Shown: positions 1 to 64,000 of the stretch, piece by piece
Numbering within the stretch: position 1 is the stretch's first letter
Layout of the letters: each line of letters begins with the position of its first letter
Source of the DNA: Promethearchaeota archaeon
Lineage (GTDB): Archaea > Asgardarchaeota > Lokiarchaeia > Sigyniarchaeales > SOKP01
Direction of reading: 5' to 3'
Assembly (NCBI GenBank): GCA_048938895.1
Contig: JBHLLU010000004.1
Span: 1,721 to 65,720 of the forward strand
Length of the DNA stretch: 64,000 nucleotides
Position numbers and translations under genes: made by a program
Notes under the pieces: model-generated
Seen by the model: the letters and a program-made list of their open reading frames with translations, nothing else
Told to the model about the DNA's origin: nothing
Databases searched by the model: none

Positions 1-1
1 A

Positions 2-3000
2 GATAGCGGCAATAATAACCATCTGATAACAGATACTTTCAATATTACTAATGTTTATAGTCCTTGGATCCCAGGGAATACACTAAAATTTACATACGAA
101 GCTGATGGTAGTGTTAGTAATTATGGTTATCATATGGATTATTATGAATTTATGAATGGTAGTTCAGATTATGACATCAATTCTGATACATGGGGATTTA
201 ATTATGCAGAGAATGGTGTGAGTGGAACTAATACATACGGTGCGGGTGAACATAGAAATGCGACAGGAATGTATGTTGGATTATATGGAGAAGTTGACAC
301 CCTTCCTTATATATTCAGCTATTCTGAAGGTGCTTTTTCAGAAATTTATCAAAATATATCTATTCCACGAGGAAGGATAATAAATGCATATCTTAGTTTT
401 GATTACAATGTTCCATTTGGATTGAAATCTAATGATAATTATATTTATTTTGAAATAAATAACCAAAGAGTATACTCAAGGGGAATGAGAGATATTATAG
501 AAGCTGGTAAAGGAATATGGTATAATACTGGTAAGATTTATATGAATCTTTGGTCAAATACTTCTGAAATTTTTGATGGTATTCTGGATGGACAACAATT
601 TAATATGTCAGTAGGTATAATGAGTGGGAGTGATGTTCAACTCTCCTATTTTGAAGAAGCTTATCAAAATATCGTGTGGTTTGATAATGTTTCACTTGTT
701 TTAACAACAATAGCTAATTCTACTCAAACTGGTGTAGATTTAAAATTTGATGATACGGCTCTTAATGATGTTAATGAATGGGGGTCTTCGGTCTTAAATC
801 TTACTGGCAATTGGGATATGAATCCTGTCACATTACAAATTGATACAACTTCACCACTTCTAAGCTTTAATTTGAATCTAACACTTTTTGGATATCATGA
901 TACAATTTCAAAAATTAATCAACAAAACGATAATGGAATTTCTTATGTAATATTAAAGAACGGTACAGTTTATTGGGAATTTTATCATAATTTTTACATG
1001 CCCTCCCAATATTCTGACTTTAAAATTACTATTTATAAACCTAAAAATTGGGAGATATTATCAGTTTTAGATCCTACATTTGTATCTCGTGAATTTGAAG
1101 GAGGTGAAATTGGAGATAATCATATTGTTATTAACCAAACATCCGCCCTTTATCCTGGTTGGTGGTTATTTACAGCAACCTCTCCAAATTATATAGAAAT
1201 TTCGAATACTAAAATGCTTAAACAGGGACAATGGGGTCAAAATTCATTCAGTACTGGTGAAACTACTAAAATAAGAACTCAGATTAATAAAAGTAATGAG
1301 ATACCACCAAACCTAGCACTAACAATGGCAAACTTAACCATTTATGATCCTAATGGATTAATTTGGTATGAAGAGAGTAGTAATCCTCTCCCAAATGGAA
1401 CTGTTGTATTTTCTGACATCACATTTACTGCTTTGAACTCCATAGGAGGTCAATATAATTATACAATATTTTGGAGCAATGGGACCGCTGTAGGAGGTGT
1501 TGAATCGAACTTTATTGTTAATCATCATTGTTCACTGACTCTTTTAAAACCAGATGATGCGAAATTGGATTTAAGAACAGAAGGAACTGTAGGTGATTTA
1601 ATTTATCTACAAGTTCTTTTAGAGGATTCTGAAAATAATTTAACGATCCCAGATTCTGAAATTTATTATAATTGGACTGATGGGACGCATCTATTCGGTG
1701 AATTAGGCTTTGGACTTTATGAAACGTTTCTTGATACAGGAGACTTAATGACTCTAGGTTTACATAACATTATTATAAAATCCAATAAAACTGGTTTTTA
1801 TGAAACCAATATTACTTTAGAAATTAATTTAGGTGAAAATACCAATTTACAGGTTCTCGAATCTGATGAAAAAATTGAATTACATGCGAACAGTACAATC
1901 AGATTTAAATACACAAACTATGCAGAGAACGGAATTGAGGGAGCATTAGTAAATGTTAGTATAAGTAATAAATCTCTATATTCTATTGATGATGAAAGCG
2001 GAGGAGTCTACAGTATCGAATTTAGTACTCTCTTTATAGATGCAATTGGTACCTATGAATTAAGTATTAATTTTTCTGCAACAGGTTATGAACCTCAATA
2101 TTACAAATATCAATTTGAAATCATTAAACAATCAGTTAATTTATCAGTTTATATCAATTCTGTTGAGAAAAGCGAAAATTCAGGAGTCGACGCAGCATTC
2201 AACGAACAACTTAATATCTCTGTAAGAGCTATTTCTAACATAGATGGAAAATATCTAACGGGGGGAGTAGTAATTTGCAAAAATATAGAGGGTAGTTATC
2301 AAAAGAACTTAACCATGTACCCAAATTACTGGTATAATACTACTATTATATGTTCTCCTGAAAATTTCTCATGGGGAGATCATGGTTATAAGCTTGAGTT
2401 TACTCACCCTAATTACAAAACAGCTACATTTGGATTTAATTTATTTATTGATCGTATAGAAATTGATGTAAACCCAATTGGATTTGAAGACACTATAGAT
2501 GCCGAAGTAGGTAAAAAAGTAAATATTCAAATACAATTGCTCGATCCTTACAATGCTAATCCTATTGAGAATGCAATTATAACTTATATATGGCACGGTG
2601 GATTTGGTTATATTAATCAAACTTCTCCCGGTATTTATGAAGTAAATCTTGAATTACCTAAGGATTTGCGTGGAAACTATAGGGTTGATTTGGTAATTTC
2701 ACCTAATAGTTCTATTTATAAGTCCACTCTGTATTCTTTTATTTTGGTAATTACCGATCCCACTCCTAGTAGAAATGAAGGCCTAGGGTTATTCTTATGG
2801 ATAATTATAGGGATATTAATATCTGTCGCAAGTATTTTAGGAGTGCTAAGCTTAAGATCTTATGTGATAATGCCAAGAAAGAGAAAAAAGGAAGCAGAAT
2901 TGCTTTCAAAGACTCAAAGATTTAAAGATCTTCGGAATATTCAAGCTATAGTAATAATACATAAAATGAGCGGCATCCCTCTTTATTCAAGGAGTTATTC

Positions 3001-3607
3001 GATTTTAGAACGGCATAAAAAAGAATTATTTTCAGGTTTCATTCAAGCTATAACTACTGTTGGGGAGGAATTCTCTGAAAAAGATCAAAAAGTTCCAGAA
3101 TCAAAAGAATCTACGACTCAATATGGTGTTGAAAAGATACTTGAACTTGATTTTAAATATTTTTATTGTTTAATAGCAGATATTGGGGATGTAAGAGCAG
3201 TATTTATACTTAGAGAAAAAGCATCTGAAAGACTAAAAAGCCAAGTGTCTAATTTAGTGTTAGCCTTGAATCTGAAATTATCCCAAGAATTGGAAAACTG
3301 GGATGGATCATTAGATACTTTTGAACAAACTATCCCACCAATTATAAATGAATATTTTGAGTTATATTATAAGGGTTCATTTCAATTGTCCTCTAAGATT
3401 GATCTATTAAAAATGCGAAAAGAAAAAAGCTTAGAAAAATTAGAAATCCGAGTATTAAATGTAATTCAGTCTGTAGCAAAACGGAACAACAATATCGTTA
3501 GTCTAGAGAATATCATAGAGTTGGTACATGAAGAAAACAAGGATCTCATAATAGAAGCATTAGAGGTATTAATCGAAAAGAAATTAATTACACCTATTAA
3601 TCCTTAG
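2..3607 (+). CDS. Giant surface protein, 5'-partial: sequon-rich ectodomain, one TM helix, cytoplasmic longin/roadblock-like domain plus winged-helix-like tail
   Basis: The frame of the 134..3607 ORF has no stop back to position 2, so the true N-terminus lies outside the window. I counted about 30 N-x-S/T sequons by hand in the first ~880 aa. The hydrophobic segment GLGLFLWIIIGILISVASILGVLSL is followed by PRKRKKE (positive-inside). The tail carries IQAIVIIHKMSGIPLYSRSY, SGFIQAITTVGEEF and ENWDG, the same motif set as the N-terminus of the 39306..41891 protein. The last ~60 aa (LEIRVLNVIQSVAKRNNNIVSLENIIELV...) look wHTH-like. Confidence 0.6.
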   Translation, partial: DSGNNNHLITDTFNITNVYSPWIPGNTLKFTYEADGSVSNYGYHMDYYEFMNGSSDYDINSDTWGFNYAENGVSGTNTYGAGEHRNATGMYVGLYGEVDTLPYIFSYSEGAFSEIYQNISIPRGRIINAYLSFDYNVPFGLKSNDNYIYFEINNQRVYSRGMRDIIEAGKGIWYNTGKIYMNLWSNTSEIFDGILDGQQFNMSVGIMSGSDVQLSYFEEAYQNIVWFDNVSLVLTTIANSTQTGVDLKFDDTALNDVNEWGSSVLNLTGNWDMNPVTLQIDTTSPLLSFNLNLTLFGYHDTISKINQQNDNGISYVILKNGTVYWEFYHNFYMPSQYSDFKITIYKPKNWEILSVLDPTFVSREFEGGEIGDNHIVINQTSALYPGWWLFTATSPNYIEISNTKMLKQGQWGQNSFSTGETTKIRTQINKSNEIPPNLALTMANLTIYDPNGLIWYEESSNPLPNGTVVFSDITFTALNSIGGQYNYTIFWSNGTAVGGVESNFIVNHHCSLTLLKPDDAKLDLRTEGTVGDLIYLQVLLEDSENNLTIPDSEIYYNWTDGTHLFGELGFGLYETFLDTGDLMTLGLHNIIIKSNKTGFYETNITLEINLGENTNLQVLESDEKIELHANSTIRFKYTNYAENGIEGALVNVSISNKSLYSIDDESGGVYSIEFSTLFIDAIGTYELSINFSATGYEPQYYKYQFEIIKQSVNLSVYINSVEKSENSGVDAAFNEQLNISVRAISNIDGKYLTGGVVICKNIEGSYQKNLTMYPNYWYNTTIICSPENFSWGDHGYKLEFTHPNYKTATFGFNLFIDRIEIDVNPIGFEDTIDAEVGKKVNIQIQLLDPYNANPIENAIITYIWHGGFGYINQTSPGIYEVNLELPKDLRGNYRVDLVISPNSSIYKSTLYSFILVITDPTPSRNEGLGLFLWIIIGILISVASILGVLSLRSYVIMPRKRKKEAELLSKTQRFKDLRNIQAIVIIHKMSGIPLYSRSYSILERHKKELFSGFIQAITTVGEEFSEKDQKVPESKESTTQYGVEKILELDFKYFYCLIADIGDVRAVFILREKASERLKSQVSNLVLALNLKLSQELENWDGSLDTFEQTIPPIINEYFELYYKGSFQLSSKIDLLKMRKEKSLEKLEIRVLNVIQSVAKRNNNIVSLENIIELVHEENKDLIIEALEVLIEKKLITPINP

Positions 3608-3655
3608 ATAAATAACAATAAAATTCAAATTTTTATTTTCCTTTTTCTTTTTTTA

Positions 3656-4285
3656 ATGGTAAAATTGGATAAATTAAGGTTTGTTTGTACTCGGTGTGGA
3701 AATTGTTGTACAGATAAAAATACCATAGTAAATGTAACCTATTTAGATATAATGAGAATAATTAAGAGATTAAAACTAAATTTCGCTGAATCTCTTGAAT
3801 TATTCGGATTTTACGTTTATGAAAAAGCTTTGACCTCTCATATACTCGAAAAAATGGTCATTTCTCCAATAAAGACTGAGAAAGGATTCGCTTTTATAGG
3901 ACTCATCAAAAATAATCAAGGAACTTGTTGTTTTTATGACCAAAGTAATAAGAAATGTTTGATCTATGATTTGCGCCCAATTTTTTGCAGATCATTTCCC
4001 TTTACGTTTAGTATATCTGAAATTAATGAAAATATTGTAAAACAGGAATTTGATATCCTTTATACTGAAAAAGCTAAAAACTATTGTGAAGGAATAGGTT
4101 CTGATTCTCCCCTTATAGATATTGATCAACAAGTTGAGTTAGGTCGAAATATAATTGAAGATTTAAAAAAAAATCACATTTTTAACGAGGATTGGAACAA
4201 AATAGTTTCTAATAAACAAATATCACCTTCAGCTAAGAATTTTCTTAAAAAGATATTTGATATGATTGATACAGAAGCTATTTAG
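3656..4285 (+). CDS. YkgJ/UPF0153-family CxxCxxCC putative Fe-S or Zn-binding protein
   Basis: N-terminal CTRCGNCC plus CCFYD...KKCLIYDLRPIFCRSFPF. A paralogue lies at 26312..27064 with the same motifs. Confidence 0.6.
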   Translation: MVKLDKLRFVCTRCGNCCTDKNTIVNVTYLDIMRIIKRLKLNFAESLELFGFYVYEKALTSHILEKMVISPIKTEKGFAFIGLIKNNQGTCCFYDQSNKKCLIYDLRPIFCRSFPFTFSISEINENIVKQEFDILYTEKAKNYCEGIGSDSPLIDIDQQVELGRNIIEDLKKNHIFNEDWNKIVSNKQISPSAKNFLKKIFDMIDTEAI

Positions 4286-4318
4286 TTTGATAATGATTAT
4301 TTAACTAATTTATTAAAA

Positions 4319-6037
4319 TTATAGATTGATAATATTACCTGGAGAATACTGAGAACAAGCTAATAATGTCCAATATAACATCTGTAATTCAATTTTATAA
4401 GCTAATTTATCAACTCGCCAGTTAAAGTCCTTTTCAAGATTTTCTAAAGTGAAAAATTCAGTAGAGTTCATTATATAATTAAGTAAGCGACTACATAATA
4501 CAGATTCTTGTTCTTTTAAATTCAGCAAATCTATAATTAATAATGTTCTGGCAGAATCTGTTATTAAATCCCCAATCGAGCCTTTCGACGTTAACTGTTT
4601 TTTAAGCTCGTTTACATATAAGGTGTTAAATCTTGATAAATCTACTCTCTTATCTATTATCTTAAGGATGGAAAGTTGATTATATATATCTAATGCTGGA
4701 TGAAATTCTTCTGATCGGGATAAATCTAAATTTATTATTTGCTTTATTAAGTTATCTTTTCTTGAGGAAATTATTTTGCTTTTTGCCAATAATTTTAAAC
4801 TAAGGAGAGTGAAATAATTTATTTTTAGTCTCTCTGGTACGAATTCCTTTAAGTTTCGTGTTAGAAACTCCTCTGTGGAGGTAAGATTGATAATATTAGT
4901 TCGATGTATTAAATTTAATTCAGTAATAATTGATAAGCCATAAAAAATACTAATTGAATCAGGTATTATATTCTTTGAAGAACTAAAAGCCATTCTATTG
5001 GTATAATTTCTTAAAAAATCAATTATCTCATTTGAAGCAAAAGGAAAATCTATACCAGCCATTTTAAGAATGGATATGTAATAAAACATTACTTCTAAAT
5101 CTAGAAAATCAGGATTAACCACCTTAGAATTTAATAGATTTTGAACATCAATTTTGATTCTACTCAGTAACTCTCTATGAACTGTTGGTAAATTTCCAAA
5201 AGAATTTAGAAAATCGGGTTTTTGTTCTTCGAGAGTCAACTCTCTATAGAGATATTGACTACTAGTACTATCATTTTGAGTAATTTCAGAAGATTCTGGT
5301 TCAGTTTTAATAATTTCAAGGTTCGGAGTTAACACTTCTTTTTTAGGTGTTTTAAGGGTTTCAATAAAATCTTTTTTAGCTTCTTGCAATTGAGCTAAAA
5401 TATTTGATTCTCCTTTGTTTTTCTCCTCCTTGTTTTGTCCTTTCTCTTTATTCATATCAGGGATATTTATAGGGTTTTCGTTGATAGATTTTATATTAAT
5501 AGATAAATCTGTTAAATTTAAATTTTCTTCAATCTCTGGAAAGTTAAAAAAAGTTTTTGACCTCGAATTAATATAGGTATCTTTAAAATTATTTAATTTA
5601 TCAATAAAACCTTGATGTATTAATTTGAATAATTTTAAAGTCTCAATTTTTTTTATATCTAAATCTAAAAGATATTCAGTTAATATCTCGAAAAGAATCT
5701 TACTGATATAGTTGTTTAGATATAGTTCAAGAAAGGTTCCATAACTAAATGATTCAGTACTGTTTTCTTCAATCTCTTCTAAATACTGTTTTTGGGTTGC
5801 TGATAATCTATTTATAGGCACTCCAATAGTATTTAATCCCGTTTTAACAGCTTTTAACATTAATAATATATTTTTTTTGGTAATTTCTTTATTAGTGCTC
5901 CCTAGTTCTTCTCTTAAATCAATATTTTTATAGGAAACAAGATCTCTCAAATATAAATAGGATTTATTGTAATATTCTAAAATTTCATTCCTCAATAACT
6001 GTGAAAATTTAGTGAGAATAATAACGCGTTCTCCCAT
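4319..6037 (-). CDS. Hypothetical helical-repeat protein
   Basis: Long ORF with no catalytic motif I recognise. A K/E/N-rich linker (NKEKGQNKEEKNKGES) separates two helical halves. The C-terminal half has 5-6 repeats spaced ~44 aa apart, centred on aromatic-x-x-L-S-I/L-L (FYYISILK, FYGLSIITEL, YFTLLSLKLL, YNQLSILKII, ARTLLIIDLL, LYWTLLACS). Confidence 0.4.
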   Translation of the reverse strand: MGERVIILTKFSQLLRNEILEYYNKSYLYLRDLVSYKNIDLREELGSTNKEITKKNILLMLKAVKTGLNTIGVPINRLSATQKQYLEEIEENSTESFSYGTFLELYLNNYISKILFEILTEYLLDLDIKKIETLKLFKLIHQGFIDKLNNFKDTYINSRSKTFFNFPEIEENLNLTDLSINIKSINENPINIPDMNKEKGQNKEEKNKGESNILAQLQEAKKDFIETLKTPKKEVLTPNLEIIKTEPESSEITQNDSTSSQYLYRELTLEEQKPDFLNSFGNLPTVHRELLSRIKIDVQNLLNSKVVNPDFLDLEVMFYYISILKMAGIDFPFASNEIIDFLRNYTNRMAFSSSKNIIPDSISIFYGLSIITELNLIHRTNIINLTSTEEFLTRNLKEFVPERLKINYFTLLSLKLLAKSKIISSRKDNLIKQIINLDLSRSEEFHPALDIYNQLSILKIIDKRVDLSRFNTLYVNELKKQLTSKGSIGDLITDSARTLLIIDLLNLKEQESVLCSRLLNYIMNSTEFFTLENLEKDFNWRVDKLAYKIELQMLYWTLLACSQYSPGNIINL

Positions 6038-6101
6038 TTCTCTATCCCCTATAATGGTTATTAATATATATTGAAAATTTTATAGCCTTATTAACATTTA
6101 T

Positions 6102-6875
6102 ATGTTAAAAATAAAAATAAAACGTTTTCATTTCATGGAGGGTTATAACTACAACAAGATTGCTCAAGATTACCATTCAAAAAGAAGAAAACCTTGGCGT
6201 CCGCTTGAATTTTTTGTTTCCTATCTTAAAAAAAAAAAGTATAATTTTAGCGGAATTTGTTTGGATTTAGGATGTGCAAATGGTAGAAATTTCAAAATTT
6301 TAGGTAGTCCTCCAAAAAAATTGGTTGGAATTGATATCTCCATTGAATTTTTAAAAATTGCTCAAAAGGATTTAAAAGATTCACGTTCATACTCAAAAGA
6401 AGAAGCCGCTTTTATTCAAATAATATTAGCAGATATAAGATATCTTCCAATTCGTACTGAATCAATCGATAATATCTATTCCATCGCAACAATCCATCAT
6501 GTTAAAAGAAGATCTGATAGAAAAAAGTTAATATCGCAATTAGAAAATATTCTAAAAAGAAAAGGTAATCTGATTATTACTGTATGGCGTAAATGGCAAA
6601 AAGAATATAAAAGTTATTTTTTTATTGATGGCTTTAAAAGAAGGTTTAGTTTAAATTATAAAGAACAGCAGAGAATGGCAGGGTTAAATGAGCATGGTGA
6701 TAAAGTTGTTCCTTGGACACTTTCAAGAGAAAATAAAACATATAATCGTTTCTATCACTTCTTTTCTAAACATGAGATTAAAAAATTATTAGAAGTCTTT
6801 GATATCAAAGAATTTAAAATTATGGGTGGAGCAGGTAATAGTGATAACTTCTTTATATTTGCTCAGAAAAAATAG
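6102..6875 (+). CDS. Class I SAM-dependent methyltransferase, Trm9/ALKBH8-like tRNA methyltransferase
   Basis: YNKIAQDYHSKRRKPW, SAM motif LDLGCANGRN, VGIDIS, IATIHHV, VPW...NRFYHFFSKHEI. By eye this matches the Trm9-type domain. An alternative ATG start lies at 6135. An A11 run at 6228..6238 sits inside the CDS. Confidence 0.55.
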   Translation: MLKIKIKRFHFMEGYNYNKIAQDYHSKRRKPWRPLEFFVSYLKKKKYNFSGICLDLGCANGRNFKILGSPPKKLVGIDISIEFLKIAQKDLKDSRSYSKEEAAFIQIILADIRYLPIRTESIDNIYSIATIHHVKRRSDRKKLISQLENILKRKGNLIITVWRKWQKEYKSYFFIDGFKRRFSLNYKEQQRMAGLNEHGDKVVPWTLSRENKTYNRFYHFFSKHEIKKLLEVFDIKEFKIMGGAGNSDNFFIFAQKK

Positions 6876-6878
6876 CAC

Positions 6879-7370
6879 TTAATGACACTCTATTGAACTA
6901 TAGGATTTTATGATATATGGCTTGAAATTTTCATACATGCTTTCTATAATTGAAGTATGTAAGTTAAATAATCGTTCAGTAACCTCACAATAAAAAATAC
7001 CATGTATAACTTTTTCAACATAATATCGTTTCCTAATCATCTTCCTTCGATGACCAAACCATGAAGTATATTCATGGCTCATTAACCAATCTCTTTCTTT
7101 ATTTGTAACAACTATGCCAATTGCATTATATGTTTCAATGCTATTCTCTACTTCTTTATAGTAAAATAAATCTGTCCGGTCTATTTTCTCCCATTTTATT
7201 TCAAATTTAGAATTAGAACCCCAAATTTCATCATAATCGTTTTGAGAATGCAATATTATGTAGCCATTATCTTCATTATCTTCACATTCCTCTTCTTTAA
7301 ACCAAATCGGCATTTTATTAATAATTAAACTACACTCTGGTTTTTCATAAATGATATAATTATACTCCAT
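6879..7370 (-). CDS. Hypothetical protein
   Basis: 163-aa ORF that fits the gap between neighbours. No recognisable motif. Confidence 0.4.
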   Translation of the reverse strand: MEYNYIIYEKPECSLIINKMPIWFKEEECEDNEDNGYIILHSQNDYDEIWGSNSKFEIKWEKIDRTDLFYYKEVENSIETYNAIGIVVTNKERDWLMSHEYTSWFGHRRKMIRKRYYVEKVIHGIFYCEVTERLFNLHTSIIESMYENFKPYIIKSYSSIECH

Positions 7371-7517
7371 GGAAATCCTTGATTTCTCTTAATTTAAAAT
7401 TATCAGATAAACTTATTTCTAACATAAATTATGTATTTATAAAACTTCTGAAAATTGAAATTGTCCCTAGATTAAATTTCTGGTAAATAAATTAGGGAGC
7501 AGATGAAAAGTATTATT

Positions 7518-8126
7518 TTATTTAATCAATTCTTTAGCATCTTCTATCCAATTTTTGCATCTATCAACTGAAACTCCCTTAATTAAAGAAGCAAGTTCTT
7601 CAGGGTTCTCTTTACATAGATCTTCAACTGTATTGACACCTAATTCCATGAATTTTTTCGCTGTTGCAACTCCAAGTCCAGGTAATTCTGTTAAAGGCGT
7701 ACCTATTTCTTCGATTTTAGCTTTTTCTATTTTAGCCAGTTTTGCTTTTTCTTTCTTTTTGGGTCTAACTTTTTCCTTAACGACAGGAGCCTTAGGAACC
7801 TTCTCAACAGGCTTTTTACGTATTACTTTGGCTGTCTCTTTCTTAGGTTTGAACTGAGTTCTTTTTTTCTCTCTTGGTACAAAAGGTTTTCTTTTCTCTA
7901 TTTCTTTTTTATCAATTTTTAAAGATTTAAGAGCTTCAATATTCTCAGAATAGACTGATTTTCGAAAATAATCAATCTCAATATTCATTTCTTTTAATTG
8001 AATTAAACTTTTCCCCGATTGTTTAATTTCTTCTAAAGAAAATCCTTTAGCTCGTCTCCAACTTAAACTTTTGGAAGGGCTTTTAACTGTTGCAAATACT
8101 TTAGCGTTACTCTCCATAATAACCAC
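7518..8126 (-). CDS. rpl13e: Ribosomal protein eL13-like domain fused to a Lys-rich linker and a C-terminal helix-hairpin-helix
   Basis: RRAKGFSLEEIKQSGKSLIQLKEMNIEIDYFRKS...ENIEALKSLK parallels the eL13 core (GRGFSLEEL..AGI....GI.VD.RR...S.E.L..N...LK). It is followed by a KPKKETAKVIRKKP... basic linker and LPGLGVATAKKFMELGVNTVEDL (HhH). GTG start at 8126; ATG at 8117. Confidence 0.5.
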   Translation of the reverse strand: MVIMESNAKVFATVKSPSKSLSWRRAKGFSLEEIKQSGKSLIQLKEMNIEIDYFRKSVYSENIEALKSLKIDKKEIEKRKPFVPREKKRTQFKPKKETAKVIRKKPVEKVPKAPVVKEKVRPKKKEKAKLAKIEKAKIEEIGTPLTELPGLGVATAKKFMELGVNTVEDLCKENPEELASLIKGVSVDRCKNWIEDAKELIK

Positions 8127-8249
8127 TCAAGTTTAATGTAAGTTTGATAAATTATGAAAACTTTTATCTTTTTCTATTTCATGGTTATAAATTAAAAAAA
8201 ACGTTGATTTTTATTCACAATCTCTTGAAAGAAAACAGAAATTTTTGTA

Positions 8250-8867
8250 CTAGGTTTCAATTACATCTAATTTTTCTAATTTTTTAAGGGAATCAGATAT
8301 CTCAGTTTTCTTCCTATTAAGCATTCTTGAAATTTTAAGTGGAGAATTCTTTCCTGTGCAAAGTAAAGCAATTTCCAAATCAATTTTTTCAATCATACCC
8401 ATAAGTGATACTTTTTCTAATACATTTTTAGCAACAAGTAATTTTGGGAATACTTCCGCAATCTTTCCTCCTAATGTTATATTCTCGATGTCAGCATTTA
8501 AAGTTTGGAACCTTGCCTTTTCTGTTGTATTTCGGAATATCTTGAGGTCAGATCGATGCTTTTTCCAAAATCTCATTGCGATCTTATGAATTACTTCTTT
8601 TATTTTCTCAGTATCATCATCAGCATCAGAAATTGAACAAAATAAGATTCGAGATAAAGGATGATAATAGATAAAAATCGTTGAATCTTCAGATTCTACC
8701 ACTCTATTCATTTCATTTACTCTTCTTCCTTTAGCCATAGATGCTTGTATTTTATCAATTGTTTTATTGATAACGTTAAAGAAATCTGTTAGAGTGATAT
8801 CTTGAATCTTTTCTAATTTCTTAAATGTTGCCTCAAAAAGCGATATTCCATTATCTGCATCAATCAA
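8250..8867 (-). CDS. Longin/roadblock-like domain protein with C-terminal wHTH
   Basis: The N-terminal alpha/beta pattern (LIDADNGISLFEATF ... TIFIYYHPLSRILFCSISDADDD) resembles the roadblock/longin-like modules elsewhere in the window. The C-terminus KNSPLKISRMLNRKKTEISDSLKKLEKLDVIE is wHTH-like. The first canonical start is TTG at 8867, but the frame is open to 8897. Confidence 0.45.
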   Translation of the reverse strand: MIDADNGISLFEATFKKLEKIQDITLTDFFNVINKTIDKIQASMAKGRRVNEMNRVVESEDSTIFIYYHPLSRILFCSISDADDDTEKIKEVIHKIAMRFWKKHRSDLKIFRNTTEKARFQTLNADIENITLGGKIAEVFPKLLVAKNVLEKVSLMGMIEKIDLEIALLCTGKNSPLKISRMLNRKKTEISDSLKKLEKLDVIET

Positions 8868-9054
8868 ATATGTCTTATAGATAATTAGATTCTCAACCTA
8901 CCTTTTATTGTTCAAAAATTAAATAATAGAAAAATATTATCCTCATTAGAAACATAAAAATAAGCAATAATAAAAATATGTGAAATCGATCTAGAAATGG
9001 GAATTTCCCTATAATTACTAAAGAAATAAAATTATAAATGGTAAGTTTTATACA

Positions 9055-10335
9055 TTGTATAAGAATAAAGTATACGCAATGAATATAAACATGAAAGCTA
9101 AAGTTAAGTATTTACTTCTCTATTTAGTGTTTTTCCCAGCTGGAATCTTTACATTTTCGTCAATACCCAATTCAAGCTTGTTTAATGGACCTAATCCTCT
9201 AACTTCTGATTATGGGGTCTCATGTTATAATATCACTCAGAGTGTTACTTATGACGTGGAGATTAATTTTACATTAACCCATCATTCGGGGGCAGGGAAC
9301 TATTTCTTTAAATTTGCTCGAATAAATAACCGAGTGCCAAATTCAACTTTCACTCAATTTACACCCCCATATCAAAAAAGTATGCTACTTTATAACAATA
9401 TTTCAGGTTACAATCCTACAGAAATCAAAATTGGTCATAATGACCGGTTCAACAACACATACGACTCATTCAACGCGTCATTGTTATCATCAGAAGCTGT
9501 CTCCTTGGATCAGAAATACCAAGTTGAGTTAAACGCAGTCAAATTTCAAAATATAGATGATACTGATATTGGAACCTATGATATGTCAAATGAGATTTTT
9601 GATTTATATTGCAATCATTCAGAATCCTATTATGAGAGAGATGATCCCTCTTTAATTTCTCTATCAAATAGTATAGTTAATCCAAGTGATAATCCAATAG
9701 AGAAAGCAAAGAAGATCTATGATTGGGTTTCAAATCATCTTTCTTATAATGGAAATTTACCCGCTCAAGAGAAAGGTGCTTTATGGGCATATCAAAATTT
9801 AGAGGGTGATTGTAGTGAATTTTCCAGTTTGATGATAACTCTATTACGGATACAAAATATACCTGCCCGAAAAGTCACAGGATTCTTAGTTTCCAATAAT
9901 CCCTCATTAAGACCTTCCGTGGGTAAAACATGGAATTTCTATTCTTCTAACTTAGGAACAAATATGTTAGGGCATGCCTGGGTTGAATATTTTGTGCCAG
10001 AAATAGGTTGGATAGCTTGTGATCCTACATGGAATTCGGATTATTTCAATAAAATTGATTATTTGCGTTTTAACTTAAATGTGGGTGCGAATTTCTTCTT
10101 ACCTCCTTCTTATATTGTAAGTGAATTTTCAAATCCAATGTTCGTTTATGGAGTAGGAGCTTCATTTGATTTTAACTACAATGTAAAAATAACGGTTATT
10201 GCATCGAATTTAGCACCTATAGGTAATTTCCCTATATTGTTCATTGTATTTATTGGAATAGGCGTTGCAGCAGTTTTCATTACTATAATAATTATTATAA
10301 AAAGAAGTCGGAAAAAAAAGATATCTTATAACTAA
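9055..10335 (+). CDS. Transglutaminase-like cysteine protease-fold surface protein with C-terminal TM anchor
   Basis: Cys-His-Asp core: EGDCSEFSSLMITLLRIQNIPARKVTGF ... GHAWVEYFVPEIGWIACDPT. N-terminal hydrophobic signal/anchor. C-terminal FPILFIVFIGIGVAAVFITIIIII followed by KRSRKKK. Many N-x-S/T sequons. A likely ATG start lies at 9079. Confidence 0.7.
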   Translation: MYKNKVYAMNINMKAKVKYLLLYLVFFPAGIFTFSSIPNSSLFNGPNPLTSDYGVSCYNITQSVTYDVEINFTLTHHSGAGNYFFKFARINNRVPNSTFTQFTPPYQKSMLLYNNISGYNPTEIKIGHNDRFNNTYDSFNASLLSSEAVSLDQKYQVELNAVKFQNIDDTDIGTYDMSNEIFDLYCNHSESYYERDDPSLISLSNSIVNPSDNPIEKAKKIYDWVSNHLSYNGNLPAQEKGALWAYQNLEGDCSEFSSLMITLLRIQNIPARKVTGFLVSNNPSLRPSVGKTWNFYSSNLGTNMLGHAWVEYFVPEIGWIACDPTWNSDYFNKIDYLRFNLNVGANFFLPPSYIVSEFSNPMFVYGVGASFDFNYNVKITVIASNLAPIGNFPILFIVFIGIGVAAVFITIIIIIKRSRKKKISYN

Positions 10336-10352
10336 AATCAGTGATAATTCTC

Positions 10353-10364
10353 TTTTTTTTTTTT
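10353..10364 (+). terminator. Oligo-T tract (T12) after the transglutaminase-like gene, abutting the convergent GTPase gene stop
   Basis: T12 on the plus strand 18 nt after the stop at 10335. It overlaps the TAA (minus strand) of 10363..11829. Confidence 0.4.
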
Positions 10365-11829
10365 AAATATAAGTGTGTATTAGTTCTATTAGATTTTTAG
10401 AAAAATCAGGAAGAAACTTTTCAATCTTTTGAATTTGAAGAGATTTTTCTATAAATAGAAGGAGATATAAATTATATTTTTCTACCTGAATTTTCTTAAA
10501 GACAATCTTTTTTGATTCATCAGCAATTCCAGAAGATACTAGAAAATCCTTTTTTAAAATTTTGAATTCTTTAAAAGTGCGATATAATTCTTGGAAATGT
10601 GGTGCTGAGATTTCGAAAAATTTCTTAGATACTTCGTCCTTTGAATAATTTGATAAAATAATTCCATTCTCATTTAATAGCAAAATTGCATCCGAATTGG
10701 TTTTCTTAGCAAATTTCTTTAATTGCGTCCTGAATAATTCTCGATTAGGACTTAGTTGTGATAGCCCAAAAGAGTAGGCTGTTACAAGACTCCAATGATC
10801 AAAAATACTAGTCTGAAAGATTTTAATTAAAAATCTGTCAGAGTTCTTCTCAATTTCATCTGCTATTGTTTCTAAGCTCTGAAAAATTTCTTTTGAGCCC
10901 TTCAAGTCAGGATCAAATTTATTTAGGCATACAACAATTGGGGGGTACTCTTCTAAATCAATTAAGGAATTAACAATTCTTCTAAAGAGTCCTAAAGCTT
11001 CCTCTATCCTTTCAACATCTTGTATGTCAATAAAGAAAAATATTAGATCTACATTATATAAGTACAATTTGCTTTGTTCAAGGAATCTATCTCGGTATTG
11101 TTTTTGACCTGCAAGATCCCAAAGAGAGATCACTGAATTTTGTTCTTCAAATAAGTTTTCCTCAGTTCGCTCTACTCCTCTTGTAGGTAAAGCTTTAATG
11201 ATCTCAGAATACCTTCGTCTAATTCCTAATAAGAAACTTGATTTACCTGCCTTATCTAATCCAGTTAATAATACTTTAATTTGTCTCCTTGCTGAGAATG
11301 GATCTTTTAAATCTTTTGTAAATTCAAATAACTCACTTCTAAGATCGGACATAAACCGATTTAAATCGTTGAATTCTTTATTGCTTTGTATTTGGCTAGC
11401 AGTTTTATCAATAATGATTCTTAAATATTTCATGTTTTCATAAAAAAAGACTCTATCATCCTCACTTATTAATACGGTAATTGTGGCAGCTAATGCTTGA
11501 CCTCTTGCTTTTTCATCTGGAATAAGGAAGAAATAAGTTAATCCGTTCAATTTTAAATCAGGAAATGGTAAAATACCAAAATAGTTAACCCCTACGTCTG
11601 ATCCTTGTGAATCTTGATAAACAGAATCACCCATTAGCAAACTAATTGTTTTCATTGCGATTAAAAGTCCAGCTTTCTCATCTAAATCATTTGGCCAAAC
11701 AATCCTAGGTGTCGGACCTTTTTCATCAAAAATACTTAAAACGATTGCTTTAATGAGATTCGAATTATCAACGATATTTTTTTCTTCCTCTGCTTGTTTT
11801 ATATTTGATTTAGAGTTGTTATCAGTCAA
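10363..11829 (-). CDS. Arf/Rag-like small GTPase with N-terminal longin-like domain and C-terminal roadblock-like domain
   Basis: G1 LTGLDKAGKSSFL, switch I PTRGV, G3 LWDLAGQKQYR, G4-like LNKFD. The N-domain (IKAIVLSIFDEKGPTPRIVWP...YFGILPFPDLKLNGLTYFF) is shared with the proteins at 21761, 31992 and 33264. C-terminus: DAILLLNENGIILSNYSKDE... Confidence 0.7.
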   Translation of the reverse strand: MTDNNSKSNIKQAEEEKNIVDNSNLIKAIVLSIFDEKGPTPRIVWPNDLDEKAGLLIAMKTISLLMGDSVYQDSQGSDVGVNYFGILPFPDLKLNGLTYFFLIPDEKARGQALAATITVLISEDDRVFFYENMKYLRIIIDKTASQIQSNKEFNDLNRFMSDLRSELFEFTKDLKDPFSARRQIKVLLTGLDKAGKSSFLLGIRRRYSEIIKALPTRGVERTEENLFEEQNSVISLWDLAGQKQYRDRFLEQSKLYLYNVDLIFFFIDIQDVERIEEALGLFRRIVNSLIDLEEYPPIVVCLNKFDPDLKGSKEIFQSLETIADEIEKNSDRFLIKIFQTSIFDHWSLVTAYSFGLSQLSPNRELFRTQLKKFAKKTNSDAILLLNENGIILSNYSKDEVSKKFFEISAPHFQELYRTFKEFKILKKDFLVSSGIADESKKIVFKKIQVEKYNLYLLLFIEKSLQIQKIEKFLPDFSKNLIELIHTYI

Positions 11830-11998
11830 TTAATCCCCAAATATTTAATTGTAAAGTAATAGTTTCTAAAGTTCCTTACTATCTTCTCAAAATTATATTG
11901 TAGTAAAATCTAGATATTACTCTAATATAGTCAAAATAATAATTATTATTAAATAATTACTTTTTCTTCACAAAAGGCTTTTAATTTTAGTATATAGT

Positions 11999-13804
11999 TT
12001 AAAAAAATTTCAATCTTGTAAGTTTTGAAGGTAAAAATATCCTCTTAATAAATTCCTCAACACCAAGATTAGATCTTTGAAGTTCGTCGAATGATAAGTA
12101 CTCTGTTGCCCCATTTTTGATAAAAAATTGAAGTTTCTCCTGTTTTTTTATCCTCTCCGAAAGATCAATTTTCGCATCATTATTAAAATGATAAGAGCGA
12201 GTATAATAATATTTATCTCCTTTAAATTGAGGAATTGCGATTTTTGGAAAATGTTTCAAATCTAATTTAGCAAAACGAATTCCTGCTTTCTTAGTTATAG
12301 TTTCACTTAATAGAAATGAGATTTCATTTTCTTGAGAAAATCGTTCGCATATTGAATTCATCCTATCTAAAATTTTTATCCCAAAATTAATAGCAGAAGC
12401 ATTTTCATGTAATTCAGAATTGATCAAAAATTTGACTGCTTCATTCAATCCTATAAAACTAATAGTTAATGATTGATTATCTAAATTATAAAGGTTACTA
12501 TTGTGAATTTTACCACTACATAAAGGTAAATGGTTAGATTTTAAGTGGTTTTGAATTATATGAGATTTTTTTAATAATATCTGATATGTCATTATTAATG
12601 TTTCATTTAATAATTCTAGAAATCTTGTTTCTTCTTTAGCGATATAAGCTAGTCTTGGAAGGTTTAAACATACTTCTTGAAGAATTCCAGTGTTTATATA
12701 ATCAGTAAGATTCTCAGATTTCGATTTTTTTCCATTCAGTACGATATTATCACTATTTGTTAGTATTAGTGACTTGAGAGTATTAATTTCACTAAAAAGA
12801 TCTAGATATACTTCATTATATTCATTCAACCATGTTTCATTCAACAAAATCTCTAGTTGAGGAGATTTAAAATGGTTTTTATAATCATCTCCTTCTTTAA
12901 AAGCAGCCATTAGTGCAGTAAACAAATTTAAACATTCATTATAATATTCCCTATAGTGTGTTATAGTCGCTTCTAAATTCCCTGCAATAGTAAAATTCAT
13001 AAAATCTTCTAATATAGAAGGACCTATTTGAATTGAGCTTGATGATATGGTACGTCCGGTCATATTTATTAAATGATTTAATTCGTAAAGCATTATTTTC
13101 ATAGTTTGAACTAACTTTGGATAGGAAATTCCCTTGGCATATGGAGATAAAAACATTGCCAAATAACAATAACCTTGATTTCCGCAAAATTCATTTTGAG
13201 TAAAGGCTAACCATTTTACTAAATGATGAATAGCTTCTTTTAAATTATGAGCACGCTTTAATGTACAGCAAGAAATATTATTTTCTATTGGTGGTAAACC
13301 ATTTTCTAAAATTACTCGAGGATCCCAGATTTGCGTTAGCGGTCGTAAATCAAAATATCTTAATTTATGAATGTGAATATCTCCATATAAATGAGCTTTA
13401 GACTCGTCATTAGTCAAAATTTTTAAATGAGCATATTCTTCAGATATTCTGTTAGCAGCCCAATGATGGATTTTTTCAGGATTTATTATTCTGTCAGGGT
13501 GCTCTATCAATCCATTCTCTAGGATTTTTTCATAATCCATTAAGGGCATACCAATCCGTGTATACAACTTACGTTCATTTTCAAAATGTTGCTCAGAAAG
13601 TATTGAACAAACTATTTCTCTAATATGTGGCCCGGAAAGAAATTTAATCCCAGAACTGATAATTCTTCTTACTACAAGCTCCGTAATGTTATTTGCATCA
13701 GATTCGCTCATCCCAGTTTCTTTTATAATACTTTCTAAAATTCTTGAAGAATCGAATTCTGCTAAATCTCCTTCAGTCCTAAAAACTTTTGGAAATAAGT
13801 CCAT
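11999..13804 (-). CDS. ATP-cone plus class III (anaerobic) ribonucleotide reductase NrdD-like protein lacking the glycyl-radical C-terminus
   Basis: ATP-cone-like N-terminus (VFRTEGDLAEFDSSRILESIIKETG). NrdD-like motifs: HLYGDIHIHKL, TQNEFCGNQGY..FLSPY, IGLNEAVKF, YYYTRSYHF. The ORF ends ...LTRLKFF with no CxxC...CxxC zinc ribbon and no R-x-x-G-Y radical motif. Confidence 0.6.
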   Translation of the reverse strand: MDLFPKVFRTEGDLAEFDSSRILESIIKETGMSESDANNITELVVRRIISSGIKFLSGPHIREIVCSILSEQHFENERKLYTRIGMPLMDYEKILENGLIEHPDRIINPEKIHHWAANRISEEYAHLKILTNDESKAHLYGDIHIHKLRYFDLRPLTQIWDPRVILENGLPPIENNISCCTLKRAHNLKEAIHHLVKWLAFTQNEFCGNQGYCYLAMFLSPYAKGISYPKLVQTMKIMLYELNHLINMTGRTISSSSIQIGPSILEDFMNFTIAGNLEATITHYREYYNECLNLFTALMAAFKEGDDYKNHFKSPQLEILLNETWLNEYNEVYLDLFSEINTLKSLILTNSDNIVLNGKKSKSENLTDYINTGILQEVCLNLPRLAYIAKEETRFLELLNETLIMTYQILLKKSHIIQNHLKSNHLPLCSGKIHNSNLYNLDNQSLTISFIGLNEAVKFLINSELHENASAINFGIKILDRMNSICERFSQENEISFLLSETITKKAGIRFAKLDLKHFPKIAIPQFKGDKYYYTRSYHFNNDAKIDLSERIKKQEKLQFFIKNGATEYLSFDELQRSNLGVEEFIKRIFLPSKLTRLKFF

Positions 13805-14067
13805 AATTAGTTTAAAAGAAGGTAATTATTTACTTTTTAAAAGTACTTTTTGAATTATATTATTCTAGAGATTTAAAAAACTAAATTATTAATGGATTAA
13901 ATAGAAGAAAATTGCATGATTAAAAAGAATAGCATGGAAATAGTAAAATAATCTCATTTATTTCATTTCTAATTAATCTTTAAGATAAATAGATTCACTG
14001 AATCTTGATTTTATACTATATCTATACTCTCTAGGTCTTAATTTATAATATCTGAAATTTAAAACAT

Positions 14068-14844
14068 ATGCTAAAGCTATACACAGAATCTTCCATAAAA
14101 CGCTTCTATACAGAAATTTATAACATCTTAAAAGATTCTGATTCCAAAATCACTGAAATATGGTGTGAAATTTCAGAGATCTCTTTTCTTAATGAGTTGG
14201 GAACAAATGAATTAAATAGGTTTCTGGAAAACTTTGATTATATCTCAATTAAAAGTGGAAATTATATTTCTTATGTAGTTATAGAGAAGATAATATTTAT
14301 TATAGATTGTATAAAATATCTAAAATATGATATTTACCAATTATCTGAAATTTTAGATTATAATGGTTTTGAAGCATTAGTAAAAGAAATTTTATCAAGA
14401 AATAATTGTCATACAACATGTAATTTTAGATTTTCCGAGAGTTCAAAATTAACAGATAAATCTCAGAGCCGATATGAAATAGATGTAATTGGGATTTATA
14501 GGAAATATATCTTAATCATAGATGCAAAGCAATGGAAACATAAAGATTCATATAGCGCTATTAGTAAGGCTGCTAATCTACAACTTGAACGCGTCAAAGC
14601 ATTAAAAAGAAATCCTGAATCTTTTTTCAAACTAGTAACATCAATATTGGGGAATAATGTAGAGATAAAAAAGTATTTACCTTACGTTCTTATTCCAATA
14701 GTCGTTACACTTGAAGAAAATAGTATTAAATTTAATGAAAATCACATTCCTCTTGTATCAATTTACGAATTCAATTCTTTTTTACAAGAATTTCAAAATA
14801 ATTTACAATATTTTAAATCAATTCAGATAGATAAAATAGGATAA
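14068..14844 (+). CDS. PD-(D/E)xK nuclease-fold-like (NERD/Mrr-like) hypothetical protein
   Basis: SRYEIDVIGIYRKYILIIDAKQWK fits an E-x-D ... D-x-K nuclease-type core. The rest is unrecognised. Confidence 0.35.
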   Translation: MLKLYTESSIKRFYTEIYNILKDSDSKITEIWCEISEISFLNELGTNELNRFLENFDYISIKSGNYISYVVIEKIIFIIDCIKYLKYDIYQLSEILDYNGFEALVKEILSRNNCHTTCNFRFSESSKLTDKSQSRYEIDVIGIYRKYILIIDAKQWKHKDSYSAISKAANLQLERVKALKRNPESFFKLVTSILGNNVEIKKYLPYVLIPIVVTLEENSIKFNENHIPLVSIYEFNSFLQEFQNNLQYFKSIQIDKIG

Positions 14845-14859
14845 TTTTTAAACAAAAAA

Positions 14860-15687
14860 TTATTGTTCCAAACCCATATAATACTTTATTTGCTTCTTTA
14901 TAACATTAATAGCAATAGAGATGATTCCACTTTTAACATTAGGATGAGAAAACAATATTAAAATCATATCCTTTAAACTCGGAGATTCTGTATCAATAGG
15001 AGCTAGATCTAGTACACCTTCAGTTCCTTTAACACTAATCGATTTTAGCGTCCCTGCGCTTAATCCATGAATTATATCCGACCCTATCATTGAAAGATTC
15101 ATCCCAATAGTATTGAATAGAGCCTCTGAAATTCTACTTGAGATTGCAGAGGCAAGCATTGTTCCATCAGTTTTAATTATTGCTGAAGCTTCTATTCGAG
15201 AATCAAGTGTAATTAATTCATTCAATATTTCATTCATACTTGAAGGGGGTATTTTCTTTTCAGGTGCTTTCCTAAGAGGGGGTTCTGGAGTTTGTGAATC
15301 TAATTTTTTTACCGATATCTTTTTTGAAAGAAAACTTAAGACCTCCGTCATATCTTTTTCCAATCTTTTTTGCTTGGAAGACGTTTCTACAGATTCTGCA
15401 GATTTAGTGGGAATTGGTACTAACGATGGTTTTGAGTTTTTGTCCTCATCCTCAAGAATTGATTGTTTAAGTTCTGAAAACGCATCAGATATAGAATCCT
15501 TTTTTGAAGAAAGAATTGAACTTTGAAATGGTTTTGGTGTGATTTCTTGTAAAACCTGGCTTTCTTCTTCATTAACTTCTTCAAAATCATTTGTAATTGC
15601 AGTGAAAGAATTCTCTTCAATAGCTTTAGTACTGATTGTAGGTATTTTGTTAAGCTTTAAATCTTCTTCTTTTGGGATTTCTTGCAA
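14860..15687 (-). CDS. Roadblock/LC7 (MglB-like) domain protein with long acidic/Ser-rich N-terminal linker; probable N-terminal zinc-ribbon extension to 15879
   Basis: The C-terminal ~110 aa (LITLDSRIEASAIIKTDGTMLASAISSRISEALFNTIGMNLSMIG...GTLKSISVKGTEGVLDLAPI) show the Roadblock/LC7 pattern. The listed start is TTG. The same frame is open upstream to 15879 and encodes CQNCG...CRKCG. Confidence 0.65.
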   Translation of the reverse strand: MQEIPKEEDLKLNKIPTISTKAIEENSFTAITNDFEEVNEEESQVLQEITPKPFQSSILSSKKDSISDAFSELKQSILEDEDKNSKPSLVPIPTKSAESVETSSKQKRLEKDMTEVLSFLSKKISVKKLDSQTPEPPLRKAPEKKIPPSSMNEILNELITLDSRIEASAIIKTDGTMLASAISSRISEALFNTIGMNLSMIGSDIIHGLSAGTLKSISVKGTEGVLDLAPIDTESPSLKDMILILFSHPNVKSGIISIAINVIKKQIKYYMGLEQ

Positions 15688-15879
15688 TTCAACATGTTGG
15701 CTGATTGGTTCTACATTGGTTTCTTGTTGAATTTTTTTTTTCGTCTTTTTATCTTTTTTTGATTTAGAGGAAATAGGGAGTAGCGCACCACACTTTCTAC
15801 ACGTACGGTTTACTGCTTCGTTGTTTGTTGTCCCACAATTTTGACAAATGATAATAGTATGTATTCTCCTCCATGAATT
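15688..15879 (-). other. In-frame upstream extension of the Roadblock gene, encoding a zinc ribbon but lacking ATG/GTG/TTG
   Basis: Codons read NSWRRIHTIIICQNCGTTNNEAVNRTCRKCGALLPISSKSKKDKKTKKKIQQETNVEPISQHVE and then the TTG at 15687. An in-frame TAG lies at 15880..15882. An ATG at 15872..15874 is in another frame. A GGAGG lies just upstream of ATA/ATT/ATC codons. Confidence 0.5.
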
Positions 15880-16043
15880 CTAATTACAAAAAATTGGTAA
15901 AACTAATAAAATTAATAAAATATTAAGATTCTTTTAATTTCTGTATAAATTATAAATACAAATTTAGTGTTATTAATATTTCCAACATTAAATTAACAGT
16001 ATTTAATATTTCGTAAGTAATCTAAAAAGGGCTGTGAATTTTT

Positions 16044-17018
16044 TTATCTATATAAGATCTCTTTCAATATATTAGCAAATGTTTCAAAATCTTCTTTTTG
16101 AAAAACCGGGTCATCTTTGAGCAATAATAGATAATAAGGAGTCGAATCTTTTTTCAAGGTGATCTGTTTAAAAATGAAATTCTTTCCAAACCTTTGAAGA
16201 ATCATTCTATCTTCATATCTACTTTCTTGTACACCTGTATATTGTAGAGAATCAGAAAGAGTAAGGAAATATGGAGTTGAAGCTGAAAGTAAATGTTTAG
16301 TTTCATCATTTTTATAATAGGACCCAATAACAAGGGAGTTATCATCAATAACAACTACACCTTCAGAATCTATTTTCTTGGCAAATTCCAGTATAGTCTT
16401 CTCAATCAATTCTGATTTGGGATAGAGACTAAGCATAATTTCCGACATTGCTCGTATGATGGAACTAAAATCATAAATCGAGGTTTCATAAAAGTAAAGT
16501 TCTTTATAATCGGTAGCTTTCTTTACCTGCTCTTTTAAATCTATACTAAGATCTCGCATTTCATTTGGGGCACCTCTTCTTAAAGCAGGATCAAATTTGT
16601 GAAGGAAAATATAGATAGGTGGTTCAATTTCTAATTCTCTGAACTGATCAATAACATCTTTAAAATAACTCATTGCTTCCGGGATTCGAGGCTTATTTTG
16701 AACATCGATAACATAGATAGCAATTTCAGTACCATCAAAAAACTTACCTGGATTCTTTAAATAAGATATTCTATAACTAATTTGTCCCCCTAGATCCCAT
16801 TCTGCAATTTCTTTCCCTAGAAAATCAAAAACTCTCCTTTGGGCACCCCTAGTGGGTGAGAGCACTGCAATCTTCGAAAATTCTCTCTGAAGAGAAAGGA
16901 TAATGCTAGTCTTTCCTGCATCGTCAAGTCCCGTGAATAAAAGCTTAGATGGCTCTGGTTTCTGTTCTTGTTCTTCCTTTTTCAGATACAATATTGATTG
17001 TTTTAGATCCTTCTCCAA
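16044..17018 (-). CDS. Arf/Rag(Gtr)-like small GTPase with C-terminal roadblock-like domain
   Basis: G1 FTGLDDAGKTSII, PTRGA, G3 EWDLGGQISYR, G4-like LHKFDP. C-terminus: SEGVVVIDDNSLVIGSYYKNDE...YYLLLLKD. TTG start, with an in-frame TGA 4 codons upstream. Confidence 0.7.
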   Translation of the reverse strand: MEKDLKQSILYLKKEEQEQKPEPSKLLFTGLDDAGKTSIILSLQREFSKIAVLSPTRGAQRRVFDFLGKEIAEWDLGGQISYRISYLKNPGKFFDGTEIAIYVIDVQNKPRIPEAMSYFKDVIDQFRELEIEPPIYIFLHKFDPALRRGAPNEMRDLSIDLKEQVKKATDYKELYFYETSIYDFSSIIRAMSEIMLSLYPKSELIEKTILEFAKKIDSEGVVVIDDNSLVIGSYYKNDETKHLLSASTPYFLTLSDSLQYTGVQESRYEDRMILQRFGKNFIFKQITLKKDSTPYYLLLLKDDPVFQKEDFETFANILKEILYR

Positions 17019-17112
17019 AGTTAAATTTCACCTTTATAACTAAATGAAGAAATTAACTAATATATTCTTTTCCAAGATAAAAAATTATACCATTCTTTAT
17101 TTAGATTACGCA

Positions 17113-18468
17113 TTACATGGTAGTTTGGATAAATAATTTGAAATCTTCATATTTATTAATTTCTACAGGATTTGGATATTCATTCTTGTTTTGAATGATC
17201 TCTAGGGTTTTGGGTAACTTTGGTTTCAATTTAATTAATGAAATAATTTCTTCAGGAAATTTCGCTGGATCAGCAGTTTCATAAGTAATTGATTTAAGAT
17301 TATCTTGATAAGGATTCTTAGTACGATATTTCTGAAGTGCAGCCCACCCGACAGCTCCATGTGGCTCGATAATTTTATCAAATTTGTTATAGAACTCTAC
17401 TATTGTTTCTTTTGTTAATCCATTATTTATTGAATAGGAATCGATAATAGATCTTAACTCTTTCATATTAGGGAGTTTATGGATGTATCCTTTTTCATCA
17501 ATCTGTCCTTCAAATAAATCAAATATACGGGCTAAATTACTGGGGTTACCAACGTTCATAGCAGATGATAAACAATTTTTGGAGGGATTGATTGGTTCAT
17601 AAATCCCTGAATTTAGAAATTTTGGAAATTCATCATTTTCATTAACTGCAGAAATAAAGATTTCTACAGGTAAGCCCATCTTATATGCAATAATTCCTCC
17701 CGTAAGATTACCAAAGTTGCCTGAAGGTACTGAAAAAATAACCTTTTCATCTTGATTTTTAACAATACGAGAATAACTCCAAAAATAATAAATAATCTGT
17801 GGTAGTAATCGACCCAAATTAATAGAATTTGCAGATGATAGGTTAAGCTCTCTTAAATCTTCATCTGCAAAAGCTGTTTTTATTATTTTTTGACAATCAT
17901 CGAACTTTCCATTAATTCCTATAGCAATCACATTTTTACCTAAGGTAGTCATCTGTTTTCTTTGAAGATCACTTATCTCATTTTTAGGATAGAGTACAAT
18001 AACTTTAATTCGTGACATTTTATGCATTGCTTGAGCTACTGCACCTCCAGTGTCTCCAGATGTTGCGGTTAATATAATTATTTCTTTATCTTCGAGTGAA
18101 AGGAAATATTCCATAATCCTAGCTAAGACTCTCGCTCCAAAATCTTTAAAACTACAAGTTGGACCTTTACTTAGATAGCAAAGATAATCATTACTCTCAA
18201 TGTTGTCTATTTCTATATCAAAGTTTAACGCCTTTTTAACAATCTCTTTTAAATCATCCTTTGGGATTTGTTGATTAAGGATTTTTTGGAGAATCTGTAA
18301 GGCAATTTCCTGCAAGCTTAGATTTTTAAAATTAAATATATCTTGAGTAGGAAATTTAGGGATTTTGTTTAACATATATAATCCTTTATCTAAAGCTTGT
18401 CCCTGTAAAACTGCAGTCTTAAAATCAACATCGGGAGTATTATAATTCGTCGAGTGAAATTTTATCAT
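17113..18468 (-). CDS. thrC: Threonine synthase
   Basis: PLP-lysine motif GPTCSFKDFGARV, TATSGDTGGAV, SANSINLGRLLPQ. The length is typical of long-form ThrC. Confidence 0.85.
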   Translation of the reverse strand: MIKFHSTNYNTPDVDFKTAVLQGQALDKGLYMLNKIPKFPTQDIFNFKNLSLQEIALQILQKILNQQIPKDDLKEIVKKALNFDIEIDNIESNDYLCYLSKGPTCSFKDFGARVLARIMEYFLSLEDKEIIILTATSGDTGGAVAQAMHKMSRIKVIVLYPKNEISDLQRKQMTTLGKNVIAIGINGKFDDCQKIIKTAFADEDLRELNLSSANSINLGRLLPQIIYYFWSYSRIVKNQDEKVIFSVPSGNFGNLTGGIIAYKMGLPVEIFISAVNENDEFPKFLNSGIYEPINPSKNCLSSAMNVGNPSNLARIFDLFEGQIDEKGYIHKLPNMKELRSIIDSYSINNGLTKETIVEFYNKFDKIIEPHGAVGWAALQKYRTKNPYQDNLKSITYETADPAKFPEEIISLIKLKPKLPKTLEIIQNKNEYPNPVEINKYEDFKLFIQTTM

Positions 18469-18486
18469 AGTATCTTTCCTACTGCT

Positions 18487-19005
18487 CTATTCTATTAACT
18501 CATTGATTTTGTTAATTACCTCTAATGGCGTTTTAACTCCATATATCATGTCATTTCTTCTATCATCTAATTTTTGATTTGCAATATTAGAAGACCAACC
18601 GGGAACACTAGATAAAGCGATTAATGGTTTATTATAAATCCATGCAAAACAGATCTCAGATAATGTTCCTGCCTTACCACTTATGGCTAAACATATATCT
18701 CCAGTAAGGACGACTACAATATTTCTTGCTTGAGAGAATGGACAAGGAACTATAATATCTACATATTTATTTGCTCTGCTTTTTTCAGTATAGGGAATTA
18801 TACCAATAGTTAAACCTCCTTTCTCTTTTACACCCTTACATATTGCCTCCATCACTCCTGAAAGCCCCCCACAAGCCACTGCGTAATTATTTAATGCTAA
18901 TAATCTCCCGATTTCTATTGTTTTTTCTTCTATTTTTTTATCAATATCACTTGCTCCAATTACAGAAACTATTGCCTTAATATCCTTTTTAAAATTGAAA
19001 TTCAT
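18487..19005 (-). CDS. TIGR00725/LOG-like Rossmann-fold protein
   Basis: VSVIGASD...EIGRLLALNNYAVACGGLSGVMEAICKGVKEKGGLTIGIIP is the pattern of the TIGR00725 (lysine-decarboxylase-like/LOG) family. Confidence 0.6.
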   Translation of the reverse strand: MNFNFKKDIKAIVSVIGASDIDKKIEEKTIEIGRLLALNNYAVACGGLSGVMEAICKGVKEKGGLTIGIIPYTEKSRANKYVDIIVPCPFSQARNIVVVLTGDICLAISGKAGTLSEICFAWIYNKPLIALSSVPGWSSNIANQKLDDRRNDMIYGVKTPLEVINKINELIE

Positions 19006-19039
19006 GATTATGGATCATATTTGGTTTATAATTCTACTT

Positions 19040-20053
19040 TTAAATGCTATATCCTCTCTTTATTGAAATATCAATCATGTCATTTAATATAGCTGATGCT
19101 GCCTCGAAACCACCAGCTCCTCTTCCCATTATTAGTAACGGGCCTGCATATTTTGTTTCTAATTCTACTGCATTCAAATTACCACTAATATTTAGCGAAG
19201 AATGTTTATCAATCAACCGGGGTTCGACAATAAGTTCGTCATTTTCTGCAATAGCGAGATGTTTAATAACGAAACCATCTGTATCTGCTAATTCAATAGC
19301 ATGTGAGGTTACTTTTGAGATGCCCTCCACTCGTACATCACTAATTTTTTTAGACCATCCTAATAATTCGTTTGCTAATATTACCAACTTTCCAGCAGCA
19401 TCGTAGCCTTCAATATCTAGGGTAGGATCTGTTTCGGCATATCCTAATTCCTGGGCTTCCTTTAAAGCTAATGAAAATTTAATCCCTTCTGAAGTCATTC
19501 TACTTAAAATGAAATTAGATGTGCCATTTAATATTGCTTTTATGCGAAGAATTTCATTTCCAACTAAGACTTCTTTGATCTTTAAAGCTGGAACACAACT
19601 TGCCACTGTCGCTTCAAACTTTATAAAACACTTGTTTTCCGCAGCTAACTTCATTATTTTTTCATATTCAAGATAAAATGGTCCTTTATTAGAGGAAACC
19701 ACATCAATATGACTATTTAAAGCTTGTGTAATATGTGTTAATCCTGGTTCCCCCGTGTTTGGGTTTGTAGGAGTTGTTTCTACGCAAATATTTATATCTA
19801 GCCTAGAAATTGAAGGGAGCAAGCTAACCTTATTTTCCCAATAAGGTAAATTTCTAAAATTTTCATTAGCATCAATGACTTCTTTTAAGTCAATTCCTGA
19901 TGGATTAATAAGAGCACCATCCTTTTCTAAAATTGAATTCACTATTAAATCTAAATTAAATTTTTGTTTCAAAAATTCTTTTTTTTCTAATAATAGTTGC
20001 AGTAGACTTGTCCCTACTAATCCTTTTCCAATTAGACAAACATTAACTTTCAT
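19040..20053 (-). CDS. hom: Homoserine dehydrogenase
   Basis: N-terminal Rossmann VCLIGKGLVGTS, LNGTSNFILSRM, EAQELGYAETDPTLDIEGYDAAGKLVILAN. Confidence 0.85.
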   Translation of the reverse strand: MKVNVCLIGKGLVGTSLLQLLLEKKEFLKQKFNLDLIVNSILEKDGALINPSGIDLKEVIDANENFRNLPYWENKVSLLPSISRLDINICVETTPTNPNTGEPGLTHITQALNSHIDVVSSNKGPFYLEYEKIMKLAAENKCFIKFEATVASCVPALKIKEVLVGNEILRIKAILNGTSNFILSRMTSEGIKFSLALKEAQELGYAETDPTLDIEGYDAAGKLVILANELLGWSKKISDVRVEGISKVTSHAIELADTDGFVIKHLAIAENDELIVEPRLIDKHSSLNISGNLNAVELETKYAGPLLIMGRGAGGFEAASAILNDMIDISIKRGYSI

Positions 20054-20152
20054 TTTTTCAATTACATTTAATTTAATTATAGTAAAATCTTATACAGAAA
20101 TATTGTCGGATGGATAGCATTCTACTGTTTTAATATGATTTTTACAATTTTT

Positions 20153-20644
20153 CTAACTAGTTATTAATAATAGGTTTTTTTCTTCACAAATGTTCCTAAG
20201 CTCCTTAATGAGCTCGCTTTTATTCATTTCTTCAGGGAATTCAATTTTTAATTTAACATTACTAACTTCTTCTAAATCTGTAAATTTGGCTTGTAATTCT
20301 AATACATTGATATCTCTAGATGCTAACCTTTTAATAGTATCCATAACATCAGTATCAAAAACATGCCCTGTTAAAAGAACGGTTATTAATTTCTTTTCAA
20401 TACCATAGGTTATTTTCTCAATTTGAATATTTCTTTCTTTTAATTCCTTTTTGATTTTGTTTAAACTCACTTCTCGAATTGATTCACTTAACTCGAAGGA
20501 TATATTAACAGGGATCATATTATATATTTTCCTATCATGAAAATGGAGTATGCCATATATATTTCCACCATTTTTTGAAATAGGTTTTATTAGTTCAATT
20601 AAACTTCCAGGAGTGTCAGGGATTTTCACTTCTAGATTTATCAT
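20153..20644 (-). CDS. ACT-domain (amino-acid-binding) protein upstream of hom
   Basis: Two beta-alpha-beta-beta-alpha-beta-like halves, starting MINLEVKIPDTPGSLIELIKPIS. The position directly upstream of hom is typical for archaeal ACT regulators. Confidence 0.55.
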   Translation of the reverse strand: MINLEVKIPDTPGSLIELIKPISKNGGNIYGILHFHDRKIYNMIPVNISFELSESIREVSLNKIKKELKERNIQIEKITYGIEKKLITVLLTGHVFDTDVMDTIKRLASRDINVLELQAKFTDLEEVSNVKLKIEFPEEMNKSELIKELRNICEEKNLLLITS

Positions 20645-20749
20645 AATATTAAATTCTGTCTCTAATTTCTTTTTTTTTTAAGGTATTGCTATATCGTATT
20701 AAGAATCTAAGGATCTCGCATTTAACTATGAAAGTCATCCATTAAAACA

Positions 20750-21715
20750 TTAAAATCTGAGAACTTCAATTGACTTTTCTGTACCATTATTTATTCTCAA
20801 AAGATTTGGATCTTTAATAATATTACCAATGATTTGAGCATTTAATCCATATTCTTGAAATATTACAGTAATCTCTTTATATTTTTTTTTAGATGCGGTA
20901 AGTAAAAAAGAGGTAGTTAAATACATTTTTATATACATTTCTAAATCATATCCTTTATCAATTAAATTTGGGGGTATTTTGATATTGGATATATTCACAT
21001 CTGCGCCAATCCTCGAATAACTAATCAATTGAAGTAGCGTTCCAAAAATCCCTCCATTAGATATATCTTTTGATGCATTAACAATATGTTTAGATGCGAT
21101 AATATTCATTGATCTTCTTTTCCTTAATACTTCTTCAGAAGATTTGTGCATTGTGGTGTCATAAAAGAATTTACTAGCTTTTCCAACTCTTCCATCAAAA
21201 TCTACGACTAATATAATCTTGTCTCCTACTTGAGCATTTCCTGCTGAAATGTAATCTTGTTTATTGATTTCTCCTACCATTGTAGAACTCAATTCGTAAC
21301 ATTTTCCCTGAATATTTGTGTGCCCTCTTATGATGGGTACTTTAAATTTTTCTGAGGCATCGCATATCCCTTTTAAGATTTCTTCATAGATATTAGGATC
21401 TTTAAGAGAAATTATGATACTTGCTGCGAGAGGTGTTCCCCCACAAGCATAGATGTCATCAACACTAACTAAAATTGATGAATAACCCGCTCCATGAGGG
21501 AAATTTTCGATAAATGATGTTTTTATTCTATCTGTAGTGACTAATATATATTTATCTTTATCTTCTATTGCGGCAGAGTCTTCCCCAATATCCTTGATTA
21601 TTCTTTTGCTTTTGTAAGATTGCTTATTAATAAATTGAACTATAGGATTTATTTTTCTTTTTTCAAGAATATATTCATTGTTCCTTATGCTGTTGGCTAT
21701 TTTTTCAAGACTCAT
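20750..21715 (-). CDS. AIR synthase-related (PurM/ThiL/HypE superfamily) protein
   Basis: DIGEDSAAIE, VSVDDIYACGGTPLA, KDISNGGIFGTLLQL. Confidence 0.6.
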   Translation of the reverse strand: MSLEKIANSIRNNEYILEKRKINPIVQFINKQSYKSKRIIKDIGEDSAAIEDKDKYILVTTDRIKTSFIENFPHGAGYSSILVSVDDIYACGGTPLAASIIISLKDPNIYEEILKGICDASEKFKVPIIRGHTNIQGKCYELSSTMVGEINKQDYISAGNAQVGDKIILVVDFDGRVGKASKFFYDTTMHKSSEEVLRKRRSMNIIASKHIVNASKDISNGGIFGTLLQLISYSRIGADVNISNIKIPPNLIDKGYDLEMYIKMYLTTSFLLTASKKKYKEITVIFQEYGLNAQIIGNIIKDPNLLRINNGTEKSIEVLRF

Positions 21716-21760
21716 CTATTAATTTAATATAAAGTTATTAATAATTAAAGTTGCTTAATT

Positions 21761-23272
21761 ATGATTATGGAAGAATTATTTAAATCTTCGATTATTAGAG
21801 GTTTAATTTTTAGTTCTTATGGTGATCTAGGGCCACAACCCATTTATGCATGGCCAAAATATTATACAGATAAGGAATTAGAAACTGTAAGAGAAAAAAG
21901 AGAAAAACAAAATCTTCTTACTCTATCAACTAGAGACGTGACACAAATTTCGATTAAAAATCTTAGTTTATTTATAAGTGATAGAGCTTTCATCCCTGAT
22001 ATAGACATTCAAAAACTTCAATATTTTGCAATCCTGCCTTATCCTGATTTTAATGTCACCTCTTTAACTTATTTTCACTATATTAGTACGAATTCTTCCA
22101 ATTCTCAGGTACCAACAGCTTTTTCAGTATTAGTTAATGAAAACAGTAGAAGCTTCTTGTATAATAATATAAATAGAATTAAACCGATTATAATCGCTTT
22201 TTTTGAATCTTTTGATAAAGAACTCGTTGATGATTTTCCGGCTCAAGAGAGAATTTCACCGTTGTTTCACAATTTATTAAAAAATTTGATTGAGATCGAA
22301 AAAAATCCCTCAACACCAATTACAACTCACCGAAAGATGAAAATTTTATTTGCCGGGCTTGATGATAGTGGAAAAACTAGTTTTTTACTTTCGGTTGATC
22401 GAAAATTTAGTAAACTTATTGGATTAAAACCTACTACAGGAGCGAGTATTAAATCAATAGAAGCTTTGGGTGCTACAATCTTTCTTTGGGATTTAGGAGG
22501 GCAGTTAGCTTTTAGGAAGAAATACATCAGTAAAGCAGAAATTTATCTATATGAAGCTGATTTACTATTTTACTTTATTGATATTAGAAATAAAGTTAGA
22601 TTTGAGGAAAGTATTGAATATCTTCTGAATTTAAAAAATATTTTACAGCAATTTAATCAAAGTACCCCAATCATCTATATCTTATCAAAAGGGGATCCAG
22701 ATATTATTAATACAGGAGATATTATCGAAAACATTGAAAAAGTCAAGCTCAAGCTAAATGAAGTTTCTTCTGATGAACCTCTTGAAATTTATGTAACAAG
22801 TATTTTCCAAGTATTTACTATCCTTAGAGCTTTCTCATCTGGAATCTCAAAATTAAGCCCTAATAGAAATTTGATTAATCATAATCTTAAAAATTTTTCT
22901 ATAAAGACTAACACATACTTAACACTATTATTAAGCGCAGATGGATTAGTTCTCGCTGATTTTTATTCACCAAAAGCAAAAAAACTTACAAAAATACCCA
23001 ATTCCGAAGAGATTGTCAATATATTTGAAGTGACCGCTCCTCAATTTACGATGTTGTTTAAGATTTTTTCCAGATTTAAAGCTTTAAAGGAAGAAGAAGC
23101 TGTTTTTAAAGTTGCAGATTCAGTTATACTATTTAGAAAAGTAAAAATAGCAGATAATGATATGTTCATCTTATTTTTGCTTGATAATGAAAAAAAAAAA
23201 GAGAAAATAAATGTAATGTTATTAGAATTTCTAGATCAAACTCAAGATCTATTATTAAGATATATAGCTTAA
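21761..23272 (+). CDS. Arf/Rag-like small GTPase with N-terminal longin-like domain and C-terminal roadblock-like domain (paralogue of 10363..11829)
   Basis: G1 FAGLDDSGKTSFL, PTTGAS, G3 LWDLGGQLAFR, G4-like LSKGDP. N-domain: IIRGLIFSSYGDLGPQPIYAWP...YFAILPYPDFNVTSLTYFH. C-terminus: TYLTLLLSADGLVLADFYSPK. An A11 run at 23190..23200 sits in the CDS. Confidence 0.7.
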   Translation: MIMEELFKSSIIRGLIFSSYGDLGPQPIYAWPKYYTDKELETVREKREKQNLLTLSTRDVTQISIKNLSLFISDRAFIPDIDIQKLQYFAILPYPDFNVTSLTYFHYISTNSSNSQVPTAFSVLVNENSRSFLYNNINRIKPIIIAFFESFDKELVDDFPAQERISPLFHNLLKNLIEIEKNPSTPITTHRKMKILFAGLDDSGKTSFLLSVDRKFSKLIGLKPTTGASIKSIEALGATIFLWDLGGQLAFRKKYISKAEIYLYEADLLFYFIDIRNKVRFEESIEYLLNLKNILQQFNQSTPIIYILSKGDPDIINTGDIIENIEKVKLKLNEVSSDEPLEIYVTSIFQVFTILRAFSSGISKLSPNRNLINHNLKNFSIKTNTYLTLLLSADGLVLADFYSPKAKKLTKIPNSEEIVNIFEVTAPQFTMLFKIFSRFKALKEEEAVFKVADSVILFRKVKIADNDMFILFLLDNEKKKEKINVMLLEFLDQTQDLLLRYIA

Positions 23273-23290
23273 AGATTTATTTTTAAACCT

Positions 23291-24193
23291 CTAGAAAATC
23301 ACATTTAATGGCGTTTTTTCTGATATTTTTTTACGTAAAATTCTTTTCCGATAGTATGAATTTATTCCAGAAATTAATGAAAGAGCAGGAATAACACAGT
23401 TTGCGAATTTAACGGGTCCAAATAATATAAAATCACTAGGAGCACACGCACAATAAGTCATAATTGAGGCTATAGCCCCACATCTTGGAGCTTCCCCATA
23501 CTTCTTTATATAATTCCATCCATAGATTGCGTTTGCGGGAGCAAATCCCGTAGGTAATCCTAATTCTCTTTTAACCAGTTGAGAAGTTTCAAAGTTAATT
23601 GGTATTGATGGTAAATCTAAGACTGCAGTATCAACAATTATATTTTCAATATTTGCCTTTTTTGCTTTAGGAATTAATGTCTCTTTTAGCAATTTCAGTT
23701 TTTGATGAGGAAAAATATATCTACTACCAAAAGTTAGTAGAACAGCATTTTTAACACCAATTTCCAACAATTTTTCAAGATTTTCCTCATTAGTAGCTTC
23801 ATCAATGCTATTCAATATAGCTCGATCAATTAAACCAATTTCCTTTAAACTTTGCATTGCTGGGATGCGTGATGTGTCGTTTAACCCGTCAACTAGGAAA
23901 GGATAGTCAACTAGATCAGCTACAAACTCGCATTCTTTTATTAAAGCCTCAGGATATGCCCCAACTACATCTACTATTCCCTGCATATTAGCTTCTTCTA
24001 TAAGTTCAGTATAATTATTAAGCTCTTTTTCTACTAAGGCTTTATCAATCTCACCAGTTTTCTCATCTATCAATGCTGCGTGATTAGTGTAAAAAACAGT
24101 TCCAATCATCACAATTGGATTTTCACCTGGTTGTCCACCTAATTTAACATTTCCGATATGAGATATTTTTTGTTCAGTTTCAAAACTAAGCAT
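23291..24193 (-). CDS. MtrH-like (tetrahydromethanopterin S-methyltransferase subunit H family) methyltransferase
   Basis: The N-terminus FETEQKISHIGNVKLGGQPGENPIVMIGTVFY closely parallels the MtrH family N-terminus as I recall it. The ~300-aa length fits. Confidence 0.55.
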   Translation of the reverse strand: MLSFETEQKISHIGNVKLGGQPGENPIVMIGTVFYTNHAALIDEKTGEIDKALVEKELNNYTELIEEANMQGIVDVVGAYPEALIKECEFVADLVDYPFLVDGLNDTSRIPAMQSLKEIGLIDRAILNSIDEATNEENLEKLLEIGVKNAVLLTFGSRYIFPHQKLKLLKETLIPKAKKANIENIIVDTAVLDLPSIPINFETSQLVKRELGLPTGFAPANAIYGWNYIKKYGEAPRCGAIASIMTYCACAPSDFILFGPVKFANCVIPALSLISGINSYYRKRILRKKISEKTPLNVIF

Positions 24194-24258
24194 GATTTTA
24201 TTCTTATAATTTTTCTTAAGTACTTTTTATCTATGATAATTTATCTATTTTGGCAAAT

Positions 24259-25140
24259 TTAGGTCTTATCTTCTTTAAAAGGGTTTTCTTGCATCAGTAG
24301 TTCAATAAAATTAGAAACTTTTTCATCAGGTATAATCAGGTAATCTGCTTCTATTGTGTAACCATATCTCTCTGACCAGAGAACTATATCACGTATGTAA
24401 GATTTTTTATCCATTCTTAGGATTTTTCTCATTGTATTTAATTTAACTTTACTTGTCTCTTTTACAGTTTTCTTAACTTTTTCCTTTCTTTTTTGTTTTA
24501 TTGGCTCACTTATTAAAGTACCTACATAAATTATACTTATTATGAATTCGGGAATCCATTTATGCATTAAAAGAACAATTATTGCTGCAATAAACGAGCT
24601 TGCAGCACTTATTGAAAAATGTATATCTCGCCATGCATAACCAATATTGTATAGCTCAATTTGTATTAGCATTCTGATTATATTGACAATATAAAATATG
24701 ACTGATGAAATTATCAAAGCCTTGGTTTTCCTCCAGACAATATCTCTCTTTGTATCTCTATCCTGGCTATGTGGAGTAAAGATAATAACACCTGCGAATA
24801 CGCATATCGCTTGAATCCCAGTACAAAACGTTTCGAAGGATATACTTGATTTACCAGGGATCTCGAAGTGCCAATAATATCTTCCTAATTGGGTATAAAT
24901 GGCCTTCGCATCCATATTAAAAAAAAGATTAAGGAAATAAACAGTCTGCTTTACGACTAGCTCGTGCAACCAGTAGTTAATCTTGAGATCAAAGAATAGA
25001 TAAATCAGATAAGCTGAAACTGGAGCACCTATTGCAAACAAAATTAAAGATCTAATTGAGAAAATATATTTTTTACCGTTATATTCTATGATTGGTTTTT
25101 TAATTAGCCCTAAGATTTCTTTAATTCTCCATCTCAACAT
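24259..25140 (-). CDS. Exosortase/archaeosortase-family membrane protein with ~90-aa basic cytoplasmic tail
   Basis: Multi-TM protein. ETFCTGIQAICVFAG is a candidate catalytic Cys motif, IVNIIRMLIQ a conserved Arg context, and there is a later His in a TM segment. The tail is KQKRKEKVKKTVKE... Confidence 0.5.
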   Translation of the reverse strand: MLRWRIKEILGLIKKPIIEYNGKKYIFSIRSLILFAIGAPVSAYLIYLFFDLKINYWLHELVVKQTVYFLNLFFNMDAKAIYTQLGRYYWHFEIPGKSSISFETFCTGIQAICVFAGVIIFTPHSQDRDTKRDIVWRKTKALIISSVIFYIVNIIRMLIQIELYNIGYAWRDIHFSISAASSFIAAIIVLLMHKWIPEFIISIIYVGTLISEPIKQKRKEKVKKTVKETSKVKLNTMRKILRMDKKSYIRDIVLWSERYGYTIEADYLIIPDEKVSNFIELLMQENPFKEDKT

Positions 25141-25369
25141 CAGTCTTTTCCTCTTTTTTATTTTCTTTTCTTAAATAGAAATGAAATCTATCCAGTATTA
25201 TGTAATTTAGAATAATTAATAATGGAATCATGACAAATCCAAACAAGTTCCTGTTCGGAGTTTCTAATTGTGGAATGCTTAAGCCAATAATATAGGAAAA
25301 TAGTAAATTTATCGTCAGTAAAATCCATATATATATTTTCTTTCGATTGATTTGTTCCATGGCATTCAA
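25121..25369 (-). CDS. Small two-TM membrane protein overlapping the archaeosortase-like gene by 20 nt
   Basis: 82 aa with two hydrophobic helices (IWILLTINLLFSYIIGLSI; FGFVMIPLLIILNYIIL). Its stop lies inside the start region of 24259..25140. Confidence 0.4.
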   Translation of the reverse strand: MNAMEQINRKKIYIWILLTINLLFSYIIGLSIPQLETPNRNLFGFVMIPLLIILNYIILDRFHFYLRKENKKEEKTDVEMEN

Positions 25370-25604
25370 GACCTTATATGCAATATAAAAATAACAAATT
25401 AACCATAAATAAAAAACATTTATTACTGTGTGAAAATGTTGTTTCTATTTATTTTTATGTCTTATCTAAATTCAGTAAAACATTCAGAATCTATTGAACA
25501 TTCACATTTTTGATAGCCAAAGCGCGAAATAGTATAATTAAATAGAATGCTACCTTATTATGTTAATAAGGTTTTAAGGCTATTCGATACTTTGGAGTCC
25601 AATA

Positions 25605-26201
25605 ATGGTTTTGGATCTTAAAAAAAGAGAAAATAAAAGTAGTTTAACATACACCATTCAAAATATCGTTGTTAAAACTTCTTTAAATACCAAAGAAGGA
25701 TTAGATTTAGCGTTATTATCTGAAAAATTAGAAAACTCGAATTATGATAAAGAACGTTTTCCTGGACTTTTTACTAGGTTTAAAAACCCTAAAAGTGCAT
25801 TTATAATCTTTAAAAATGGGAATCTTATATTAACTGGTTTAAAATCTTTCTTAGATATTGAACCAATAATCATGAGACTAATTACAAGTCTAAATCAAAT
25901 AATCCCAACCAAAATTGCAAAAGAATATGTTGAAACACAGGTAGTCAACATAGTGGTAACCGCAGATTTTGGTAAAAAAATTAATTTAGACAGTGCATCT
26001 CTCAAATTAATAAATTCGATTTATGAACCAGAAGTTTTTCCAGGGTTAACCTATAATATTTCCACTCCTGTAAAATCAGTATTTTTAATATTTAGTACGG
26101 GAAAAGTAGTTTTAACAGGAATTAATCAAGAAAAATATATTGAACCTATTTTAGCCGATCTTGGAAGATTATTAAAAAAAAAGATGTTATTTAAGAATTA
26201 A
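25605..26201 (+). CDS. tbp: TATA-box binding protein
   Basis: Two direct TBP repeats: IQNIVVKTSLN...YDKERFPGLFTRFKNPKSAFIIFKNGNLILTGLKS and VVNIVVTADFG...YEPEVFPGLTYNISTPVKSVFLIFSTGKVVLTG. Confidence 0.9.
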   Translation: MVLDLKKRENKSSLTYTIQNIVVKTSLNTKEGLDLALLSEKLENSNYDKERFPGLFTRFKNPKSAFIIFKNGNLILTGLKSFLDIEPIIMRLITSLNQIIPTKIAKEYVETQVVNIVVTADFGKKINLDSASLKLINSIYEPEVFPGLTYNISTPVKSVFLIFSTGKVVLTGINQEKYIEPILADLGRLLKKKMLFKN

Positions 26202-26311
26202 TGCAATTATATTTTTGATATCGTAATCATTATTAAAAATAAAATTTTTTTTCAAAGGAATATAGTATAATTTGATAAATCAAGATAAATAACTTTTTGG
26301 GGAAGAAGAAA

Positions 26312-27064
26312 ATGTCAGAAAATAACCAAGAAAATAATGAATCAAAAACAGAAGAAAGTGTTGAAAAAGAGGAACCAGAAGCAAAAGAATCCGAAGAAAT
26401 AGAAAAAGAAGTTAAAACCAAATTTACGTTCAAATGTACTCGTTGTGACGATTGTTGTTTAGGTAGAGGTCCCATCCCAATCACCTTTTGGGATTTAGAA
26501 TTATGGGCAAGAAATGGTGTAGTCGCTAATTTCATGCCATATCTCGATATTTATCAAAAACCTGACGGTACAGCAGACCTTATATTAAAACCTTTAGCAC
26601 CACCTAAAGAATCAGAAGCAGATAATGCTCCTCAAGACCCTTTTGAAACCACACCTATTGATGAATTACTTGAAGCTAAGTGTCCTTTATATAATAAGGA
26701 GGATAAAAAATGTCTTATTTATGACAATCGTCCCTTAAGCTGTAGAACTTATCCATTAGAATTCGATGGAAAAAACTTTATTGTTGTTGATGCTGACTGT
26801 CCTGGGATTGGTGAAGAGGGAATGACAAAAGAGGATCTAGTTGAAATGAGGGAAACTGCCAAAACTATGCACTATGAATTAACACGTATGAGAATAGCAC
26901 TTCCTGTCCTCAATCAAATAATCTCGAGTAATTTCATGAAGATGTTGATGAAACAACAAATGGAAGCTATGAGTAAAATGTCTGATGAGGATAAGGAGAA
27001 GTTGGATGAGATTTTTAAGAAACAAGAACAAGATCTCGATCATGAACATAATCATGATCAATAA
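26312..27064 (+). CDS. YkgJ/UPF0153-family CxxCxxCC protein with acidic N-terminus and His-rich C-terminus
   Basis: FKCTRCDDCC, KKCLIYDNRPLSCRTYPL. The N-terminal 40 aa are E/K-rich and the C-terminus is DLDHEHNHDQ. I prefer the ATG at 26312 over the TTG at 26297. Confidence 0.6.
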   Translation: MSENNQENNESKTEESVEKEEPEAKESEEIEKEVKTKFTFKCTRCDDCCLGRGPIPITFWDLELWARNGVVANFMPYLDIYQKPDGTADLILKPLAPPKESEADNAPQDPFETTPIDELLEAKCPLYNKEDKKCLIYDNRPLSCRTYPLEFDGKNFIVVDADCPGIGEEGMTKEDLVEMRETAKTMHYELTRMRIALPVLNQIISSNFMKMLMKQQMEAMSKMSDEDKEKLDEIFKKQEQDLDHEHNHDQ

Positions 27065-27142
27065 ATCATTTTCTTTTTATCAAATTTTTATTATCTAATA
27101 TTTCCTATATTATATTTGAATTAATAGATTAGATGTATTAAT

Positions 27143-27661
27143 ATGAAAGAAATAGAAATAAAAAATTCTAAAATCAAGCTTGTTCAAGGGGATATAACAG
27201 AGTTAGCAACAGATGCTATAGTGAATGCTGCAAATGCACAACTTATTCTAGGAGGAGGTGTAGCAGGAGCAATAAGAAGAAAAGGGGGTCCAAGAATTCA
27301 AGAGGAATGTAGTAAAATTGGTGGAACCTTTGTAGGAGGGGCTGTTATCACAACTGGAGGTAATTTAAAAGCTACACATGTAATTCACGCAGTAGGTCCC
27401 CGAATGGGAGAAGGAAATGAGGATAAAAAATTAGAAAATGCCACTTTTAATAGTTTAAAATTAATGGATGAAAAAAAGTTAAAGAGTATTGCATTTCCTG
27501 CCATCTCAACAGGTATATTTGGGTATCCGATTGAAAGATGTGCAAAAATCATGATTCATACTGCGAAAGAATATCTAAAGGGTGAAACTCAGATTCAAGA
27601 GGTTGTTTTTTGTCTTTACACTACTTCTGATTTTGATGTCTTCTTCAAAGAGTTAAAATAA
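27143..27661 (+). CDS. Macro domain protein (ADP-ribose/O-acetyl-ADP-ribose hydrolase-like)
   Basis: IKLVQGDITELATDAIVNAANAQLILGGGVAGAIRRKGG, IHAVGP, IAFPAISTGIFGYP. Confidence 0.85.
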   Translation: MKEIEIKNSKIKLVQGDITELATDAIVNAANAQLILGGGVAGAIRRKGGPRIQEECSKIGGTFVGGAVITTGGNLKATHVIHAVGPRMGEGNEDKKLENATFNSLKLMDEKKLKSIAFPAISTGIFGYPIERCAKIMIHTAKEYLKGETQIQEVVFCLYTTSDFDVFFKELK

Positions 27662-27773
27662 TTTATTTTTGATGTTACTTTTTTTATTAACGTTTAATTT
27701 ATATTTAGAAGAATCATAAATATTGAGGAGAAAAACTAACCCCCAATTTAAGACCGAGGGAGTTTTCCTTGAA

Positions 27774-30686
27774 ATGACCGATTATAGATATATAAAGTTT
27801 TTTGAAGATTTAAGAGTTAATGATGTTCCTCTTGTAGGGGGAAAAAATGCTTCTCTTGGTGAATTATTAAGCTTTGGTATTGCTGTTCCCCTAGGATTTG
27901 CAGTTACTTCCAATGCTTTTGATAATGTTTTAGATACTAACTATTATACTATTAAGGAGAAAGAGGTATCACTCCGAGAATTGATTTCCAGAGACATAAA
28001 AAAAATCTCAAATGAATTAAAATCAGAAGACATCAAGGCTGTAGAAATAGTCGATAAGATTTGCGCAAATATTCGATACGTAATCGAGCAATCAAAGATT
28101 CCAGATTCATTAGCAGATGAAATATTAGACGCATATAATAGATTAATTGAAAAAATTGGAGGAGAATCTACATTCGCAGTAAGAAGTTCAGCCACGGCGG
28201 AAGACTTACCTGATGCATCCTTTGCAGGACAGCAAGATACTCATCTTAACATATCAGGAGAAAAAGAGATCTTAGAATATATCTTAAAGGATATGGCTTC
28301 AGTTTTTACCACTCGTGCAACAATGTATCGAGAACGTGCAGGTTTCGATCATTTCTCTGTGAAATTGTCAGTCGGAGTTCAAGAAATGGCAGGAGGTTTA
28401 AATGGTGTAAAGGCTTCTGGTGTAATGTTCACTGAAGATCCTGACTCAGGAAATCCAAATGTTCTCGTCATTCGAGGAACATGGGGTTTAGGTGAATTAA
28501 TTGTACAGGGTGTAGAAAAAGGCGATGAATTCATTGTCTTTAAACATGATCCGAATGGTCTTAGAATAATTCGTCGAGAACTGGTAAAAAAAGAAAAAAT
28601 GATGATTTTTTCTGAAGGAGCTGAAAAAATCGGAACGGAAGTAGTCCCTGTACCTGAAGATCGACAATTAGAATATTGTCTAACAGAAAATCAAGTTTTA
28701 ACTTTAGCAGATTATGCTCAAAAAATTAGAGCTCATTATGGAAGAAGAATGGATATTGAATGGGCTGTTGGGAACAATGGGAAAGTCTATATAGTACAAG
28801 CTCGTCCTGAAACTGTTCACAGTATAAAAGGTGATGTCGAGGAAATCTTTTATCTCTTGGAAGATCCAGAAGAATTATCCCGAAATAATTTGTTAATTGA
28901 AAACTCAGGAATAGCTATAGGAAGACGAATCGGTTATGGAAAAGTGAAGATCATAGAATCAATTAACAATGCTCATCTTTTAAAGGAGGGAGATATCCTT
29001 ATTACTGAAGAAACTAATCCTGATTGGACTTCATACATGCAAAATTTAGGAGGTGTAATCACCGAACGCGGAGGTCCTACATGCCATGCAGCAATAGTAT
29101 CTAGAGAACTAAACATCGCTTCAATAGTAGGTGCCGATGATATAGTACAGATTATGAAAGAAAAACACCGAGAAGGTATTGAGTATGTTACTATTGATTG
29201 TAGTGAAGGAGAACCCAGAATATGGTTAAAAGATGTCGAGTATGATTTTGATACAATTGAATTTGCTAAACTTCCTGAAACTAAGACTAAAGTACTAGTA
29301 AATTTAGGAATCCCCAAAGGAGCACTTTCTTCGGGAAAATATCCAGATGGAACGGGTTTAGCAAGATTAGAATTTATAATTAATGATGAGATTCAAATCC
29401 ATCCAAATGCCTTAATAGATTTTGAAGCTTTAGTAATGAGGTATGATATCCTTCTAGATCAGAGAAATAAAATTGAAAATATTAAAAAAAGCGATTTATA
29501 TCATAAAGATCCATTTAATCGGGAAATTTTTCAACTTAAACAAACCTTAGATAAGATAAAACAACTTACAGTCGGTTATGAGAATAAAGAGAACTTTTAC
29601 GTAGAAAAATTGGCGGAAGGAATTGCGACTATTGCTGCAAGTGTATGGAAGAAATTACCTGATGGTAGTTTTGCTGAATGTGTGGTAAGACTTTCAGATT
29701 TTAAAACTAATGAATATGCAAATCTAATTGGTGGCTGGATTTATGAAGGAGAAGAAAATAATCCACTTTTAGGTTTTCGAGGTTGCTCACGATATACCCA
29801 TGATGAGTTTCAAGAAGCTTTTCTTCTGGAATTGAGAGCAATTAAAAAAGCTAGAGATTGGGGTTTAAAAAACATAATACCTATGTTACCTTTCTGTCGT
29901 AGTTCTGATGAAGCAGCTCAGATAATAGAAATCATGGAGAGTGAAGGATTAATCCGGGGAAAAGATGGACTAAAAGTTTATGTTATGGCAGAAATTCCCT
30001 CAAATATTATTTGTGCAGATTTATTCTGTAAATATATAGACGGTTTTTCGATTGGTTCAAATGATCTAACGATGCTTACTTATGGTGTAGATAGAGACGA
30101 AGCTAAATTAATCCCAATAGCAAAGAGATTTCAATACACTACAAACAGTGAAGCACTTAGGAGATCATTGAGTCATCTCATCAAAACAGCTCATGAGCAT
30201 GGAAAAAAAGTTGGTATTTGTGGTCAGGCTCCAAGTGATGACCCAGATTTCCTTCGTTTTCTAGTAAGAGAGGGGATTGATTCAATTTCCCTTAATTTTG
30301 ATACATTTGCTCGAGGACGAATAAATTGCAATAGAACGGAAATTATTGAAGCTAAGCTCAGTGAAGAAAATAAAAAGAAGTCTTATGATTTCTTAAATGA
30401 ATGTGATAATTTAATAGAAAAAATTAGAATACCACGAGGTAAGCTTAGGAATATGGTTCGAAAGCTTGCTAAAGAACAGAATCAAAAGTTATTAGATTCT
30501 ACAAAAAATTTTGATGATATCTTTGAAAATCTTCAAGAATTATCGTATGATTTTGTAAGAGAAATAGACCAAAATAAAATTGACAAATTTGATAAGTGCT
30601 ATGAGAAATATAATAATGAAATTCAAGGATTTAAGGAAAAAATTCCAGAATTGAGACGAGAAATTCGTGAATTTGGAATATATTAA
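27774..30686 (+). CDS. ppsA: Phosphoenolpyruvate synthase-like enzyme with internal insertion and C-terminal coiled-coil extension
   Basis: VGGKNASLGEL; phosphohistidine motif ERGGPTCHAAIVSRELNIASIVG; C-terminal PEP-utiliser barrel with FSIGSNDLTMLTYG. I prefer the ATG at 27774 (MTDYRYIKFFEDL) over the TTG at 27723. About 150 extra K/E-rich residues follow the barrel. Confidence 0.8.
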   Translation: MTDYRYIKFFEDLRVNDVPLVGGKNASLGELLSFGIAVPLGFAVTSNAFDNVLDTNYYTIKEKEVSLRELISRDIKKISNELKSEDIKAVEIVDKICANIRYVIEQSKIPDSLADEILDAYNRLIEKIGGESTFAVRSSATAEDLPDASFAGQQDTHLNISGEKEILEYILKDMASVFTTRATMYRERAGFDHFSVKLSVGVQEMAGGLNGVKASGVMFTEDPDSGNPNVLVIRGTWGLGELIVQGVEKGDEFIVFKHDPNGLRIIRRELVKKEKMMIFSEGAEKIGTEVVPVPEDRQLEYCLTENQVLTLADYAQKIRAHYGRRMDIEWAVGNNGKVYIVQARPETVHSIKGDVEEIFYLLEDPEELSRNNLLIENSGIAIGRRIGYGKVKIIESINNAHLLKEGDILITEETNPDWTSYMQNLGGVITERGGPTCHAAIVSRELNIASIVGADDIVQIMKEKHREGIEYVTIDCSEGEPRIWLKDVEYDFDTIEFAKLPETKTKVLVNLGIPKGALSSGKYPDGTGLARLEFIINDEIQIHPNALIDFEALVMRYDILLDQRNKIENIKKSDLYHKDPFNREIFQLKQTLDKIKQLTVGYENKENFYVEKLAEGIATIAASVWKKLPDGSFAECVVRLSDFKTNEYANLIGGWIYEGEENNPLLGFRGCSRYTHDEFQEAFLLELRAIKKARDWGLKNIIPMLPFCRSSDEAAQIIEIMESEGLIRGKDGLKVYVMAEIPSNIICADLFCKYIDGFSIGSNDLTMLTYGVDRDEAKLIPIAKRFQYTTNSEALRRSLSHLIKTAHEHGKKVGICGQAPSDDPDFLRFLVREGIDSISLNFDTFARGRINCNRTEIIEAKLSEENKKKSYDFLNECDNLIEKIRIPRGKLRNMVRKLAKEQNQKLLDSTKNFDDIFENLQELSYDFVREIDQNKIDKFDKCYEKYNNEIQGFKEKIPELRREIREFGIY

Positions 30687-30768
30687 AAATTAACTAAAAT
30701 CCAAAAAATTATATTTTAAAAAATATTTCCTAATCTACATTTCTCACTATTTTTGGTGATCCTTCTCT

Positions 30769-31044
30769 ATGACTAAGGAATTTAGTGATGATGTTAAAAA
30801 GGCTTTTGAGACAGTTGAAAATCTTCTAAATGGTCTAATAGGAGATCGAAGTGTGCCTCGAAATATCAAAAGAGTGGCTCAACGTAGTGTTGATGAATTA
30901 CATAAAGAAGATGAGACTCAAGGAGTCATATCAAGTAATATTATGTATATGGTGGATGATCTAAGTCAAGATCCAAATATCCCCTTCGCGGCACGTACAA
31001 CAATTTACCGAATCATCTCAATTTTGGAAAATATCAAAGATTAA
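30769..31044 (+). CDS. UPF0147-family small archaeal protein
   Basis: GDRSVPRNIKRVAQRSVDEL ... DPNIPFAARTTIYRIISILE matches the UPF0147 pattern as I recall it. Confidence 0.55.
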   Translation: MTKEFSDDVKKAFETVENLLNGLIGDRSVPRNIKRVAQRSVDELHKEDETQGVISSNIMYMVDDLSQDPNIPFAARTTIYRIISILENIKD

Positions 31045-31177
31045 TCCATTATTAGAGATCTAGTGGCTGTTCATTTATTCCTGATCCAATCATTTATTAA
31101 ACTGAAAGATCATATATAATGGTAAGAATGTACCTCATTCTCGGTTATCATTCATATTAGGATGGTGAATTCTACTT

Positions 31178-31888
31178 TTGGCTTTAAAATTTAATGGTTG
31201 GATTGATGGGATTACAGCCTCAGGAGTGGTATTGTTAGGGATTATCTTTGGTCTTTTTTTTATATACAGATCAAGGAAATCAGGAGCAAAGCTTCTTTCA
31301 TATCTAGGTTTAGCAAATATGCTCGCAGGTTTAATGTTCTTAGGAGTGTTTATTGATTTTTTGTTAGTTTTAATTACAGAACATAATATAGATAATAACG
31401 GAATTGTAGCTATACTTTCTTATATTTGGTTTGCCCCCGTAATAATTACATCTATGTATATAGGTGCATTGCTTCTTACCCCAAAAATTAAACTTCATAT
31501 AGTCATAATTTTTGTGATTATTTCAATAGCATTTGAAATCATAATCTTTATTGACCCTTTAACCTCATTTAATTTTATCCCTGAACCTCCTACATCCCCA
31601 GATAGATTATTAATCGACTATAATGTCAATTTACTCACATTAGCAGGAATATTGATGGGGGGATTATTATTGCCTGTTCTCATATTTCTCGGTTTTGGGT
31701 TTCTAATTAAAGGATTAAAAACTTCAGGTGTGATTCGCAAAAATTTCTTATATTTATCGGCAGGTTCTATATGTTTTTGCATATTTGGATTGCTAGAGGG
31801 GTTGACAGTTCCTGGATTTCTAGTTATAATAGTGAGGATTGGATACCTTAGTTCTTTTTGGCTTATGTATCTAGGTTTAAAAGATTAA
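31178..31888 (+). CDS. Seven-TM membrane protein (paralogue of the membrane domain of 37967..39007)
   Basis: About 7 hydrophobic segments. Blocks shared with the 37967 protein: FIYRSRKSGAKLLSYLGLANMLAGLMFLGVFIDFLLVLITEHN, IAFEIIIFIDPLTSFNF, KTSGVIRKNFLYLSAGSI, VRIGYLSSFWLMYLGLK. TTG start. Confidence 0.6.
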   Translation: MALKFNGWIDGITASGVVLLGIIFGLFFIYRSRKSGAKLLSYLGLANMLAGLMFLGVFIDFLLVLITEHNIDNNGIVAILSYIWFAPVIITSMYIGALLLTPKIKLHIVIIFVIISIAFEIIIFIDPLTSFNFIPEPPTSPDRLLIDYNVNLLTLAGILMGGLLLPVLIFLGFGFLIKGLKTSGVIRKNFLYLSAGSICFCIFGLLEGLTVPGFLVIIVRIGYLSSFWLMYLGLKD

Positions 31889-31891
31889 ATC

Positions 31892-31902
31892 TTTTTTTTT
31901 TT
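31892..31902 (+). terminator. Oligo-T tract (T11) 4 nt after the stop of 31178..31888
   Basis: T11 on the coding strand directly after the TAA. Archaeal termination commonly uses oligo-T. Confidence 0.4.
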
Positions 31903-31991
31903 ATACCGATTATTATTTATACTACAATTATTTATTATTAGTTAAATCCTCAAAAATAACTATTGTATTTGATTAATATTCGTTCAGTATT

Positions 31992-33032
31992 ATGGAGAGA
32001 CAAATAATTAAAGCTATTATATATAATAGTTTAGATGAAGAAGTAGGGCCTAATCCTAAGGCTTATTTCCCAGAAGATTTCTCTCAATTAGATTTACTTC
32101 ATATTAGTGTTAAAACCTTTGCTGTTCTTACTGGTGAGAAGGGTTTTATCCCACAATCTGTTGTTATTTTGCCATTTCCATCCCTACAACTAAAAGGATT
32201 GATTAAATATATTCAATGGGAAGATCCAGATAAACGTGGGGGGATTGGACAAGCAAATATAACTTTATTATTTCAGGAAATGGATGATGTAATTTTTTAT
32301 AAGTATGTAAAAGAGCTCTCAGCCCCTTTCGGAGATATAGCTCAAAATATATCCTTTTTAGAAAAATCAGGCGCACCTAAAGAACAATACATTACTGAAT
32401 TACACAATCTTAAAAATGCAATTTTAGAACTTCTTGAAGTATATAGACAGAAAGAACTAGAAGCATCGAAAATTGAAGCTCTAACTGGGCAAATTACAGA
32501 TCGAAGCATGATTGATTATCAATTTAAGATAATCGTAGTAGGGGATCCTACAGTGGGAAAAACAAGTTTAATTTTAAGATATACTGATAATGCCTTTAGA
32601 AGATCATATGTATCCACTTTAGGTGTTCATGTTTCGAACAAAATTTTTAAAACTGAAGATTCAACAATTATTCAACTCGTGCTTTGGGATGTAGGGGGAC
32701 AAGAAAGGTTTAAACTCATGAGACAACAGTTTTACCAAGGATCTGATGCTATATTTCTAGTTTTTGATTTAACAAATCCGGAGTCTTTTGGTAATATTCC
32801 AATCTGGTATTCTGAAATTAAAAAATATATAAAAACTCCAGAAGAAGAACTAGAAGGTTTTATTATTGGGAATAAAAAAGATTTGGAAGAGAGAAAAATT
32901 ACTAGTGAAAGTGCTCAAAAATTAGCTGAACAGTTTAATTTAAAGTATCTTGAGACATCTGCACTATCAGGAGAAAATGTTGATTATGCTTTTACTACCC
33001 TCGCTAAAAACCTCTTTGAATCGAGAGTATAA
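31992..33032 (+). CDS. Longin-like N-domain fused to Rab/Ras-like small GTPase
   Basis: G1 VVGDPTVGKTS, switch I YVSTLGV, G3 LWDVGGQERF, G4 GNKKDL, G5 ETSALSGENV. N-domain: IIKAIIYNSLDEEVGPNPKAYFP...VVILPFPSLQLKGLIKYIQWED. No C-terminal Cys. Confidence 0.75.
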   Translation: MERQIIKAIIYNSLDEEVGPNPKAYFPEDFSQLDLLHISVKTFAVLTGEKGFIPQSVVILPFPSLQLKGLIKYIQWEDPDKRGGIGQANITLLFQEMDDVIFYKYVKELSAPFGDIAQNISFLEKSGAPKEQYITELHNLKNAILELLEVYRQKELEASKIEALTGQITDRSMIDYQFKIIVVGDPTVGKTSLILRYTDNAFRRSYVSTLGVHVSNKIFKTEDSTIIQLVLWDVGGQERFKLMRQQFYQGSDAIFLVFDLTNPESFGNIPIWYSEIKKYIKTPEEELEGFIIGNKKDLEERKITSESAQKLAEQFNLKYLETSALSGENVDYAFTTLAKNLFESRV

Positions 33033-33073
33033 AATACATTTGCTAACTTAGATTTTTACAACAACAGGAGATC

Positions 33074-33082
33074 TTTTTTTTT
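33074..33082 (+). terminator. Oligo-T tract (T9) downstream of 31992..33032
   Basis: A T9 run 42 nt after the stop codon, on the coding strand. Confidence 0.35.
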
Positions 33083-33115
33083 CTAAAAATTCTTCATATC
33101 ATATCTTTAGAGAGA

Positions 33116-33137
33116 TCGTGAAAGCCTTGTTTCACGA
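33116..33137 (+). other. Intergenic hairpin (8-bp stem, 6-nt loop)
   Basis: TCGTGAAA gccttg TTTCACGA in the 231-nt spacer between the two longin-Rab genes. Confidence 0.3.
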
Positions 33138-33263
33138 ACTTTCGAGCAAAGTTAATAGACAATTAAGGGCAAATAGTTTTTAAAATTTTAATAATTATTA
33201 TTCAAAAAAGAACTCAAATTACTACTGTTAAACCATTAACTATTTGAGCCCATAAGCTGTCTT

Positions 33264-34289
33264 ATGTCTGAAGAGATAATCAAAGCAATCGTGTACACTT
33301 CGCTTGATGAGTCAATTGGTCCTAATCCTCTTCTATGGATCCCACTTGATTTATCAGAAAAGATTCGAATGGGAGTAGGTATTAAAACCATTACCATGCT
33401 CACCACGGATCAAGGCATCGTACCTAATTCTTTAGTAATTGTACCCTTTCCGGCATTAAAATTAAAAGGTATTATCAAATATATTGAAAGAGAAGACTAT
33501 TCTCGACGAGGAGGAGTTGCATTATCTTCTCTTGCACTACTTTTTGGTGAAGCCGATGATCTGATTTTTTATAAATATATGGAGTATCTTGAACCTGTTT
33601 TCTCAGAAACTTCGAAAAGAGTTGTTGAATTAGAAAATGAAAAAACAAAAAGTGATGAGATTTTTGTTGAATTAGATAAATTCCGTCAAAAACTAACAGA
33701 AATTTTAGATGATTTATACAAAAAAGAGAAGTCAAACTCAGAATTAGAAGCTTTTCCTGAAGAAGAGATTAAAGATGATTTATTAGAATCTAATTTCAAA
33801 ATTATTGTATGCGGAGATCCTGGCGTAGGGAAGACAAGTACTGTTCTACGACTTACAAACAATGCTTTTATGCGTACTTATGTTCCTACATTAGGAGTAA
33901 GTATATCAGAACGGTTTATGATGTTAGGAGATAAGCCTATTAATCTAATTCTTTGGGATATTGCAGGTCAAAGTAAATTTGAGATAATGCGTCGTCACTT
34001 CTATAAAGGTACAGATGCGGTTATTCTTATCTTTGATCTTACTAGCCGAAAATCATTTGAAAGTGTTTCTAATTGGTTTAAGGATATAAGAAGATATGAA
34101 AATAACGTAATTGGTATTATTTTTGGAAATAAAGAAGATCTACAGGATAAGCGAATTATCTCTTTAGAAGAAGCCTTGGAGAAGGCAGAAAGTCTAAATC
34201 TAGAATATGTTGAAACCTCTGCTTTAACAGGTAAAAATATTGAAGATAGTTTCTATAAAGTGGCTGAAACTTTATTCAAACCAAGATAA
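33264..34289 (+). CDS. Longin-like N-domain fused to Rab/Ras-like small GTPase (tandem paralogue)
   Basis: G1 VCGDPGVGKTS, YVPTLGV, G3 LWDIAGQSKF, G4 GNKEDL, G5 ETSALTGKNI. N-domain: IIKAIVYTSLDESIGPNPLLWIP...LVIVPFPALKLKGIIKYIERED. Confidence 0.75.
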   Translation: MSEEIIKAIVYTSLDESIGPNPLLWIPLDLSEKIRMGVGIKTITMLTTDQGIVPNSLVIVPFPALKLKGIIKYIEREDYSRRGGVALSSLALLFGEADDLIFYKYMEYLEPVFSETSKRVVELENEKTKSDEIFVELDKFRQKLTEILDDLYKKEKSNSELEAFPEEEIKDDLLESNFKIIVCGDPGVGKTSTVLRLTNNAFMRTYVPTLGVSISERFMMLGDKPINLILWDIAGQSKFEIMRRHFYKGTDAVILIFDLTSRKSFESVSNWFKDIRRYENNVIGIIFGNKEDLQDKRIISLEEALEKAESLNLEYVETSALTGKNIEDSFYKVAETLFKPR

Positions 34290-34294
34290 TTTCC

Positions 34295-35836
34295 TTAATT
34301 AAAAATATCAGAATCATTCCAGAAGAAGGCTTTTGATTTTAATTCGGCTTTTATCGGATATTTTATTTCTTGATATTTTTTATCTTCAACGGATAAATCT
34401 GTATTAGATACCCACCATTTTGACTTCTTAAGATCATTTCTACTGGGAATCCACTCCTTCCATATCTCAGGGAGCCATTGTTGTTCATAGAATACCATCA
34501 AATCTGTAAGATACTTTATTCTCTCCTCATCTTCAATCCATCTGCACATAGGATCGTGAAGCATCGCTTTATAAATAAGATCAATATCATTTCCTAGGGC
34601 TGCATCAACAGTTAGTCTTTGCTGTTTACAGTGTGGAAGTAATAATTCAGCGATGTGATTAGGGAGCTTGATTCCATCTAAGGGTGTAATCACCTTATTG
34701 TTAAAATAGGCGGGAATTTCAACAATGCAATCACTTGGAAGTTTATCTATAATCTTGTTTCCATTTATCTCATTTGGAATATTAACTGCATGCAAAGATT
34801 TGTCATTATCAAAAAAACTGAGAGTCATATCAATTACTCTTTCTAAACTAGGACCCCTTATGTAAAAATTTTTAGGATTATTCGTTTCCTTTATTTTTTC
34901 ATAGAAAATTCTGCGTGCATTACCAATACTAGATACATTTCTCACTTGGGGAAATTTCCAATATGATGTTTGAATTTTATAGTTAAAATAATTATAATAG
35001 TCCGGTAAAAATTCTGCTATATGACGAGAACCAGGATAAGGATAATAATTATACTTTTCTAGTAGGTGAAAATTAAATCCACCTCTGTAATCATTTACTG
35101 GAGCATTAAGATTTTTTAAGACAAATTTATGAGGGTTGGATCTTAATTTATCATAAAGATCATTTTGAGACAACCCTATTTCAGTCAACCAAGCAAAATG
35201 GTTCACTCCCGCATACTTAATATCGATTTCATGTAAATTTTTAATTTTTATACTATGGAATTTATTAAAATATTTTAAAACAGGGTTTATACCAAAATAA
35301 AGTTCATGGCAAAGTCCAACAAATTGAATATCTTTTGAAATAGTATTTGCTGCCATTACAATTGTAGATTGGGGATTAGTATAATTAAGTATCGGAGCTT
35401 TAGGACATAATTCCTTCATATCCCTTACAATTCCCATAACTATCGGAATTACCCGTAATCCACGGAAGAGTCCTCCAGGACCTACAGTATCCCCCGTATT
35501 CTGGGGAATTCCGAGTTTTAGAGGTAGATATATATCATACCATTCTGATTCTTGGGTTCCCACAGAAATTGACTTATATACTATATCAGCATTCTCGAGT
35601 ATATCACGATGATTAACTGAAGAGGTAATCTTAATATCACATTTAAATTTTTTATTAGCCTCAATTATTTTAATAAAATATTTTTTTATTAAATTCAATG
35701 ATTTTGCATTTATATCGCATAGTCCAACTTCTAATGGCAATGAATTATTTGCAGACAATAGTATTAAATCATTGAAAAAAGCTGTGGAAAATCGAAATGA
35801 ACCTGCTCCAATATATCCAATTTTAATCCGTTCCAT
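34295..35836 (-). CDS. Glycoside hydrolase family 4 (NAD-dependent alpha-glucosidase/galactosidase-like)
   Basis: IKIGYIGAGSFRFS Rossmann start, LNYTNPQS, VGLCHE, HFAWL. Confidence 0.7.
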   Translation of the reverse strand: MERIKIGYIGAGSFRFSTAFFNDLILLSANNSLPLEVGLCDINAKSLNLIKKYFIKIIEANKKFKCDIKITSSVNHRDILENADIVYKSISVGTQESEWYDIYLPLKLGIPQNTGDTVGPGGLFRGLRVIPIVMGIVRDMKELCPKAPILNYTNPQSTIVMAANTISKDIQFVGLCHELYFGINPVLKYFNKFHSIKIKNLHEIDIKYAGVNHFAWLTEIGLSQNDLYDKLRSNPHKFVLKNLNAPVNDYRGGFNFHLLEKYNYYPYPGSRHIAEFLPDYYNYFNYKIQTSYWKFPQVRNVSSIGNARRIFYEKIKETNNPKNFYIRGPSLERVIDMTLSFFDNDKSLHAVNIPNEINGNKIIDKLPSDCIVEIPAYFNNKVITPLDGIKLPNHIAELLLPHCKQQRLTVDAALGNDIDLIYKAMLHDPMCRWIEDEERIKYLTDLMVFYEQQWLPEIWKEWIPSRNDLKKSKWWVSNTDLSVEDKKYQEIKYPIKAELKSKAFFWNDSDIFN

Positions 35837-36018
35837 GTCCTATATATCCCCAATCGAGATTTCGGAAACCCCTCAGTTTTATTTAACTCTAATTTAACCC
35901 TTAAAAGTTCGCGTTATTTTTAAATTGTGTGTTATTCCAAGAAAATTTAGGTAGAAAGAAAGTTTTTATAAAATCAAAAAAATAATTATTAATTCATAAA
36001 ATAAAAATTGATACTAAA

Positions 36019-36594
36019 ATGGATTTAGAAGAAATTATCTACAAAAGAAGAACAATAAGAAGATTTAAGCAAAACCCAGTTTCAATGGAAATATTAGAAA
36101 AGTTAATTGATTTTGCTCGAGTTGCTCCAGTAGCGAGAAATGTTCAAGCTCTTGAGTTTATCATTATTGAAGATGCTGAAATAAGAAAGAAAGTATTTCC
36201 CTTAGTAAGGTGGGCTGCCTCCTTACCTGAAAATCAAAGAACTCCGGAAGAAGGAAGAGAACCTACGGCCTATATTGTAGTTTTAGTAAATAAAGATCTT
36301 AAAAATGTGTATGTGGATTTTGATGTAGGCGCTGCTGTTGAAAATATATTATTGGGTGCAGTAAGTTATGGAATTGGAGCATGTTGGATGGGAGCAATAA
36401 ACTTTAGGAAAATTAAAGCGCTTTTTGAGATCCCTGATAACTATGAAATAAAGCAGGTTATAAGTTTAGGGTATCCTGATGAAGAGTCAGTTATGGAACC
36501 TTTTAAGGATTCCTATACTTATTGGAAAGATTCAAACGGAAAGATGCATGTTCCTAAAAGGAGTTTAGATGATATTATCTTCAAGAAATATTAA
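36019..36594 (+). CDS. Nitroreductase-family protein
   Basis: RRTIRRFKQNPVS, ARVAPVARNVQ, GACWMG. Confidence 0.75.
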   Translation: MDLEEIIYKRRTIRRFKQNPVSMEILEKLIDFARVAPVARNVQALEFIIIEDAEIRKKVFPLVRWAASLPENQRTPEEGREPTAYIVVLVNKDLKNVYVDFDVGAAVENILLGAVSYGIGACWMGAINFRKIKALFEIPDNYEIKQVISLGYPDEESVMEPFKDSYTYWKDSNGKMHVPKRSLDDIIFKKY

Positions 36595-37481
36595 ATTAAT
36601 GCTGCCATATCTTTGCAATGTTTCGTAATTTGTACCATTACTTTAATTTTCTCGATATCATTAGAATCTAAATTACCCATAAAAGTGTTTGCTTGATCCA
36701 CTAGTAATTCTTTTTTTAACCATGAATTATGGGCTAATTCCAAATCTTTCTTAAGGTAAGCATTCATAACTTCATTAAAATATTGTTCAACCTCTTTGAA
36801 AAACTCCATGACATTTTCAGTGAGTCGTAAATCCCTTAAAATGACTCCAATGTCTTCTATTTTTTCACAAAACATACGTAAATCCATAGCTTCAAGTGGA
36901 GTAAAGTCAGTATCTTCTGTAACATAGATGCCTGTTCTAAGATAAGTTCTAATATGAATTACTAATATAAAATAAAATCTCTTAAGTTGTTGGAAGTTAT
37001 CATTCAACTCTTCAAAGTTTTCCTCCACTAAATTTTCAAACATATCCACTATCAAATATAATTGTCGTTGGATTAACCTTTTCGTTGGAATTGTCTTATA
37101 TCCAAAGTTTTGGATTACCATCCGTTGCCTTTGATCTTCAATGATTTCGGTATTAGGTAAACCTTTCACAAACCATTTAATTTCACTCTTTAAATCCTTA
37201 TCAATCTCCCTGTCTGAAATAACGGTGATATTAGTTTGTCCCGATAAACTGTGTTTTACAATTTCTCTAGGAACATAAGGACTAATTTGAAGTATTAATT
37301 CATCTTTTTGGGATATGTCTTCTTGAATTATTTTGGGTGAAATTAATAATGACCCATCATCTCGTATATCTATTCGAACAGGAGATTTACTTTCTAAATT
37401 GAAATTTTCAATCCAATTCTTAGGGAGACTTACGAAAAACGATCCACTGATCTTTTGAAGCTTTCGAAAAACACTTGACAT
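36591..37481 (-). CDS. AbrB/SpoVT-domain plus PhoU-domain regulator (archaeal phosphate-uptake-regulator-like)
   Basis: N-terminal SGSFFVSLPKNWIENFNL...PVRIDIRDDGSLLISP (AbrB-like swapped hairpin), followed by helical PhoU-like repeats. The stop codon overlaps the stop of 36019..36594. Confidence 0.55.
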   Translation of the reverse strand: MSSVFRKLQKISGSFFVSLPKNWIENFNLESKSPVRIDIRDDGSLLISPKIIQEDISQKDELILQISPYVPREIVKHSLSGQTNITVISDREIDKDLKSEIKWFVKGLPNTEIIEDQRQRMVIQNFGYKTIPTKRLIQRQLYLIVDMFENLVEENFEELNDNFQQLKRFYFILVIHIRTYLRTGIYVTEDTDFTPLEAMDLRMFCEKIEDIGVILRDLRLTENVMEFFKEVEQYFNEVMNAYLKKDLELAHNSWLKKELLVDQANTFMGNLDSNDIEKIKVMVQITKHCKDMAALI

Positions 37482-37637
37482 AAATAAAAAATGGTTGAGG
37501 TTTTATTTATATTTGTTTAATTTGTTTAATGTTTTTCATTCACCTTTAATATATTATACAGAACATTAATTAGTTCTTTAAACAATCTTAAAAATAATAA
37601 AAAAAAAATAAAAAAACAGTATGGAGGTAGATTTAAA

Positions 37638-37868
37638 ATGGCTGTAGGCAAAAAGAAAATAACCTCTGTGTTACTAGATTTTCCTAAATACAAAATATTA
37701 GATGAGATTGAAGAAAGTGTTAAAAAAGAAGTAAGTTTTTTCGGTACATTAGAAACTGATTCAGATCCTGTACAAATGAAAAGAAATGAAAGAAATTGGA
37801 AGCAATCAATTGGTTATTATCTTTTACATCCTGAAAAGTTCAAATTTGGGTTAAAAGATCTTAAATAA
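37638..37868 (+). CDS. Small hypothetical protein
   Basis: 76-aa ORF in an otherwise empty gap. No motif recognised. Confidence 0.3.
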   Translation: MAVGKKKITSVLLDFPKYKILDEIEESVKKEVSFFGTLETDSDPVQMKRNERNWKQSIGYYLLHPEKFKFGLKDLK

Positions 37869-37966
37869 ATATTTATTTTTTTTCTCTTTTTAAATTTAAA
37901 ATCAATCCATCAATTTTAAAAATAATTACCTTTTATTAACCTATAACGGAATCTATATAATATAAT

Positions 37967-39007
37967 GTGAATGATTTAATGCTTTTTCTATCTGTTTTAA
38001 GCGGGATTATTGGTTTAACTACATTAATTGTCCTCATAGCATTTTGTATTTCAGGAATATTATTTTATTATGTCTCAAGGAAGACAAATATAAAGCTTCT
38101 CTCTGTTATGGGAATATTTTTATTCTTCGCAGGAATTTGTTATCTTGGTATTTGTGTAGATTTCTTGACAATTATTCTAACAGGTCATAATACAACTAGG
38201 CTTATATTAGCGTACTTAATTTGGCCATTTGTTCCTATAGTTTATACACTAGGAACTTATGTCACATTTGAAATCTTAATACCTAAAAGAAAAATATACG
38301 GTATGGCAATATATATTATAATAGCCATAGTTTTTGAATTAAGCATTTTTTTAGACCCATTTGGGAACATTACTTTTGTTGTTACTAGTGATGAATTAAT
38401 TGATGATAGTCTTATCTCTGGATCTATAGCAGGAATGATAGGATCCTTTATGACTCTTTTTGGTATGTTTATTGCTATAATGGTGGTATATAAAGGTAAA
38501 AAAGCTTCTGGAGTAATTCGCAGAAAATATTATTTTTTGGCATTAGCATTTTTCATCGTCAATATATCCGCATTTTTAGATTTTATAGGAATAAGGGAGA
38601 TTGTAAGTTTTATAAGATTAGGATCTTTGAGTAGTATTTGGTTTTATTATTTAGGTTTAAGAAAAGAACCAGAAAAACGTGAAAAAAAAGAAAAGAGAGA
38701 GGAAGTAAAGATTGAGGACTCGTTATTTAGACTTACTAGAAGACCAGACCATATAACCGAAGAAGAAGTTACTTATTATAGAGAACAAAAAATTTGTCTA
38801 GTATGCAAAGGAAACGTTGGGGGCTTTAACAATTATATATGCACTGCTTGTGATGCCTTATATTGTGAAAACTGTGCACGTGCCTTATCAAATGCTGAAA
38901 ACGCTTGTTGGGTGTGTAATGAACCAATCGATAAATCTAAACCTTCAAAACCATTTAAAATTGCAGAAAAACCCAAAGAAATTGAAAAAGTTGGGAAAAA
39001 AAAATGA
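37967..39007 (+). CDS. Seven-TM membrane protein fused to a C-terminal C4C4 RING-like (binuclear treble-clef) zinc finger
   Basis: The membrane domain is paralogous to 31178..31888. A K/E-rich linker (EPEKREKKEKREE) follows, then CLVC-x11-CTAC-x4-CENC-x10-CWVC. GTG start at 37967; ATG at 37979. Confidence 0.65.
   Translation: MNDLMLFLSVLSGIIGLTTLIVLIAFCISGILFYYVSRKTNIKLLSVMGIFLFFAGICYLGICVDFLTIILTGHNTTRLILAYLIWPFVPIVYTLGTYVTFEILIPKRKIYGMAIYIIIAIVFELSIFLDPFGNITFVVTSDELIDDSLISGSIAGMIGSFMTLFGMFIAIMVVYKGKKASGVIRRKYYFLALAFFIVNISAFLDFIGIREIVSFIRLGSLSSIWFYYLGLRKEPEKREKKEKREEVKIEDSLFRLTRRPDHITEEEVTYYREQKICLVCKGNVGGFNNYICTACDALYCENCARALSNAENACWVCNEPIDKSKPSKPFKIAEKPKEIEKVGKKK
38795..38917 (+). other. 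Eight-cysteine RING/PHD-like finger coding segment
   Basis: C-x2-C-x11-C-x2-C-x4-C-x2-C-x10-C-x2-C, read directly from the translation (Cys277 to Cys317). Confidence 0.6.
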
Positions 39008-39030
39008 AAAATATGAAGAATTGAGTATTA

Positions 39031-39300
39031 ATGAGAATATCAGTTGAGGATACAAGAACAGGGAAAGTAATAAAGCTTGACGTCAGAGAACATCACCTTA
39101 TTGAACATATTATAGATATAGTTGTTAAGCATATGGGAATTATAACTGCGGAACAACGTTCCTATAATTTAGTACATAAACAACAAGAATTACCAAATTC
39201 AATAACTATTGAAGAAGCGATACACAAATATGGATTGCGAGAAGATGACAAATTATCTATGTGGGCTAGAGTCATAGGAGGTTTAGAATATAATTATTGA
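39031..39300 (+). CDS. Ubiquitin-like beta-grasp protein with internal Gly-Gly and 5-residue C-terminal tail
   Basis: MRISVEDTRTGKVIKLDVREHH...DDKLSMWARVIGG-LEYNY. The layout parallels ubiquitin (MQIFVKTLTGKTITLEV...LHLVLRLRGG). GG is encoded at 39277..39282. The gene starts 23 nt after the finger protein. Confidence 0.6.
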   Translation: MRISVEDTRTGKVIKLDVREHHLIEHIIDIVVKHMGIITAEQRSYNLVHKQQELPNSITIEEAIHKYGLREDDKLSMWARVIGGLEYNY

Positions 39301-39305
39301 ATAAA

Positions 39306-41891
39306 TTATCGCGTACTTTGAATATACTGTCTCCTTTTTTTCTGTTCCTTCTCCCATTTCTTACGTTCTGAACGAAGCTTAAATATGTCAACATCTTTAA
39401 AAATTATATTTTCCTCTTTGGGAGGGATTAACCTTTCGATCCTTTCCTTCTCTGGAGTATATATTAGCGATTCACCAAATTCAGCTACATTCACAAAAAA
39501 GCAATATGCATAAATCGATCGTCTAGCATCAAAATGAGCTGCTTTAAAATCAGCGGTAACAGGAGTAAACGCAGGATTGATAATAAAATCAATTGGGGGT
39601 TCAAAATTTTTCAATTCTACTCGTAAATCCATATCAAGAAAATCCCTACAAATAATTATTGCTATTCGACCGTATTCTGTATTACACACTATAGTTTTTC
39701 TAGGTAATATATTAACCTTAATGGATTCTTCAATTCTTTTACCTTCTATATGGATAAGCGCAGGAATATGTTTTTCTTGTTCCCAAACAATTCCTTCGGG
39801 TCCAACTACCATACTAATATTTTGGTTTGTTTCAAGATTGTGAAATGACCCTGGAATAATATACATATCATATAACTTTGCCTGGTTAGAAATTTCTTCT
39901 AAGAATTGACCAAAATTTAGATCAACTGTCATCTCAGGGAATATAAGGATATTTGCTTCATTTTCATGAGCTACCTTGATCATATTTTTGACTTTTTCAA
40001 GAATGATAGGTACTTTTTCTTCTCTTAATCCTAATAAACCTGAAGCTTTTTCTTCATAAAATTCATTTATCAAATCTCCCGACTCTGATAGTCCGATTTG
40101 GGCAATTGCTACTTTTACGTCTCTCTTTTGGATTTTTGGATATATTTCTAATAAATCATTGTAGATGAGTTTATATTTCTTCTTTTTAGTTCCCTTTTTT
40201 TCATCTTTTTCTTGAGAAATTGATGGAGTTAAAATATCTGAAGAAATAGTTGGTTCGCGTATCGTATCAAGAGCCGAGATTAATATTTTTTCTTCTTTTT
40301 CAACTAAAAGTAAACTATCTAAAACCTCTTTTTCTTTATCGTTATATCCTGCTAATCTGAAAAGTTCAGCTGCAGATTTCATTAATTCTAAGCCCAATTC
40401 TAAAAGTTTTTTCTTCTCATCAAGATTTAATTCTTCATCTGCTCTTATGATAAACCATGTACTATCGAAATATGTAGTAGTAGCTAGTGCCCAATCTGCT
40501 TCACTTTCGAAACCACCTCTTCGATAAGAGTTTGCAGCATTTCTAAGCATTGCTTTAATTTTGGGATATAATTCTGCTTTTTCTTTTGGATCATCTGACT
40601 TATCGAATTCTGAACCTAATCTTAAAGCCTGACAAAATGCAGCATTTCCTAAAGTCAAGGACTTTAGTTTAAGATCTTTAAATTTTTCACCTGCATTATT
40701 AAAGAAATCCACAGCTTCCATGTATTTATCTGGATTTTCACCCTCCTCGGCAAATTCCATGCATTCCCAACCTTTGCAGAGATAAAATAATGCATTTAAT
40801 TCTTTTCTATCCTTCTCATTCATTATATTTGAGCATAGATCCTTAAACTGAGTTGCTGCTTGAGAAAATTTTTCAGCTGCTAAAATACGGTTTCCTTGTT
40901 TCTCTAATAATCTAGCTTCATCTATCTGATCCCAAATTTTTGAATAATCTACTTTTACCTCAATTTGCTCTGGTGGTGATTCTATTTCAACAGGGGTAAT
41001 AGATTCTAAAGGTTTTTTCTCTAAGATGGACATTTGAATAATTTCAGTTAAAATTTGAATTATATTATCTTTTGAATCCTCATTATTTGCTGAAAACCTA
41101 TATGTTCTAGTATCAAACAGTTCCTCTATTTTTTCAGGTTCAAATGCCGATTCTATTAAATCCTGAAAGTTAGCGATAATAAAGAATTCTGCTTTCTCAA
41201 ATCGAGGTTTTAATTGTGAAATTAGTTTATGAGTTCTCCCTAAATTACTTGCTGCTGAGTTAGTTATAACTAAAACAATATCTGTTGATTTTAATAGAGA
41301 TTTATACAGGCTTGAGTTGTTAATTAATTCATTTAAATCAATTTCTCTCATAATGAATTGTTTTATCTCATAAAAATTAGGGAAATCAACAGGCTTCTGT
41401 ATTGTCTCAACTAAATCATCATCTAATTCAATTATTGTCTCTCCTGAAAAGAGATCCATTATGGTAGTTTTCCCAACTCCTTTTTCGCCTACCAACAATA
41501 TTTTGGGGGGAATAAAAATATTTTTCTCAACAAATTCATTAAAATCTTGAAAAATACTAATATTACCTGTCCAATTTTCTAAAAAGGGTTTATACCTTTT
41601 AATAAATTCGTTCTTCATTAATTCTAAATTAGGTCTAGCCTCTTCTTCCATATCATCTTTATCTATTACAACAACAAAAATACAGTCATATTCTAGTGAA
41701 TATGAATAAATAAAATTATAATTTTTAAAAATAAGAGCTTTAATTTCTCCAACTTTAATTTCTTTGGCAAAGCTATCTATTGCTGTGAGAAATCCACTAA
41801 TAATACTCTCGTCAATGTCAATTTGTTTAAAAAATTCCTTGGAATAACATAGAATACCACCTGGACCAATAATAAAAATTTTGTATATCAA
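39306..41891 (-). CDS. Multidomain protein: longin/roadblock-like N-domain, P-loop GTPase-like domain, helical TPR-like repeats, C-terminal carbon-nitrogen hydrolase (nitrilase-superfamily) domain
   Basis: N-terminus MIYKIFIIGPGGILCYSKEF..SGFLTAIDSFAKEI..ENWTG. P-loop LLVGEKGVGKTT, with NKxD degenerated to ANFQD. Helical repeats span about residues 330-540. The CN-hydrolase triad context is VKVAIAQIG, ILIFPE(653), EKH (K707) and AIIICRD (C748; TGT at 39648..39650). Confidence 0.65.
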   Translation of the reverse strand: MIYKIFIIGPGGILCYSKEFFKQIDIDESIISGFLTAIDSFAKEIKVGEIKALIFKNYNFIYSYSLEYDCIFVVVIDKDDMEEEARPNLELMKNEFIKRYKPFLENWTGNISIFQDFNEFVEKNIFIPPKILLVGEKGVGKTTIMDLFSGETIIELDDDLVETIQKPVDFPNFYEIKQFIMREIDLNELINNSSLYKSLLKSTDIVLVITNSAASNLGRTHKLISQLKPRFEKAEFFIIANFQDLIESAFEPEKIEELFDTRTYRFSANNEDSKDNIIQILTEIIQMSILEKKPLESITPVEIESPPEQIEVKVDYSKIWDQIDEARLLEKQGNRILAAEKFSQAATQFKDLCSNIMNEKDRKELNALFYLCKGWECMEFAEEGENPDKYMEAVDFFNNAGEKFKDLKLKSLTLGNAAFCQALRLGSEFDKSDDPKEKAELYPKIKAMLRNAANSYRRGGFESEADWALATTTYFDSTWFIIRADEELNLDEKKKLLELGLELMKSAAELFRLAGYNDKEKEVLDSLLLVEKEEKILISALDTIREPTISSDILTPSISQEKDEKKGTKKKKYKLIYNDLLEIYPKIQKRDVKVAIAQIGLSESGDLINEFYEEKASGLLGLREEKVPIILEKVKNMIKVAHENEANILIFPEMTVDLNFGQFLEEISNQAKLYDMYIIPGSFHNLETNQNISMVVGPEGIVWEQEKHIPALIHIEGKRIEESIKVNILPRKTIVCNTEYGRIAIIICRDFLDMDLRVELKNFEPPIDFIINPAFTPVTADFKAAHFDARRSIYAYCFFVNVAEFGESLIYTPEKERIERLIPPKEENIIFKDVDIFKLRSERKKWEKEQKKRRQYIQSTR

Positions 41892-41966
41892 TAGTGATCT
41901 CCCACCGTACTTATTTGTAATTAATTCAACAACATATATTAAAATTAATTAAAATGGTGAAGTTAT

Positions 41967-42536
41967 CTATTTAGAACCAGTTAATTCTTCATAAAGCGCT
42001 TTTGATTTATAATATAACTCATTAATTATGGCTAGAAAGCCATCATAAACTCTTTCTCCTGTTTTTGCTGAAGTTAAATAATACCCAATGAAGTTTTTTT
42101 TCTCTACTAATTTTTCAATTTTCTTGGTTTCTATTTGTTTTTTATCTACAAGATCGATTTTATTAGCAAATAATATAACAGGAATATCACCACAAAAATG
42201 CTTTAAGTCACTATACCAATGTGTAATGTTCTTGAAACTTTCTTTACCAAGAGAATTGTCTTCAAGAGAATATACAATTATTGCTGCACTACTATTTTTA
42301 TAAAAAGAAGGACGTAGAAAGTGAAACTCGTCTTGACCAGCAATATCCCAGAATACTAATTCACATTGATCATTTTCAATATCTTGTTTGTAATTTGAAA
42401 ATTGCGCTCCTATTGTTTTAATGTAATCCTTTTCAAAACTACCTTTTGTAAACTTCTTAATTAAACTAGTTTTCCCGACCATCCCATCTCCAATAACAGT
42501 AATCTTGTATTTATATTTGTCTTGACGCTTACTCAC
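41967..42536 (-). CDS. Rab/Ras-like small GTPase
   Basis: G1 VIGDGMVGKTS, YIKTIGAQF, G3 FWDIAGQDEF, G4 ANKIDL, G5 TSAKTGERV. No C-terminal Cys. It lies 75 nt upstream of 39306..41891 on the same strand. Confidence 0.8.
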   Translation of the reverse strand: MSKRQDKYKYKITVIGDGMVGKTSLIKKFTKGSFEKDYIKTIGAQFSNYKQDIENDQCELVFWDIAGQDEFHFLRPSFYKNSSAAIIVYSLEDNSLGKESFKNITHWYSDLKHFCGDIPVILFANKIDLVDKKQIETKKIEKLVEKKNFIGYYLTSAKTGERVYDGFLAIINELYYKSKALYEELTGSK

Positions 42537-42637
42537 AGATTAATCCAACAAAAGATGAAATTCTTATAAATATTGATATTCTTTATACAATATAACAATC
42601 TGATTACTATGAAGGATTCTTTAAAAATACATATAGT

Positions 42638-43426
42638 ATGATTATAATGGTTGCAAAAATCGAGCAAAAAATGGAAGTATTATTTGGTTTGTTTGGAGTT
42701 TTGTTTGCATCAATTCTTCTAATAATAGCTATTTTTTTTACTCCCGGATATAGCCCTTTGCTTAAACCTGTAAGTTCATTGGGGAGAGGTGAAGCAAAAT
42801 CATTATTCAGTATAAGTTTTGTAGTCGCAGGTTCCTTAAGTATTCCATTTTTCATTTCTGTTGAAAGGGAATTAGTAAATATAAAAGAAAGTGTTCGGAG
42901 ACTAGCAACTGGAGTTTCAATATTTTCTTCAGTATGTATCGCTCTAGTAGGAATAATTCCAGATGAAACTTACATCGAATTATTTTTGATGTTTCATGGT
43001 TTTGTGGCATGGGTTAGTTTTATTGGTACTTGCTTTTATATAGATCTCTATAGTGTTTTGATGTATCAAGGCCCTAAATCAAAATTATATAATGGCCCAG
43101 ATTTTAAAAGATTTTTGTCATATTTTGGTTTTAGTATTACTTTTGTATTAATAGCTTTTTTGATCACACGTGAACCCTTGATCGAGTGGATTTTGACGAC
43201 TTCTATTATAGTTTGGATTCTAATTACTGCTATTCAGATGATATCATTCAAATTCTTTAACATTCCTGGTGTTTACTATAAACGAGCACAATTTCCAGAA
43301 GCACTCAAAATGTTTGAAAATGCAATGCAGATTTTAGATCGTCTTGATTTGAATCAAGAACCCATAACTGAGACTATTCAGGAAAATATAGAATTTCTGA
43401 AAAAGCAATTAGAGAGAGAAAAATAA
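42638..43426 (+). CDS. DUF998-like multi-TM membrane protein with helical cytoplasmic tail
   Basis: 6-7 hydrophobic segments with a VSSLGRGEAKSLFSISFVVAGSL motif like its neighbour. An alternative start lies at 42671. Confidence 0.4.
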   Translation: MIIMVAKIEQKMEVLFGLFGVLFASILLIIAIFFTPGYSPLLKPVSSLGRGEAKSLFSISFVVAGSLSIPFFISVERELVNIKESVRRLATGVSIFSSVCIALVGIIPDETYIELFLMFHGFVAWVSFIGTCFYIDLYSVLMYQGPKSKLYNGPDFKRFLSYFGFSITFVLIAFLITREPLIEWILTTSIIVWILITAIQMISFKFFNIPGVYYKRAQFPEALKMFENAMQILDRLDLNQEPITETIQENIEFLKKQLEREK

Positions 43427-43622
43427 ATTAATACTAAATCAAGTTAGATTACCGAATGCTTCTATGATAACTGGAACTATGATGCTCATTTGAATATCAC
43501 AATTTCTAAATTGGGAAGAAAATAGCTTAAAACAGTCAAAGAAGGATTTTCCTCAAAGAAGGACAATGTGGAAAAAAACTATAAATATTTATGTCAATAA
43601 GTATAGATGAAATTGTGATTAT

Positions 43623-44225
43623 ATGAAGCTTGATATAAAGTTAAAATGGCCAATAAGTTGTTATACGGGAATACTTGTAATATTATTGTATTGTATTTTT
43701 ACATTTACCTCCCTTGTATTATTTCCCCCTCCATTTAGTGCTTTTGATAATTGGCTGAGCGATTTAGGTAATTCGAGTTATAATCCAAATGGAGCAGTTT
43801 TATATAACCTTGGTTGCATCTTTACAGGCATAATGCTATTCCCCTTTTTTCTGGGATTAAATAAGTGGTACAAGGAAGATTTATGGCATAAAATTCTCTT
43901 GATAGTTATTCAAGGTATAGGATGCTTTTCAGGATTTGCCCTGATTATGATTGGCGTTTTCTCAGAAGATTTTGGGACCCCACATGTATTCTGGTCTGAT
44001 GTTTTTTTCGAGTTAAATCTTTTGGTTTTAATTCTTGCGTCAATAGCATTATATTTCCACCCCGAATTTATTAAATGGATTTCTATTTATGGAATTGTTG
44101 TTGCTGTAATCAATTTACTTTTCGTTTTCTTCTTAGGCACACCAATTTTAGAGTGGTTTACTGTTTTTACTGCTCTTGGTTATGTTGGGTTAATAGTTTT
44201 TAATATGCATCAGAAATTTCGATGA
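43623..44225 (+). CDS. DUF998-like multi-TM membrane protein
   Basis: WLSDLGNSSYNPNGAVLYNLGCIFTGIML is the pattern I associate with DUF998. Six hydrophobic segments. Confidence 0.45.
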   Translation: MKLDIKLKWPISCYTGILVILLYCIFTFTSLVLFPPPFSAFDNWLSDLGNSSYNPNGAVLYNLGCIFTGIMLFPFFLGLNKWYKEDLWHKILLIVIQGIGCFSGFALIMIGVFSEDFGTPHVFWSDVFFELNLLVLILASIALYFHPEFIKWISIYGIVVAVINLLFVFFLGTPILEWFTVFTALGYVGLIVFNMHQKFR

Positions 44226-44314
44226 TCTCAATCTTTAAATTCCTGTTTTTTTATTTCTCTGATTATTCCAGTACTTTCCCATTTGGTGTTCTGATTTGAA
44301 ATTATCATAGTTCT

Positions 44315-45025
44315 TTATTCTCTTATATAATGATAAGCGCCACATCTTAGACATTGATAGCGATTATTATCTAATTCCTTAAAATTATTTTTTTCTTTAC
44401 AATTTGCACATATTTTATTTATAATTTCTTTTCCAGAAATATCTATTACTTTTGAGATTCTCATTAAAAATAATTTTTCAGGGATTTTGGTAGATTCATA
44501 TTCATCTAAAAAATGAGTTTTTATTAATGTCTCTTCAATTGTATTTAAAACTGCTATTCTTCTGTAATAAAACTCTTTTTTTTTTTCTTTTTTGTTCTTA
44601 AAAGGAGTGATTCTAAAGCCTATTGCTTTTATTTCAAATTGATGTTCATAGTTGAGTTCTATAGAATAGGATATATTCGTTAATGATTTCTTAATAGAAT
44701 AAGCCTTAATAATTGGGAAATTGTATTTGAATTTACCTAGTTCTTCATCAGAAAATGTTTCTCTCATTTCTCTGGTTATGGCCCATTTAATTGATTTTTC
44801 TTTTTCTTTTTCATCTAATGTAGCAAGAGCCATTAATGAAGCACCTAACAATCCTGCTATATTCCCTCCAAGGGAAATTGCAGCTGCATTCATTGGTATT
44901 CGCTTTATAGCACCTATCCCCCCAATTCTTAAATTTGTTAAAAGTAAATTTCCTTTAAATTCCTCCCCATATCTTTCTACCTTACCCTTAAAAGAGATTA
45001 CTAGATTTTCTCTTTCATCTTGCAT
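44315..45025 (-). CDS. Hypothetical protein: PH/GRAM-like N-terminus, C-terminal zinc ribbon
   Basis: FKGNLLLTNLRIGG resembles the G-x-L-x-L-T-x-x-R strand of bacterial PH/GRAM-like domains. C-terminus: CANCKEKNN...YQCLRCGAYHY. Confidence 0.35.
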   Translation of the reverse strand: MQDERENLVISFKGKVERYGEEFKGNLLLTNLRIGGIGAIKRIPMNAAAISLGGNIAGLLGASLMALATLDEKEKEKSIKWAITREMRETFSDEELGKFKYNFPIIKAYSIKKSLTNISYSIELNYEHQFEIKAIGFRITPFKNKKEKKKEFYYRRIAVLNTIEETLIKTHFLDEYESTKIPEKLFLMRISKVIDISGKEIINKICANCKEKNNFKELDNNRYQCLRCGAYHYIRE

Positions 45026-45059
45026 GATTATACAATTGATTTTAGAACATATTCTGTTG

Positions 45060-45809
45060 TTATTCTAAAATTCTTCCATTTGGTAATATCATATCATATT
45101 CAGCATAAAAACCACCTAAATCTTTAATTGCATCTTCTAAAACAACATTTGAAATATCATATTTAGATGGTTTACTTATTAGTTTATTAGTTGTAGCTCC
45201 ATTTTGTATGTAAATTTCTTCAATTTTGATAAAAGTTTCTGTAAGTTGTCTAAGAGCTGGTTTTGTGTTATTTTCAATGTCTGGAATTAATTTTACGTTA
45301 TAAAACGGAAGACTATCAAACATATCTCTTGGGCTTAGACCAGGTTCATCATTTGTGATTTCCCCACTAATATCAAATATTTTTATTCCTTTTCTAGTAA
45401 CACTTCCGTTAATTCTATTTTTTTTAACTTTAGAAAGCTTTATTTCTGCGATTTTCTTAGGAATCCCCCAAATTTCTCTCCCTGCGGCTAAAGCAACATC
45501 ATCATCAACATATATACTAAATACATACATTCCTGGTTTGTTTTTATAAGTACAACTTAAAAGAAGTAGAGCTTCATTATAACGCCCAATAGAAGTTTCC
45601 GGATATTCCAGAACAACGAGAGAATCAAGACTACTTTCGATAGATTCTAATTCTGGAGGTAAATAATTCTTCTTTAGATTAGGAGCGCATTGAAATATTA
45701 GTGCAAGAGCACGAGCTTTTTTGTAGATAATTGGTGGGGGTGGATATAATCCATGTTGTTGAGGCATTGAATATCCCACATTTTGATTCTTTTCTATCAT
45801 AATTTTCAT
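45060..45809 (-). CDS. Acetoacetate decarboxylase (ADC) family protein
   Basis: LYPPPPIIYKKARALALIF, VALAAGREIWGIPKK; ~250-aa length. Confidence 0.6.
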   Translation of the reverse strand: MKIMIEKNQNVGYSMPQQHGLYPPPPIIYKKARALALIFQCAPNLKKNYLPPELESIESSLDSLVVLEYPETSIGRYNEALLLLSCTYKNKPGMYVFSIYVDDDVALAAGREIWGIPKKIAEIKLSKVKKNRINGSVTRKGIKIFDISGEITNDEPGLSPRDMFDSLPFYNVKLIPDIENNTKPALRQLTETFIKIEEIYIQNGATTNKLISKPSKYDISNVVLEDAIKDLGGFYAEYDMILPNGRILE

Positions 45810-45833
45810 CTCATCTCCTCAAAAATAAATTAT

Positions 45834-46067
45834 TTAAAGGGGTACGACAATATGCGTTTGTGTTCTGTCTACACCCTCAATTTTATGAATTTTAGCTAAT
45901 ATTGTTTTTGCAATAGTTTCGACATCTTTACCTTCGATTTTTGTTATTATGTCAATTCCTCCTGTTACAGAATAAGTTTCTTTTACTTCATCAATACTAT
46001 TTAATTCTTCTACAACAGACTCTACAAAACCAGCTTTAACTTTCATTAAGACAAAGCATAATGTCAA
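45834..46067 (-). CDS. Stand-alone Lrp/AsnC-type ligand-binding (RAM) domain protein
   Basis: 77 aa: CFVLMKVKAGFVESVVEELNSIDEVKETYSVTGGIDIITKIEG...GVDRTQTHIVV. TTG start. Confidence 0.6.
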   Translation of the reverse strand: MTLCFVLMKVKAGFVESVVEELNSIDEVKETYSVTGGIDIITKIEGKDVETIAKTILAKIHKIEGVDRTQTHIVVPL

Positions 46068-46095
46068 ATTTTGGACTCATCTCAATAAAATTATT

Positions 46096-46920
46096 TTGAT
46101 CATTATGATGATTATCTGGGGAATTTATAAGTTTTACAGTTCATTAGAGATTTTAGATATGAAAGAAAAGATTCGGAATTTATTTAACAATTTCATTAAT
46201 CATTATAAAGAAATAAATACCATTAAGACTAAATGGAGAGCACCACTCATAGCATTTGCGAATGCTAAGGATCCACTTTTCAATCAGTTAAAACAAGTAG
46301 TGGACAAAGATCATAAGCACCCCCGCGAATTACTTAAAAATGCTAACAGTGTAATAAGCTTTTTTATTCCATTTAACGAAGAAATTGTACTTAGCAATTC
46401 TAAAGGTGTTAATGCTTCAAAAAACTGGGCAATTGCTTACATTGAAACAAATAAACTATTAATTGAATTAACAAAGTATGTAGCTAACTATTTAGAAGAG
46501 GAAAGCTATGATTGCTTTCAAATAGCTCCAACTCATAATTTTGACGAAAAAAGATTAATAAGCTACTGGTCTCATCGACATATTGCTTATATTGCAGGAT
46601 TGGGAAAGTTAGGTATACATAATATGCTTATAACTGAAAAAGGGTGTTGCGGAAGATTAGGAAGCTTAATAACATCAGCATCAATTGACGCTACAGAAAG
46701 AAGTGAAAAGGAGTATTGCCTTTTTTTTCAGGATGGAAGCTGTAAACAGTGTATTGATAAATGTTTAGTAGGTGCATTAAATTTAGATTCGTTTGATCGA
46801 TATAAATGCTATGAGATTTGTAAAAGAAACGAGGGACTTTATTCACTTCACGGAGTATCAGATGTGTGTGGAAAATGCGCATGTGGGATTCCATGTTCGT
46901 TAAAAAACCCTTGTAAATAA
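46096..46920 (+). CDS. 4Fe-4S cluster protein, epoxyqueuosine-reductase/reductive-dehalogenase-like
   Basis: WRAPLIAFANAKDPLF..., CGRLGS, CKQCIDKCLVGAL and CGKCACGIPC cysteine clusters. A likely ATG start lies at 46159. Confidence 0.45.
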   Translation: MIIMMIIWGIYKFYSSLEILDMKEKIRNLFNNFINHYKEINTIKTKWRAPLIAFANAKDPLFNQLKQVVDKDHKHPRELLKNANSVISFFIPFNEEIVLSNSKGVNASKNWAIAYIETNKLLIELTKYVANYLEEESYDCFQIAPTHNFDEKRLISYWSHRHIAYIAGLGKLGIHNMLITEKGCCGRLGSLITSASIDATERSEKEYCLFFQDGSCKQCIDKCLVGALNLDSFDRYKCYEICKRNEGLYSLHGVSDVCGKCACGIPCSLKNPCK

Positions 46921-46951
46921 GCAAAAATAAAAAAAATAAAAAAAAATGAAA

Positions 46952-48406
46952 TTATTGGGGTTTTAATTCGGGATGTTCTTTTAATTCCATTCTCATTTTT
47001 TTTAAAGTATCACCATGTAATCCATAAGAATTGAAAAAAAGAATCGAACCCACAAGTGCTAGAGCGGGAAATACAAAAACTAGCAGCTTTATTCCAATCT
47101 CTCTTAAAACGGGGTTAGCAACAATTGGTGCATATTCACTCCAACCAGTTCCAGAAAATATTATGTAAATTGTTGTAATTCCAAGTATCATTGAAAATCG
47201 GTGTATGAAGGCATTTACTCCATAATAACTAGCAGCTCTTCTTACTCCAAATTTGAGGGCATCCTGATCAATGACGTCACCGTGAATTAAATCAATAAAA
47301 AATAGCACTGCAGACAGTCCAAATCCGATTGATGCAAAAACTACAAACGATAATATTCTGCTTATTTCATTATTTGATAAGAGTATCAAAGGGAACAGTG
47401 TGATTATCCAAACACCCATACCAATCATTAATCCTTTACGTGTACCAACTCTTTTTCGAATCCATGCTTGAAGAGGCATAAAAAAGGCAGCACATAGAAG
47501 GGCTAAAGCCAAAGTTACTCCAATTAATAAAGATCCTTGATCTCTGCCAAGTACATATACTGCATAAAGAGGAAAAACAGTTAATAACACATTAAAACAG
47601 TACCAAATTAACATATTTCCAAATGTAAATTTAATGAAAGTTCGATTAGAAAATGTTATTTTCAATGATTTAAAGAATCCTGGTCTTTTTTCAAAATCAC
47701 TCAGTTGTTCTTCTTTTTCTTTTACACCAAAAAATATGAATAATATTGCCATAACTAATACAATAGCACCTAAAATTATGCCAGATATAATATATTGCAA
47801 TTGAATTTTATCTACTTGATTATAATATCCTATTAGATCAATTTCAGGATCGATCGTTGGAACTAATGGAGTAATGATAATTGTAGGAATAAAAGATGCT
47901 AATATTACGGCAATCATTGTAAAGCTCTTGATAAATATATTTACATCTCCTCGTTGTTTTTCTGTAGGAAACATTTCGGGAAAAACTGCGTTTGTATTCA
48001 CTGAAAACATTGTATAGAATAACTCGAACGTGAAGATTATTCCTAGGAAATACCAAAACTTAAAATCGAACATTTTTGTGCTTAATGGATTTCTCAAGCT
48101 TACGGTAAAAAGAAATATCATAATTAGTGATAACGGAATAAAGGCAATTATTAAATAAAATTTACGTTTTCCTAATCTACCCTTCTGTTTTGTTTTTTCG
48201 CTTAATGCACCTAAAAGAGGATCATTAAACATGTTCCAAATGCCCCATAAAACAAATCCGATCCACATTTCAAGCATACTAAGATGTACTACGGCAAAAT
48301 AATATGTAAAAACATAGATAGTAAATGCTTGATACGTTAACTGATCAGGAAAAGCATTTGTGCCAAATAAGACTCTTTCTTTCAAAGATATTTTTCTTTC
48401 ACTCAT
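46952..48406 (-). CDS. GPH-family (glycoside-pentoside-hexuronide:cation symporter-like) MFS transporter
   Basis: About 12 TM segments. The N-terminus KERVLFGTNAFPDQLTYQAFTIYVFTYY and the GKRKFY loop are typical of MelB/GPH-type carriers. Confidence 0.6.
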   Translation of the reverse strand: MSERKISLKERVLFGTNAFPDQLTYQAFTIYVFTYYFAVVHLSMLEMWIGFVLWGIWNMFNDPLLGALSEKTKQKGRLGKRKFYLIIAFIPLSLIMIFLFTVSLRNPLSTKMFDFKFWYFLGIIFTFELFYTMFSVNTNAVFPEMFPTEKQRGDVNIFIKSFTMIAVILASFIPTIIITPLVPTIDPEIDLIGYYNQVDKIQLQYIISGIILGAIVLVMAILFIFFGVKEKEEQLSDFEKRPGFFKSLKITFSNRTFIKFTFGNMLIWYCFNVLLTVFPLYAVYVLGRDQGSLLIGVTLALALLCAAFFMPLQAWIRKRVGTRKGLMIGMGVWIITLFPLILLSNNEISRILSFVVFASIGFGLSAVLFFIDLIHGDVIDQDALKFGVRRAASYYGVNAFIHRFSMILGITTIYIIFSGTGWSEYAPIVANPVLREIGIKLLVFVFPALALVGSILFFNSYGLHGDTLKKMRMELKEHPELKPQ

Positions 48407-48573
48407 CTAATGTCACAAATTTGTGGTAAAATTTAAGATTTAAATGAAATTAGATTTTTAACCTTTTAAAACTATACTAATCTATTCAAAATATCAACCA
48501 TCTTAATATTATTCATTTAAACAAAATCACTTAAGGAAAGACATTTTATTTTTATTAAAAAATAACTACAAAT

Positions 48574-49167
48574 TTGATAAAAATGGCTGATTTAAAACTT
48601 GAAGTGGTATATTTTGAAACTGGAGGACCTAGTAATACAGAAAAGGCTTTAGAGATCGCTAAAAAATACGCTGAACAGTTCGATATTAAAGATATTATAA
48701 TGGCTAGTACCACAGGTTCAACAGCTGAGAAATCTCTTGAACTTTTTGACGCTAATAATTATAATTTAGTAGTCATAACACATTCCTATTATTTTGTTGG
48801 AGCAAATGTTAGGCAAGAATTTCCTGAAGAAAAAATGGCAGATCTAAAGGATAAGGGCTTGAAATTCTTTATAGGTACTCATGCTTTTGCAGGTCCAGAA
48901 AGGAGTATGAGAATTTCCCTTAAAGAATGGGGTCCAGTTGAAATTATGGCTAAGTATTTGCGTACAAATTTTAGTCAAGGAATGAAAGTATGTATGGAAA
49001 TTGCTACAATGGCTGTCGATGGGGGTTTAATAGAGGACATTGAAAAGGATATTATTTGCATTGGAGGAACTGGTCGTGGGGCAGACACAGTTTGCGTTAT
49101 AAAACCTGCACCTACTAGTTTATTTGACAAATTACGAGTAAAAATGATACTATGCAAACCATTATAA
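48574..49167 (+). CDS. Pyruvate kinase C-terminal (alpha/beta) domain-like protein
   Basis: VVYFETGGPSNTEKALEIAKKYAEQFDIKDIIMASTTGSTA ... GGTGRGADT. A likely ATG start lies at 48583. Confidence 0.5.
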   Translation: MIKMADLKLEVVYFETGGPSNTEKALEIAKKYAEQFDIKDIIMASTTGSTAEKSLELFDANNYNLVVITHSYYFVGANVRQEFPEEKMADLKDKGLKFFIGTHAFAGPERSMRISLKEWGPVEIMAKYLRTNFSQGMKVCMEIATMAVDGGLIEDIEKDIICIGGTGRGADTVCVIKPAPTSLFDKLRVKMILCKPL

Positions 49168-49198
49168 CTAATAGAAATAAATGAAATAAAAATATAGT

Positions 49199-50386
49199 CT
49201 AGATAATTTTTAATTTTTTTCCTACTTTTTCTATGGCACTTAAAGCCATATTTAAGTCTTCTTTTGTAAGGAGGGCATTCATCTGAACTCGAATTCGAGA
49301 TAATTCACGTGCCACCATTGGAAAAACGATTGGAGTCCCATATATGCCCTCTTCTTCGAAAAGTACTCTTGCTAAGTCTTGGGCTTTACCCGGATCGCCA
49401 ATGATTAATGGAATAATTGGAGTTTCAGAATTTCCTGTATTATACCCCATACTCTGAACTTCTTTTTTAAAGTAATTTGTATTATCCCACACTCTTTGTA
49501 CGTGTTCCGGTTCACTCTCAACTACTTCAATAGAAGCAATATTAGCCGCAACTACACCAGGAGGATGAGCTGTACTAAGAAGGTAAGTCCTACTTTTATT
49601 AGCACAAAATTCAATTAAATCTTGTGAACCTGCAACAGTTCCACCAAAAACACCAAATCCTTTACTCATTGATCCTCCTTCTACATGAACTTTTCCTTGT
49701 AGATTAAAATGGGCTACTATTCCTCTTCCTTCTCCTAACACGCCTTCTCCATGACAATCGTCAACGAAAATCATAGCTCCGAAATCTTCTGCTACTTTTG
49801 CTATTCCAGGCAGTGGTGCCATATCACCATCCATTGAAAATACTCCATCAGTTATTATACAAATTCGTCGTGCTCCTTCTTTTTCAGCCTCCTTTAATTG
49901 TCTCTCTAGATCACCGACATTATTATGCTTATAAATTACTCTTTTTGCTCCAGAAAGACGTACACCATCGATAATTGATCCATGATTTAATTCATCAGAA
50001 ACAACAATGTCAGGCTTTCCTACTAACATAGGAATTAATCCTGAATTGACTGCAAAACCAGTTTGACATAAAAGAGAAGCTTCTACTTCTTTAAAATTTG
50101 CAAATTTTTCTTGAAATTTTCTTGTTAAATCAAAACTCCCAGCTATAACGGGTACTGCTCCTGCTCCAGCACCGTATTTTTTGGTTGCATCGATTGTAGC
50201 TTGAATAATTTTAGGATGAGTCGCAAGACCGAGATAATTATTAGTATTGAGCATCAAAACCTCTTTCCCATCAACAGTAGAATGAGGTTTAGATCCATCT
50301 TCCAAATATCTAATAATCCATTCTAGGTTATTATTTCTTAATTCTGTCATATCCTCTTTAAGGAATGCAACAGGATCTCTGTTCAT
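49199..50386 (-). CDS. kbl: 2-amino-3-ketobutyrate CoA ligase (glycine C-acetyltransferase)/AONS-family PLP enzyme
   Basis: NNYLGLATHPKII, DELNHGSIIDG, FVDDCHG, PLP-lysine context GGSMSKGFG. Divergent from a tdh-like gene. Confidence 0.75.
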   Translation of the reverse strand: MNRDPVAFLKEDMTELRNNNLEWIIRYLEDGSKPHSTVDGKEVLMLNTNNYLGLATHPKIIQATIDATKKYGAGAGAVPVIAGSFDLTRKFQEKFANFKEVEASLLCQTGFAVNSGLIPMLVGKPDIVVSDELNHGSIIDGVRLSGAKRVIYKHNNVGDLERQLKEAEKEGARRICIITDGVFSMDGDMAPLPGIAKVAEDFGAMIFVDDCHGEGVLGEGRGIVAHFNLQGKVHVEGGSMSKGFGVFGGTVAGSQDLIEFCANKSRTYLLSTAHPPGVVAANIASIEVVESEPEHVQRVWDNTNYFKKEVQSMGYNTGNSETPIIPLIIGDPGKAQDLARVLFEEEGIYGTPIVFPMVARELSRIRVQMNALLTKEDLNMALSAIEKVGKKLKII

Positions 50387-50496
50387 TATATCACCTTATT
50401 TTTTAACCAACTCTGTGAAATTATTAGTTATTGGTATTCTGAAAACTATATTAGTTTTTCCGATCGGAATTATAGAGGGCAGAATGTGGGAAAATT

Positions 50497-51516
50497 ATGA
50501 ATAAACCTTTTTTTAAGGAGTATATTATGAAGTATACTAATAATGTGAAATTTAAGAACTTGATAAAAATGAGAAGAATTCTTGTAATAGGTGCTGCTGG
50601 ACAAATTGGAAGCGAGTTAGTACCATTTCTTAGGAAAAAATATGGAAATGACAATGTCATTGCTACTGGTAGAAAAACACCTCTTCCCGATGTAATTAAA
50701 AATTCTGGACCTGTAATATATTTAGATGCTTTAGAGAGAAATAGACTATCAGAAGTACTATATGAGTATGAAATTGATACTATCTTTCACATGGCTTCAA
50801 TATTGTCAGCTACAGGAGAAAAAATTCCTCAAACAGCATGGGACATTAATATTAATGGACTGCTTAATGTTTTGGAGGTTGGTCGTTCTTACAATGTTGA
50901 TAGAATCATATGGCCCAGTTCTATTGCGGCGTTTGGTCCTACAACACCTAGAGAAAATACACCAAATATTACTGTGCTACAACCAACAACTATGTATGGA
51001 ATTACAAAAGTAGCTGGAGAGTTATTAGCAGAATATTATTATAAGAAATATAATCTTGATGTTCGTTCAATGAGATTGCCTGGTATCATAAGTAGTGAAA
51101 CACTACCCGGTGGTGGAACTACAGATTATGCTGTTGAAATCTTTTATGAAGCTATTCAAAATAAAAGATATACTTGTTTTCTAAGAGAAGACACGGTACT
51201 TCCTATGATGTATCAACCAGACTGTCTTAAATGTATGGTTGATATATTAGAAGCCGATAATGCTAATTTAAGAAGACGTGTTTATAATATCACCGGTATG
51301 AGCTTTTCTACCGGAGAAATTGCAGCTGAAATTAAGAAGCACATTCCGGATTTTAAAATTGATTATAAACCAGACTTCAGGCAAGAAATTGCAGATTCTT
51401 GGCCCAAAACAATTGATGATTCTCTTGCTCGTGAAGAGTGGGGTTGGAATCCTTCCTATGGTCTAACCTCTATGACAAAGGATATGATAGAAATCTTAAG
51501 CAAACGGCTTAAATAA
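50497..51516 (+). CDS. tdh: L-threonine 3-dehydrogenase, extended-SDR (NAD-dependent epimerase-like) type
   Basis: ILVIGAAGQIGSELVPFLRKKYG, YGITKVAGELL (Y-x3-K), GGGTTDYAVEIF. Pairing with kbl supports the call. The start is uncertain (50497, 50527 or 50569). Confidence 0.65.
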   Translation: MNKPFFKEYIMKYTNNVKFKNLIKMRRILVIGAAGQIGSELVPFLRKKYGNDNVIATGRKTPLPDVIKNSGPVIYLDALERNRLSEVLYEYEIDTIFHMASILSATGEKIPQTAWDININGLLNVLEVGRSYNVDRIIWPSSIAAFGPTTPRENTPNITVLQPTTMYGITKVAGELLAEYYYKKYNLDVRSMRLPGIISSETLPGGGTTDYAVEIFYEAIQNKRYTCFLREDTVLPMMYQPDCLKCMVDILEADNANLRRRVYNITGMSFSTGEIAAEIKKHIPDFKIDYKPDFRQEIADSWPKTIDDSLAREEWGWNPSYGLTSMTKDMIEILSKRLK

Positions 51517-51597
51517 GTACAATTATAGTTCAACAGTTTAAAATATAAAAATCATTATTATTTTAAACTGATTAAAACTATTTTATTTTACAAATAA

Positions 51598-52425
51598 ATG
51601 GATGATAATACAAATAATCTACCAATTGTAAGTTTAGATTACTGGTCAGATTTTGCCAAAGAATTGGTCAAATTTGCAAATTTAAAGCCTAATGGAAAGA
51701 TCCTTGACGTTGGGACAGGCTCAGGAGCTTGTTTAATTGCTGCTACTGAAAAATTAGAATCGAATTGCTCTTTAGTAGGGATTGATCACAATGAAGCTAA
51801 TCTCTCCAAAGCAAGAAACAACTTTAAAAAGATTGTTGTAGAAAGTGCTCAATTCAGAACTATGAAGGCATCCAATTTAAAATTCGATGAGAATCGTTTT
51901 GACAATATTTTATGTGGTTTTATAGGATTTAGTGATTCTTTTGATTTCCAAAATAACCAATTTATTGATAAGAATCCTAAAATGAAAGAGATTTTTAGAG
52001 TGTTAAAATCAGGAGGTGAAGCCGCGTTTAGTACTTGGGAATACCAACAAGATATTGAAGTCGCAAGAGGGTTGTTACAAAAATATCTCATTGATAAAAA
52101 AATGAAAAATATAGACGAAATTGAAAATTTATCTATCAGTTATAGCAAAGAAACAAAGGGTGGTTTTAAACTACTTATGGAAGATGCTGGTTTTAATAAT
52201 ATCAAAATAACTTCGAAAGATTTTCAAATACATTATAAAACAATTGATGAATGGTGGGAAAAAATGAAATTTGCTGCTTGGATAATGAGATACACACTAA
52301 ATAATGATTTAAATAGACTTAATGATTTAAAGAAGCATGTCTTACCTCAAGGAATTGAATATTTTAAAGAAGAAGAGGTATTTAAATTTCAGAAATCAGT
52401 AATTTTTGCCTATGGTTCAAAATAA
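51598..52425 (+). CDS. Class I SAM-dependent methyltransferase
   Basis: ILDVGTGSGACLIAA, VGIDHN, LKSGGEAAFSTW. Confidence 0.6.
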   Translation: MDDNTNNLPIVSLDYWSDFAKELVKFANLKPNGKILDVGTGSGACLIAATEKLESNCSLVGIDHNEANLSKARNNFKKIVVESAQFRTMKASNLKFDENRFDNILCGFIGFSDSFDFQNNQFIDKNPKMKEIFRVLKSGGEAAFSTWEYQQDIEVARGLLQKYLIDKKMKNIDEIENLSISYSKETKGGFKLLMEDAGFNNIKITSKDFQIHYKTIDEWWEKMKFAAWIMRYTLNNDLNRLNDLKKHVLPQGIEYFKEEEVFKFQKSVIFAYGSK

Positions 52426-52534
52426 TGCCTTTTAGTTGAATAAAGGGAATTTTTTTTAAAATTTCTGTGAATAAAGCAAATTTTATTTTTCAATTACTTT
52501 TATATTCACTTAGTATAAATGGAGTGATTTGTAA

Positions 52535-53305
52535 TTGAAAATAGTATTTCAAGAAAAATATTACAACTCAGAATATGCAGGAGATCCCGCTGCTGCTCCA
52601 GGTAGATTGGAAGGCATTATTGAGCTCTTATCGAAAAATAAAGAATTTGAGTTTATAACACCAAATCCCGCAAAAAAAGAAGATATATTACGAGCTCATA
52701 CCGAGCGTCATTATAGATATATTAAGAAAGATTCATTACTATTTGAATTGGCTTCTTTAGCAGCAGGAGGATCAATTTTGGCTGCTGAAGAAGGATTTAA
52801 GAGAAATCCTACTTTTGCTGTTATTCGTCCTCCAGGACATCATGCTTCAGCAGATTCGTGCTGGGGATTTTGTTATTTTAATAATATCAGTATTAGCCTG
52901 TTGAAATTATACTCAGAAGATAAAATTAAATCTGCTTTTGTGCTTGATTTTGACCTTCATACTGGTGATGGTAATATAAATATTTTGAAAGGTAGAAGTG
53001 ATGGATTTCAGGTAAAGATTTTAAACCCAGGTTCAAGTGGACGCGTTAATTACATCAAAGAAGTCGAGGATTATATGCAAAATATAGAAAACATTGATAT
53101 ATTTGTTGCCAGTGCTGGATTTGATGAGGGTATTGAAGATTGGGGTAACAAATTATATCCTGAAGATTATTATGAATTAGGACGCTTTATGAAAGCATAC
53201 TCAGAGAAATTGTGTGAAGGAAGGCGTTATGCTCTTCTAGAAGGGGGTTATAATCCTGCGGTACTACCAAAAAATATAGAATCATTTTGCGAAGGATTTA
53301 AATGA
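52535..53305 (+). CDS. Histone deacetylase/acetylpolyamine amidohydrolase-family protein (short form)
   Basis: IRPPGHHA, DFDLHTGDGN, LLEGGYN. TTG start. Confidence 0.7.
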   Translation: MKIVFQEKYYNSEYAGDPAAAPGRLEGIIELLSKNKEFEFITPNPAKKEDILRAHTERHYRYIKKDSLLFELASLAAGGSILAAEEGFKRNPTFAVIRPPGHHASADSCWGFCYFNNISISLLKLYSEDKIKSAFVLDFDLHTGDGNINILKGRSDGFQVKILNPGSSGRVNYIKEVEDYMQNIENIDIFVASAGFDEGIEDWGNKLYPEDYYELGRFMKAYSEKLCEGRRYALLEGGYNPAVLPKNIESFCEGFK

Positions 53306-53395
53306 GGAAAATTACCTTAGATGAAAATCATTTGATTTCTTATTTCAATAAAAAATTTAATCAAGACCTGTGAATTCGAAAAAAAGGGTAAGAGA

Positions 53396-55222
53396 TTAGG
53401 AGTTCCGTAATTTTCTACTGATAAAGATTACTACAGTGGATAGAATTCCAAGTAGAAAGTAAAGAGAATATCCAGGAATTAGTCTAGTATCTTCACCATA
53501 AGTACAAGAACCATTATCTTTAAATTTATTTCCTGCACAATCCATTTCTATGATACATTTCTCATTTCCTATTAATGTGTTTCCCGATATATCGTTATTA
53601 TCACTAAACTGTAAGTTAATCCCGTATTTGCGATTGTTATTTGCATTATTTCCCGATATATCGTTATTATCACTATGCTCTACGTGTATCCCGTCATGGT
53701 CATTGTCGCTTGCGATATTTCCTGAGACAATGTTATTATCACTACTGTCTAAATATATCCCATGCCAACGATTGTGACATGCGTTATTTCCCGAAATAGT
53801 GTGATAACTTCCATCTACAAGTATCCCATAATCATTATTATTAGCAATATTTCCCGAAACAGTGTTATAACGTGCCTCTATAAGTATTCCATAACCATTA
53901 TTGTTACTTACATTATTTCCCGAAATGGTGTTATTATGACAAAATTGTAAGTTTATCCCGTCCTGGTTATTGTAGTTTGCGATATTTCCTGAGATGATGT
54001 TGTTATCACTAATGTCCAAGTATATCCCATACCAATGATTATTACTTGCGAAGTTTCCCATAATAGTGTTGTTATAGCAAAAAAATAATAAAATTCCTAT
54101 GGAACCGTAAGAAACGTTTAAATTTGATATTAATGATTCATTACAATTGACCAATATAACTTGCCCTGCATTTGTAAAATTATTGGGTTCTAAATTTAGT
54201 TCATTGGTGTAATAATAAAGAGGTTTTCCATTCACTAGATTTGTAGTATCTATATCATTTGAAGGCAGGGTTTCAAAATTTGAACCCACAATCATTCGCA
54301 ATCCACATTCATTCATAAAATTTCCCTTTATACTGTTATTATGGCTATATGATAGGTATATCCCATAACCATCATTATTTGCAACATTTCCCGTTATGGT
54401 GTTATTATGACTTGAAGATAATTCTATCCCATAATCATTATTATTTGCAATATTTCCAGAAATAGTGTTATTTATACTGTTTTTCAAATATATCCCATAA
54501 AGCCAATTGTGACGTAAGGTATTTCCCGAAATATTGTTACTCTTACTAGTCTCTAAACTTATTCCTGCACCAATATTAGTACCTACATCATTTCCCGTTA
54601 AGGAGTTATGATTACTATAAATTAAACCTATCCCCCCCATGTTGTCAAATACAATGTTTCCTAAAATAACGCTATTATTACTTTTGCTTATACGTATGCC
54701 ATACCATTCGTTACTTATTGCGGTGTTTCCTAAAAGAGTGTTATTGTTACTGTTTTGTAAATATATCCCATTAGCAATATTGTTTACTGTGTTCTCGATT
54801 ACTGTTCCATTACCAACATTATATAAGCGGATCCCTGCATCAAACCATGCATTTCCAGAATTATAGAGTGTACAATTCACTATTCTAAAGAACACATCAG
54901 AATTTTCAATCCAAATGCAACTTCCCATCCCTCCACCATCAATTACCAAATCTTCTATGACATAAGGAACTGAATACGTACCATTCCCAGTACAGTTACC
55001 AGCACTTTTAAAATCCTTCCACCCTGAATTGTTGATAATATGAATTTTTTTGGAGATTTTAGAGAGTTTCAGGGCATCATTATCAAGGGTACTTTCACCA
55101 TTATATTCCGAAATGTTGTTGCTAAGTCTTTTGGTAAATTTAAGATTAAGAGGAATTATAAGGAAAAAGGAGTAAAGGATTCCCACAATTAGTAATACTT
55201 GGATTTTTTGATTTGACTTCAA
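53396..55222 (-). CDS. Right-handed parallel beta-helix (PbH1/NosD-like repeat) surface protein with N-terminal signal anchor and C-terminal PGF-CTERM-like anchor
   Basis: More than 15 repeats of ~22-23 aa of the type NNTISGNIANNNDYGI(Y/E)L. N-terminus: VLLIVGILYSFFLIIP. C-terminus: RLIPGYSLYFLLGILSTVVIFISRKLRNS. Confidence 0.7.
   Translation of the reverse strand: MKSNQKIQVLLIVGILYSFFLIIPLNLKFTKRLSNNISEYNGESTLDNDALKLSKISKKIHIINNSGWKDFKSAGNCTGNGTYSVPYVIEDLVIDGGGMGSCIWIENSDVFFRIVNCTLYNSGNAWFDAGIRLYNVGNGTVIENTVNNIANGIYLQNSNNNTLLGNTAISNEWYGIRISKSNNSVILGNIVFDNMGGIGLIYSNHNSLTGNDVGTNIGAGISLETSKSNNISGNTLRHNWLYGIYLKNSINNTISGNIANNNDYGIELSSSHNNTITGNVANNDGYGIYLSYSHNNSIKGNFMNECGLRMIVGSNFETLPSNDIDTTNLVNGKPLYYYTNELNLEPNNFTNAGQVILVNCNESLISNLNVSYGSIGILLFFCYNNTIMGNFASNNHWYGIYLDISDNNIISGNIANYNNQDGINLQFCHNNTISGNNVSNNNGYGILIEARYNTVSGNIANNNDYGILVDGSYHTISGNNACHNRWHGIYLDSSDNNIVSGNIASDNDHDGIHVEHSDNNDISGNNANNNRKYGINLQFSDNNDISGNTLIGNEKCIIEMDCAGNKFKDNGSCTYGEDTRLIPGYSLYFLLGILSTVVIFISRKLRNS
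53399..53476 (-). other. PGF-CTERM-like tripartite sorting signal (PGY, TM helix, basic tail)
   Basis: The last 26 codons read PGYSLYFLLGILSTVVIFISRKLRNS. Confidence 0.4.
53564..54955 (-). repeat. Coding tandem repeats (69-nt/23-codon period) of the beta-helix gene
   Basis: For example, the 27-nt string tttcccgatatatcgttattatcacta occurs at 53580..53606 and 53649..53675 (69 nt apart). Many degenerate copies occur throughout. Confidence 0.7.
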
Positions 55223-55384
55223 CTGAATTTCATTTTACTTTTTTTTGCCCTTGAGAGAAATTAAGTTAATATACTATTTAAGCATATAGCCTGATTTCTA
55301 TCAAAATTCAGTAATTCCATCGATCATAATTAGTATTTAGAAATATTTCATAATCTTGATATCTTTAATTAATATTTGATCCCT

Positions 55385-55486
55385 TCAAAAACCAAGTTCT
55401 TTAAGTTCTACGTTAGGAACAACTTCATTTACCAGACCAATCCGATATTCTTCTAGGCTAAAAATTATTTTAGCTCGTAGTATCAT
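55385..55486 (-). pseudogene. Relic fragment of an enoyl-CoA hydratase (crotonase-fold) gene
   Basis: The minus-strand translation MILRAKIIFSLEEYRIGLVNEVVPNVELKELGF-stop contains the crotonase hallmark (E)A..(I)GLVN.VVP..EL. Only ~33 codons remain and there is no upstream catalytic part. Confidence 0.5.
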
Positions 55487-55568
55487 TATAAATAGAATTA
55501 TCTTATCATAGATAATTTAGAATCTCAGGTTAAAAAAACCTCATATTAATTTATTAGAAAATATTTTA

Positions 55569-57674
55569 ATGAGTATTATGGAAAAACATCGAGTAGCTAT
55601 CGGTCGTTATAGAAAAAAGACTACATCTCTGAGAAGAGTTGTGGAGCTCTCTGGAGCATTTGACAATCTTAAAGGTGATGAAAAAGTCTTCCTAAAACCA
55701 AATATAGTTTTTTGGTCTCCAATTCCAGACTATCCACCCTATGGAGTTGTCACTACCTCACGTATAATGGAAGATACTATTATTTTACTTAAAGAACGTG
55801 GCATCAAGGACATAACTATTGGAGAAGGAACCGTAACAATGGATCCTAAAGACAATAAAACCGTTCAATATGCTTTTGAAGCTTTAGGATATAATAGATT
55901 CAAAAAAAAATATGGAATTAATTTAATCAATGTTTTAGAAAGACCATTTGAAAAATTAGATTTGGGTGATGGTATTGATTTAAATTTTAACACTGATGCA
56001 TTAAATAGTGATTTAATTGTTTCTGTTGCAGTTCTAAAAACCCATAGTCAAGCAAAGGTTAGTTTAAGTTTGAAAAATTTAAAAGGTCTAATTGATGTCT
56101 CTTCACGGAAAAAATGTCATACTGCAGATGCTGAAAATGATTTAGATTTTTATTTATACCACTTACCAAAGAAATTACCTTCTGTTATCTCAATTATTGA
56201 TGGGATCTACACAAATGAACTAGGTCCGGGATATGATGGGAACATAAGAAGAAGTAATATTTTAATAGCGTCTTCAGATATGCTTTCCGCTGATAAAGTT
56301 GGTGCTATGGTATTAGGATATAATCCCACTAATGTATCATATTTATCATATTATGCTCAAGAAAATAATCGTTCTATAGATCTTTCAGATGTTGAGGTTA
56401 TTGGAAAAACTATTGATAGTGTGCGTGATCCTCATAGATATCAATTTCCATATACTGACGATCATACTCTTCCAATCGCGCTTTCTAAACAAGGTGTGAA
56501 AGGATTATCATATCGTCAATATGATAATACTACATGCACTTATTGTTCTCTACTTACAGGTTTGCTTCCAATTGCTATCACTTATGCGTGGAATAGTTCA
56601 GAAGGAGACCCCTGGGATGATGTTGAAGTAATTATGGGAAAAAGAATGATTCCAACACCGGGAAAGAAGAAAACCATACTACTCGGTCAATGTATGGTTA
56701 ATAAGCATAGAAATAATCCAGATATAAATGAAATGATCCCGATAAAGGGTTGTCCTGTAAAGCCAGAAAATATTGCAAAAGCATTCCAACAAGCGGGAGT
56801 TTATCTACATCCAGATTTCTTTCCGAATCTTGACAATATCCCCAGATTTTTCGGGATACCATATAAACACCGTTTTAATGAATTTCAGATGTCACATTTT
56901 AATGATGAAATTATTGATGAAACAGTCCCAACTATTGACGAAATTGGAGTTAGCCAATTCTACTTTGATAATGGGATACCAGAAAAACAAACTAAATTTG
57001 ATGTAAAATTTTTTGGTTTAGTTGGTGAAAAAAACACTAATGCTATAAGTAAAATAAGCGTGGAAGGCCCAAATGGTTATGATTTCCAGTTTAAGAACCA
57101 ACCATATTCAGATAAAAACGGTAATGGCTTTATAGTTGATAATTATAATCGTCAAATGATCTACTATCGGGCATTTGATAGAAACGGGTTTTTGGAAGAT
57201 GGTAAATATAAAATTACAGTTGATTATTGGAATGGTGCATCACGGTCTCAATCCCGTGTTCTTAAGTCTAATAACACTCTTTTAAAGAGTTATCTAAATG
57301 TAAAAGATAAAATCAAATATTCCTATGAAGAAAAACCGAAGTTCATGGGAGATCCCCGTATTTATGTAAATGTAAAGTGGACGACATTAAACCAGTTAGG
57401 AGAACTCGATGCTTATTATATTCCTTATGTATCCAAAGGAAGAACTGATTATATAGATCTCCATGATTTAACTCATTTAGATGATATATTTATGAATTCA
57501 ATATTAATACCATCCTATGGTTTGAATAAAAGTTCAACTCTAATAAATACTCGATGGAGACCTTTAACACCCAATTCAGAATATTCATGGCAAGCCGAAA
57601 TTTGTGATTCAAATTCATTTAAAGATATTAATATGACAATTCATCAACCAATTCAATATTTCAAAACGAACTGA
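55569..57674 (+). CDS. DUF362-domain protein with ~280-aa all-beta-looking C-terminal extension
   Basis: VFLKPNIVFW, GVVTTSRIMEDTIILLKERGIKDITIGEG, AVLKTHSQAKVSLSLKNLKGLI, CTYCS, GQCMV...IKGCP. Paralogue of 61077..62411. Confidence 0.6.
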   Translation: MSIMEKHRVAIGRYRKKTTSLRRVVELSGAFDNLKGDEKVFLKPNIVFWSPIPDYPPYGVVTTSRIMEDTIILLKERGIKDITIGEGTVTMDPKDNKTVQYAFEALGYNRFKKKYGINLINVLERPFEKLDLGDGIDLNFNTDALNSDLIVSVAVLKTHSQAKVSLSLKNLKGLIDVSSRKKCHTADAENDLDFYLYHLPKKLPSVISIIDGIYTNELGPGYDGNIRRSNILIASSDMLSADKVGAMVLGYNPTNVSYLSYYAQENNRSIDLSDVEVIGKTIDSVRDPHRYQFPYTDDHTLPIALSKQGVKGLSYRQYDNTTCTYCSLLTGLLPIAITYAWNSSEGDPWDDVEVIMGKRMIPTPGKKKTILLGQCMVNKHRNNPDINEMIPIKGCPVKPENIAKAFQQAGVYLHPDFFPNLDNIPRFFGIPYKHRFNEFQMSHFNDEIIDETVPTIDEIGVSQFYFDNGIPEKQTKFDVKFFGLVGEKNTNAISKISVEGPNGYDFQFKNQPYSDKNGNGFIVDNYNRQMIYYRAFDRNGFLEDGKYKITVDYWNGASRSQSRVLKSNNTLLKSYLNVKDKIKYSYEEKPKFMGDPRIYVNVKWTTLNQLGELDAYYIPYVSKGRTDYIDLHDLTHLDDIFMNSILIPSYGLNKSSTLINTRWRPLTPNSEYSWQAEICDSNSFKDINMTIHQPIQYFKTN

Positions 57675-57689
57675 ATCTGGTGGTTCAAT

Positions 57690-58319
57690 GTGGATAAGAA
57701 AGAAATGGTTAGGATAGGATATAATGAAGCTGCTGAGAAATTGAATAAAATCGTCGGTATAGATAGAAAAGAAGAAAAGGAACAAGTAAAACTCTTATTA
57801 GAATTCTCTTCTCGAATCCCTTCAAATGGTCGAATATTAGATGCGGGTTGTGGAAATGGTGCATACTCTCGTATTCTAAGTAAGAACTTCGAAGTGATTG
57901 GAATAGATATCTCAGAAAAGCAAATTGAGATAGCGAAACAAAATGCTCCAAAATCTAAATTTATATGTCAGGATATGACAAAACTTACATTTCCAGATGA
58001 ACACTTTAATGGGATTTTATCCTACTATGCTGTTATTCATGTCCCTAGAGAAGAGCAGTATGAATTATTGAAAAATTTTTATCGTATGTTGAAAGTGGAA
58101 GGTGTAGTTCTAATATCTCTCCACCCTATGGATGATCCTGAATCTTATAATGAAGATTTTTTTGAAACTAGTTCAAGAATGTTTTGGAGCGGTTTTGATA
58201 AAGAAAGAAATCTGAAGATGATTCAAGATATAGGATTTAAGATTATCTGGTCAAAATTGGTGCAAGAATCTTCCAAATGGGGGGATAATTATCATCTATT
58301 TGTAATGGCAGAAAAATAA
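57690..58319 (+). CDS. Class I SAM-dependent methyltransferase
   Basis: ILDAGCGNGAYS, IGIDISEKQIEIA, LKVEGVVLISL. GTG start at 57690; ATG at 57705. Confidence 0.6.
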   Translation: MDKKEMVRIGYNEAAEKLNKIVGIDRKEEKEQVKLLLEFSSRIPSNGRILDAGCGNGAYSRILSKNFEVIGIDISEKQIEIAKQNAPKSKFICQDMTKLTFPDEHFNGILSYYAVIHVPREEQYELLKNFYRMLKVEGVVLISLHPMDDPESYNEDFFETSSRMFWSGFDKERNLKMIQDIGFKIIWSKLVQESSKWGDNYHLFVMAEK

Positions 58320-58369
58320 TCAAAATAGTTTAAGACGATTTTATTAATTAATTCTAAGGTTTAGATAAT

Positions 58370-59254
58370 ATGAAAGAATTTAAGAATAAAGTGGCAGTAA
58401 TCACTGGCGCAGCAAGTGGAATTGGTCTTGGCATTGCAAGAAGGGCAGCAAAAGAAGGTATGAAAATAGTAGTAGCTGATATTGAAAAGGATGCATTAAA
58501 AAAGACTGAAGAAGAATTTAGATCATTAGGAACAGACGTAATATCGGTATTGACTGATGTTTCAAAGGCTGAAAATGTTGAAAAATTAGCTCAGGAGACA
58601 CTCGATGCATTTGGAGAAGTTCATTTACTTTGTAATAATGCAGGAGTAGCTGTTCCAGGATTTCTTTGGGAAACAATCTCCTCTGATTGGCATTGGGTTA
58701 TAGGAGTAAATTTATGGGGAGTAATCCATGGAATTCGCAAGTTTATTCCAATAATGCATGAACAGAAAAATGAATGTCATATTGTCAATACTTCATCCAT
58801 GGCTGGTATCCTATCTGGAGATCCCATAAATGGAATTTATAGTATTACAAAACAAGGAGTCGTTGCACTTTCAGAGAGTTTAAAAAGGGGTCTTACTCTA
58901 AGAGGTGCCAAAATAGGTGTTTCAGTGCTTTGTCCGGGAATTGTAAATACTAGAATTACCGATAGCGAAAGAAATCGTCCAGCTGAATATCGTGGCTCAG
59001 ACTATATGCCAAGTTTTGATAGAATTGCAAAAAATCATCCAGAACTTGAACAAGCAATTAGAGAGGCTCCAAAATTATGGAAGGCAGGCACCCCAGCTGA
59101 TCAATCTGGTGATATTGTATTCGAGGCAATCAAGAATGATGTATTCTATATTTTTACAGAAATCGGAGAAGCATGGGAAACAGGTATGAAAACGCGATTT
59201 GACGAAGTCTGGAAGGATTATGAGAAGATAAAAACTATAGTAAAAGAATTATAA
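58370..59254 (+). CDS. Short-chain dehydrogenase/reductase (SDR)
   Basis: KVAVITGAASGIGLGIA, NNAGV, catalytic YSITKQG. Confidence 0.8.
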   Translation: MKEFKNKVAVITGAASGIGLGIARRAAKEGMKIVVADIEKDALKKTEEEFRSLGTDVISVLTDVSKAENVEKLAQETLDAFGEVHLLCNNAGVAVPGFLWETISSDWHWVIGVNLWGVIHGIRKFIPIMHEQKNECHIVNTSSMAGILSGDPINGIYSITKQGVVALSESLKRGLTLRGAKIGVSVLCPGIVNTRITDSERNRPAEYRGSDYMPSFDRIAKNHPELEQAIREAPKLWKAGTPADQSGDIVFEAIKNDVFYIFTEIGEAWETGMKTRFDEVWKDYEKIKTIVKEL

Positions 59255-59300
59255 AGGAATTGGTTTTTAAAAAAAATTAAAATTATATTGGTGTTAAGGG

Positions 59301-60992
59301 TTAATCCTTATTTTCAATGGCTTTTTCCCTCAGTTTTCTTCTAAATATTTTACCAACGGCTGTTCGAGGCAAAACATTTATAAATTCTACTTGGCGGGGG
59401 TATTTGTATCCAGCCATTCTTTCTTTTGCCCATTCTATAATTTCCTTTTCAGTTATCTTATCTTTATATTCTGAATTTATAACAACATAGGCTTTAATCG
59501 TTTCCCCTATATTTGGATCGGGTGCTGAGACCACCCCCGCTTCCATTATTGCTGGATGTTCTACTAATTTTTCTTCAACTTCTCTCGCCATTACTTTATA
59601 ACCTTTATATTTTACCATATCCTTAGTACGTCCTTCAATATAGAAATACCCATTCTCATCCATTCTAGCCAAATCTCCTGTTCTTAACCATCCATTCACT
59701 ATATCCTGGTTGGTGGCTTCAGGATTTTTCCAATAACCTTTCATTACGTTTGGACCTTTAACTAATAATTCACCTATTTCTCCAGGATTTAGTTCTTCCA
59801 AATTTTCTGGATTTACAATAATGACATCTGTATCGATATTAGGTACACCAATACTATTAGGTTTAATTTCTGGCATCCAAGATGCAGCAGAAGTTGCAAA
59901 TGCAGATGATTCTGTCAACCCATAACCTTGACCTACTTTAAATCCAACAATCTCTTCCCATTTCTTATTGAATTCAGGTGCTAAAGCTGCTGATCCAGAT
60001 CCTGCTGTTTCAAGACTTGAGAAATCTGTTTCTGTGAATTCAGGAGAATTTATTAACATTTGATACATCACTGGGACCCCCACAAATAGCTTAATACGAT
60101 AATATTCTATTGCTTTTAATATATCTGAGGGATTAAATGGGAGCATCACTAGCATTGCGCCCAAATACAAAGCAATTATCAATATTCCAAAACCCATAGC
60201 GTGGCATAACGGTAGAATTGATAAATTAACACCATTTCCGAAATCATCTTCAATACTACTTCCTGATGCATAAGCTAGCGAGAGACAGCTATAAAGCAAT
60301 CCATTATGCGTCCACATTACTCCCTTAGGTAATCCTGTGGTACCACCTGTATACATTAATGCCACTAAATCATTAAGAGGATCAATTTCTACTTCTGGAG
60401 GATTGGGGCTCACATCAGTTATAAAGTCATTAAAGGTAGTGGTATCGGGTTTTTCTTCATCAGTTCCAAGAAGTATTAAATTTTGAAGCTCAATATTTTT
60501 TCCAACTCTTTTTACCGTTCTAAAATTATTTTTATGTACAATAAAAGCCTTCACATTTCCAGCATCCCTAACTATATGTTCAACATCAGATTCTTTAAGT
60601 AAAGGATTAACGGGAATGACTATTGCTCCTGTTTCCATTATTCCTACACAACAAAAAATGAATTCTGCACAATTTTCAGACATAATAGCTACCGAATCTC
60701 CTTTTTTAATACCCAGGTTAAACAATGCATTTCCAACCTTGTCAGAATAATATATAAGTTCCCGATAGGTGTATTTTTTATCAGTAGGTTTATAATACAC
60801 ACATACATTATTAGGATATTGTTCAGCAATCCATCTAATAAATTCATGGAGGGGTATTGGATCAAACTTTATTGATTTTGGTACATCTGGTTCTCGAAAT
60901 TTTAGCCAAGGTCTATTAGGTTTTACATATGATGACTCATTCTCAAAATCCAAATTTATTTTCCAGTCTGAATAATCTTTCATTGAATACAC
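59301..60992 (-). CDS. AMP-forming acyl-CoA synthetase (long/medium-chain fatty acid-CoA ligase-like)
   Basis: AMP-binding motif MYTGGTTGLPKGVMWTH, GYGLTE, WLRTGDLA, GKIFRRKL. Confidence 0.85.
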   Translation of the reverse strand: MYSMKDYSDWKINLDFENESSYVKPNRPWLKFREPDVPKSIKFDPIPLHEFIRWIAEQYPNNVCVYYKPTDKKYTYRELIYYSDKVGNALFNLGIKKGDSVAIMSENCAEFIFCCVGIMETGAIVIPVNPLLKESDVEHIVRDAGNVKAFIVHKNNFRTVKRVGKNIELQNLILLGTDEEKPDTTTFNDFITDVSPNPPEVEIDPLNDLVALMYTGGTTGLPKGVMWTHNGLLYSCLSLAYASGSSIEDDFGNGVNLSILPLCHAMGFGILIIALYLGAMLVMLPFNPSDILKAIEYYRIKLFVGVPVMYQMLINSPEFTETDFSSLETAGSGSAALAPEFNKKWEEIVGFKVGQGYGLTESSAFATSAASWMPEIKPNSIGVPNIDTDVIIVNPENLEELNPGEIGELLVKGPNVMKGYWKNPEATNQDIVNGWLRTGDLARMDENGYFYIEGRTKDMVKYKGYKVMAREVEEKLVEHPAIMEAGVVSAPDPNIGETIKAYVVINSEYKDKITEKEIIEWAKERMAGYKYPRQVEFINVLPRTAVGKIFRRKLREKAIENKD

Positions 60993-61076
60993 CTCAAAAA
61001 GTTGATTTTAAATTAAAATATCCAGACTTATAAATATTATGTAAAAGAAATAAAAAAAATACAAAGAAAAAAATTT

Positions 61077-62411
61077 TTAACTTATTTGAAAGAAAGATTC
61101 TTCAAATTCTGGTCTCCCTTTATACTTTGCCATCATGAGTCCTGCACCTGCTCTATTTGTGTTATCTAACATCCCAGCAGGGAGTTCGATTCCAATTTGA
61201 CTAAAAGCATGTCTCACATCTTCCATCGAGGGAGGACATCCTTTAACTGGAATGACTTCTTTAATATCAGGATGTTCTTTGTTTTTATTAACCTGACATT
61301 GACCAATGAGGATAGTTTTATTCATTCCAGGAGTTGGTTCCTGAAGTTTGCCATTTAGAAATTCAACATTATCAAAAGGTTTTCCTTTTCTTGACTGCCA
61401 TGCATTTTTAATGATTAATAATAACATTCCATTAATTCCTGAACAATAAGTACACAAACTACTGTCATATTTTCGATATTTCAACCCTTTTACTCCAATC
61501 CTCTGAAAAGGGAGCGGAAGATCACCAGCATCGTTATAGATGAAATCCCATTCATGATGAGATGCCAAATCCTCTATTTTTTCACCAACAACTTCAACAT
61601 CAGAAAGATCCATAGGTCTGTTTCTATCTTTAGCTGCTTGCACTAAATGAGGTACATCAGAAGGTTCAATACCTAATAATTTAGATCCAACCATATCTGC
61701 TGATAGAATATCAGAAGAGGCAACAAGAATATTTTTCCTATGAGGTTTTCCATCGATTGCAGGTCCTCGTTCAAGAGTATAAATCCCATCGATGATTGTT
61801 AATACTTTTTTAAGTTTGTTGGGTAATTGAGCGACATTGTAATGTAAATTTTTTTCAGGATCCGCACTATGAAATTTCTTGCGAGATGTTCGGTGAATTA
61901 GACCCTTCAAATTCTTAAAACCTAAAGTTACCACGGCTTGACTATGAGTTTTAAGGACGGGAACCGATATTACAACATCAGCAGCTAACGCATCTGAACT
62001 GAATTTAGTTTTAAAGTCAGTCCCTAAGTCTATTTTTTCAAAAGGCCGTTGAAAAGTATTGATAGGTTTCACTCCATATCTTTCTTTGAGAAGATTATAA
62101 CCTAATTTTTCAAATGCATCTGCTGCAGTTTCTGTATCTCTTATTTCGCCGGTTACAATTCCTTCCCCTATAGTTATATCATCAACTCCTCTTTCTTTAA
62201 GTAGAACAACTATATCTTCAATAATTCGAGAACTTGTAATAACGCCCCATTTTGGGAAATTAGTAAAGCGATTCCAGTATACTATATTAGGTTTGATAAA
62301 TACTTTTGCATCTTTGGGTATCTCATCAAGCAGGTTTATCGATTCTACTAATTTTCTTACGGATTCAAGGGGTTTTTCATATTTTACAACAGAAACTTTT
62401 GATTTACTCAT
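61077..62411 (-). CDS. DUF362-domain protein
   Basis: VFIKPNIVYW, GVITSSRIIEDIVVLLKERGVDDITIGEG, PVLKTHSQAVVTLGFKNLKGLI, CTYCS, GQCQV...VKGCP. Confidence 0.6.
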   Translation of the reverse strand: MSKSKVSVVKYEKPLESVRKLVESINLLDEIPKDAKVFIKPNIVYWNRFTNFPKWGVITSSRIIEDIVVLLKERGVDDITIGEGIVTGEIRDTETAADAFEKLGYNLLKERYGVKPINTFQRPFEKIDLGTDFKTKFSSDALAADVVISVPVLKTHSQAVVTLGFKNLKGLIHRTSRKKFHSADPEKNLHYNVAQLPNKLKKVLTIIDGIYTLERGPAIDGKPHRKNILVASSDILSADMVGSKLLGIEPSDVPHLVQAAKDRNRPMDLSDVEVVGEKIEDLASHHEWDFIYNDAGDLPLPFQRIGVKGLKYRKYDSSLCTYCSGINGMLLLIIKNAWQSRKGKPFDNVEFLNGKLQEPTPGMNKTILIGQCQVNKNKEHPDIKEVIPVKGCPPSMEDVRHAFSQIGIELPAGMLDNTNRAGAGLMMAKYKGRPEFEESFFQIS

Positions 62412-62516
62412 ATCTTTACACCATTATGTTAATTAATATAAAAATTAATGTGAGATATTTTAAAAATTAATTTATTATGGAGATTAGCCAAGAAGAAAAT
62501 AAAAGGTGAAAAATGA

Positions 62517-63632
62517 TTAGTTAGAATCTTTAAATATAGGGATAATTTCTTCACTAATTATTTTAGTAACATCAAAATAAGTAAAAGGGGCATTTCTTCT
62601 TGATACTCCATTTTGAAGCTCCAAAATAAAATGTTCAGCACCTACATCAACGAAATTTTGAACTTTTTTGATAATGTCTTCTTTAGTACCGATCATACCA
62701 CTTTCCTTGATTAACTTATCAGGAATATCCTCTGCTAAAGGTGCAAGTTTTCTGTAGTCGAACTTCCCAATATCATGTCTGTCATACACTAAAATGCTCA
62801 TTTCTTCACTACTAAATCCAGTAGCCTCTTGAAATATTTCTTCATATTCCTCTTTCCAATAGCCCAATTTCTTTAAAGTCCTGGGTTGCATACTTAAACC
62901 CGATTTCATACCACTATAAAAAGATTTCAGCCGTTCCTCATCGTCATGCATGAAAATGCGTGTAAAGTATCCAAAAGTAAAATTATTTGGATCTCGTCCT
63001 TCTTTTTTCATAATGTCAAGAAGTGTATTTCGATTTTCTTTATAAACTTGAGGGAATGCACCAAGAGGCATCCAACCATCAGCGATTTCTGCGGTAAGTT
63101 TTAGAGTTTTAGGACCATTTCCCGCGATCCAAACGGGAATATCAGAAATAGGCTTAGGAAGTAGAAATGCACCATTCACTTGATAATATTTCCCTTTAAA
63201 AGAAACATTCTCTCCTTCTTTCCAGAATTTTTTCATTAACCTAATTGATTCATCCATCCTGGTTACAGCATGACTATAGTCAATATTAAAAGCCTTTAAA
63301 TTCATCCCTTCTCCTGCACCCATTCCCAAAATAAATTTCCCTCCAGTCATATGGTTAAGGGTAGTTGACATTTGAGCTAGAGAAGCAGGATGTAATCTAT
63401 ATGGATCAGTTACAGCTGACCCTAAAGCTTTTCCTTTAGCTAATTCAGTAAAGGCTCCAAATAAAGGCCATAAGCAAAAAAAATCATCAATAGCACCACC
63501 AGGAATACCACTTAAATGATCTGGAAGCCAAATAGAATCCCATGCTTCTTGACTAGCAGTAATGATTTTTTTCTTAAGTAGTTCATACGCTTGGGAATAA
63601 TACAAATTATTACCGAATTTAATGTCTTTCAT
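62517..63632 (-). CDS. Luciferase-like (LLM-class) flavin/F420-dependent oxidoreductase
   Basis: DSIWLPDHL, GKFILGMGAGEG, PVWIAGNGPKTLKLTAEIADGWMP. Confidence 0.65.
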   Translation of the reverse strand: MKDIKFGNNLYYSQAYELLKKKIITASQEAWDSIWLPDHLSGIPGGAIDDFFCLWPLFGAFTELAKGKALGSAVTDPYRLHPASLAQMSTTLNHMTGGKFILGMGAGEGMNLKAFNIDYSHAVTRMDESIRLMKKFWKEGENVSFKGKYYQVNGAFLLPKPISDIPVWIAGNGPKTLKLTAEIADGWMPLGAFPQVYKENRNTLLDIMKKEGRDPNNFTFGYFTRIFMHDDEERLKSFYSGMKSGLSMQPRTLKKLGYWKEEYEEIFQEATGFSSEEMSILVYDRHDIGKFDYRKLAPLAEDIPDKLIKESGMIGTKEDIIKKVQNFVDVGAEHFILELQNGVSRRNAPFTYFDVTKIISEEIIPIFKDSN

Positions 63633-63794
63633 TGTCTAAGTTTTCTTATAATTAGTTTAGTATATATTAATCAAGCTAAAGTTTAAGTTTTTTTATTATT
63701 GTTTATATCATTTTAACTCTATTTCCAAAAAATCATCTTTAGTATACTGATTTTCTTTTTTCAAAAGTTTAAATATGCTAATTATTTATATTTT

Positions 63795-63828
63795 TTTATA
63801 AAAAAAAGGAAAAATTTATAAAAAAAAG
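63795..63828 (+). promoter_or_regulatory. Duplicated TATA-like element TTTATAAAAAAAAG (two copies 20 nt apart) upstream of the last gene
   Basis: Copies lie at 63795..63808 and 63815..63828. The proximal copy starts 33 nt upstream of the ATG at 63848, which is consistent with a short-leader or leaderless archaeal transcript. Confidence 0.35.
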
Positions 63829-63847
63829 AATTTTTGGTGCAAAAAAA

Positions 63848-64000
63848 ATGGCTTCTATAGAATTTAACAAAATTGAATTAGAAAAAGCAGAATCTGATTT
63901 TTCAAAAGCAAAATTGGATGGATTTCAGAGGAATATAATTGTTACTCAAGCTGAAATGATGTGCAAATTTATCAACATGTCAGAGTTGGCAATGCGTGGA
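63848..64000 (+). CDS. Hypothetical protein, 3'-partial (runs off the window)
   Basis: An ATG at 63848 is followed by 51 open codons (MASIEFNKIELEKAESDF...) to the window end. A TATA-like element lies upstream. Confidence 0.35.
   Translation, partial: MASIEFNKIELEKAESDFSKAKLDGFQRNIIVTQAEMMCKFINMSELAMRG

Follow-up and report, generated by a model that had tools for sequence, protein, structure and literature searches.

We find that a 64-kb stretch of Promethearchaeota DNA (hereafter, the window) probably carries a ubiquitin neighborhood of the Lokiarchaeia type whose local E2-E1-JAB cassette has been lost in the lineage. Gene content, domain identities, conserved adjacencies, and purifying selection are established by the analysis itself. 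All open reading frames listed in a preliminary description of this DNA were recovered at their coordinates, and its domain calls stand. That description could not map the combination of genes to a described prokaryotic system. The combination maps to the eukaryote-like ubiquitylation operon of archaea, which likewise groups a JAB/MPN+ protease and a RING-type finger protein with an E1 of the ThiF type and an E2 of the UBC type (PMC5654768, PMC9192718); this was missed because E2, E1, and JAB are absent from the window. A discrete ubiquitin region is already known in Lokiarchaeota (PMC5654768, PMC9192718), and a search of an open-access subset of the literature turned up no earlier account of the GTPase, amidase, or membrane-finger partners reported here.

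The window encodes an 89-aa pro-ubiquitin-like protein (Ubl; 39031..39300, plus strand) ending in ...WARVIGG-LEYNY. Nearly all matches of its family profile are to ubiquitin, with the register kept up to the Gly-Gly, and the motif WARV[IV]GG is invariant in the family, followed by a variable tail of 1–6 residues. A tail behind the Gly-Gly is shared with the pro-ubiquitins of the known operons, that of Caldiarchaeum subterraneum (Ub/E2/E1/srfp plus Rpn11) and the Asgard ubiquitin clusters (PMC5654768, PMC9192718). In 20 of 23 related loci, Ubl converges on a minus-strand cassette of about 2.2 kb encoding E2 (UBC), E1 (ThiF), and JAB/MPN+; those of locus L009 match the Pfam models UQ_con (5e-11), ThiF (1e-46), and JAB (4e-11). 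The window has only a junction at this place (39301..39305, unstranded), and tblastn of the L009 proteins against the whole 64 kb gave no match for E2, E1, or JAB.

Upstream of Ubl lies 7TM-RING (37967..39007, plus strand), composed of a seven-pass domain (residues about 1–235), a conserved acidic linker (EDSLFR..RP..ITEEEVTYY.EQK), and an 8-Cys cross-brace finger (C-x2-C-x11-C-x2-C-x4-C-x2-C-x10-C-x2-C; residues 277–317, DNA ~38795–38917). Its 389 homologs have a constant length of ~345 aa. RING E3s and RING-like fingers make up most of the finger's best PDB matches (RNF113B, E = 3e-4); no Pfam RING model reaches its cutoff, and matches to RING, C1, PHD, and B-box models are sub-threshold. 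Many active RINGs carry an Arg/Lys "linchpin" after the last Cys, a position occupied here by Asn or Glu. Hydropathy and the positive-inside rule fit seven transmembrane segments, N terminus out and C terminus in, for both 7TM proteins of the window, and from its sequence the tail of 7TM-RING is predicted to be cytoplasmic. We regard 7TM-RING as a candidate membrane E3.

On the other side of the junction, an 861-aa protein (39306..41891, minus strand) joins four parts: a longin domain (residues 1–125, DNA 41517–41891), with weak Pfam Longin matches in 7 of 22 members; an Arf-like G domain (residues 126–295, DNA 41007–41516) with P-loop and NFQD motifs; a helical TPR/MIT-like region (~300–600, DNA 40092–40991) with weak MIT/TPR matches; and a nitrilase-superfamily CN hydrolase (~601–861, DNA 39306–40091) with an intact Glu-Lys-Cys triad. 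The AF2 model (pLDDT 85) gives the N-domain the order b-b-a-b-b-b-a-a, and Foldseek matches the G domain to Arf/Arl/MglA with probability 1.0. GTP hydrolysis by this G domain is doubtful because DxxG is absent. The amidase domain is the best-conserved part, its triad motifs (FPE/EQEKH/ICRD) being invariant; the CN_hydrolase match scores 25.4 bits (cutoff, 23.2), and the best PDB match has E = 8e-4. Among relatives, the longin-GTPase gene takes two forms, one of ~300 aa and the window's 861-aa form fused to helical repeats and amidase; in L058 the TPR-amidase is a separate neighboring gene.

These genes keep one another's company across genomes. Upstream of Ubl, 22 of 23 loci encode a membrane protein with a RING-type finger on the cytoplasmic side, and a longin plus Arf-like GTPase gene, long or short, directly precedes JAB-E1(-E2) in all 21 loci with that unit, 7 of which came from an independent anchor; 15–91 bp separate the aligned ends of the GTPase and JAB genes. 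Both associations survive inversions, splits, and gene fusion or fission, and the block remains intact through an inversion (L008) and relocations (L026, L031, L028, L029, L038, and L041). Co-localization is far above chance: the test of it that the preliminary description had proposed came out positive, with Ubl, the membrane finger protein, and the longin-GTPase(-amidase) traveling together in many Promethearchaeota genomes. Given this shared travel, it is reasonable to read the locus, as initially suggested, as a membrane-associated system in which a GTPase-like switch is coupled to Ubl modification.

The same description treated the whole region as a single duplicated system. This is supported only in part because a backbone of 7TM-1, longin-Rab, and nitroreductase genes, together with Ras189 and DUF998, persists without the ubiquitin block: it is intact in L046 and L047, from which the block is absent, and in CP070831 backbone (L045) and block (L011) lie about 120 kb apart. 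7TM-1 (31178..31888, plus strand), a 236-aa seven-pass protein without a finger, has no match in Pfam/NCBIfam; of its 440 homologs, the top 120 share at least 69% identity and occur in Promethearchaeota MAGs. Wherever its ortholog is present (the window, L009, L013, L015, L025, L045, L046, L047, and L055), longin-Rab A comes next. Longin-Rab A (31992..33032, plus strand) consists of a folliculin/DENN-type longin domain (about 1–125), a helical linker, and a Rab-like G domain (179–341), and has no C-terminal Cys for prenylation; its family comprises 138 representative clusters, mostly of ~345 aa. Longin-Rab B (33264..34289, plus strand) is its full-length tandem paralog (346 and 341 aa, 43% identity, E = 2e-106). 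The longin assignment is supported by the family profile, which matches PDB 8yqg "Longin domain" (E = 4e-5), and by Pfam Folliculin, which matches 4 of 35 members (best E = 1.2e-5). Duplication holds for the 7TM domain, since 7TM-1 and the membrane part of 7TM-RING are paralogs (35% identity over about 227 aa, E = 7e-29), but not for the longin and G domains, whose subfamilies differ between the modules (FLCN-type longin with Rab-like versus classical longin with Arf-like), and homology between the two longin families is undetectable.

Ras189 (41967..42536, minus strand) is a stand-alone Rab-like GTPase with canonical G1–G5 motifs; the three Ras-family G domains of the region match Pfam Ras at E = 2e-47 (longin-Rab A), 4e-46, and 2e-43 (Ras189). 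It had been grouped with the amidase gene, a pairing that is not specific: Ras189 forms a conserved divergent pair with the multi-pass membrane protein DUF998 (42638..43426, plus strand), kept in L046 and L047, where the ubiquitin block is absent, and is a backbone member. Ras189-like copies also occur upstream of 7TM-RING in L028 and L029. DUF998 and its tandem paralog (43623–44225) match Pfam DUF998 at E = 9e-13 and 6e-12, and DUF998 is present in 11 scan loci as well as L046, L047, and L055.

Four genes were initially taken as interruptions, which is true only of the foreign GH4 gene (34295–35836, minus strand). Inserted between the longin-Rab and nitroreductase genes and outside the system, GH4 occurs in none of the related loci, not even the closest relative, L055, and is a recent insertion. 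The other three are conserved neighbors. The nitroreductase gene (36019..36594, plus strand), a downstream partner of the longin-Rab genes that in relatives follows longin-Rab B after a gap of about 10–35 bp, is found at ~70% identity in 13 scan loci plus L046, L047, and L055. An AbrB/MazE-type gene (36591..37481, minus strand; Pfam MazE_antitoxin/SpoVT-AbrB, E = 9e-8) is conserved here in a subset of genomes (L003, L004, L009, L010, L014, L037, and L055) and encodes a probable regulator; no model confirmed a PhoU-like identity for its helical C-terminal part. The 76-aa orf76 (37638..37868, plus strand), present in 10 scan loci, usually lies directly upstream of the 7TM-RING gene and is directly 5' of a same-strand 7TM-ZnF gene in L003, L004, L005, L009, L010, L011, L013, and L025.

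Could Ubl, E1, E2, JAB, and RING alone be functional, with the GTPases, 7TM-1, amidase, nitroreductase, and DUF998 being mere neighbors held by historical synteny? Asgard genomes are dense in such genes, related Promethearchaeota keep this region collinear, and general collinearity indeed accounts for part of the gene order: housekeeping genes keep an unchanged order, PEP synthase and UPF0147 upstream and the AsnC-type regulator, with other genes, downstream. The persistence of the backbone without the block, or far from it, points the same way, as does the published observation that GTPase genes of MK-D1 as a rule do not share operons with their regulators (PMC10933270). This account nevertheless fails for the longin-Arf-like GTPase, whose 21-of-21 adjacency to JAB includes unrelated surroundings (L049–L054, L058–L060), with operon-like spacing and fusion and fission with the amidase; the membrane finger protein, too, accompanies Ubl into different contexts (L051, L058, and L059). 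We consider it unlikely.

Less likely still is an anti-virus or conflict system, a Ubl-conjugation defense like bacterial Bil or CBASS Cap2/Cap3 with a membrane sensor-RING and a nitrilase effector. The best library match of the amidase domain is the nitrilase of DRT1 defense reverse transcriptases (PADLOC, E = 2e-11), a GTPase paralog in L038 bears a TIR domain, the block behaves as a presence/absence cassette, and elsewhere the finger is attached to a range of sensor-like, extracytoplasmic domains (FG-GAP and beta-helix). However, PADLOC gave no match for E2 or Ubl and only generic ones for E1 and JAB, E2 is of the eukaryotic UBC type and, unlike in Cap2, separate from E1, no other defense genes lie nearby, and the proteins, set in a stable, core-like neighborhood, share 60–85% identity among many genomes.

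Loss of the cassette from the window, L055, and L010, with Ubl lost as well in L005 and L006, raises the prospect that Ubl, 7TM-RING, and the amidase are decaying remnants that no longer conjugate. We judge this about as improbable as a defense role, or slightly more so: all genes are intact, the loss is common to a lineage that has diverged since, and window and L055 differ by a synonymous excess (synonymous/non-synonymous codon differences of 9/3 for Ubl, 101/86 for the 861-aa protein gene, and 18/6 for Ras189). The Ubl of the cassette-less lineage remains subject to purifying selection. A related genome, H3B.172, has a cassette-less 7TM-RING/861-aa protein locus (L005) and a complete cassette elsewhere (L059); in the window's genome, E1, E2, and JAB would have to act in trans from another locus. 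A sulfur carrier pair akin to ThiS/MoaD/SAMP is very improbable: the E1 of relatives does resemble MoeB/ThiF/UbaA in being a compact member of the ThiF family with CxxC pairs, but it stands alongside a RING-type finger, a JAB protease, and an E2 with an HPN-Cys motif that matches eukaryotic UBC enzymes, the Ubl profile matches ubiquitin rather than ThiS or MoaD, and the neighborhood holds no thiamine or molybdopterin genes.

Under our preferred reading, a ubiquitin-tagging neighborhood, we infer all biochemical steps, the GTPase and amidase roles, and enzyme supply in trans as parts of the best explanation. The full system of relatives would comprise two converging transcription units, one running from membrane-RING to pro-Ubl, the other from the longin-Arf-like GTPase, either by itself or as a fusion with helical repeats and amidase, through JAB and E1 to E2. 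JAB would cut off the residues behind the Gly-Gly of Ubl, which E1 would activate and E2 carry, as in Caldiarchaeum, where pro-ubiquitin has been shown to be processed by JAB and an E1/E2/RING cascade has been demonstrated (PMC5654768). The cytoplasmic tail of the seven-pass protein may then draw E2~Ubl to the membrane, and we therefore propose that membrane or membrane-proximal proteins are modified. The longin-GTPase, co-produced with JAB, E1, and E2, could be a nucleotide-dependent adaptor or switch for the machinery, and the Cys-Glu-Lys amidase domain might contribute another kind of amide-bond chemistry, such as deamidation in the manner of Nta1 or an amidase or transfer step on (iso)peptides. 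7TM-1 and the two unprenylated longin-Rabs, together with the nitroreductase, would form a separate but paralogous membrane-protein/GTPase pair in which 7TM-1 may anchor the GTPases.

Several features set this arrangement apart from the archaeal operon: the finger forms the cytoplasmic tail of a membrane protein, seven-pass or otherwise, rather than standing as a small soluble srfp, the longin-Arf-like GTPase is the constant first gene of the JAB-E1-E2 unit, and this GTPase is often fused or adjacent to TPR and a nitrilase-fold amidase. Eukaryotes have membrane RING E3 ligases of multi-pass and receptor-like types, such as Hrd1, MARCH, RNF43/ZNRF3, and PA-TM-RING. Like them, the finger proteins here place a membrane-embedded or extracytoplasmic domain before a cytosolic RING-type finger, with modification of membrane proteins as the implied task, but we detected no sequence homology between the transmembrane domains, the finger here is all-Cys (C4C4), and its E3 activity is putative. 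A nitrilase-fold enzyme that feeds a ubiquitin pathway has a precedent in Nta1, which acts as N-terminal amidase in the N-degron pathway. With Nta1, Nit/omega-amidases, Lnt, and the DRT1 nitrilase, the amidase domain shares the triad motifs and the CN_hydrolase match, but it is very divergent and fused to longin-GTPase and helical repeats. A longin domain N-terminal to a small Arf-like or Rab-like G domain, and tandem paralogs that could heterodimerize, recall the longin/roadblock-GTPase pairs (Rag-Ragulator, FLCN-FNIP, SRalpha SRX-SRbeta, and MglA-MglB) and Asgard longin-GTPase fusions (PMC10933270; 10.1101/2020.10.19.343400), none of which is known to share an operon with ubiquitin enzymes or to carry a fused amidase; the lack of DxxG also distinguishes the 861-aa protein. 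In an Asgard genome, a Hodarchaeial cluster likewise combines ubiquitin with a Rab-like GTPase and a multi-pass membrane protein, but with Yip1 in place of the 7TM family, with UEV-Vps23 of ESCRT-I, and without the longin-GTPase/JAB/E1 unit or the amidase (10.1101/2023.07.25.550441).

The window is thus probably a trimmed copy of a conserved ubiquitin-tagging cluster whose probable ligase is seated in the membrane. With the longin-GTPase switch protein that is always there in relatives, this cluster ties together two "eukaryote-like" systems hitherto regarded as scattered across Promethearchaeota genomes.

The open reading frames between 31178 and 42536 are exactly those listed in the preliminary description, and they lie in a window of ~30% G+C whose proteins are identical or near-identical to proteins from Promethearchaeota (Lokiarchaeia-type Asgard) MAGs. 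Judged by its sequence, the 89-aa ORF at 39031..39300 (+), here Ubl, encodes a ubiquitin-fold modifier that ends in Gly-Gly followed by a pro-peptide; the family profile matches almost only ubiquitin, with the register kept from TGK.I.L.V to GG, and an invariant WARV[IV]GG precedes 1–6 variable residues. A RING-type finger protein, the 7TM-RING protein encoded at 37967..39007 (+), adjoins the modifier, the two genes being separated by 23 bp (27 bp between aligned ends). We scanned one genome per species (GTDB) using the 7TM-finger family as query, the combined 7TM alignment being too divergent, and this yielded 43 loci, all in Promethearchaeota-type MAGs. Mapping the window's proteins onto these loci gave a recurring order: PEP synthase, UPF0147, 7TM-1, longin-Rab A, longin-Rab B, nitroreductase, an AbrB-type regulator (minus strand), a 76-aa ORF (orf76), one to three copies of the 7TM-finger gene, Ubl, a stretch of ~2.2 kb, the gene for an 861-aa multidomain protein (minus strand), the Ras-family gene Ras189 (minus strand), and DUF998. 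The ~2.2 kb, which have no counterpart in the window, comprise three minus-strand genes in the relatives. These encode a UBC-type E2 (Pfam UQ_con, 5e-11; HPN...Cys motif; PDB matches to Ubc13/UbcH5), a ThiF-type E1 (Pfam, 1e-46), and a JAB/MPN+ protease (Pfam, 4e-11; H-x-H...S..D motif).

In the window, 5 bp separate the end of Ubl from that of the 861-aa gene, with neither E1 and E2 genes accompanying the modifier nor a JAB gene nearby, and no homolog of E1, E2, or JAB/MPN+ (Rpn11-like) is found anywhere in its 64 kb. Because a ThiF-type E1 and a UBC-type E2 are present in 20 of the 23 related Ubl loci, we infer that the window is an incomplete member of a locus family that belongs to the archaeal ubiquitylation operon. 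The gene combination, which the preliminary description could not map to any described system, is a cassette-less copy of a known kind of system, the Asgard ubiquitylation operon, with conserved accessories that apparently have not been described before: whereas that operon includes E1, E2, and JAB, the window lacks all three and carries as extras a longin-GTPase, a nitrilase-fold amidase, and a membrane finger protein.

As the housekeeping genes on both flanks are also collinear, gene order alone is weak evidence, and we therefore put weight on associations that survive rearrangement and on an independent anchor. A finger-carrying protein is encoded upstream of Ubl on the same strand in 22 of 23 non-redundant Ubl loci (within 500 bp in 19), and the E2 gene converges on Ubl within ~170 bp in 20 of them. 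The longin-Arf-like GTPase gene occurs in a ~300-aa form, consisting of longin and G domains only, and in a ~870-aa form like that of the window (39306..41891, −); it lies immediately upstream of JAB on the same strand in every JAB locus (21/21; 15–91 bp between aligned ends). Seven of these loci were found through the short longin-GTPase proteins on long contigs, independently of the finger protein, and their wider surroundings are unrelated to those of the window. A metagenome scan with the longin-GTPase alignment, whose patterns proved too degenerate, yielded a single locus of no relevance. The ubiquitin block also stays intact through an inversion (L008) and in other flanking contexts (L026, L031, L028, L029, L038, and L041).

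Pure synteny of neighboring genes accounts for the backbone around this block but not for the longin-GTPase/JAB/E1 unit. Within the backbone, 7TM-1 (31178..31888, +) is followed by longin-Rab A in each of the nine loci with a 7TM-1 ortholog, and the nitroreductase gene lies directly 3′ of a longin-Rab gene, at a gap of ~10–35 bp, in all relatives. Two loci (L046 and L047) have a backbone that runs on to Ras189(−)/DUF998 with no ubiquitin block in between; in another (L022), longin-Rab B, nitroreductase, 7TM-finger, and a DUF998 paralog occur without Ubl, amidase, or Ras189; and in the complete MAG CP070831, 7TM-1/longin-Rab A lie ~120 kb from longin-Rab B/nitroreductase/ubiquitin block. The occurrence of the backbone with and without the block indicates that the latter is a module separable from the conserved backbone, either acquired there by insertion or lost from it. 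Co-localization across genomes is thus seen for the longin-GTPase with JAB and for the finger protein with Ubl, which lends partial support to the membrane-associated GTPase–Ubl system first envisaged; such a system would not extend to the 7TM-1/longin-Rab/Ras189 backbone.

Several other genes merit separate mention. Tandem DUF998 multi-pass membrane paralogs are encoded at 42638-43426 (+) and 43623-44225 (+), the first of which forms a conserved divergent pair with Ras189 (41967..42536, −) even where the ubiquitin block is missing. We rejected a specific partnership between Ras189 and the amidase gene, since the Ras189/DUF998 pair persists without the latter. A 236-aa ORF (44315-45025, −) ending in a CxxC...CxxC zinc-ribbon-like motif has no family match and no counterpart in the related loci. 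The GH4 glycoside hydrolase gene (34295-35836, −) splits the longin-Rab B/nitroreductase pair and is absent from all related loci, including L055, the closest relative available, and is thus a very recent insertion.

The two 7TM proteins are paralogs (35% identity, E=7e-29), each predicted from hydropathy and the positive-inside rule to have seven segments with the N terminus outside and the C terminus inside. When 19 family members were compared with Pfam and NCBIfam, their TM domain gave no match at E≤1, and by these models it corresponds to no known 7TM family, HisKA_7TM being the label that one source gives a homolog. The tail of 7TM-RING is an eight-cysteine cross-brace finger (C-x2-C-x11-C-x2-C-x4-C-x2-C-x10-C-x2-C) preceded by a strongly conserved acidic linker. 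Against the PDB, it matches chiefly RING E3s and RING-like fingers (RNF113B best at 3e-4, then TFIIH p44, Bre1, RNF4, and Mdm2); against Pfam, all RING models fall below cutoff and C1, PHD, and B-box models match too. In eight or more genomes, the gene for the conserved 76-aa protein orf76 (37638-37868, +) directly precedes that for 7TM-RING, and orf76 may be part of the same module.

Other membrane proteins in the related loci have similar tails. Single-pass proteins whose large ectodomains are FG-GAP beta-propellers or NosD-like beta-helices are encoded in L025 (18252-20957, −), L014 (3397-4989, −), L005 (10954-12471, +), and L026 (8695-10260, −); at the C terminus they have the same acidic linker and Cys finger as 7TM-RING, and they are frequently encoded no more than 10 kb from the ubiquitin block. 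A second multi-pass family of ~360–400 aa, found in L041 (4118-5314, +), L044 (2323-3513, +), and L051 (10685-11770, −), has the same linker and finger, shows no similarity to the 7TM domain by BLAST, and adjoins Ubl in L041 and L051. The recurrence of one finger and linker on such different proteins argues that in these archaea the finger is a module that serves membrane proteins as a cytoplasmic tail.

The 861-aa protein combines a longin domain, an Arf-like G domain, a helical region, and a CN hydrolase. An AF2 model of residues 1–300 (83-sequence alignment; pLDDT 85, pTM 0.80) predicts a b-b-a-b-b-b-a-a longin domain (E2-8, E14-19, H28-44, E52-55, E58-65, E70-77, H82-105, and H111-124; pLDDT ~72–97) followed by a small-GTPase fold, and weak Longin/Fuz_longin matches are consistent with the longin assignment. 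In Foldseek, the GTPase fold resembles Arf, Arl, MglA, and an Asgard ArfR1 (probability 1.0, TM up to 0.74), and the ~300-aa form has 247 database homologs annotated as SAR1, Arf-like, or SR-beta depending on the source. The G domain keeps its P-loop and an NFQD specificity motif but has no DxxG, so the longin-Arf-like GTPase may bind nucleotide without conventional hydrolysis. Residues ~300–600 give weak MIT/TPR/SNAP signals only and plausibly form a repeat region. The C-terminal domain, the best-conserved part of the protein, scores 25.4 bits against the Pfam cutoff of 23.2 for CN_hydrolase, and the motifs that supply Glu, Lys, and Cys (FPE, EQEKH, and ICRD) are invariant in 14 orthologs; profile and triad together mark it as a member of the nitrilase superfamily. 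One related locus (L058) encodes two tandem ~1,275-aa proteins (1-5514, −), divergent from a short longin-GTPase-JAB-E1-E2 unit that has Ubl and a 7TM-finger gene on its other side. In these proteins, a long TPR-like N-terminal region is joined to counterparts of two parts of the 861-aa protein, its helical mid region and its CN hydrolase (45% and 70% identity). That the helical-repeat/amidase portion is separate from the GTPase there and fused to it in the window, a case of gene fusion or fission, ties the amidase to the ubiquitin system.

Some of these features might suggest a defense system. The best library match of the amidase (39306-40091, −) is PADLOC RTasNitrilase, the nitrilase domain of DRT1 defense reverse transcriptases (2e-11), with much weaker matches to the general Pfam CN_hydrolase model (1e-5) and to any solved structure (8e-4). 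Furthermore, the ubiquitin block is cassette-like in behavior, and L038 encodes an Arf-like G-domain paralog, without longin, fused to TIR_2 (12818-13774, +; Pfam, 3e-15) between a 7TM-RING gene and Ubl. This reading is nonetheless not supported: E2 and Ubl have no PADLOC match, E1 and JAB show generic domain matches only and none that assigns them to Bil or CBASS Cap2/Cap3, E1 and E2 are of eukaryotic type and separate from each other, and the region has a stable, core-like character.

Longin-Rab A (31992..33032, +), longin-Rab B (33264..34289, +), and Ras189 each contain a canonical Ras-family G domain (Pfam Ras, E=2e-47, 4e-46, and 2e-43) in which G1–G5 are all readable (GxxxxGKT, T, DxxGQ, NKxD, and SA(K/L)). 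None of the three has a C-terminal Cys for prenylation (ends ...FESRV, ...FKPR, and ...LTGSK), and they are therefore Rab-like rather than Rab sensu stricto. The two longin-Rabs (346 and 341 aa) are full-length paralogs with 43% identity, and their N-domain family comprises 138 representative clusters, mostly of the ~345-aa architecture. First PDB profile searches with the N-domains of the longin-Rabs and of the 861-aa protein gave no match. A deep profile of the longin-Rab N-domain matches PDB 8yqg, deposited as "Longin domain" (E=4e-5). Of 35 members, 4 match Pfam Folliculin-N (best E=1.2e-5), and Afi1, DENND11, and SMCR8 give weaker matches; on this sequence-profile evidence, the domain is a folliculin/DENN-type longin. 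An NPRL2-type longin was dropped for this domain: with an approximate query, the match reached a probability of 3% and covered a 30-column N-terminal motif only. By hhalign, with shallow or deep profiles, the longin families of the longin-Rabs and of the 861-aa protein have no detectable homology, which is a correction to the preliminary description; the proposed module duplication stands for the 7TM domain but not beyond it. About 20 kb upstream of the locus, the window also encodes a 488-aa longin-Rag-like fusion (10363-11829, −) with an FLCN-type longin N-domain as in the longin-Rabs (hhalign probability 98.5%), a Gtr1/RagA-type G domain (Pfam, 1e-24), and a weak Folliculin match, and, at 16044-17018 (−), a 324-aa Gtr1/RagA-like GTPase (Pfam, 1e-25). 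If the 861-aa protein is counted for its Arf-like domain, the window has six or more genes of the small-GTPase type.

The lack of a cassette could mark the locus as a relic, a reading contradicted by purifying selection. Between the window and L055, whose proteins are 84–97% identical and whose arrangement is equally cassette-less with GH4 absent, Ubl has 9 synonymous and only 3 non-synonymous codon differences, and the other genes are under purifying selection too. The cassette is likewise missing in L010, and L005 and L006 are without Ubl as well. Genome H3B.172 contains both a cassette-less 7TM-finger/861-aa locus (L005) and, on another contig (L059), a complete cassette, making it conceivable, and in our view plausible, that E1, E2, and JAB are provided in trans in the window's genome. 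At L059 4720-7943 (+), three tandem short longin-GTPase paralogs (323, 298, and 305 aa) precede JAB-E1-E2. A sulfur carrier role for Ubl is contradicted by the E2 and the finger and by its match to ubiquitin.

On the model of the homologous Caldiarchaeum cascade, which has been reconstituted (PMC5654768), JAB would trim the residues after the Ubl GG, and E1 and E2 would charge the modifier. The cytoplasmic finger of the 7TM protein could then bring E2~Ubl to the membrane. Always co-encoded with JAB, E1, and E2, the longin-Arf-like GTPase is expected to be a subunit or regulator of that machinery, and the conserved Cys-Glu-Lys amidase may contribute an extra amide-bond step. Possible precedents for such a step are Nta1, the nitrilase-fold N-terminal amidase of the N-degron pathway, and Lnt, which carries out acyl transfer via a Cys thioester. 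As the longin-Rabs are unprenylated and would need a membrane anchor, that function could fall to the adjacent 7TM-1, whose cytoplasmic loops are conserved and K/R-rich; the tandem longin-Rabs could heterodimerize via their longin domains, by analogy with Rag GTPases, which do so via roadblock domains. Taken together, we tentatively propose, as a possibility rather than a probability, that Lokiarchaeia possess a GTPase-gated, membrane-embedded ubiquitylation machine in which receptor-like membrane proteins (7TM, other multi-pass, or with FG-GAP or beta-helix ectodomains) bear a RING finger on the cytosolic side and a longin-Arf-like GTPase, produced together with JAB, E1, and E2, is an obligatory subunit. 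The nitrilase-fold amidase would then represent an enzyme class that has so far gone unrecognized in ubiquitin pathways, acting perhaps as an N-degron-type deamidase or as an isopeptide amidase/transferase.

Archaeal operons of Ub, E1, E2, small RING, and Rpn11 have been described (PMC5654768), as have a discrete Ub region apart from the ESCRT genes in Lokiarchaeota (PMC9192718), longin-GTPase fusions in MK-D1 and other Asgard genomes (PMC10933270; 10.1101/2020.10.19.343400), and a Hodarchaeial Yip1/Rab-like/UEV-Vps23/Ub cluster (10.1101/2023.07.25.550441). Surveys place most eukaryote-signature genes, GTPases included, outside conserved operons (10.1101/2020.10.19.343400; PMC10933270). In the open-access text covered, we found no account of a longin-GTPase as a fixed ubiquitin-operon member, of a nitrilase-fold partner, or of membrane-embedded finger proteins as candidate E3s. 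Asgard genomes encode dozens of small GTPases each, and we know of almost none with an assignable partner; a longin-GTPase whose gene invariably heads the JAB-E1-E2 unit provides a concrete, testable partner set for one GTPase family. The components are all small and could be expressed for in vitro reconstitution, as was done for Caldiarchaeum, and the amidase, linked by gene fusion/fission, hints at unexplored chemistry. The membrane location of the candidate E3s suggests that this archaeal lineage carries out its ubiquitylation at the membrane, a point relevant to the origin of ubiquitin-dependent sorting and ERAD-like processes. If GTPase-gated membrane ubiquitylation is borne out, the coupling of small-GTPase membrane identity to ubiquitin-dependent membrane-protein sorting in eukaryotes would have a prokaryotic forerunner.

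Follow-up and report, generated by a model that had tools for sequence, protein, structure and literature searches.

The 64-kb window, by which we mean the whole stretch of DNA that was analysed, contains a gene for a putative seven-transmembrane (7TM) protein with a C-terminal RING-like finger, which is followed on the same strand by a gene for a small ubiquitin-like protein (Ubl). These genes and their neighbours are listed in Table 1. An earlier note, made by reading the sequence itself, had described about seven hydrophobic segments, a K/E-rich linker and an eight-Cys finger, followed after a gap of 23 nt by an ORF ending RVIGG-LEYNY. All of these features are present in the sequence, and the coordinates given for them were exact.

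Table 1. Features of the finger/Ubl locus and its neighbourhood, with positions numbered from the first letter of the window.
Feature	Position	Strand	Remarks
Finger-less 7TM paralogue	31178..31888	+	236 aa, ends YLGLKD; same relative position in related genomes
Small conserved ORF	37638..37868	+	76 aa; found ahead of the finger gene at several related loci
7TM protein with C-terminal RING-like finger	37979..39007	+	342 aa from ATG 37979; mechanical ORF from GTG 37967
Seven-helix membrane module	37979..38659	+	N-terminus outside and C-terminus inside (predicted); no Pfam family
Disordered K/E-rich linker	38660..38737	+	residues 236-257 with pLDDT <50 (AlphaFold)
Cytoplasmic finger domain, conserved	38738..38956	+	pre-finger helix ITEEEVTYYREQK, eight ligands, PIDKSKPSKPF tail
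Mature Asgard ubiquitin (predicted)	39031..39282	+	84 aa, C-terminus RVIGG
Pro-peptide LEYNY and stop codon	39283..39300	+	removal by a JAMM/Rpn11-type protease from elsewhere is predicted
Convergent 861-aa gene	39306..41891	-	longin-like N-terminus, P-loop small-GTPase-like domain, helical repeats, CN_hydrolase

The ORF that holds the finger gene (37967..39007, + strand) translates into 346 aa. Its true start is probably the ATG rather than the GTG, since homologues start MLFLS and P0001 is 342 aa long. Seven TM helices were found both by hydropathy analysis and in the AlphaFold model, where the TM part has a pLDDT >90. Clusters of K/R at the TM1/2, TM3/4 and TM5/6 junctions and after TM7 point to an N-out, C-in topology, which would place the finger in the cytoplasm. 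The protein has 389 homologues, with source names that are all Asgard, and existing annotation presents these genes as B-box, PHD or DC1 proteins. Among 40 members scanned against Pfam, the TM part gave no match. A fold search with the full-length model returned weak generic 7TM matches to GPCRs and rhodopsins (E ~0.02, TM-score 0.35-0.54), which we do not take as a sign of homology.

In translation the finger has the spacing C-x2-C-x11-C-x2-C-x4-C-x2-C-x10-C-x2-C, with its ligand codons at 38795..38917. Seven of the Cys ligands are invariant in 62 full-length homologues and ligand 5 is only ever C (58) or H (4), so these features are not the product of chance. Mean pairwise identity is 53% in the finger versus 27% in the TM part. 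The best profile matches were binuclear cross-brace families: the TFIIH p44 C4C4 RING (E 5e-4 in a profile search, hhalign probability 81%), zf-C3HC4_3 (the isolated finger scores 27.5 against a gathering threshold of 27), Prok-RING_1 (2.3e-8 in other members of the finger family) and PHD. PHD, C1 and FYVE-type models also matched in profile comparison, and the zinc-ribbon models DZR and DZR_2 gave weak matches in all finger members, below the RING-type scores. The AlphaFold model of the finger has a RING-like beta-beta-alpha layout: two short strands come first, and the helix then begins at ligands 5-6. The RING/PHD class proposed in the earlier note therefore appears to be right, with cross-brace families matching best, double zinc ribbons scoring lower and the modelled layout in agreement, and sequence comparison favours a RING-type fold within it. 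A PHD finger was rejected because ligand 5 is Cys in 58/62 members and the invariant Trp comes after, not two residues before, ligand 7; the PHD model matched just 6 of 18 fingers. The finger-profile search also returned stand-alone small finger proteins. Several of these clearly derive from TM-finger proteins, either as C-terminal fragments or through split genes, and they were not counted as a separate srfp-like class.

The downstream gene (39031..39300), currently labelled 'hypothetical', begins 23 nt past the stop codon of the finger gene. Its 89-aa product was modelled as a beta-grasp of b-b-a-b-b-a-b topology (pLDDT 83). Ubiquitin and NEDD8 were the best PDB matches in a fold search (E ~1e-6, TM-score ~0.8), the top 50 of which consisted of ubiquitin, NEDD8 and SUMO, and a profile search of PDB sequences returned ubiquitin and NEDD8 only, with GG aligned to GG. 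The motif V[IV]GG is invariant in all 77 orthologous Ubl genes, and the Ubl itself is highly conserved (60-97% identity). The tails beyond it are not conserved and range from 0 to 11 residues, some genes stopping exactly at GG. The beta-grasp model, the best matches and the invariant GG together support the ubiquitin-like nature first read from the layout of the ORF, and by both sequence and model the product is best described as an Asgard pro-ubiquitin. UFM1 and Urm1/SAMP identities were rejected, given that the fold and sequence matches are to ubiquitin and NEDD8 and that a UBC E2 gene adjoins the Ubl in relatives. The protein does share a beta-grasp, a C-terminal GG and predicted activation by a ThiF-type E1 with the ThiS/MoaD/SAMP/Urm1 group, but members of that group normally end at GG and act without a UBC E2, whereas most Asgard orthologues are tailed, a UBC E2 gene and one for a JAMM protease adjoin the Ubl gene in relatives, and the 89-aa product is closest in fold to ubiquitin and NEDD8. 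Precedents for tail cleavage and isopeptide conjugation come from Caldiarchaeum and Helarchaeia.

The context of the 77 Ubl genes was surveyed in 75 species-representative loci. A UBC-type E2 gene lies directly downstream of the Ubl in 64/77 loci, and E2, a ThiF-type E1 and a JAB/JAMM protease occur together in 57/77. The JAMM motif is kept in 58/58 JAB proteins, and the E2 proteins keep HPN...ICLNVL. Of 67 scorable loci, 26 have the finger gene directly upstream of the Ubl and in the same orientation, and in 46 it lies no more than 10 kb away on either side. A pseudogene remnant of it remains upstream of the Ubl in L003 and L033. CP070831 has several Ubl loci, of which one (L069) is a full cluster with an adjacent finger gene and another (L063) consists of rearranged copies. 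No other recurrent RING-like gene was found in these ubiquitin clusters. The family of the convergent 861-aa gene is a conserved cluster member, present in 63/77 loci. We call the N-terminus of its product longin-like only, because longin-type matches were sub-threshold, and a roadblock/longin assignment was rejected on the same grounds.

In the window, no ThiF, UQ_con or JAB domain came up when all ORFs of 100 aa or more were scanned against Pfam, and tblastn and jackhmmer comparisons with the E1, E2 and JAB proteins of the relatives' operons gave no match. Of the seven E2-less loci that have a GTPase neighbour, six belong to genomes in which a full operon is present too. These results agree with the earlier note, which had seen no E1, E2 or JAMM gene in the 64 kb and had supposed that the partners are encoded elsewhere or that the pair works non-canonically. 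From sequence comparison, the window is best seen as holding a satellite version of the Asgard ubiquitin locus, with E1, E2 and JAMM presumably supplied in trans from elsewhere in the genome, as related genomes suggest. The adjacency of finger gene and Ubl is likewise conserved, recurring in many Asgard genomes inside the E2-E1-JAMM operon. The description of the two as a cognate pair stands as far as this recurrence goes but is too narrow, as there are dispersed finger paralogues without a nearby Ubl; four such loci have no ubiquitin gene within 8 kb.

In Caldiarchaeum subterraneum and Asgard archaea, the ubiquitin operon already described comprises genes for Ub, an E1-like protein, an E2-like protein, the small RING-like protein srfp and an Rpn11/JAMM protease (PMC3082918, PMC5654768, PMC6043591). 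The loci studied here resemble it in having a beta-grasp Ub with a pro-peptide past GG and, in relatives, UBC E2, ThiF E1 and JAMM protease genes that adjoin it. They differ in that the 7TM-finger gene can be present in one to three tandem copies per cluster and the longin-like/GTPase gene is a constant member, and the window copy differs further in being without E1, E2 and JAMM. The published motif of Caldiarchaeum srfp is C-X2-C-X11-C-X2-C-X4-H-X2-C-X10-C-X2-C (PMC3082918), the spacing of which is identical to that of our finger, and the His at ligand 5 also occurs within the window finger family. For ubiquitylation in vitro srfp is needed, and its R69A mutation impaired the cascade (PMC5654768). 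The hydrophobic E2-contact positions (equivalents of srfp I30 and W58, placed by numbering that was inferred from the published motif) appear to be conserved in the family, with V/I/M two residues after ligand 1 and L/M/I four residues after ligand 6 in 62/62 members. The basic linchpin at the R69 position (ligand 8 +1) was not found, the residue being non-basic in the family: the six commonest residues, N (31), E (14), D (7), M (4), S (2) and L (1), account for 59/62 members and include no K or R. In addition, srfp is small and soluble, whereas the window RING forms the C-terminal domain of a protein with seven TM helices.

Among solved structures, the best sequence match of the finger is the C4C4 RING of TFIIH p44/Ssl1 (PDB 1Z60), with identical ligand spacing. 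Identity is only 23%, however, and p44 is a nuclear transcription/repair factor without a membrane part or a ubiquitin operon. The p44 RING has mainly a protein-interaction role. A comparable architecture is seen in the eukaryotic polytopic membrane RING E3 ligases Hrd1/synoviolin, MARCH/RING-CH and Doa10, in the first of which the RING is C-terminal to the TM bundle. These share with the window protein a multi-pass membrane domain followed by a cytoplasmic RING, an arrangement that would place E2~Ub at the membrane. The TM part gave no sequence or fold match to them, and the window RING is of the C4C4/C4HC3 kind, in which x4 separates ligands 4 and 5, rather than RING-H2 or RING-CH. Homology over the whole protein is unsupported.

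Prokaryotic 7TM-receptor sensors consist of 7TM input modules fused to histidine kinases and other outputs. The module in the window follows the same plan, with one N-terminal 7TM module carrying alternative outputs: besides the finger, these are HisKA+HATPase_c in 4 proteins, TIR_2 in 9 and a longin-like tail in 3, with none in 30. It differs from those sensors in that it matches no Pfam 7TM family. To our knowledge, a RING output on such modules has not been described. Our literature search found work on Asgard and Caldiarchaeum ubiquitin and no description of a 7TM-RING, although one may have been published before. The RING on such a 7TM module seems to be new; the overall archaeal ubiquitin system had been described earlier, which the note did not recognise.

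The reading that we favour, with a probability of roughly 0.6, is that the window holds a satellite ubiquitin locus, in which a pro-ubiquitin is paired with a membrane RING that would act as an E3 under signal control, with its partners in trans. It builds on what was observed: which protein the Ubl is and that its GG never varies, the class of fold to which the finger belongs by sequence, the association with the operon and the network of domain architectures. In relatives the pair lies in a known ubiquitin operon, so the 7TM-RING is likely to be a ubiquitin ligase at the membrane and may be under the control of a signal. A JAMM/Rpn11-type protease would cut off LEYNY and expose RVIGG, and a ThiF-type E1 and a UBC-type E2 from elsewhere in the genome would activate and carry the ubiquitin. 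The cytoplasmic finger, being of the srfp type, would bring E2~ubiquitin to the membrane and, if it catalyses as srfp does, promote transfer of the ubiquitin to targets close to the membrane or to the 7TM protein itself. With a sensor-type input module in the 7TM part, ligase activity would probably be governed by a signal sensed within the membrane or across it, and the longin-like/GTPase/CN-hydrolase gene would belong to the same functional cluster. Since the same 7TM module is fused to histidine kinase or TIR domains in other proteins, a receptor-type E3 is suggested. The wider proposal, that 7TM-fingers in general are receptor-type ubiquitin ligases in which a 7TM part that senses a ligand or the state of the membrane gates a cytoplasmic srfp-type RING, with the longin-like/GTPase protein as partner, and which turn membrane signals into ubiquitylation, is tentative and we consider it possible rather than probable.

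Other readings of the finger were weighed. It could be a ubiquitin- or E2-binding adaptor and not a catalytic E3, making the 7TM protein a ubiquitylated receptor or cargo, or a membrane dock for ubiquitylated proteins. The lack of a basic linchpin past ligand 8 and the matches to PHD, C1 and FYVE-type models are in keeping with this, and a finger that is better conserved than the TM part would fit any highly conserved partner, the Ubl included. We nevertheless think an adaptor unlikely, as the ligand spacing is that of srfp, which has been proven to be an E3 and whose operon is of the same kind, the E2-contact positions are held by conserved hydrophobics, and no second recurrent RING-like gene is present in the clusters examined. 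Less likely again is a 7TM signalling receptor whose p44-like interaction finger couples it to the longin-like/GTPase protein, the linkage to ubiquitin being regulatory or historical. Here the frequency of the GTPase family among the loci and p44 as the best solved relative can be cited, along with the window protein's nearest relative in GTDB (68%), whose gene is convergent with a GTPase/CN-hydrolase gene and is not paired with a Ubl, and the longin-like tail of some 7TM relatives, which resembles the N-terminus of the GTPase protein. However, the GTPase gene, too, lies within the E2-E1-JAB cluster, so that ubiquitin and GTPase roles are not exclusive, and the srfp-type spacing and the same-strand position directly upstream of the Ubl in 26 loci favour ubiquitin. 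That the adjacency is fortuitous, with the finger being two independent zinc ribbons on a membrane protein unrelated to ubiquitin, is very improbable: the weak DZR and DZR_2 matches and the four paralogue loci without a ubiquitin gene are outweighed by an adjacency that recurs across many species, by RING-type models outscoring ribbon models, by a modelled helix from ligands 5-6 that ribbons do not have and by spacing equal to that of srfp.

Membrane ubiquitylation in eukaryotes drives ERAD, endocytic sorting and ESCRT-dependent trafficking. If the RING is truly carried by a polytopic, sensor-type membrane protein, the 7TM-RING would be an archaeal membrane E3 and would offer a concrete, testable means of identifying the membrane substrates of archaeal ubiquitin. 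Because the tandem and dispersed paralogues combine a fast-evolving membrane part with a constant finger, there appears to have been an early expansion of E3 specificity before eukaryotes. The constant longin-like/GTPase neighbour hints at a control link between ubiquitin and small GTPases. A receptor-type ligase, if true, would stand as a prokaryotic precursor both to receptor-coupled ubiquitin signalling and to the ubiquitylation of membrane proteins as seen in ERAD or endosomal sorting.

The 89-aa ubiquitin-like (Ubl) gene begins 23 nt behind the gene for a seven-helix membrane protein with a C-terminal RING-like finger (7TM-finger) and ends in RVIGG-LEYNY, both as the earlier note had read them, and its product is very probably the pro-ubiquitin of the Asgard ubiquitin cluster, in which the Ubl genes of related genomes lie beside E2, E1 and JAMM (JAB) genes. 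The predicted structure is a b-b-a-b-b-a-b beta-grasp; ubiquitin, NEDD8 and SUMO make up its top 50 PDB hits (E ~1e-6, TM ~0.8, identity 21–26%), and a Ubl profile run against PDB sequences hit nothing but ubiquitin and NEDD8, in end-to-end alignments that put GG over GG. The 82 Ubl homologues are 84–96 aa long with 57–97% identity, and the named homologues of both proteins all come from Asgard archaea (Promethearchaeota). GG is invariant in an alignment of 30 sequences, where the tails behind it have 0–12 residues without conservation and one sequence stops at GG; V[IV]GG is found in 77/77 Ubl genes. In all Ubl tails listed, R or K lies four positions ahead of the GG end, the site of R72 in ubiquitin.

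Genes discussed in the text, with their positions in the window
Feature	Position	Strand	Description
Small GTPase	10363..11829	-	
Small GTPase	16044..17018	-	
Small GTPase	21761..23272	+	
Finger-less 7TM paralogue	31178..31888	+	236 aa; stops exactly where the linker would begin
Small GTPase	31992..33032	+	
Small GTPase	33264..34289	+	
SpoVT-domain protein	36591..37481	-	296 aa; N-terminal MazE/AbrB-type SpoVT domain, weak PhoU-like C-terminal part
Small ORF	37638..37868	+	76 aa; same position upstream of the finger gene in several related clusters
7TM-finger	37967..39007	+	346 aa from the mechanical start GTG 37967
Ubl	39031..39300	+	89 aa
861-aa gene	39306..41891	-	Longin-like N-terminal, P-loop small-GTPase-like, helical repeat region, CN_hydrolase
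Small GTPase	41967..42536	-	

The true start of the finger gene is probably ATG 37979, since homologues begin MLFLS; an identical database protein (P0001, 342 aa) fits this start and not the GTG. Modelled by AlphaFold with a mean pLDDT of 83 (over 90 across the membrane part), the protein has seven long helices, in keeping with the roughly seven hydrophobic segments noticed earlier, an extracytoplasmic beta-hairpin (residues 135–149), the K/E-rich linker as a disordered stretch (236–257), and a finger of two short strands (289–291, 298–300) and a helix (301–309). Basic residues are concentrated behind TM7 and at three helix junctions (TM1/2, TM3/4, TM5/6), giving an N-out/C-in topology with a cytoplasmic finger. 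The G+C content of the window is ~30%.

Translation places the eight Cys codons of the finger at 38795..38917, exactly in the claimed spacing C-x2-C-x11-C-x2-C-x4-C-x2-C-x10-C-x2-C. Ligand 5 is C in 58 and H in 4 of the 62 full-length family members, all of which share the other seven Cys and a Trp behind ligand 7. Scored alone, the window finger reaches 27.5 bits with Pfam zf-C3HC4_3 (gathering score 27), and the fingers of other members match Prok-RING_1 (2.3e-8), C1_2 and PHD, with double zinc ribbon models matching the family more weakly than RING-type models. Among solved structures, the closest relative is the TFIIH p44 C4C4 RING (PDB 1Z60; E 5e-4 in a profile search, hhalign probability 81%), with identical ligand spacing; an origin of the p44 RING in this archaeal type is conceivable. 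The same spacing is found in the small RING finger protein of Caldiarchaeum, srfp (C-X2-C-X11-C-X2-C-X4-H-X2-C-X10-C-X2-C; PMC3082918). According to PMC5654768, a reconstituted E1/E2/E3 cascade needs srfp for ubiquitylation, and the srfp mutants I30Q, W58A and R69A are impaired. If srfp ligand 1 is residue 28, as its motif suggests, these residues would be ligand 1 +2, ligand 6 +4 and ligand 8 +1, where the 62 members have V/I/M, L/M/I and, in most, N/E/D. Both putative E2-contact positions are conserved hydrophobics, whereas the basic linchpin R69 has no counterpart among the six commonest residues (59 of the 62 members). We put the probability that the finger protein works as a membrane-bound E3 at roughly 60%.

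Two orthologue look-ups gave the Ubl gene followed by convergent genes that encode UQ_con, ThiF and JAB domains. To this we added 75 loci from species-representative genomes, retrieved with a Ubl profile and annotated by HMMs built for this analysis, which hold 77 Ubl genes. E2 is immediately downstream of 64/77, E2, E1 and JAB all lie within the fetched stretch for 57/77, and the longin-like/GTPase family is at the locus for 63/77. These counts therefore yield a canonical order: (small ORF), one to three 7TM-finger genes and Ubl, met convergently by E2, E1, JAMM and a longin-like/GTPase gene, the last with helical repeats and CN_hydrolase either present or absent. The JAMM motif is retained in 58/58 JAB proteins, the E2s retain HPN...ICLNVL, and the E1s retain GxGxxG and the CxxC pairs. 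The finger/Ubl adjacency recurs: among 67 scorable cases, a finger gene is directly upstream on the same strand within 500 bp in 26, up to 5 kb upstream in 37 and within 10 kb on either side in 46. Tandem finger genes in two or three copies are frequent, and L003/L033 keep a 64-aa finger-gene remnant immediately upstream of Ubl.

The window itself runs from the small ORF through the finger gene and Ubl to, 5 nt further, the convergent 861-aa gene. As the earlier note had reported, the 64 kb lack the enzymes: a Pfam scan of every ORF from 100 aa upwards, tblastn and jackhmmer found no ThiF, UQ_con or JAB. Eight Ubl genes at seven other loci share the E2-less layout (L011, L063 with two genes, L065, L068, L071, L072, L075). 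Because the source genomes of 6/7 of these also carry a full cluster (partners L033, L069, L030, L062, L027), E1, E2 and JAMM for the window Ubl are most likely supplied in trans. L063, which is the same locus as L001 (CP070831.1, 1.97 Mb region), is a rearranged module in two tandem repeats without E1, E2 and JAMM (winged-helix protein, Ubl, convergent GTPase/helical protein, 7TM-finger on the minus strand), and the full cluster is at 2.66 Mb on the same chromosome (L069).

The idea of a cognate finger/Ubl pair stands as far as adjacency goes, but is weakened in its strict form. Five paralogues at four more remote loci have neither Ubl, E1, E2 and JAB nor the GTPase gene within 8 kb, so the 7TM-finger family is bigger than the ubiquitin cluster; such dispersed paralogues are as expected of E3s, yet they weaken strict pairing. 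One of them, L084 (JBHLOC010000007.1), is syntenic with window 31992..50386 (Ras GTPase, nitroreductase, 7TM-finger, DUF998, ADC, MFS, PK_C-like, aminotransferase) without Ubl and the 861-aa gene, which gives the ubiquitin block the appearance of having been inserted or deleted beside a finger gene already resident there. The finger-less paralogue is kept ~6–7 kb upstream of Ubl in L007, L010, L024, L038, L058 and L066.

In most ubiquitin clusters of Asgard archaea the family of the 861-aa protein comes after JAMM, fused as in the window or as split genes. The first 297 aa of the 861-aa protein share 54% identity with the gene behind JAB in L005, and the last 550 aa share 60% with a CN_hydrolase protein beside the cluster in L003. 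The Pfam CN_hydrolase (amidase) match is over the cutoff (28.8 bits) and the GTPase-like domain has only sub-threshold Roc/Arf/Ras matches. By eye, IICRD is a candidate catalytic Cys motif. In clusters without an upstream finger gene, larger winged-helix/TPR proteins are directly upstream of Ubl; a segment of these resembles FPKY-ILDEI-E of the 76-aa ORF. The six additional GTPases comprise three Ras/Roc-like proteins and three Gtr1/RagA-like ones that carry long N-terminal extensions, and such small-GTPase gene density is typical of Asgard genomes. The close relative L007 likewise keeps the SpoVT-domain protein next to this locus.

Pfam gave no family for the 7TM part of the 40 members examined, and a fold search with the full model returned nothing beyond weak, generic 7TM proteins. 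Searched exhaustively with the 7TM module alone, 1.84 billion representative proteins yielded only 200. The best 150 of these comprise 67 with 7TM and finger, 30 with 7TM only, nine with TIR_2 (e.g., P0328, P0359, P0436), four with (PAS), HisKA and HATPase_c (P0323, P0343, P0410, P0412), three with a longin-like tail (P0383, P0384, P0396), one with two fingers (P0375), and 36 that are mainly fragments or truncated finger genes. Pfam confirmed the fused kinase and TIR domains; longin-type Pfam matches were sub-threshold only, and the longin-like tail weakly resembles the 861-aa N-terminus (BLASTP E 4e-4). Since one module joins alternative signalling outputs, as is characteristic of sensors, its architectures mark it as a sensor-type input in a small protein family. 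Mean pairwise identity among the 62 members is 27% in the fast-evolving membrane part versus 53% in the finger, and Ubl-adjacent finger proteins are only 20–84% identical to the window protein. Control by a signal through the 7TM module is a tentative and rather doubtful proposal.

An operon of Ub/E1/E2/srfp/Rpn11 in Aigarchaeota and Asgard archaea, with post-GG pro-peptides removed by Rpn11, is described in PMC3082918, PMC5654768 and PMC6043591, and an Asgard E1/E2/RING cascade is active in vitro, with a pro-ubiquitin bearing a four-residue tail (bioRxiv 10.1101/2023.07.25.550441). The main texts of the literature searched gave no description of the cluster's RING on a 7TM sensor-type protein, its tandem and dispersed expansion, enzyme-less satellite loci or the constant longin-like/GTPase/CN-hydrolase partner, and databases label the finger proteins as B-box, PHD or DC1 proteins. 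The 7TM-borne RING, its expansion, the satellite loci and this partner may thus be new.

Follow-up and report, generated by a model that had tools for sequence, protein, structure and literature searches.

The archaeal ubiquitin operon usually begins with the gene of a longin and GTPase-like adaptor, and in one Asgard lineage this adaptor is found in a fusion gene that joins two independent Asgard gene families. The second of these is a portable cassette, in which a helical scaffold is followed by a nitrilase domain and a conserved tail. The fusion gene is located at 39306..41891 on the (-) strand of the window, which is the whole 64,000-nucleotide stretch of Promethearchaeota archaeon DNA that was analysed, and encodes an 861-aa protein composed of a longin domain, an Arf-like pseudoGTPase, a helical scaffold and a nitrilase. 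The best overall explanation, offered tentatively as plausible and not quite probable, is that this protein is an amidase gated by assembly or by partners and integrated into the ubiquitin operon, with a substrate that is not ubiquitin-specific.

The gene begins with a TTG codon, from which residue 1 aligns with residue 1 of the orthologues, and its stop codon lies at 39306-39308. Full-length orthologues (n=35) share 62–90% identity with the protein. The reading frame is not a product of chance, because it spans 861 aa in DNA of 30% GC and has at least 60 conserved homologues, and a pseudogene or an assembly artefact has been ruled out, as the frame is unbroken in more than 20 independent assemblies. 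The first-pass annotation had proposed both this 861-aa frame and the domain order longin, GTPase-like, helical and CN-hydrolase. Both proposals stand, the order being supported by AF2, Foldseek, profiles and Pfam, and the quoted motifs are all found, including SGFLTAIDSFAKEI and ENWTG in the N-domain, ANFQD, ILIFPE, EKH and IICRD. The annotation had also named restriction of the fusion to one genome as a finding that would speak against it; the fusion, with its four domains conserved, recurs in no fewer than 21 Asgard genomes at species level. The inter-domain geometry of the full model is unreliable (pTM 0.38). The domains are described separately below, and all of their coordinates refer to the (-) strand.

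The N-terminal domain (aa 1-125; 41517..41891) is modelled by AF2 with a pLDDT of 91.5 and a b-b-a-b-b-b-a-a topology. Its best Foldseek matches are longin proteins, among them TRAPP Bet5/Trs23, AP sigma, zeta-COP, Mon1-Ccz1 and VAMP7 (E from 3e-5). This identity came from the fold search, as the profile of the domain found nothing meaningful among PDB sequences and its match to Pfam Longin (PF13774) is below cutoff (13.5 bits vs 26.2, E 0.07). Scanned alone, the domain also reaches 23.0 bits against a cutoff of 22.9 for Pfam Spermine_synth, a candidate that was rejected since the confident model is a longin and contains no Rossmann fold. The domain was earlier said to recur in the tail of the protein encoded at 2..3607, and a profile HMM detects it there (22.5 bits, E 8e-7 within the window).

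The Arf-like G-domain follows (aa 130-290; 41022..41504). Its profile matches Arf/Arl chains in the PDB over the whole domain (E 3e-5) and Foldseek relates its fold to Ran, Rab and MglA, while Pfam Roc, Pfam Arf and NCBIfam small_GTP all remain below cutoff. The G1 motif, the P-loop GEKGVGKTT (41463..41489), retains the GxxxxGK[ST] pattern, with G135, G140 and K141 invariant in 57 sequences. At the G3 position DxxGQ is replaced by REIDLNEL (41325-41348), in which the Asp is retained and the Gly and Gln of DxxG(Q) are missing family-wide. At the G4 position ANFQD (41160..41174) replaces NKxD; here N241 and Q243 are invariant, D244 is nearly so, and the Lys has become Phe. The domain corresponds to the degenerate P-loop domain described before, with ANFQD and without a clear DxxGQ. 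Given the retained P-loop, Walker-B Asp and NxQD, it probably binds guanine nucleotide, and the loss of the switch-II Gly and Gln suggests that it is likely a conformational or dimerisation switch that hydrolyses slowly or not at all.

A disordered linker (aa 293-314; 40950..41015; pLDDT <50, no invariant columns) connects the G-domain to the scaffold, and a second, Lys-rich disordered linker (aa 545-572; 40176..40259; pLDDT <50) connects the scaffold to the nitrilase. The scaffold itself (aa 317-544; 40260..40943), previously described as about 200 aa of helical repeats, is modelled by AF2 as nine helices with a pLDDT of ~90. According to blastp, aa ~290-560 are held in common with TPR-rich paralogues, which by Pfam end in a nitrilase, TIR, metallophosphatase or TRAP-beta-like domain. 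Sub-threshold TPR matches fall inside the homologous region of these paralogues, and the scaffold helices, at ~25 residues, are longer than those of a classical TPR. Against the PDB, the scaffold profile yields a weak match to a designed TPR alone (CTPR3, E 0.018) and no match to DRT1. The alignment of fusion proteins with paralogues was made from trimmed sequences, which kept the TPR, TIR and metallophosphatase regions of the paralogues off the query domains.

The nitrilase-superfamily (CN-hydrolase) domain (aa 573-861; 39309..40175), detected with Pfam, PADLOC and Foldseek, is the most conserved part of the fusion protein, with 51% invariant columns. Its match to CN_hydrolase (PF00795) is marginal, at 25.4 bits against a cutoff of 23.2, and paralogues score 27-40 bits. 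As expected from the earlier assignment, the domain matches the alpha-beta-beta-alpha sandwich fold, and the top Foldseek matches are nitrilase-superfamily amidases (5h8j, 3p8k, AmiF and aliphatic amidase; E 5e-8 to 2e-6, TM-score on target 0.5-0.63); the highly conserved aa 777-822 are modelled poorly. Structural matches are small-molecule amidases, namely N-carbamoylputrescine amidohydrolase, formamidase and aliphatic amidase, and the best PDB sequence matches are Nit2 and beta-ureidopropionase. Nta1 is found neither among the PDB sequence matches at E<=1 nor in the Foldseek top 50. Residues E653 (39933-39935), K707 (39771-39773), E722 (39726-39728) and C748 (39648-39650) align with the catalytic residues of Nit2 and K. 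lactis Nit; the Glu-Lys-Cys triad noted previously is therefore intact, and the second catalytic Glu is also present. The tetrad and the flanking PE, EKH and CRD are kept in 90-91 of 91 members. Judged from these alignments, the predicted catalytic set Glu-Lys-Glu-Cys is complete and under strong purifying selection. The protein ends with a basic C-terminal helix and a near-invariant end motif, FIQSTR (aa 836-861; 39309..39386), which reads YIQSTR here; the motif is present in more than 80 of the 91 members.

The immediate surroundings of the gene also agree with the first-pass annotation, which had placed it tail-to-tail with a Ubl gene at a distance of 5 nt and downstream of a Rab-like gene. 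The gap reads ATAAA, and the convergent gene that ends at 39300 (39031..39300, (+)) encodes an 89-aa ubiquitin-like protein terminating in RVIGG-LEYNY. Over its full length this Ubl aligns with ubiquitin, the two GG pairs coinciding, although each repeat scores weakly, and its orthologues (71-81% identity) adjoin E2 in other loci. On the other side, 75 nt upstream and on the same strand, lies the gene of a canonical Ras/Rab-like small GTPase (41967..42536, (-); 189 aa, Pfam Ras 148 bits), which occupies the same position in 14 orthologous genome loci. Further along, 37967..39007 (+) encodes a 346-aa polytopic membrane protein that carries a RING-like zinc finger of eight Cys at its C-terminus (TM-RING), detected through sub-threshold Pfam zf-RING_2 and C1_2 matches; its orthologues carry faint or weak Prok-RING_1 marks and the gene is syntenic across loci. 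The syntenic block also includes a conserved 76-aa protein (37638..37868, (+)), 47% identical by tblastn to a 79-aa gene of the orthologous locus L007 and recurrent in further orthologous genome loci, and its conserved left border is a DUF998 membrane protein (42638..43426, (+)) divergent from the Ras-like gene. JAB, E1 and E2 are absent from the whole 64 kb window by tblastn, and the Ubl and TM-RING genes alone are kept, so that any coupling to the cascade at this locus could operate only in trans.

A pathway link to the neighbouring Ubl and RING genes had been suggested from the window, and this linkage recurs in orthologous loci, where the fusion gene is followed by JAB, E1 and E2 on the same strand and then by convergent Ubl and TM-RING genes. 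The fusion gene directly precedes JAB-E1-E2 in 11 species-level genome loci, and in 3 more they lie within 3-6 kb; of the 18 fusion loci whose flanks are long enough to judge, 14 show adjacency to JAB/E1/E2 (same strand, with Ubl and RING nearby). The longin-GTPase module is also encoded as a stand-alone protein of ~300 aa, with 248 matches that are 51-61% identical over 100% of the module. It is situated directly upstream of JAB-E1-E2 in 40 of 53 informative metagenome loci (found with a 293-aa module query; a 126-aa query confirmed no locus), either as a single copy or as up to three copies in tandem before JAB. The Asgard operon order is longin-GTPase, JAB, E1, E2, then convergent Ubl and membrane RING, and the operon with the stand-alone protein is near-universal in these lineages. 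The longin-GTPase thus appears to be a core component of the Asgard ubiquitin operon that has apparently gone undescribed: searches of openly readable text found no description of a nitrilase, longin or GTPase component of this operon, and none of small-GTPase-type regulation, ubiquitin tagging and an amidase linked in this way. The fusion block keeps its flanks (DUF998, nitroreductase and longin-Ras genes) in genomes whose proteins diverge by 10-38%. Such stable synteny is not what a mobile defence island typically shows, and it accords with a housekeeping role.

The nitrilase cassette has a wider distribution than the operon. The same cassette, 65-73% identical, is present on TPR proteins away from ubiquitin genes; essentially none of ~56 loci of this TPR form adjoin a ubiquitin gene, and no ubiquitin neighbours were found at the examined loci of the long TPR-nitrilase and TIR paralogues. 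Other scaffolds that bear the clade include STAND-type ATPases, AAA_16 and nSTAND3, and there are several paralogues per genome. The clade is isolated, with 625 of 1.84 billion proteins at E<=1e-3, almost all of which are multidomain scaffold proteins. Its best profile matches belong to a defence-associated clade (RTasNitrilase, RT_UG5-nitrilase, Drt1a and CARF-nitrilase): PADLOC RTasNitrilase scores 41 bits for the query (E 2.3e-11; 5e-14 for P0045, range 41-50 bits), CARF_nitrilase scores 48 bits (1.4e-13), and the nearest outgroups reach 118-149 bits against RTasNitrilase. By profile comparison, the closest named relatives are therefore the defence nitrilases of DRT1/UG5 and CARF systems. 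Pfam detects no RT or CARF domain in the fusion protein or among the annotated neighbours at orthologous loci L001-L007, and PADLOC gives no meaningful defence matches for the Ras-like GTPase, Ubl and TM-RING. In DRT1, a helical repeat precedes the nitrilase, which is a toxic effector with oligomerisation-dependent activity, and a conserved C-terminal tail forms a lid that caps the nitrilase active site in trans (PMC13275509). DRT1-related systems bear a phosphohydrolase instead of the nitrilase, and nitrilase folds drive oligomer and filament assembly (PMC13275509).

How the fusion protein might operate can be outlined from these features. The N-terminal module would dock the protein into the ubiquitin machinery, probably at the membrane RING ligase and together with the Ras-like GTPase of the adjacent gene. 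Nitrilases require oligomerisation for their activity, and partner- or nucleotide-driven assembly may bring the nitrilase domains together, and may also free the conserved C-terminal tail from the active site or place it there. Cys748 would then attack an amide C-N bond via a thioester intermediate, releasing ammonia or an amine. The favoured substrate would not be ubiquitin-specific, for example an abundant metabolite with an amide group or a generic amide in proteins, because the cassette is unchanged on ubiquitin-unrelated scaffolds and is interchangeable with TIR and phosphoesterase domains. The ubiquitin operon would supply control or location for the nitrilase. The idea of a partner- or nucleotide-regulated amidase, already put forward in the first-pass annotation, is reasonable, whereas its proposal of action on an isopeptide or Ubl-tail bond is not favoured.

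A substrate dedicated to the ubiquitin pathway is also plausible given the stable synteny, and it underlies an alternative that is unlikely but deserves attention, in which the nitrilase is a protein amidase of this pathway. It would either deamidate N-terminal Asn/Gln, creating degradation signals for the RING ligase in the manner of Nta1, or edit the Ubl itself, by acting on the C-terminal extension, on the side chain of a Gln or Asn, or on a conjugate formed through an isopeptide or a lipid amide. The fusion of the nitrilase to a core operon gene immediately before JAB-E1-E2 in many genomes is consistent with this, as are two members of the nitrilase superfamily, Nta1, which acts upstream of a ubiquitin ligase, and biotinidase, which cleaves an N-epsilon-lysine amide. 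Moreover, the 5 residues that follow GG in the window Ubl have to be removed, and this locus lacks JAB. However, the same genomes also encode, far from any ubiquitin genes, TPR proteins with a near-identical cassette, the cassette swaps with TIR and metallophosphatase domains, Nta1 does not appear in the sequence and fold searches described above, and the nearest named relatives are defence effectors. These relatives would instead fit a conflict or antiviral system like bacterial E1-E2-JAB systems (type II CBASS, Bil), in which the nitrilase would be an abortive-infection toxin armed or restrained by Ubl conjugation and deconjugation. The toxicity of the DRT1 nitrilase (PMC13275509), the exchange of the effector, the fusions to STAND-type ATPases, AAA_16 and nSTAND3, and the several paralogues per genome all agree with such a system, which nevertheless seems improbable: the block is vertically inherited with its flanks conserved across genomes 10-38% apart, no other defence genes lie alongside and the neighbours lack PADLOC matches, and a near-universal stand-alone longin-GTPase operon would be unusual for accessory immunity.

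An ordinary metabolic amidase, fused to a neighbouring gene with no functional coupling, would account for the small-molecule amidases among the structural matches and for Nit2 and beta-ureidopropionase as the best PDB sequence matches. This is very improbable, since the fusion with its four domains is intact in at least 21 species-level genomes, the isolated clade occurs almost only on multidomain scaffold proteins, and no metabolic neighbours are conserved around the fusion gene. The domain might also be a non-catalytic oligomerisation scaffold, in keeping with the assembly driven by nitrilase folds (PMC13275509) and with the low confidence at which part of it is modelled, but near-invariance of the tetrad with PE, EKH and CRD is hard to explain without catalysis, which makes this reading the most far-fetched of all.

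The Asgard ubiquitin operon is regarded as a prototype of the eukaryotic ubiquitin system, and the regulation of membrane trafficking is likewise seen as having its prototypes in Asgard longin domains and small GTPases. To our knowledge, the two sets have so far been treated as separate eukaryotic signature proteins. At the loci described here they are physically linked in one operon, and in one lineage they are joined in one polypeptide with an amidase that is predicted to be catalytically intact and that has prokaryotic immune effectors as its closest named relatives. A joint reading, speculative and rather doubtful, is that the Asgard ubiquitin system has in the longin-pseudoGTPase a core subunit that had escaped notice and that the nitrilase fusion performs an amidase step of archaeal ubiquitin signalling. 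If true, small-GTPase/longin regulation and ubiquitylation would have been coupled before eukaryotes arose, and the amidase step would represent an archaeal precursor of the Nta1 N-degron branch or, alternatively, a toxic effector under ubiquitin control; in the latter case the Asgard ubiquitin operon would be an immune-type system like bacterial CBASS or Bil. The fusion, Ras-like GTPase, JAB, E1, E2, Ubl and TM-RING form a testable protein set for the purpose and switching of archaeal ubiquitylation, and offer a second, independent context in which to seek the substrate of DRT-type nitrilases.

Several known systems resemble the fusion in part. It shares with the DRT1/UG5 and CARF nitrilases, the closest clade by profile, a helical repeat before the nitrilase, a conserved extreme C-terminus, sister architectures with a phosphohydrolase and the joining of the nitrilase to a nucleotide-handling regulatory module (PMC13275509). 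In contrast to these, it has no reverse transcriptase or CARF, has an archaeal host and a longin and pseudoGTPase N-terminus, and belongs to a ubiquitin operon and not to a defence island; its helical domain shows no detectable sequence similarity to that of DRT1. An archaeal eukaryote-like ubiquitin operon (Ub, E1, E2, small RING and Rpn11/JAB) has been reconstituted from Caldiarchaeum subterraneum (PMC5654768, PMC6043591), and similarly JAB, a ThiF-type E1, a UQ_con E2, a Ubl with GG and extension and a RING-like protein flank the fusion orthologues. The Asgard operon differs in that its RING is on a polytopic membrane protein and a longin-GTPase gene leads it, and the searchable published descriptions of the former mention no GTPase, longin or nitrilase (PMC5654768, PMC6043591).

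Yeast Nta1, the N-terminal amidase of the Arg/N-degron pathway, is likewise a Cys amidase of the nitrilase superfamily and works in connection with a ubiquitin ligase system, upstream of the ligase. It is, however, a single-domain protein with no specific sequence or fold proximity to the present domain, the cassette of which also occurs outside ubiquitin contexts. Longin domains are paired with Arf/Rab-like G-domains in SRalpha SRX-SRbeta, Mon1-Ccz1-Ypt7, TRAPP-Ypt1 and AAGAB pseudoGTPase-AP sigma; longin subunits of these partnerships are among the Foldseek matches, and the G-domain of the fusion is pseudoGTPase-like in its loss of catalytic machinery. Here both folds are in one chain, with the longin before the G-domain, the reverse of the Rag GTPases, and the context is a ubiquitin operon and not trafficking. 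Finally, type II CBASS Cap2/Cap3 and Bil also place an E1, E2 and JAB operon beside a potentially toxic enzyme, whereas the Asgard locus lacks a cyclase and nucleotide-second-messenger logic, its E1, E2, Ub and RING are eukaryote-like, and its chromosomal synteny is stable.

Initiating at TTG, the fusion gene (window positions 39306..41891, minus strand) specifies an 861-aa protein; this start is correct, as the orthologues align from residue 1. The G+C content of the window is ~30%, and its proteins have their nearest relatives in Asgard archaea, in MAGs that carry the labels Promethearchaeota, Hermodarchaeota and Hodarchaeota. The first-pass annotation described the product as a longin, GTPase-like, helical and nitrilase fusion, and the ORF, the orthologue alignment and the domain analysis all confirm this four-domain architecture, which is new although built from known parts. 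The gene neighbours are also as it reported, with the Ubl (ubiquitin-like) gene (39031..39300, plus strand) lying tail to tail on the opposite strand and ending 5 nt from the fusion stop codon, and a canonical Ras-family GTPase gene (41967..42536, minus strand) located 75 nt upstream of the fusion and in the same orientation. The fusion is genuine and recurs beyond its source genome, as 35 full-length orthologues (62–90% identity) are present in the protein collection and 21 fusion loci in species-representative genomes.

The longin domain (aa 1–125) is barely visible by sequence (Pfam Longin, E 0.07), and a profile search returned no PDB sequence match to it. Its AlphaFold2 model, built on 68 homologues, has a pLDDT of 91.5 and the element order b-b-a-b-b-b-a-a. 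The Foldseek neighbours of this model are TRAPP Bet5/Trs23, AP sigma and mu, zeta-COP, Mon1-Ccz1 and VAMP7, and Roadblock and MglB proteins rank below these longin subunits. A domain of the same longin-like subfamily, whose recurrence had been noticed at first reading, was recovered by profile HMM in the tail (aa 980–1109, 22.5 bits) of the protein encoded at window 2..3607 (plus strand), and also at the N-terminus of a 215-aa ORF (8253..8897, minus strand, 19.4 bits). The 2..3607 product is a large surface protein, rich in sequons and with a single TM segment, and it carries the longin-like domain in its cytoplasmic tail.

The adjoining G-domain (aa 130–290) matches Arf/Arl G-domains across its whole length in profile comparison (E 3e-5), and its model matches Ran, Rab and MglA in Foldseek. 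The P-loop GEKGVGKTT, the Walker-B Asp and N241, Q243 and D244 of the ANFQD motif are kept in 57 fused and stand-alone sequences, and all 57 lack the switch-II Gly and the catalytic Gln, with REIDLxEL in their place. The alignment thus agrees with the initial reading of a Walker A motif, ANFQD instead of NKxD and no clear DxxGQ. From these motifs we infer a nucleotide-binding, catalytically impaired GTPase-like domain.

The helical scaffold (aa 317–544) consists of nine helices of ~17–28 residues (pLDDT ~90), is flanked by a disordered linker on each side and resembles designed TPRs only weakly. Paralogues ending in a TIR, a calcineurin-like metallophosphatase or a TRAP-beta-like domain have only the scaffold in common with the fusion (~50% identity). 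At 2479..6529 of locus L010, the gene of the TIR-ending paralogue (P0055) is directly preceded by that of a 2H/LigT-like phosphoesterase, a possible partner working on TIR products. In addition, a 655-aa variant of the fusion (P0038 and P0039) lacks the scaffold and joins the longin-GTPase almost directly to the nitrilase, and therefore the scaffold is dispensable in at least one lineage.

The C-terminal domain (aa 573–861) narrowly passes the Pfam CN_hydrolase cutoff, and in Foldseek it matches nitrilase-superfamily amidases best (E 5e-8), which bears out the proposed CN-hydrolase fold. In an alignment with Nit2 and a yeast Nit protein, E653, K707, E722 and C748 coincide with the catalytic Glu-Lys-Glu-Cys residues, and they are retained in 90, 91, 91 and 90 of 91 family members, respectively, so that the anticipated Glu-Lys-Cys triad and its conservation in relatives hold as well. 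The catalytic tetrad is intact and strongly constrained. Conservation within the protein is highest in the nitrilase (51% invariant columns versus 17–33% in the other domains), and the extreme C-terminus (...FIQSTR), in the tail encoded at window 39309..39386 on the minus strand, is nearly invariant among the 91 family members. A 45-residue stretch of the domain (aa 777–822) is almost 100% conserved family-wide, yet its pLDDT is below 55; perhaps it is an element particular to this family that becomes folded only within the oligomer or when bound to a partner.

An exhaustive search of the nitrilase profile against 1.84 billion representatives revealed an isolated clade, in which ~50 representatives scored better than 1e-30 before a sharp fall to ~1e-18, and only 625 representatives reached 1e-3. 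The C-terminal half of the fusion is found again in proteins of ~1270 aa with a TPR-rich stretch over the first ~700 aa (the long TPR form), and other fusions within the clade (P0183, P0206, P0207, P0208 and P0217) involve beta-helix/NosD and PKD arrays, an AAA_16 ATPase with an alpha/beta-hydrolase, or alpha/beta-hydrolases alone. The nearest outgroups (P0243–P0273) carry HEAT repeats and TrmB, an nSTAND3 NTPase and PUA, or an aldolase, and score 118–149 bits on the PADLOC models that describe nitrilases associated with CARF proteins or with defence reverse transcriptases. The fusion protein itself scores 41 bits on the RTasNitrilase model versus 25 bits on the generic Pfam model. Several outgroup proteins of ~600 aa appear to be tandem double nitrilases.

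The N-terminal 293 aa of the fusion also exist as a stand-alone longin-GTPase of ~300 aa, with 248 full-length matches at 51–61% identity from MAGs labelled Promethearchaeota, Thor-, Heimdall- and Hodarchaeota. Its gene lies directly upstream of those for JAB and E1. Downstream sequence sufficed in 53 metagenome loci (drawn from L090–L169; for example L122, 6001..8465). JAB follows immediately in 30 of them, and in 10 more the sole gene between is a tandem longin-GTPase paralogue; overall, one to three tandem copies directly precede JAB-E1-E2 in 40 of the 53 sampled Asgard loci. This position, together with second, stand-alone copies found just upstream of JAB in the three genomes where JAB lies 3–6 kb from the fusion, indicates that the longin-GTPase is a native ubiquitin-operon gene to which the fusion lineage added a scaffold-nitrilase cassette. 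The fusion thus originated from an operon adaptor and a portable cassette. No description of a nitrilase, longin domain or GTPase in an archaeal ubiquitin operon was found in the openly readable text of a reconstitution study and its supplement, an Asgard comparative-genomics preprint, the ArfR preprint and an ESCRT survey. The longin-pseudoGTPase as leading gene of the Asgard ubiquitin operon is a more general by-product of the analysis, apparently undescribed, and deserves follow-up.

The genes around fusion orthologues have a usual order. Next to a divergent DUF998 gene, the genes for a 189-aa Ras-family GTPase, the fusion, JAB, a ThiF-type E1 and a UQ_con E2 run in one direction, and face those for Ubl, TM-RING (a polytopic membrane protein with a RING-like zinc finger) and a 76–80-aa protein; a MazE-like 296-aa gene, a nitroreductase gene and longin-Ras genes lie beyond. 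In a tblastn survey of 79 genome loci, JAB-E1-E2 directly follows the fusion in 11 loci and also on one contig that is truncated N-terminally, and lies 3–6 kb downstream in 3 further loci. Four fusion loci lack JAB, E1 and E2, all of them with a RING-like match and only L014 with Ubl, and in the remaining 3 the downstream flank is too short to judge. In 14 loci the Ras gene lies upstream of the fusion in the same orientation. In contrast, none of ~56 loci of the long TPR form has adjacent ubiquitin genes, and in the one locus where they lie 9–10 kb away they adjoin a stand-alone longin-GTPase, showing that the operon linkage is specific to the fused form.

In the window, tblastn detected no JAB, E1 or E2 in 64 kb, and no stand-alone longin-GTPase copy is present, while Ubl (71% identity), TM-RING (65%) and every other syntenic gene were found. 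JAB, E1 and E2 have been lost or moved both here and in the 90%-identical relative L005, an arrangement shared by L014, and therefore the processing and conjugation enzymes are encoded elsewhere or lost. The window Ubl aligns end to end with ubiquitin, RVIGG falling on RLRGG, with each single-repeat score weak. It ends in RVIGG-LEYNY, a 5-residue extension, whereas its orthologues end in GGQ or GGS.

We infer that the N-terminal module would be the part through which the enzyme docks to the ubiquitin machinery, and possibly also to the neighbouring Ras-like GTPase and membrane RING. The G-domain would serve as a slow or non-hydrolysing switch or as a dimerisation element, and assembly and the C-terminal tail would gate the nitrilase; the tandem longin-GTPase paralogues hint at heteromers. 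A 2026 structural study (PMC13275509) described DRT1 as an RT, an alpha-helical repeat and a nitrilase, in that order, the nitrilase being an abortive-infection effector whose activity needs oligomerisation and whose active site is capped in trans by a conserved C-terminal tail, with a phosphohydrolase replacing it in sister systems. Each of these points has a counterpart in the fusion family. The whole locus could have an immune role, against which speak its stable synteny and vertical inheritance.

With respect to the substrate, the first-pass annotation had proposed an amidase of the Ubl pathway, possibly acting on an isopeptide-like linkage. The link to the Ubl and RING genes stands, through the JAB-E1-E2 operon of the orthologues, but such a target is not favoured. 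A substrate that is not ubiquitin-specific is somewhat more likely than an isopeptide or N-terminal amide, because the same cassette occurs on scaffolds unrelated to ubiquitin and is interchangeable with TIR and phosphoesterase domains, and because, among named relatives, DRT and CARF nitrilases are the closest. Nevertheless, an Nta1-like or Ubl-editing role is a serious rival, since the gene to which the cassette is fused belongs to the operon core.

Two further gene groups in the window were observed. The MazE/AbrB-like 296-aa gene (36591..37481, minus strand) and the 76–80-aa gene (37638..37868, plus strand) also adjoin long TPR-nitrilase paralogues in four unrelated loci (L042, L068, L075 and L078; 64–66% identity), which suggests that they are tied to the nitrilase family independently of the ubiquitin genes. 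Furthermore, a paralogue (39% identity) of the TM-RING membrane domain, without the RING, adjoins two tandem genes that fuse an N-terminal domain without a Pfam match to a canonical Ras-like GTPase. This three-gene group (31175..31885, 31992..33032 and 33264..34289, all on the plus strand) is conserved in L005.
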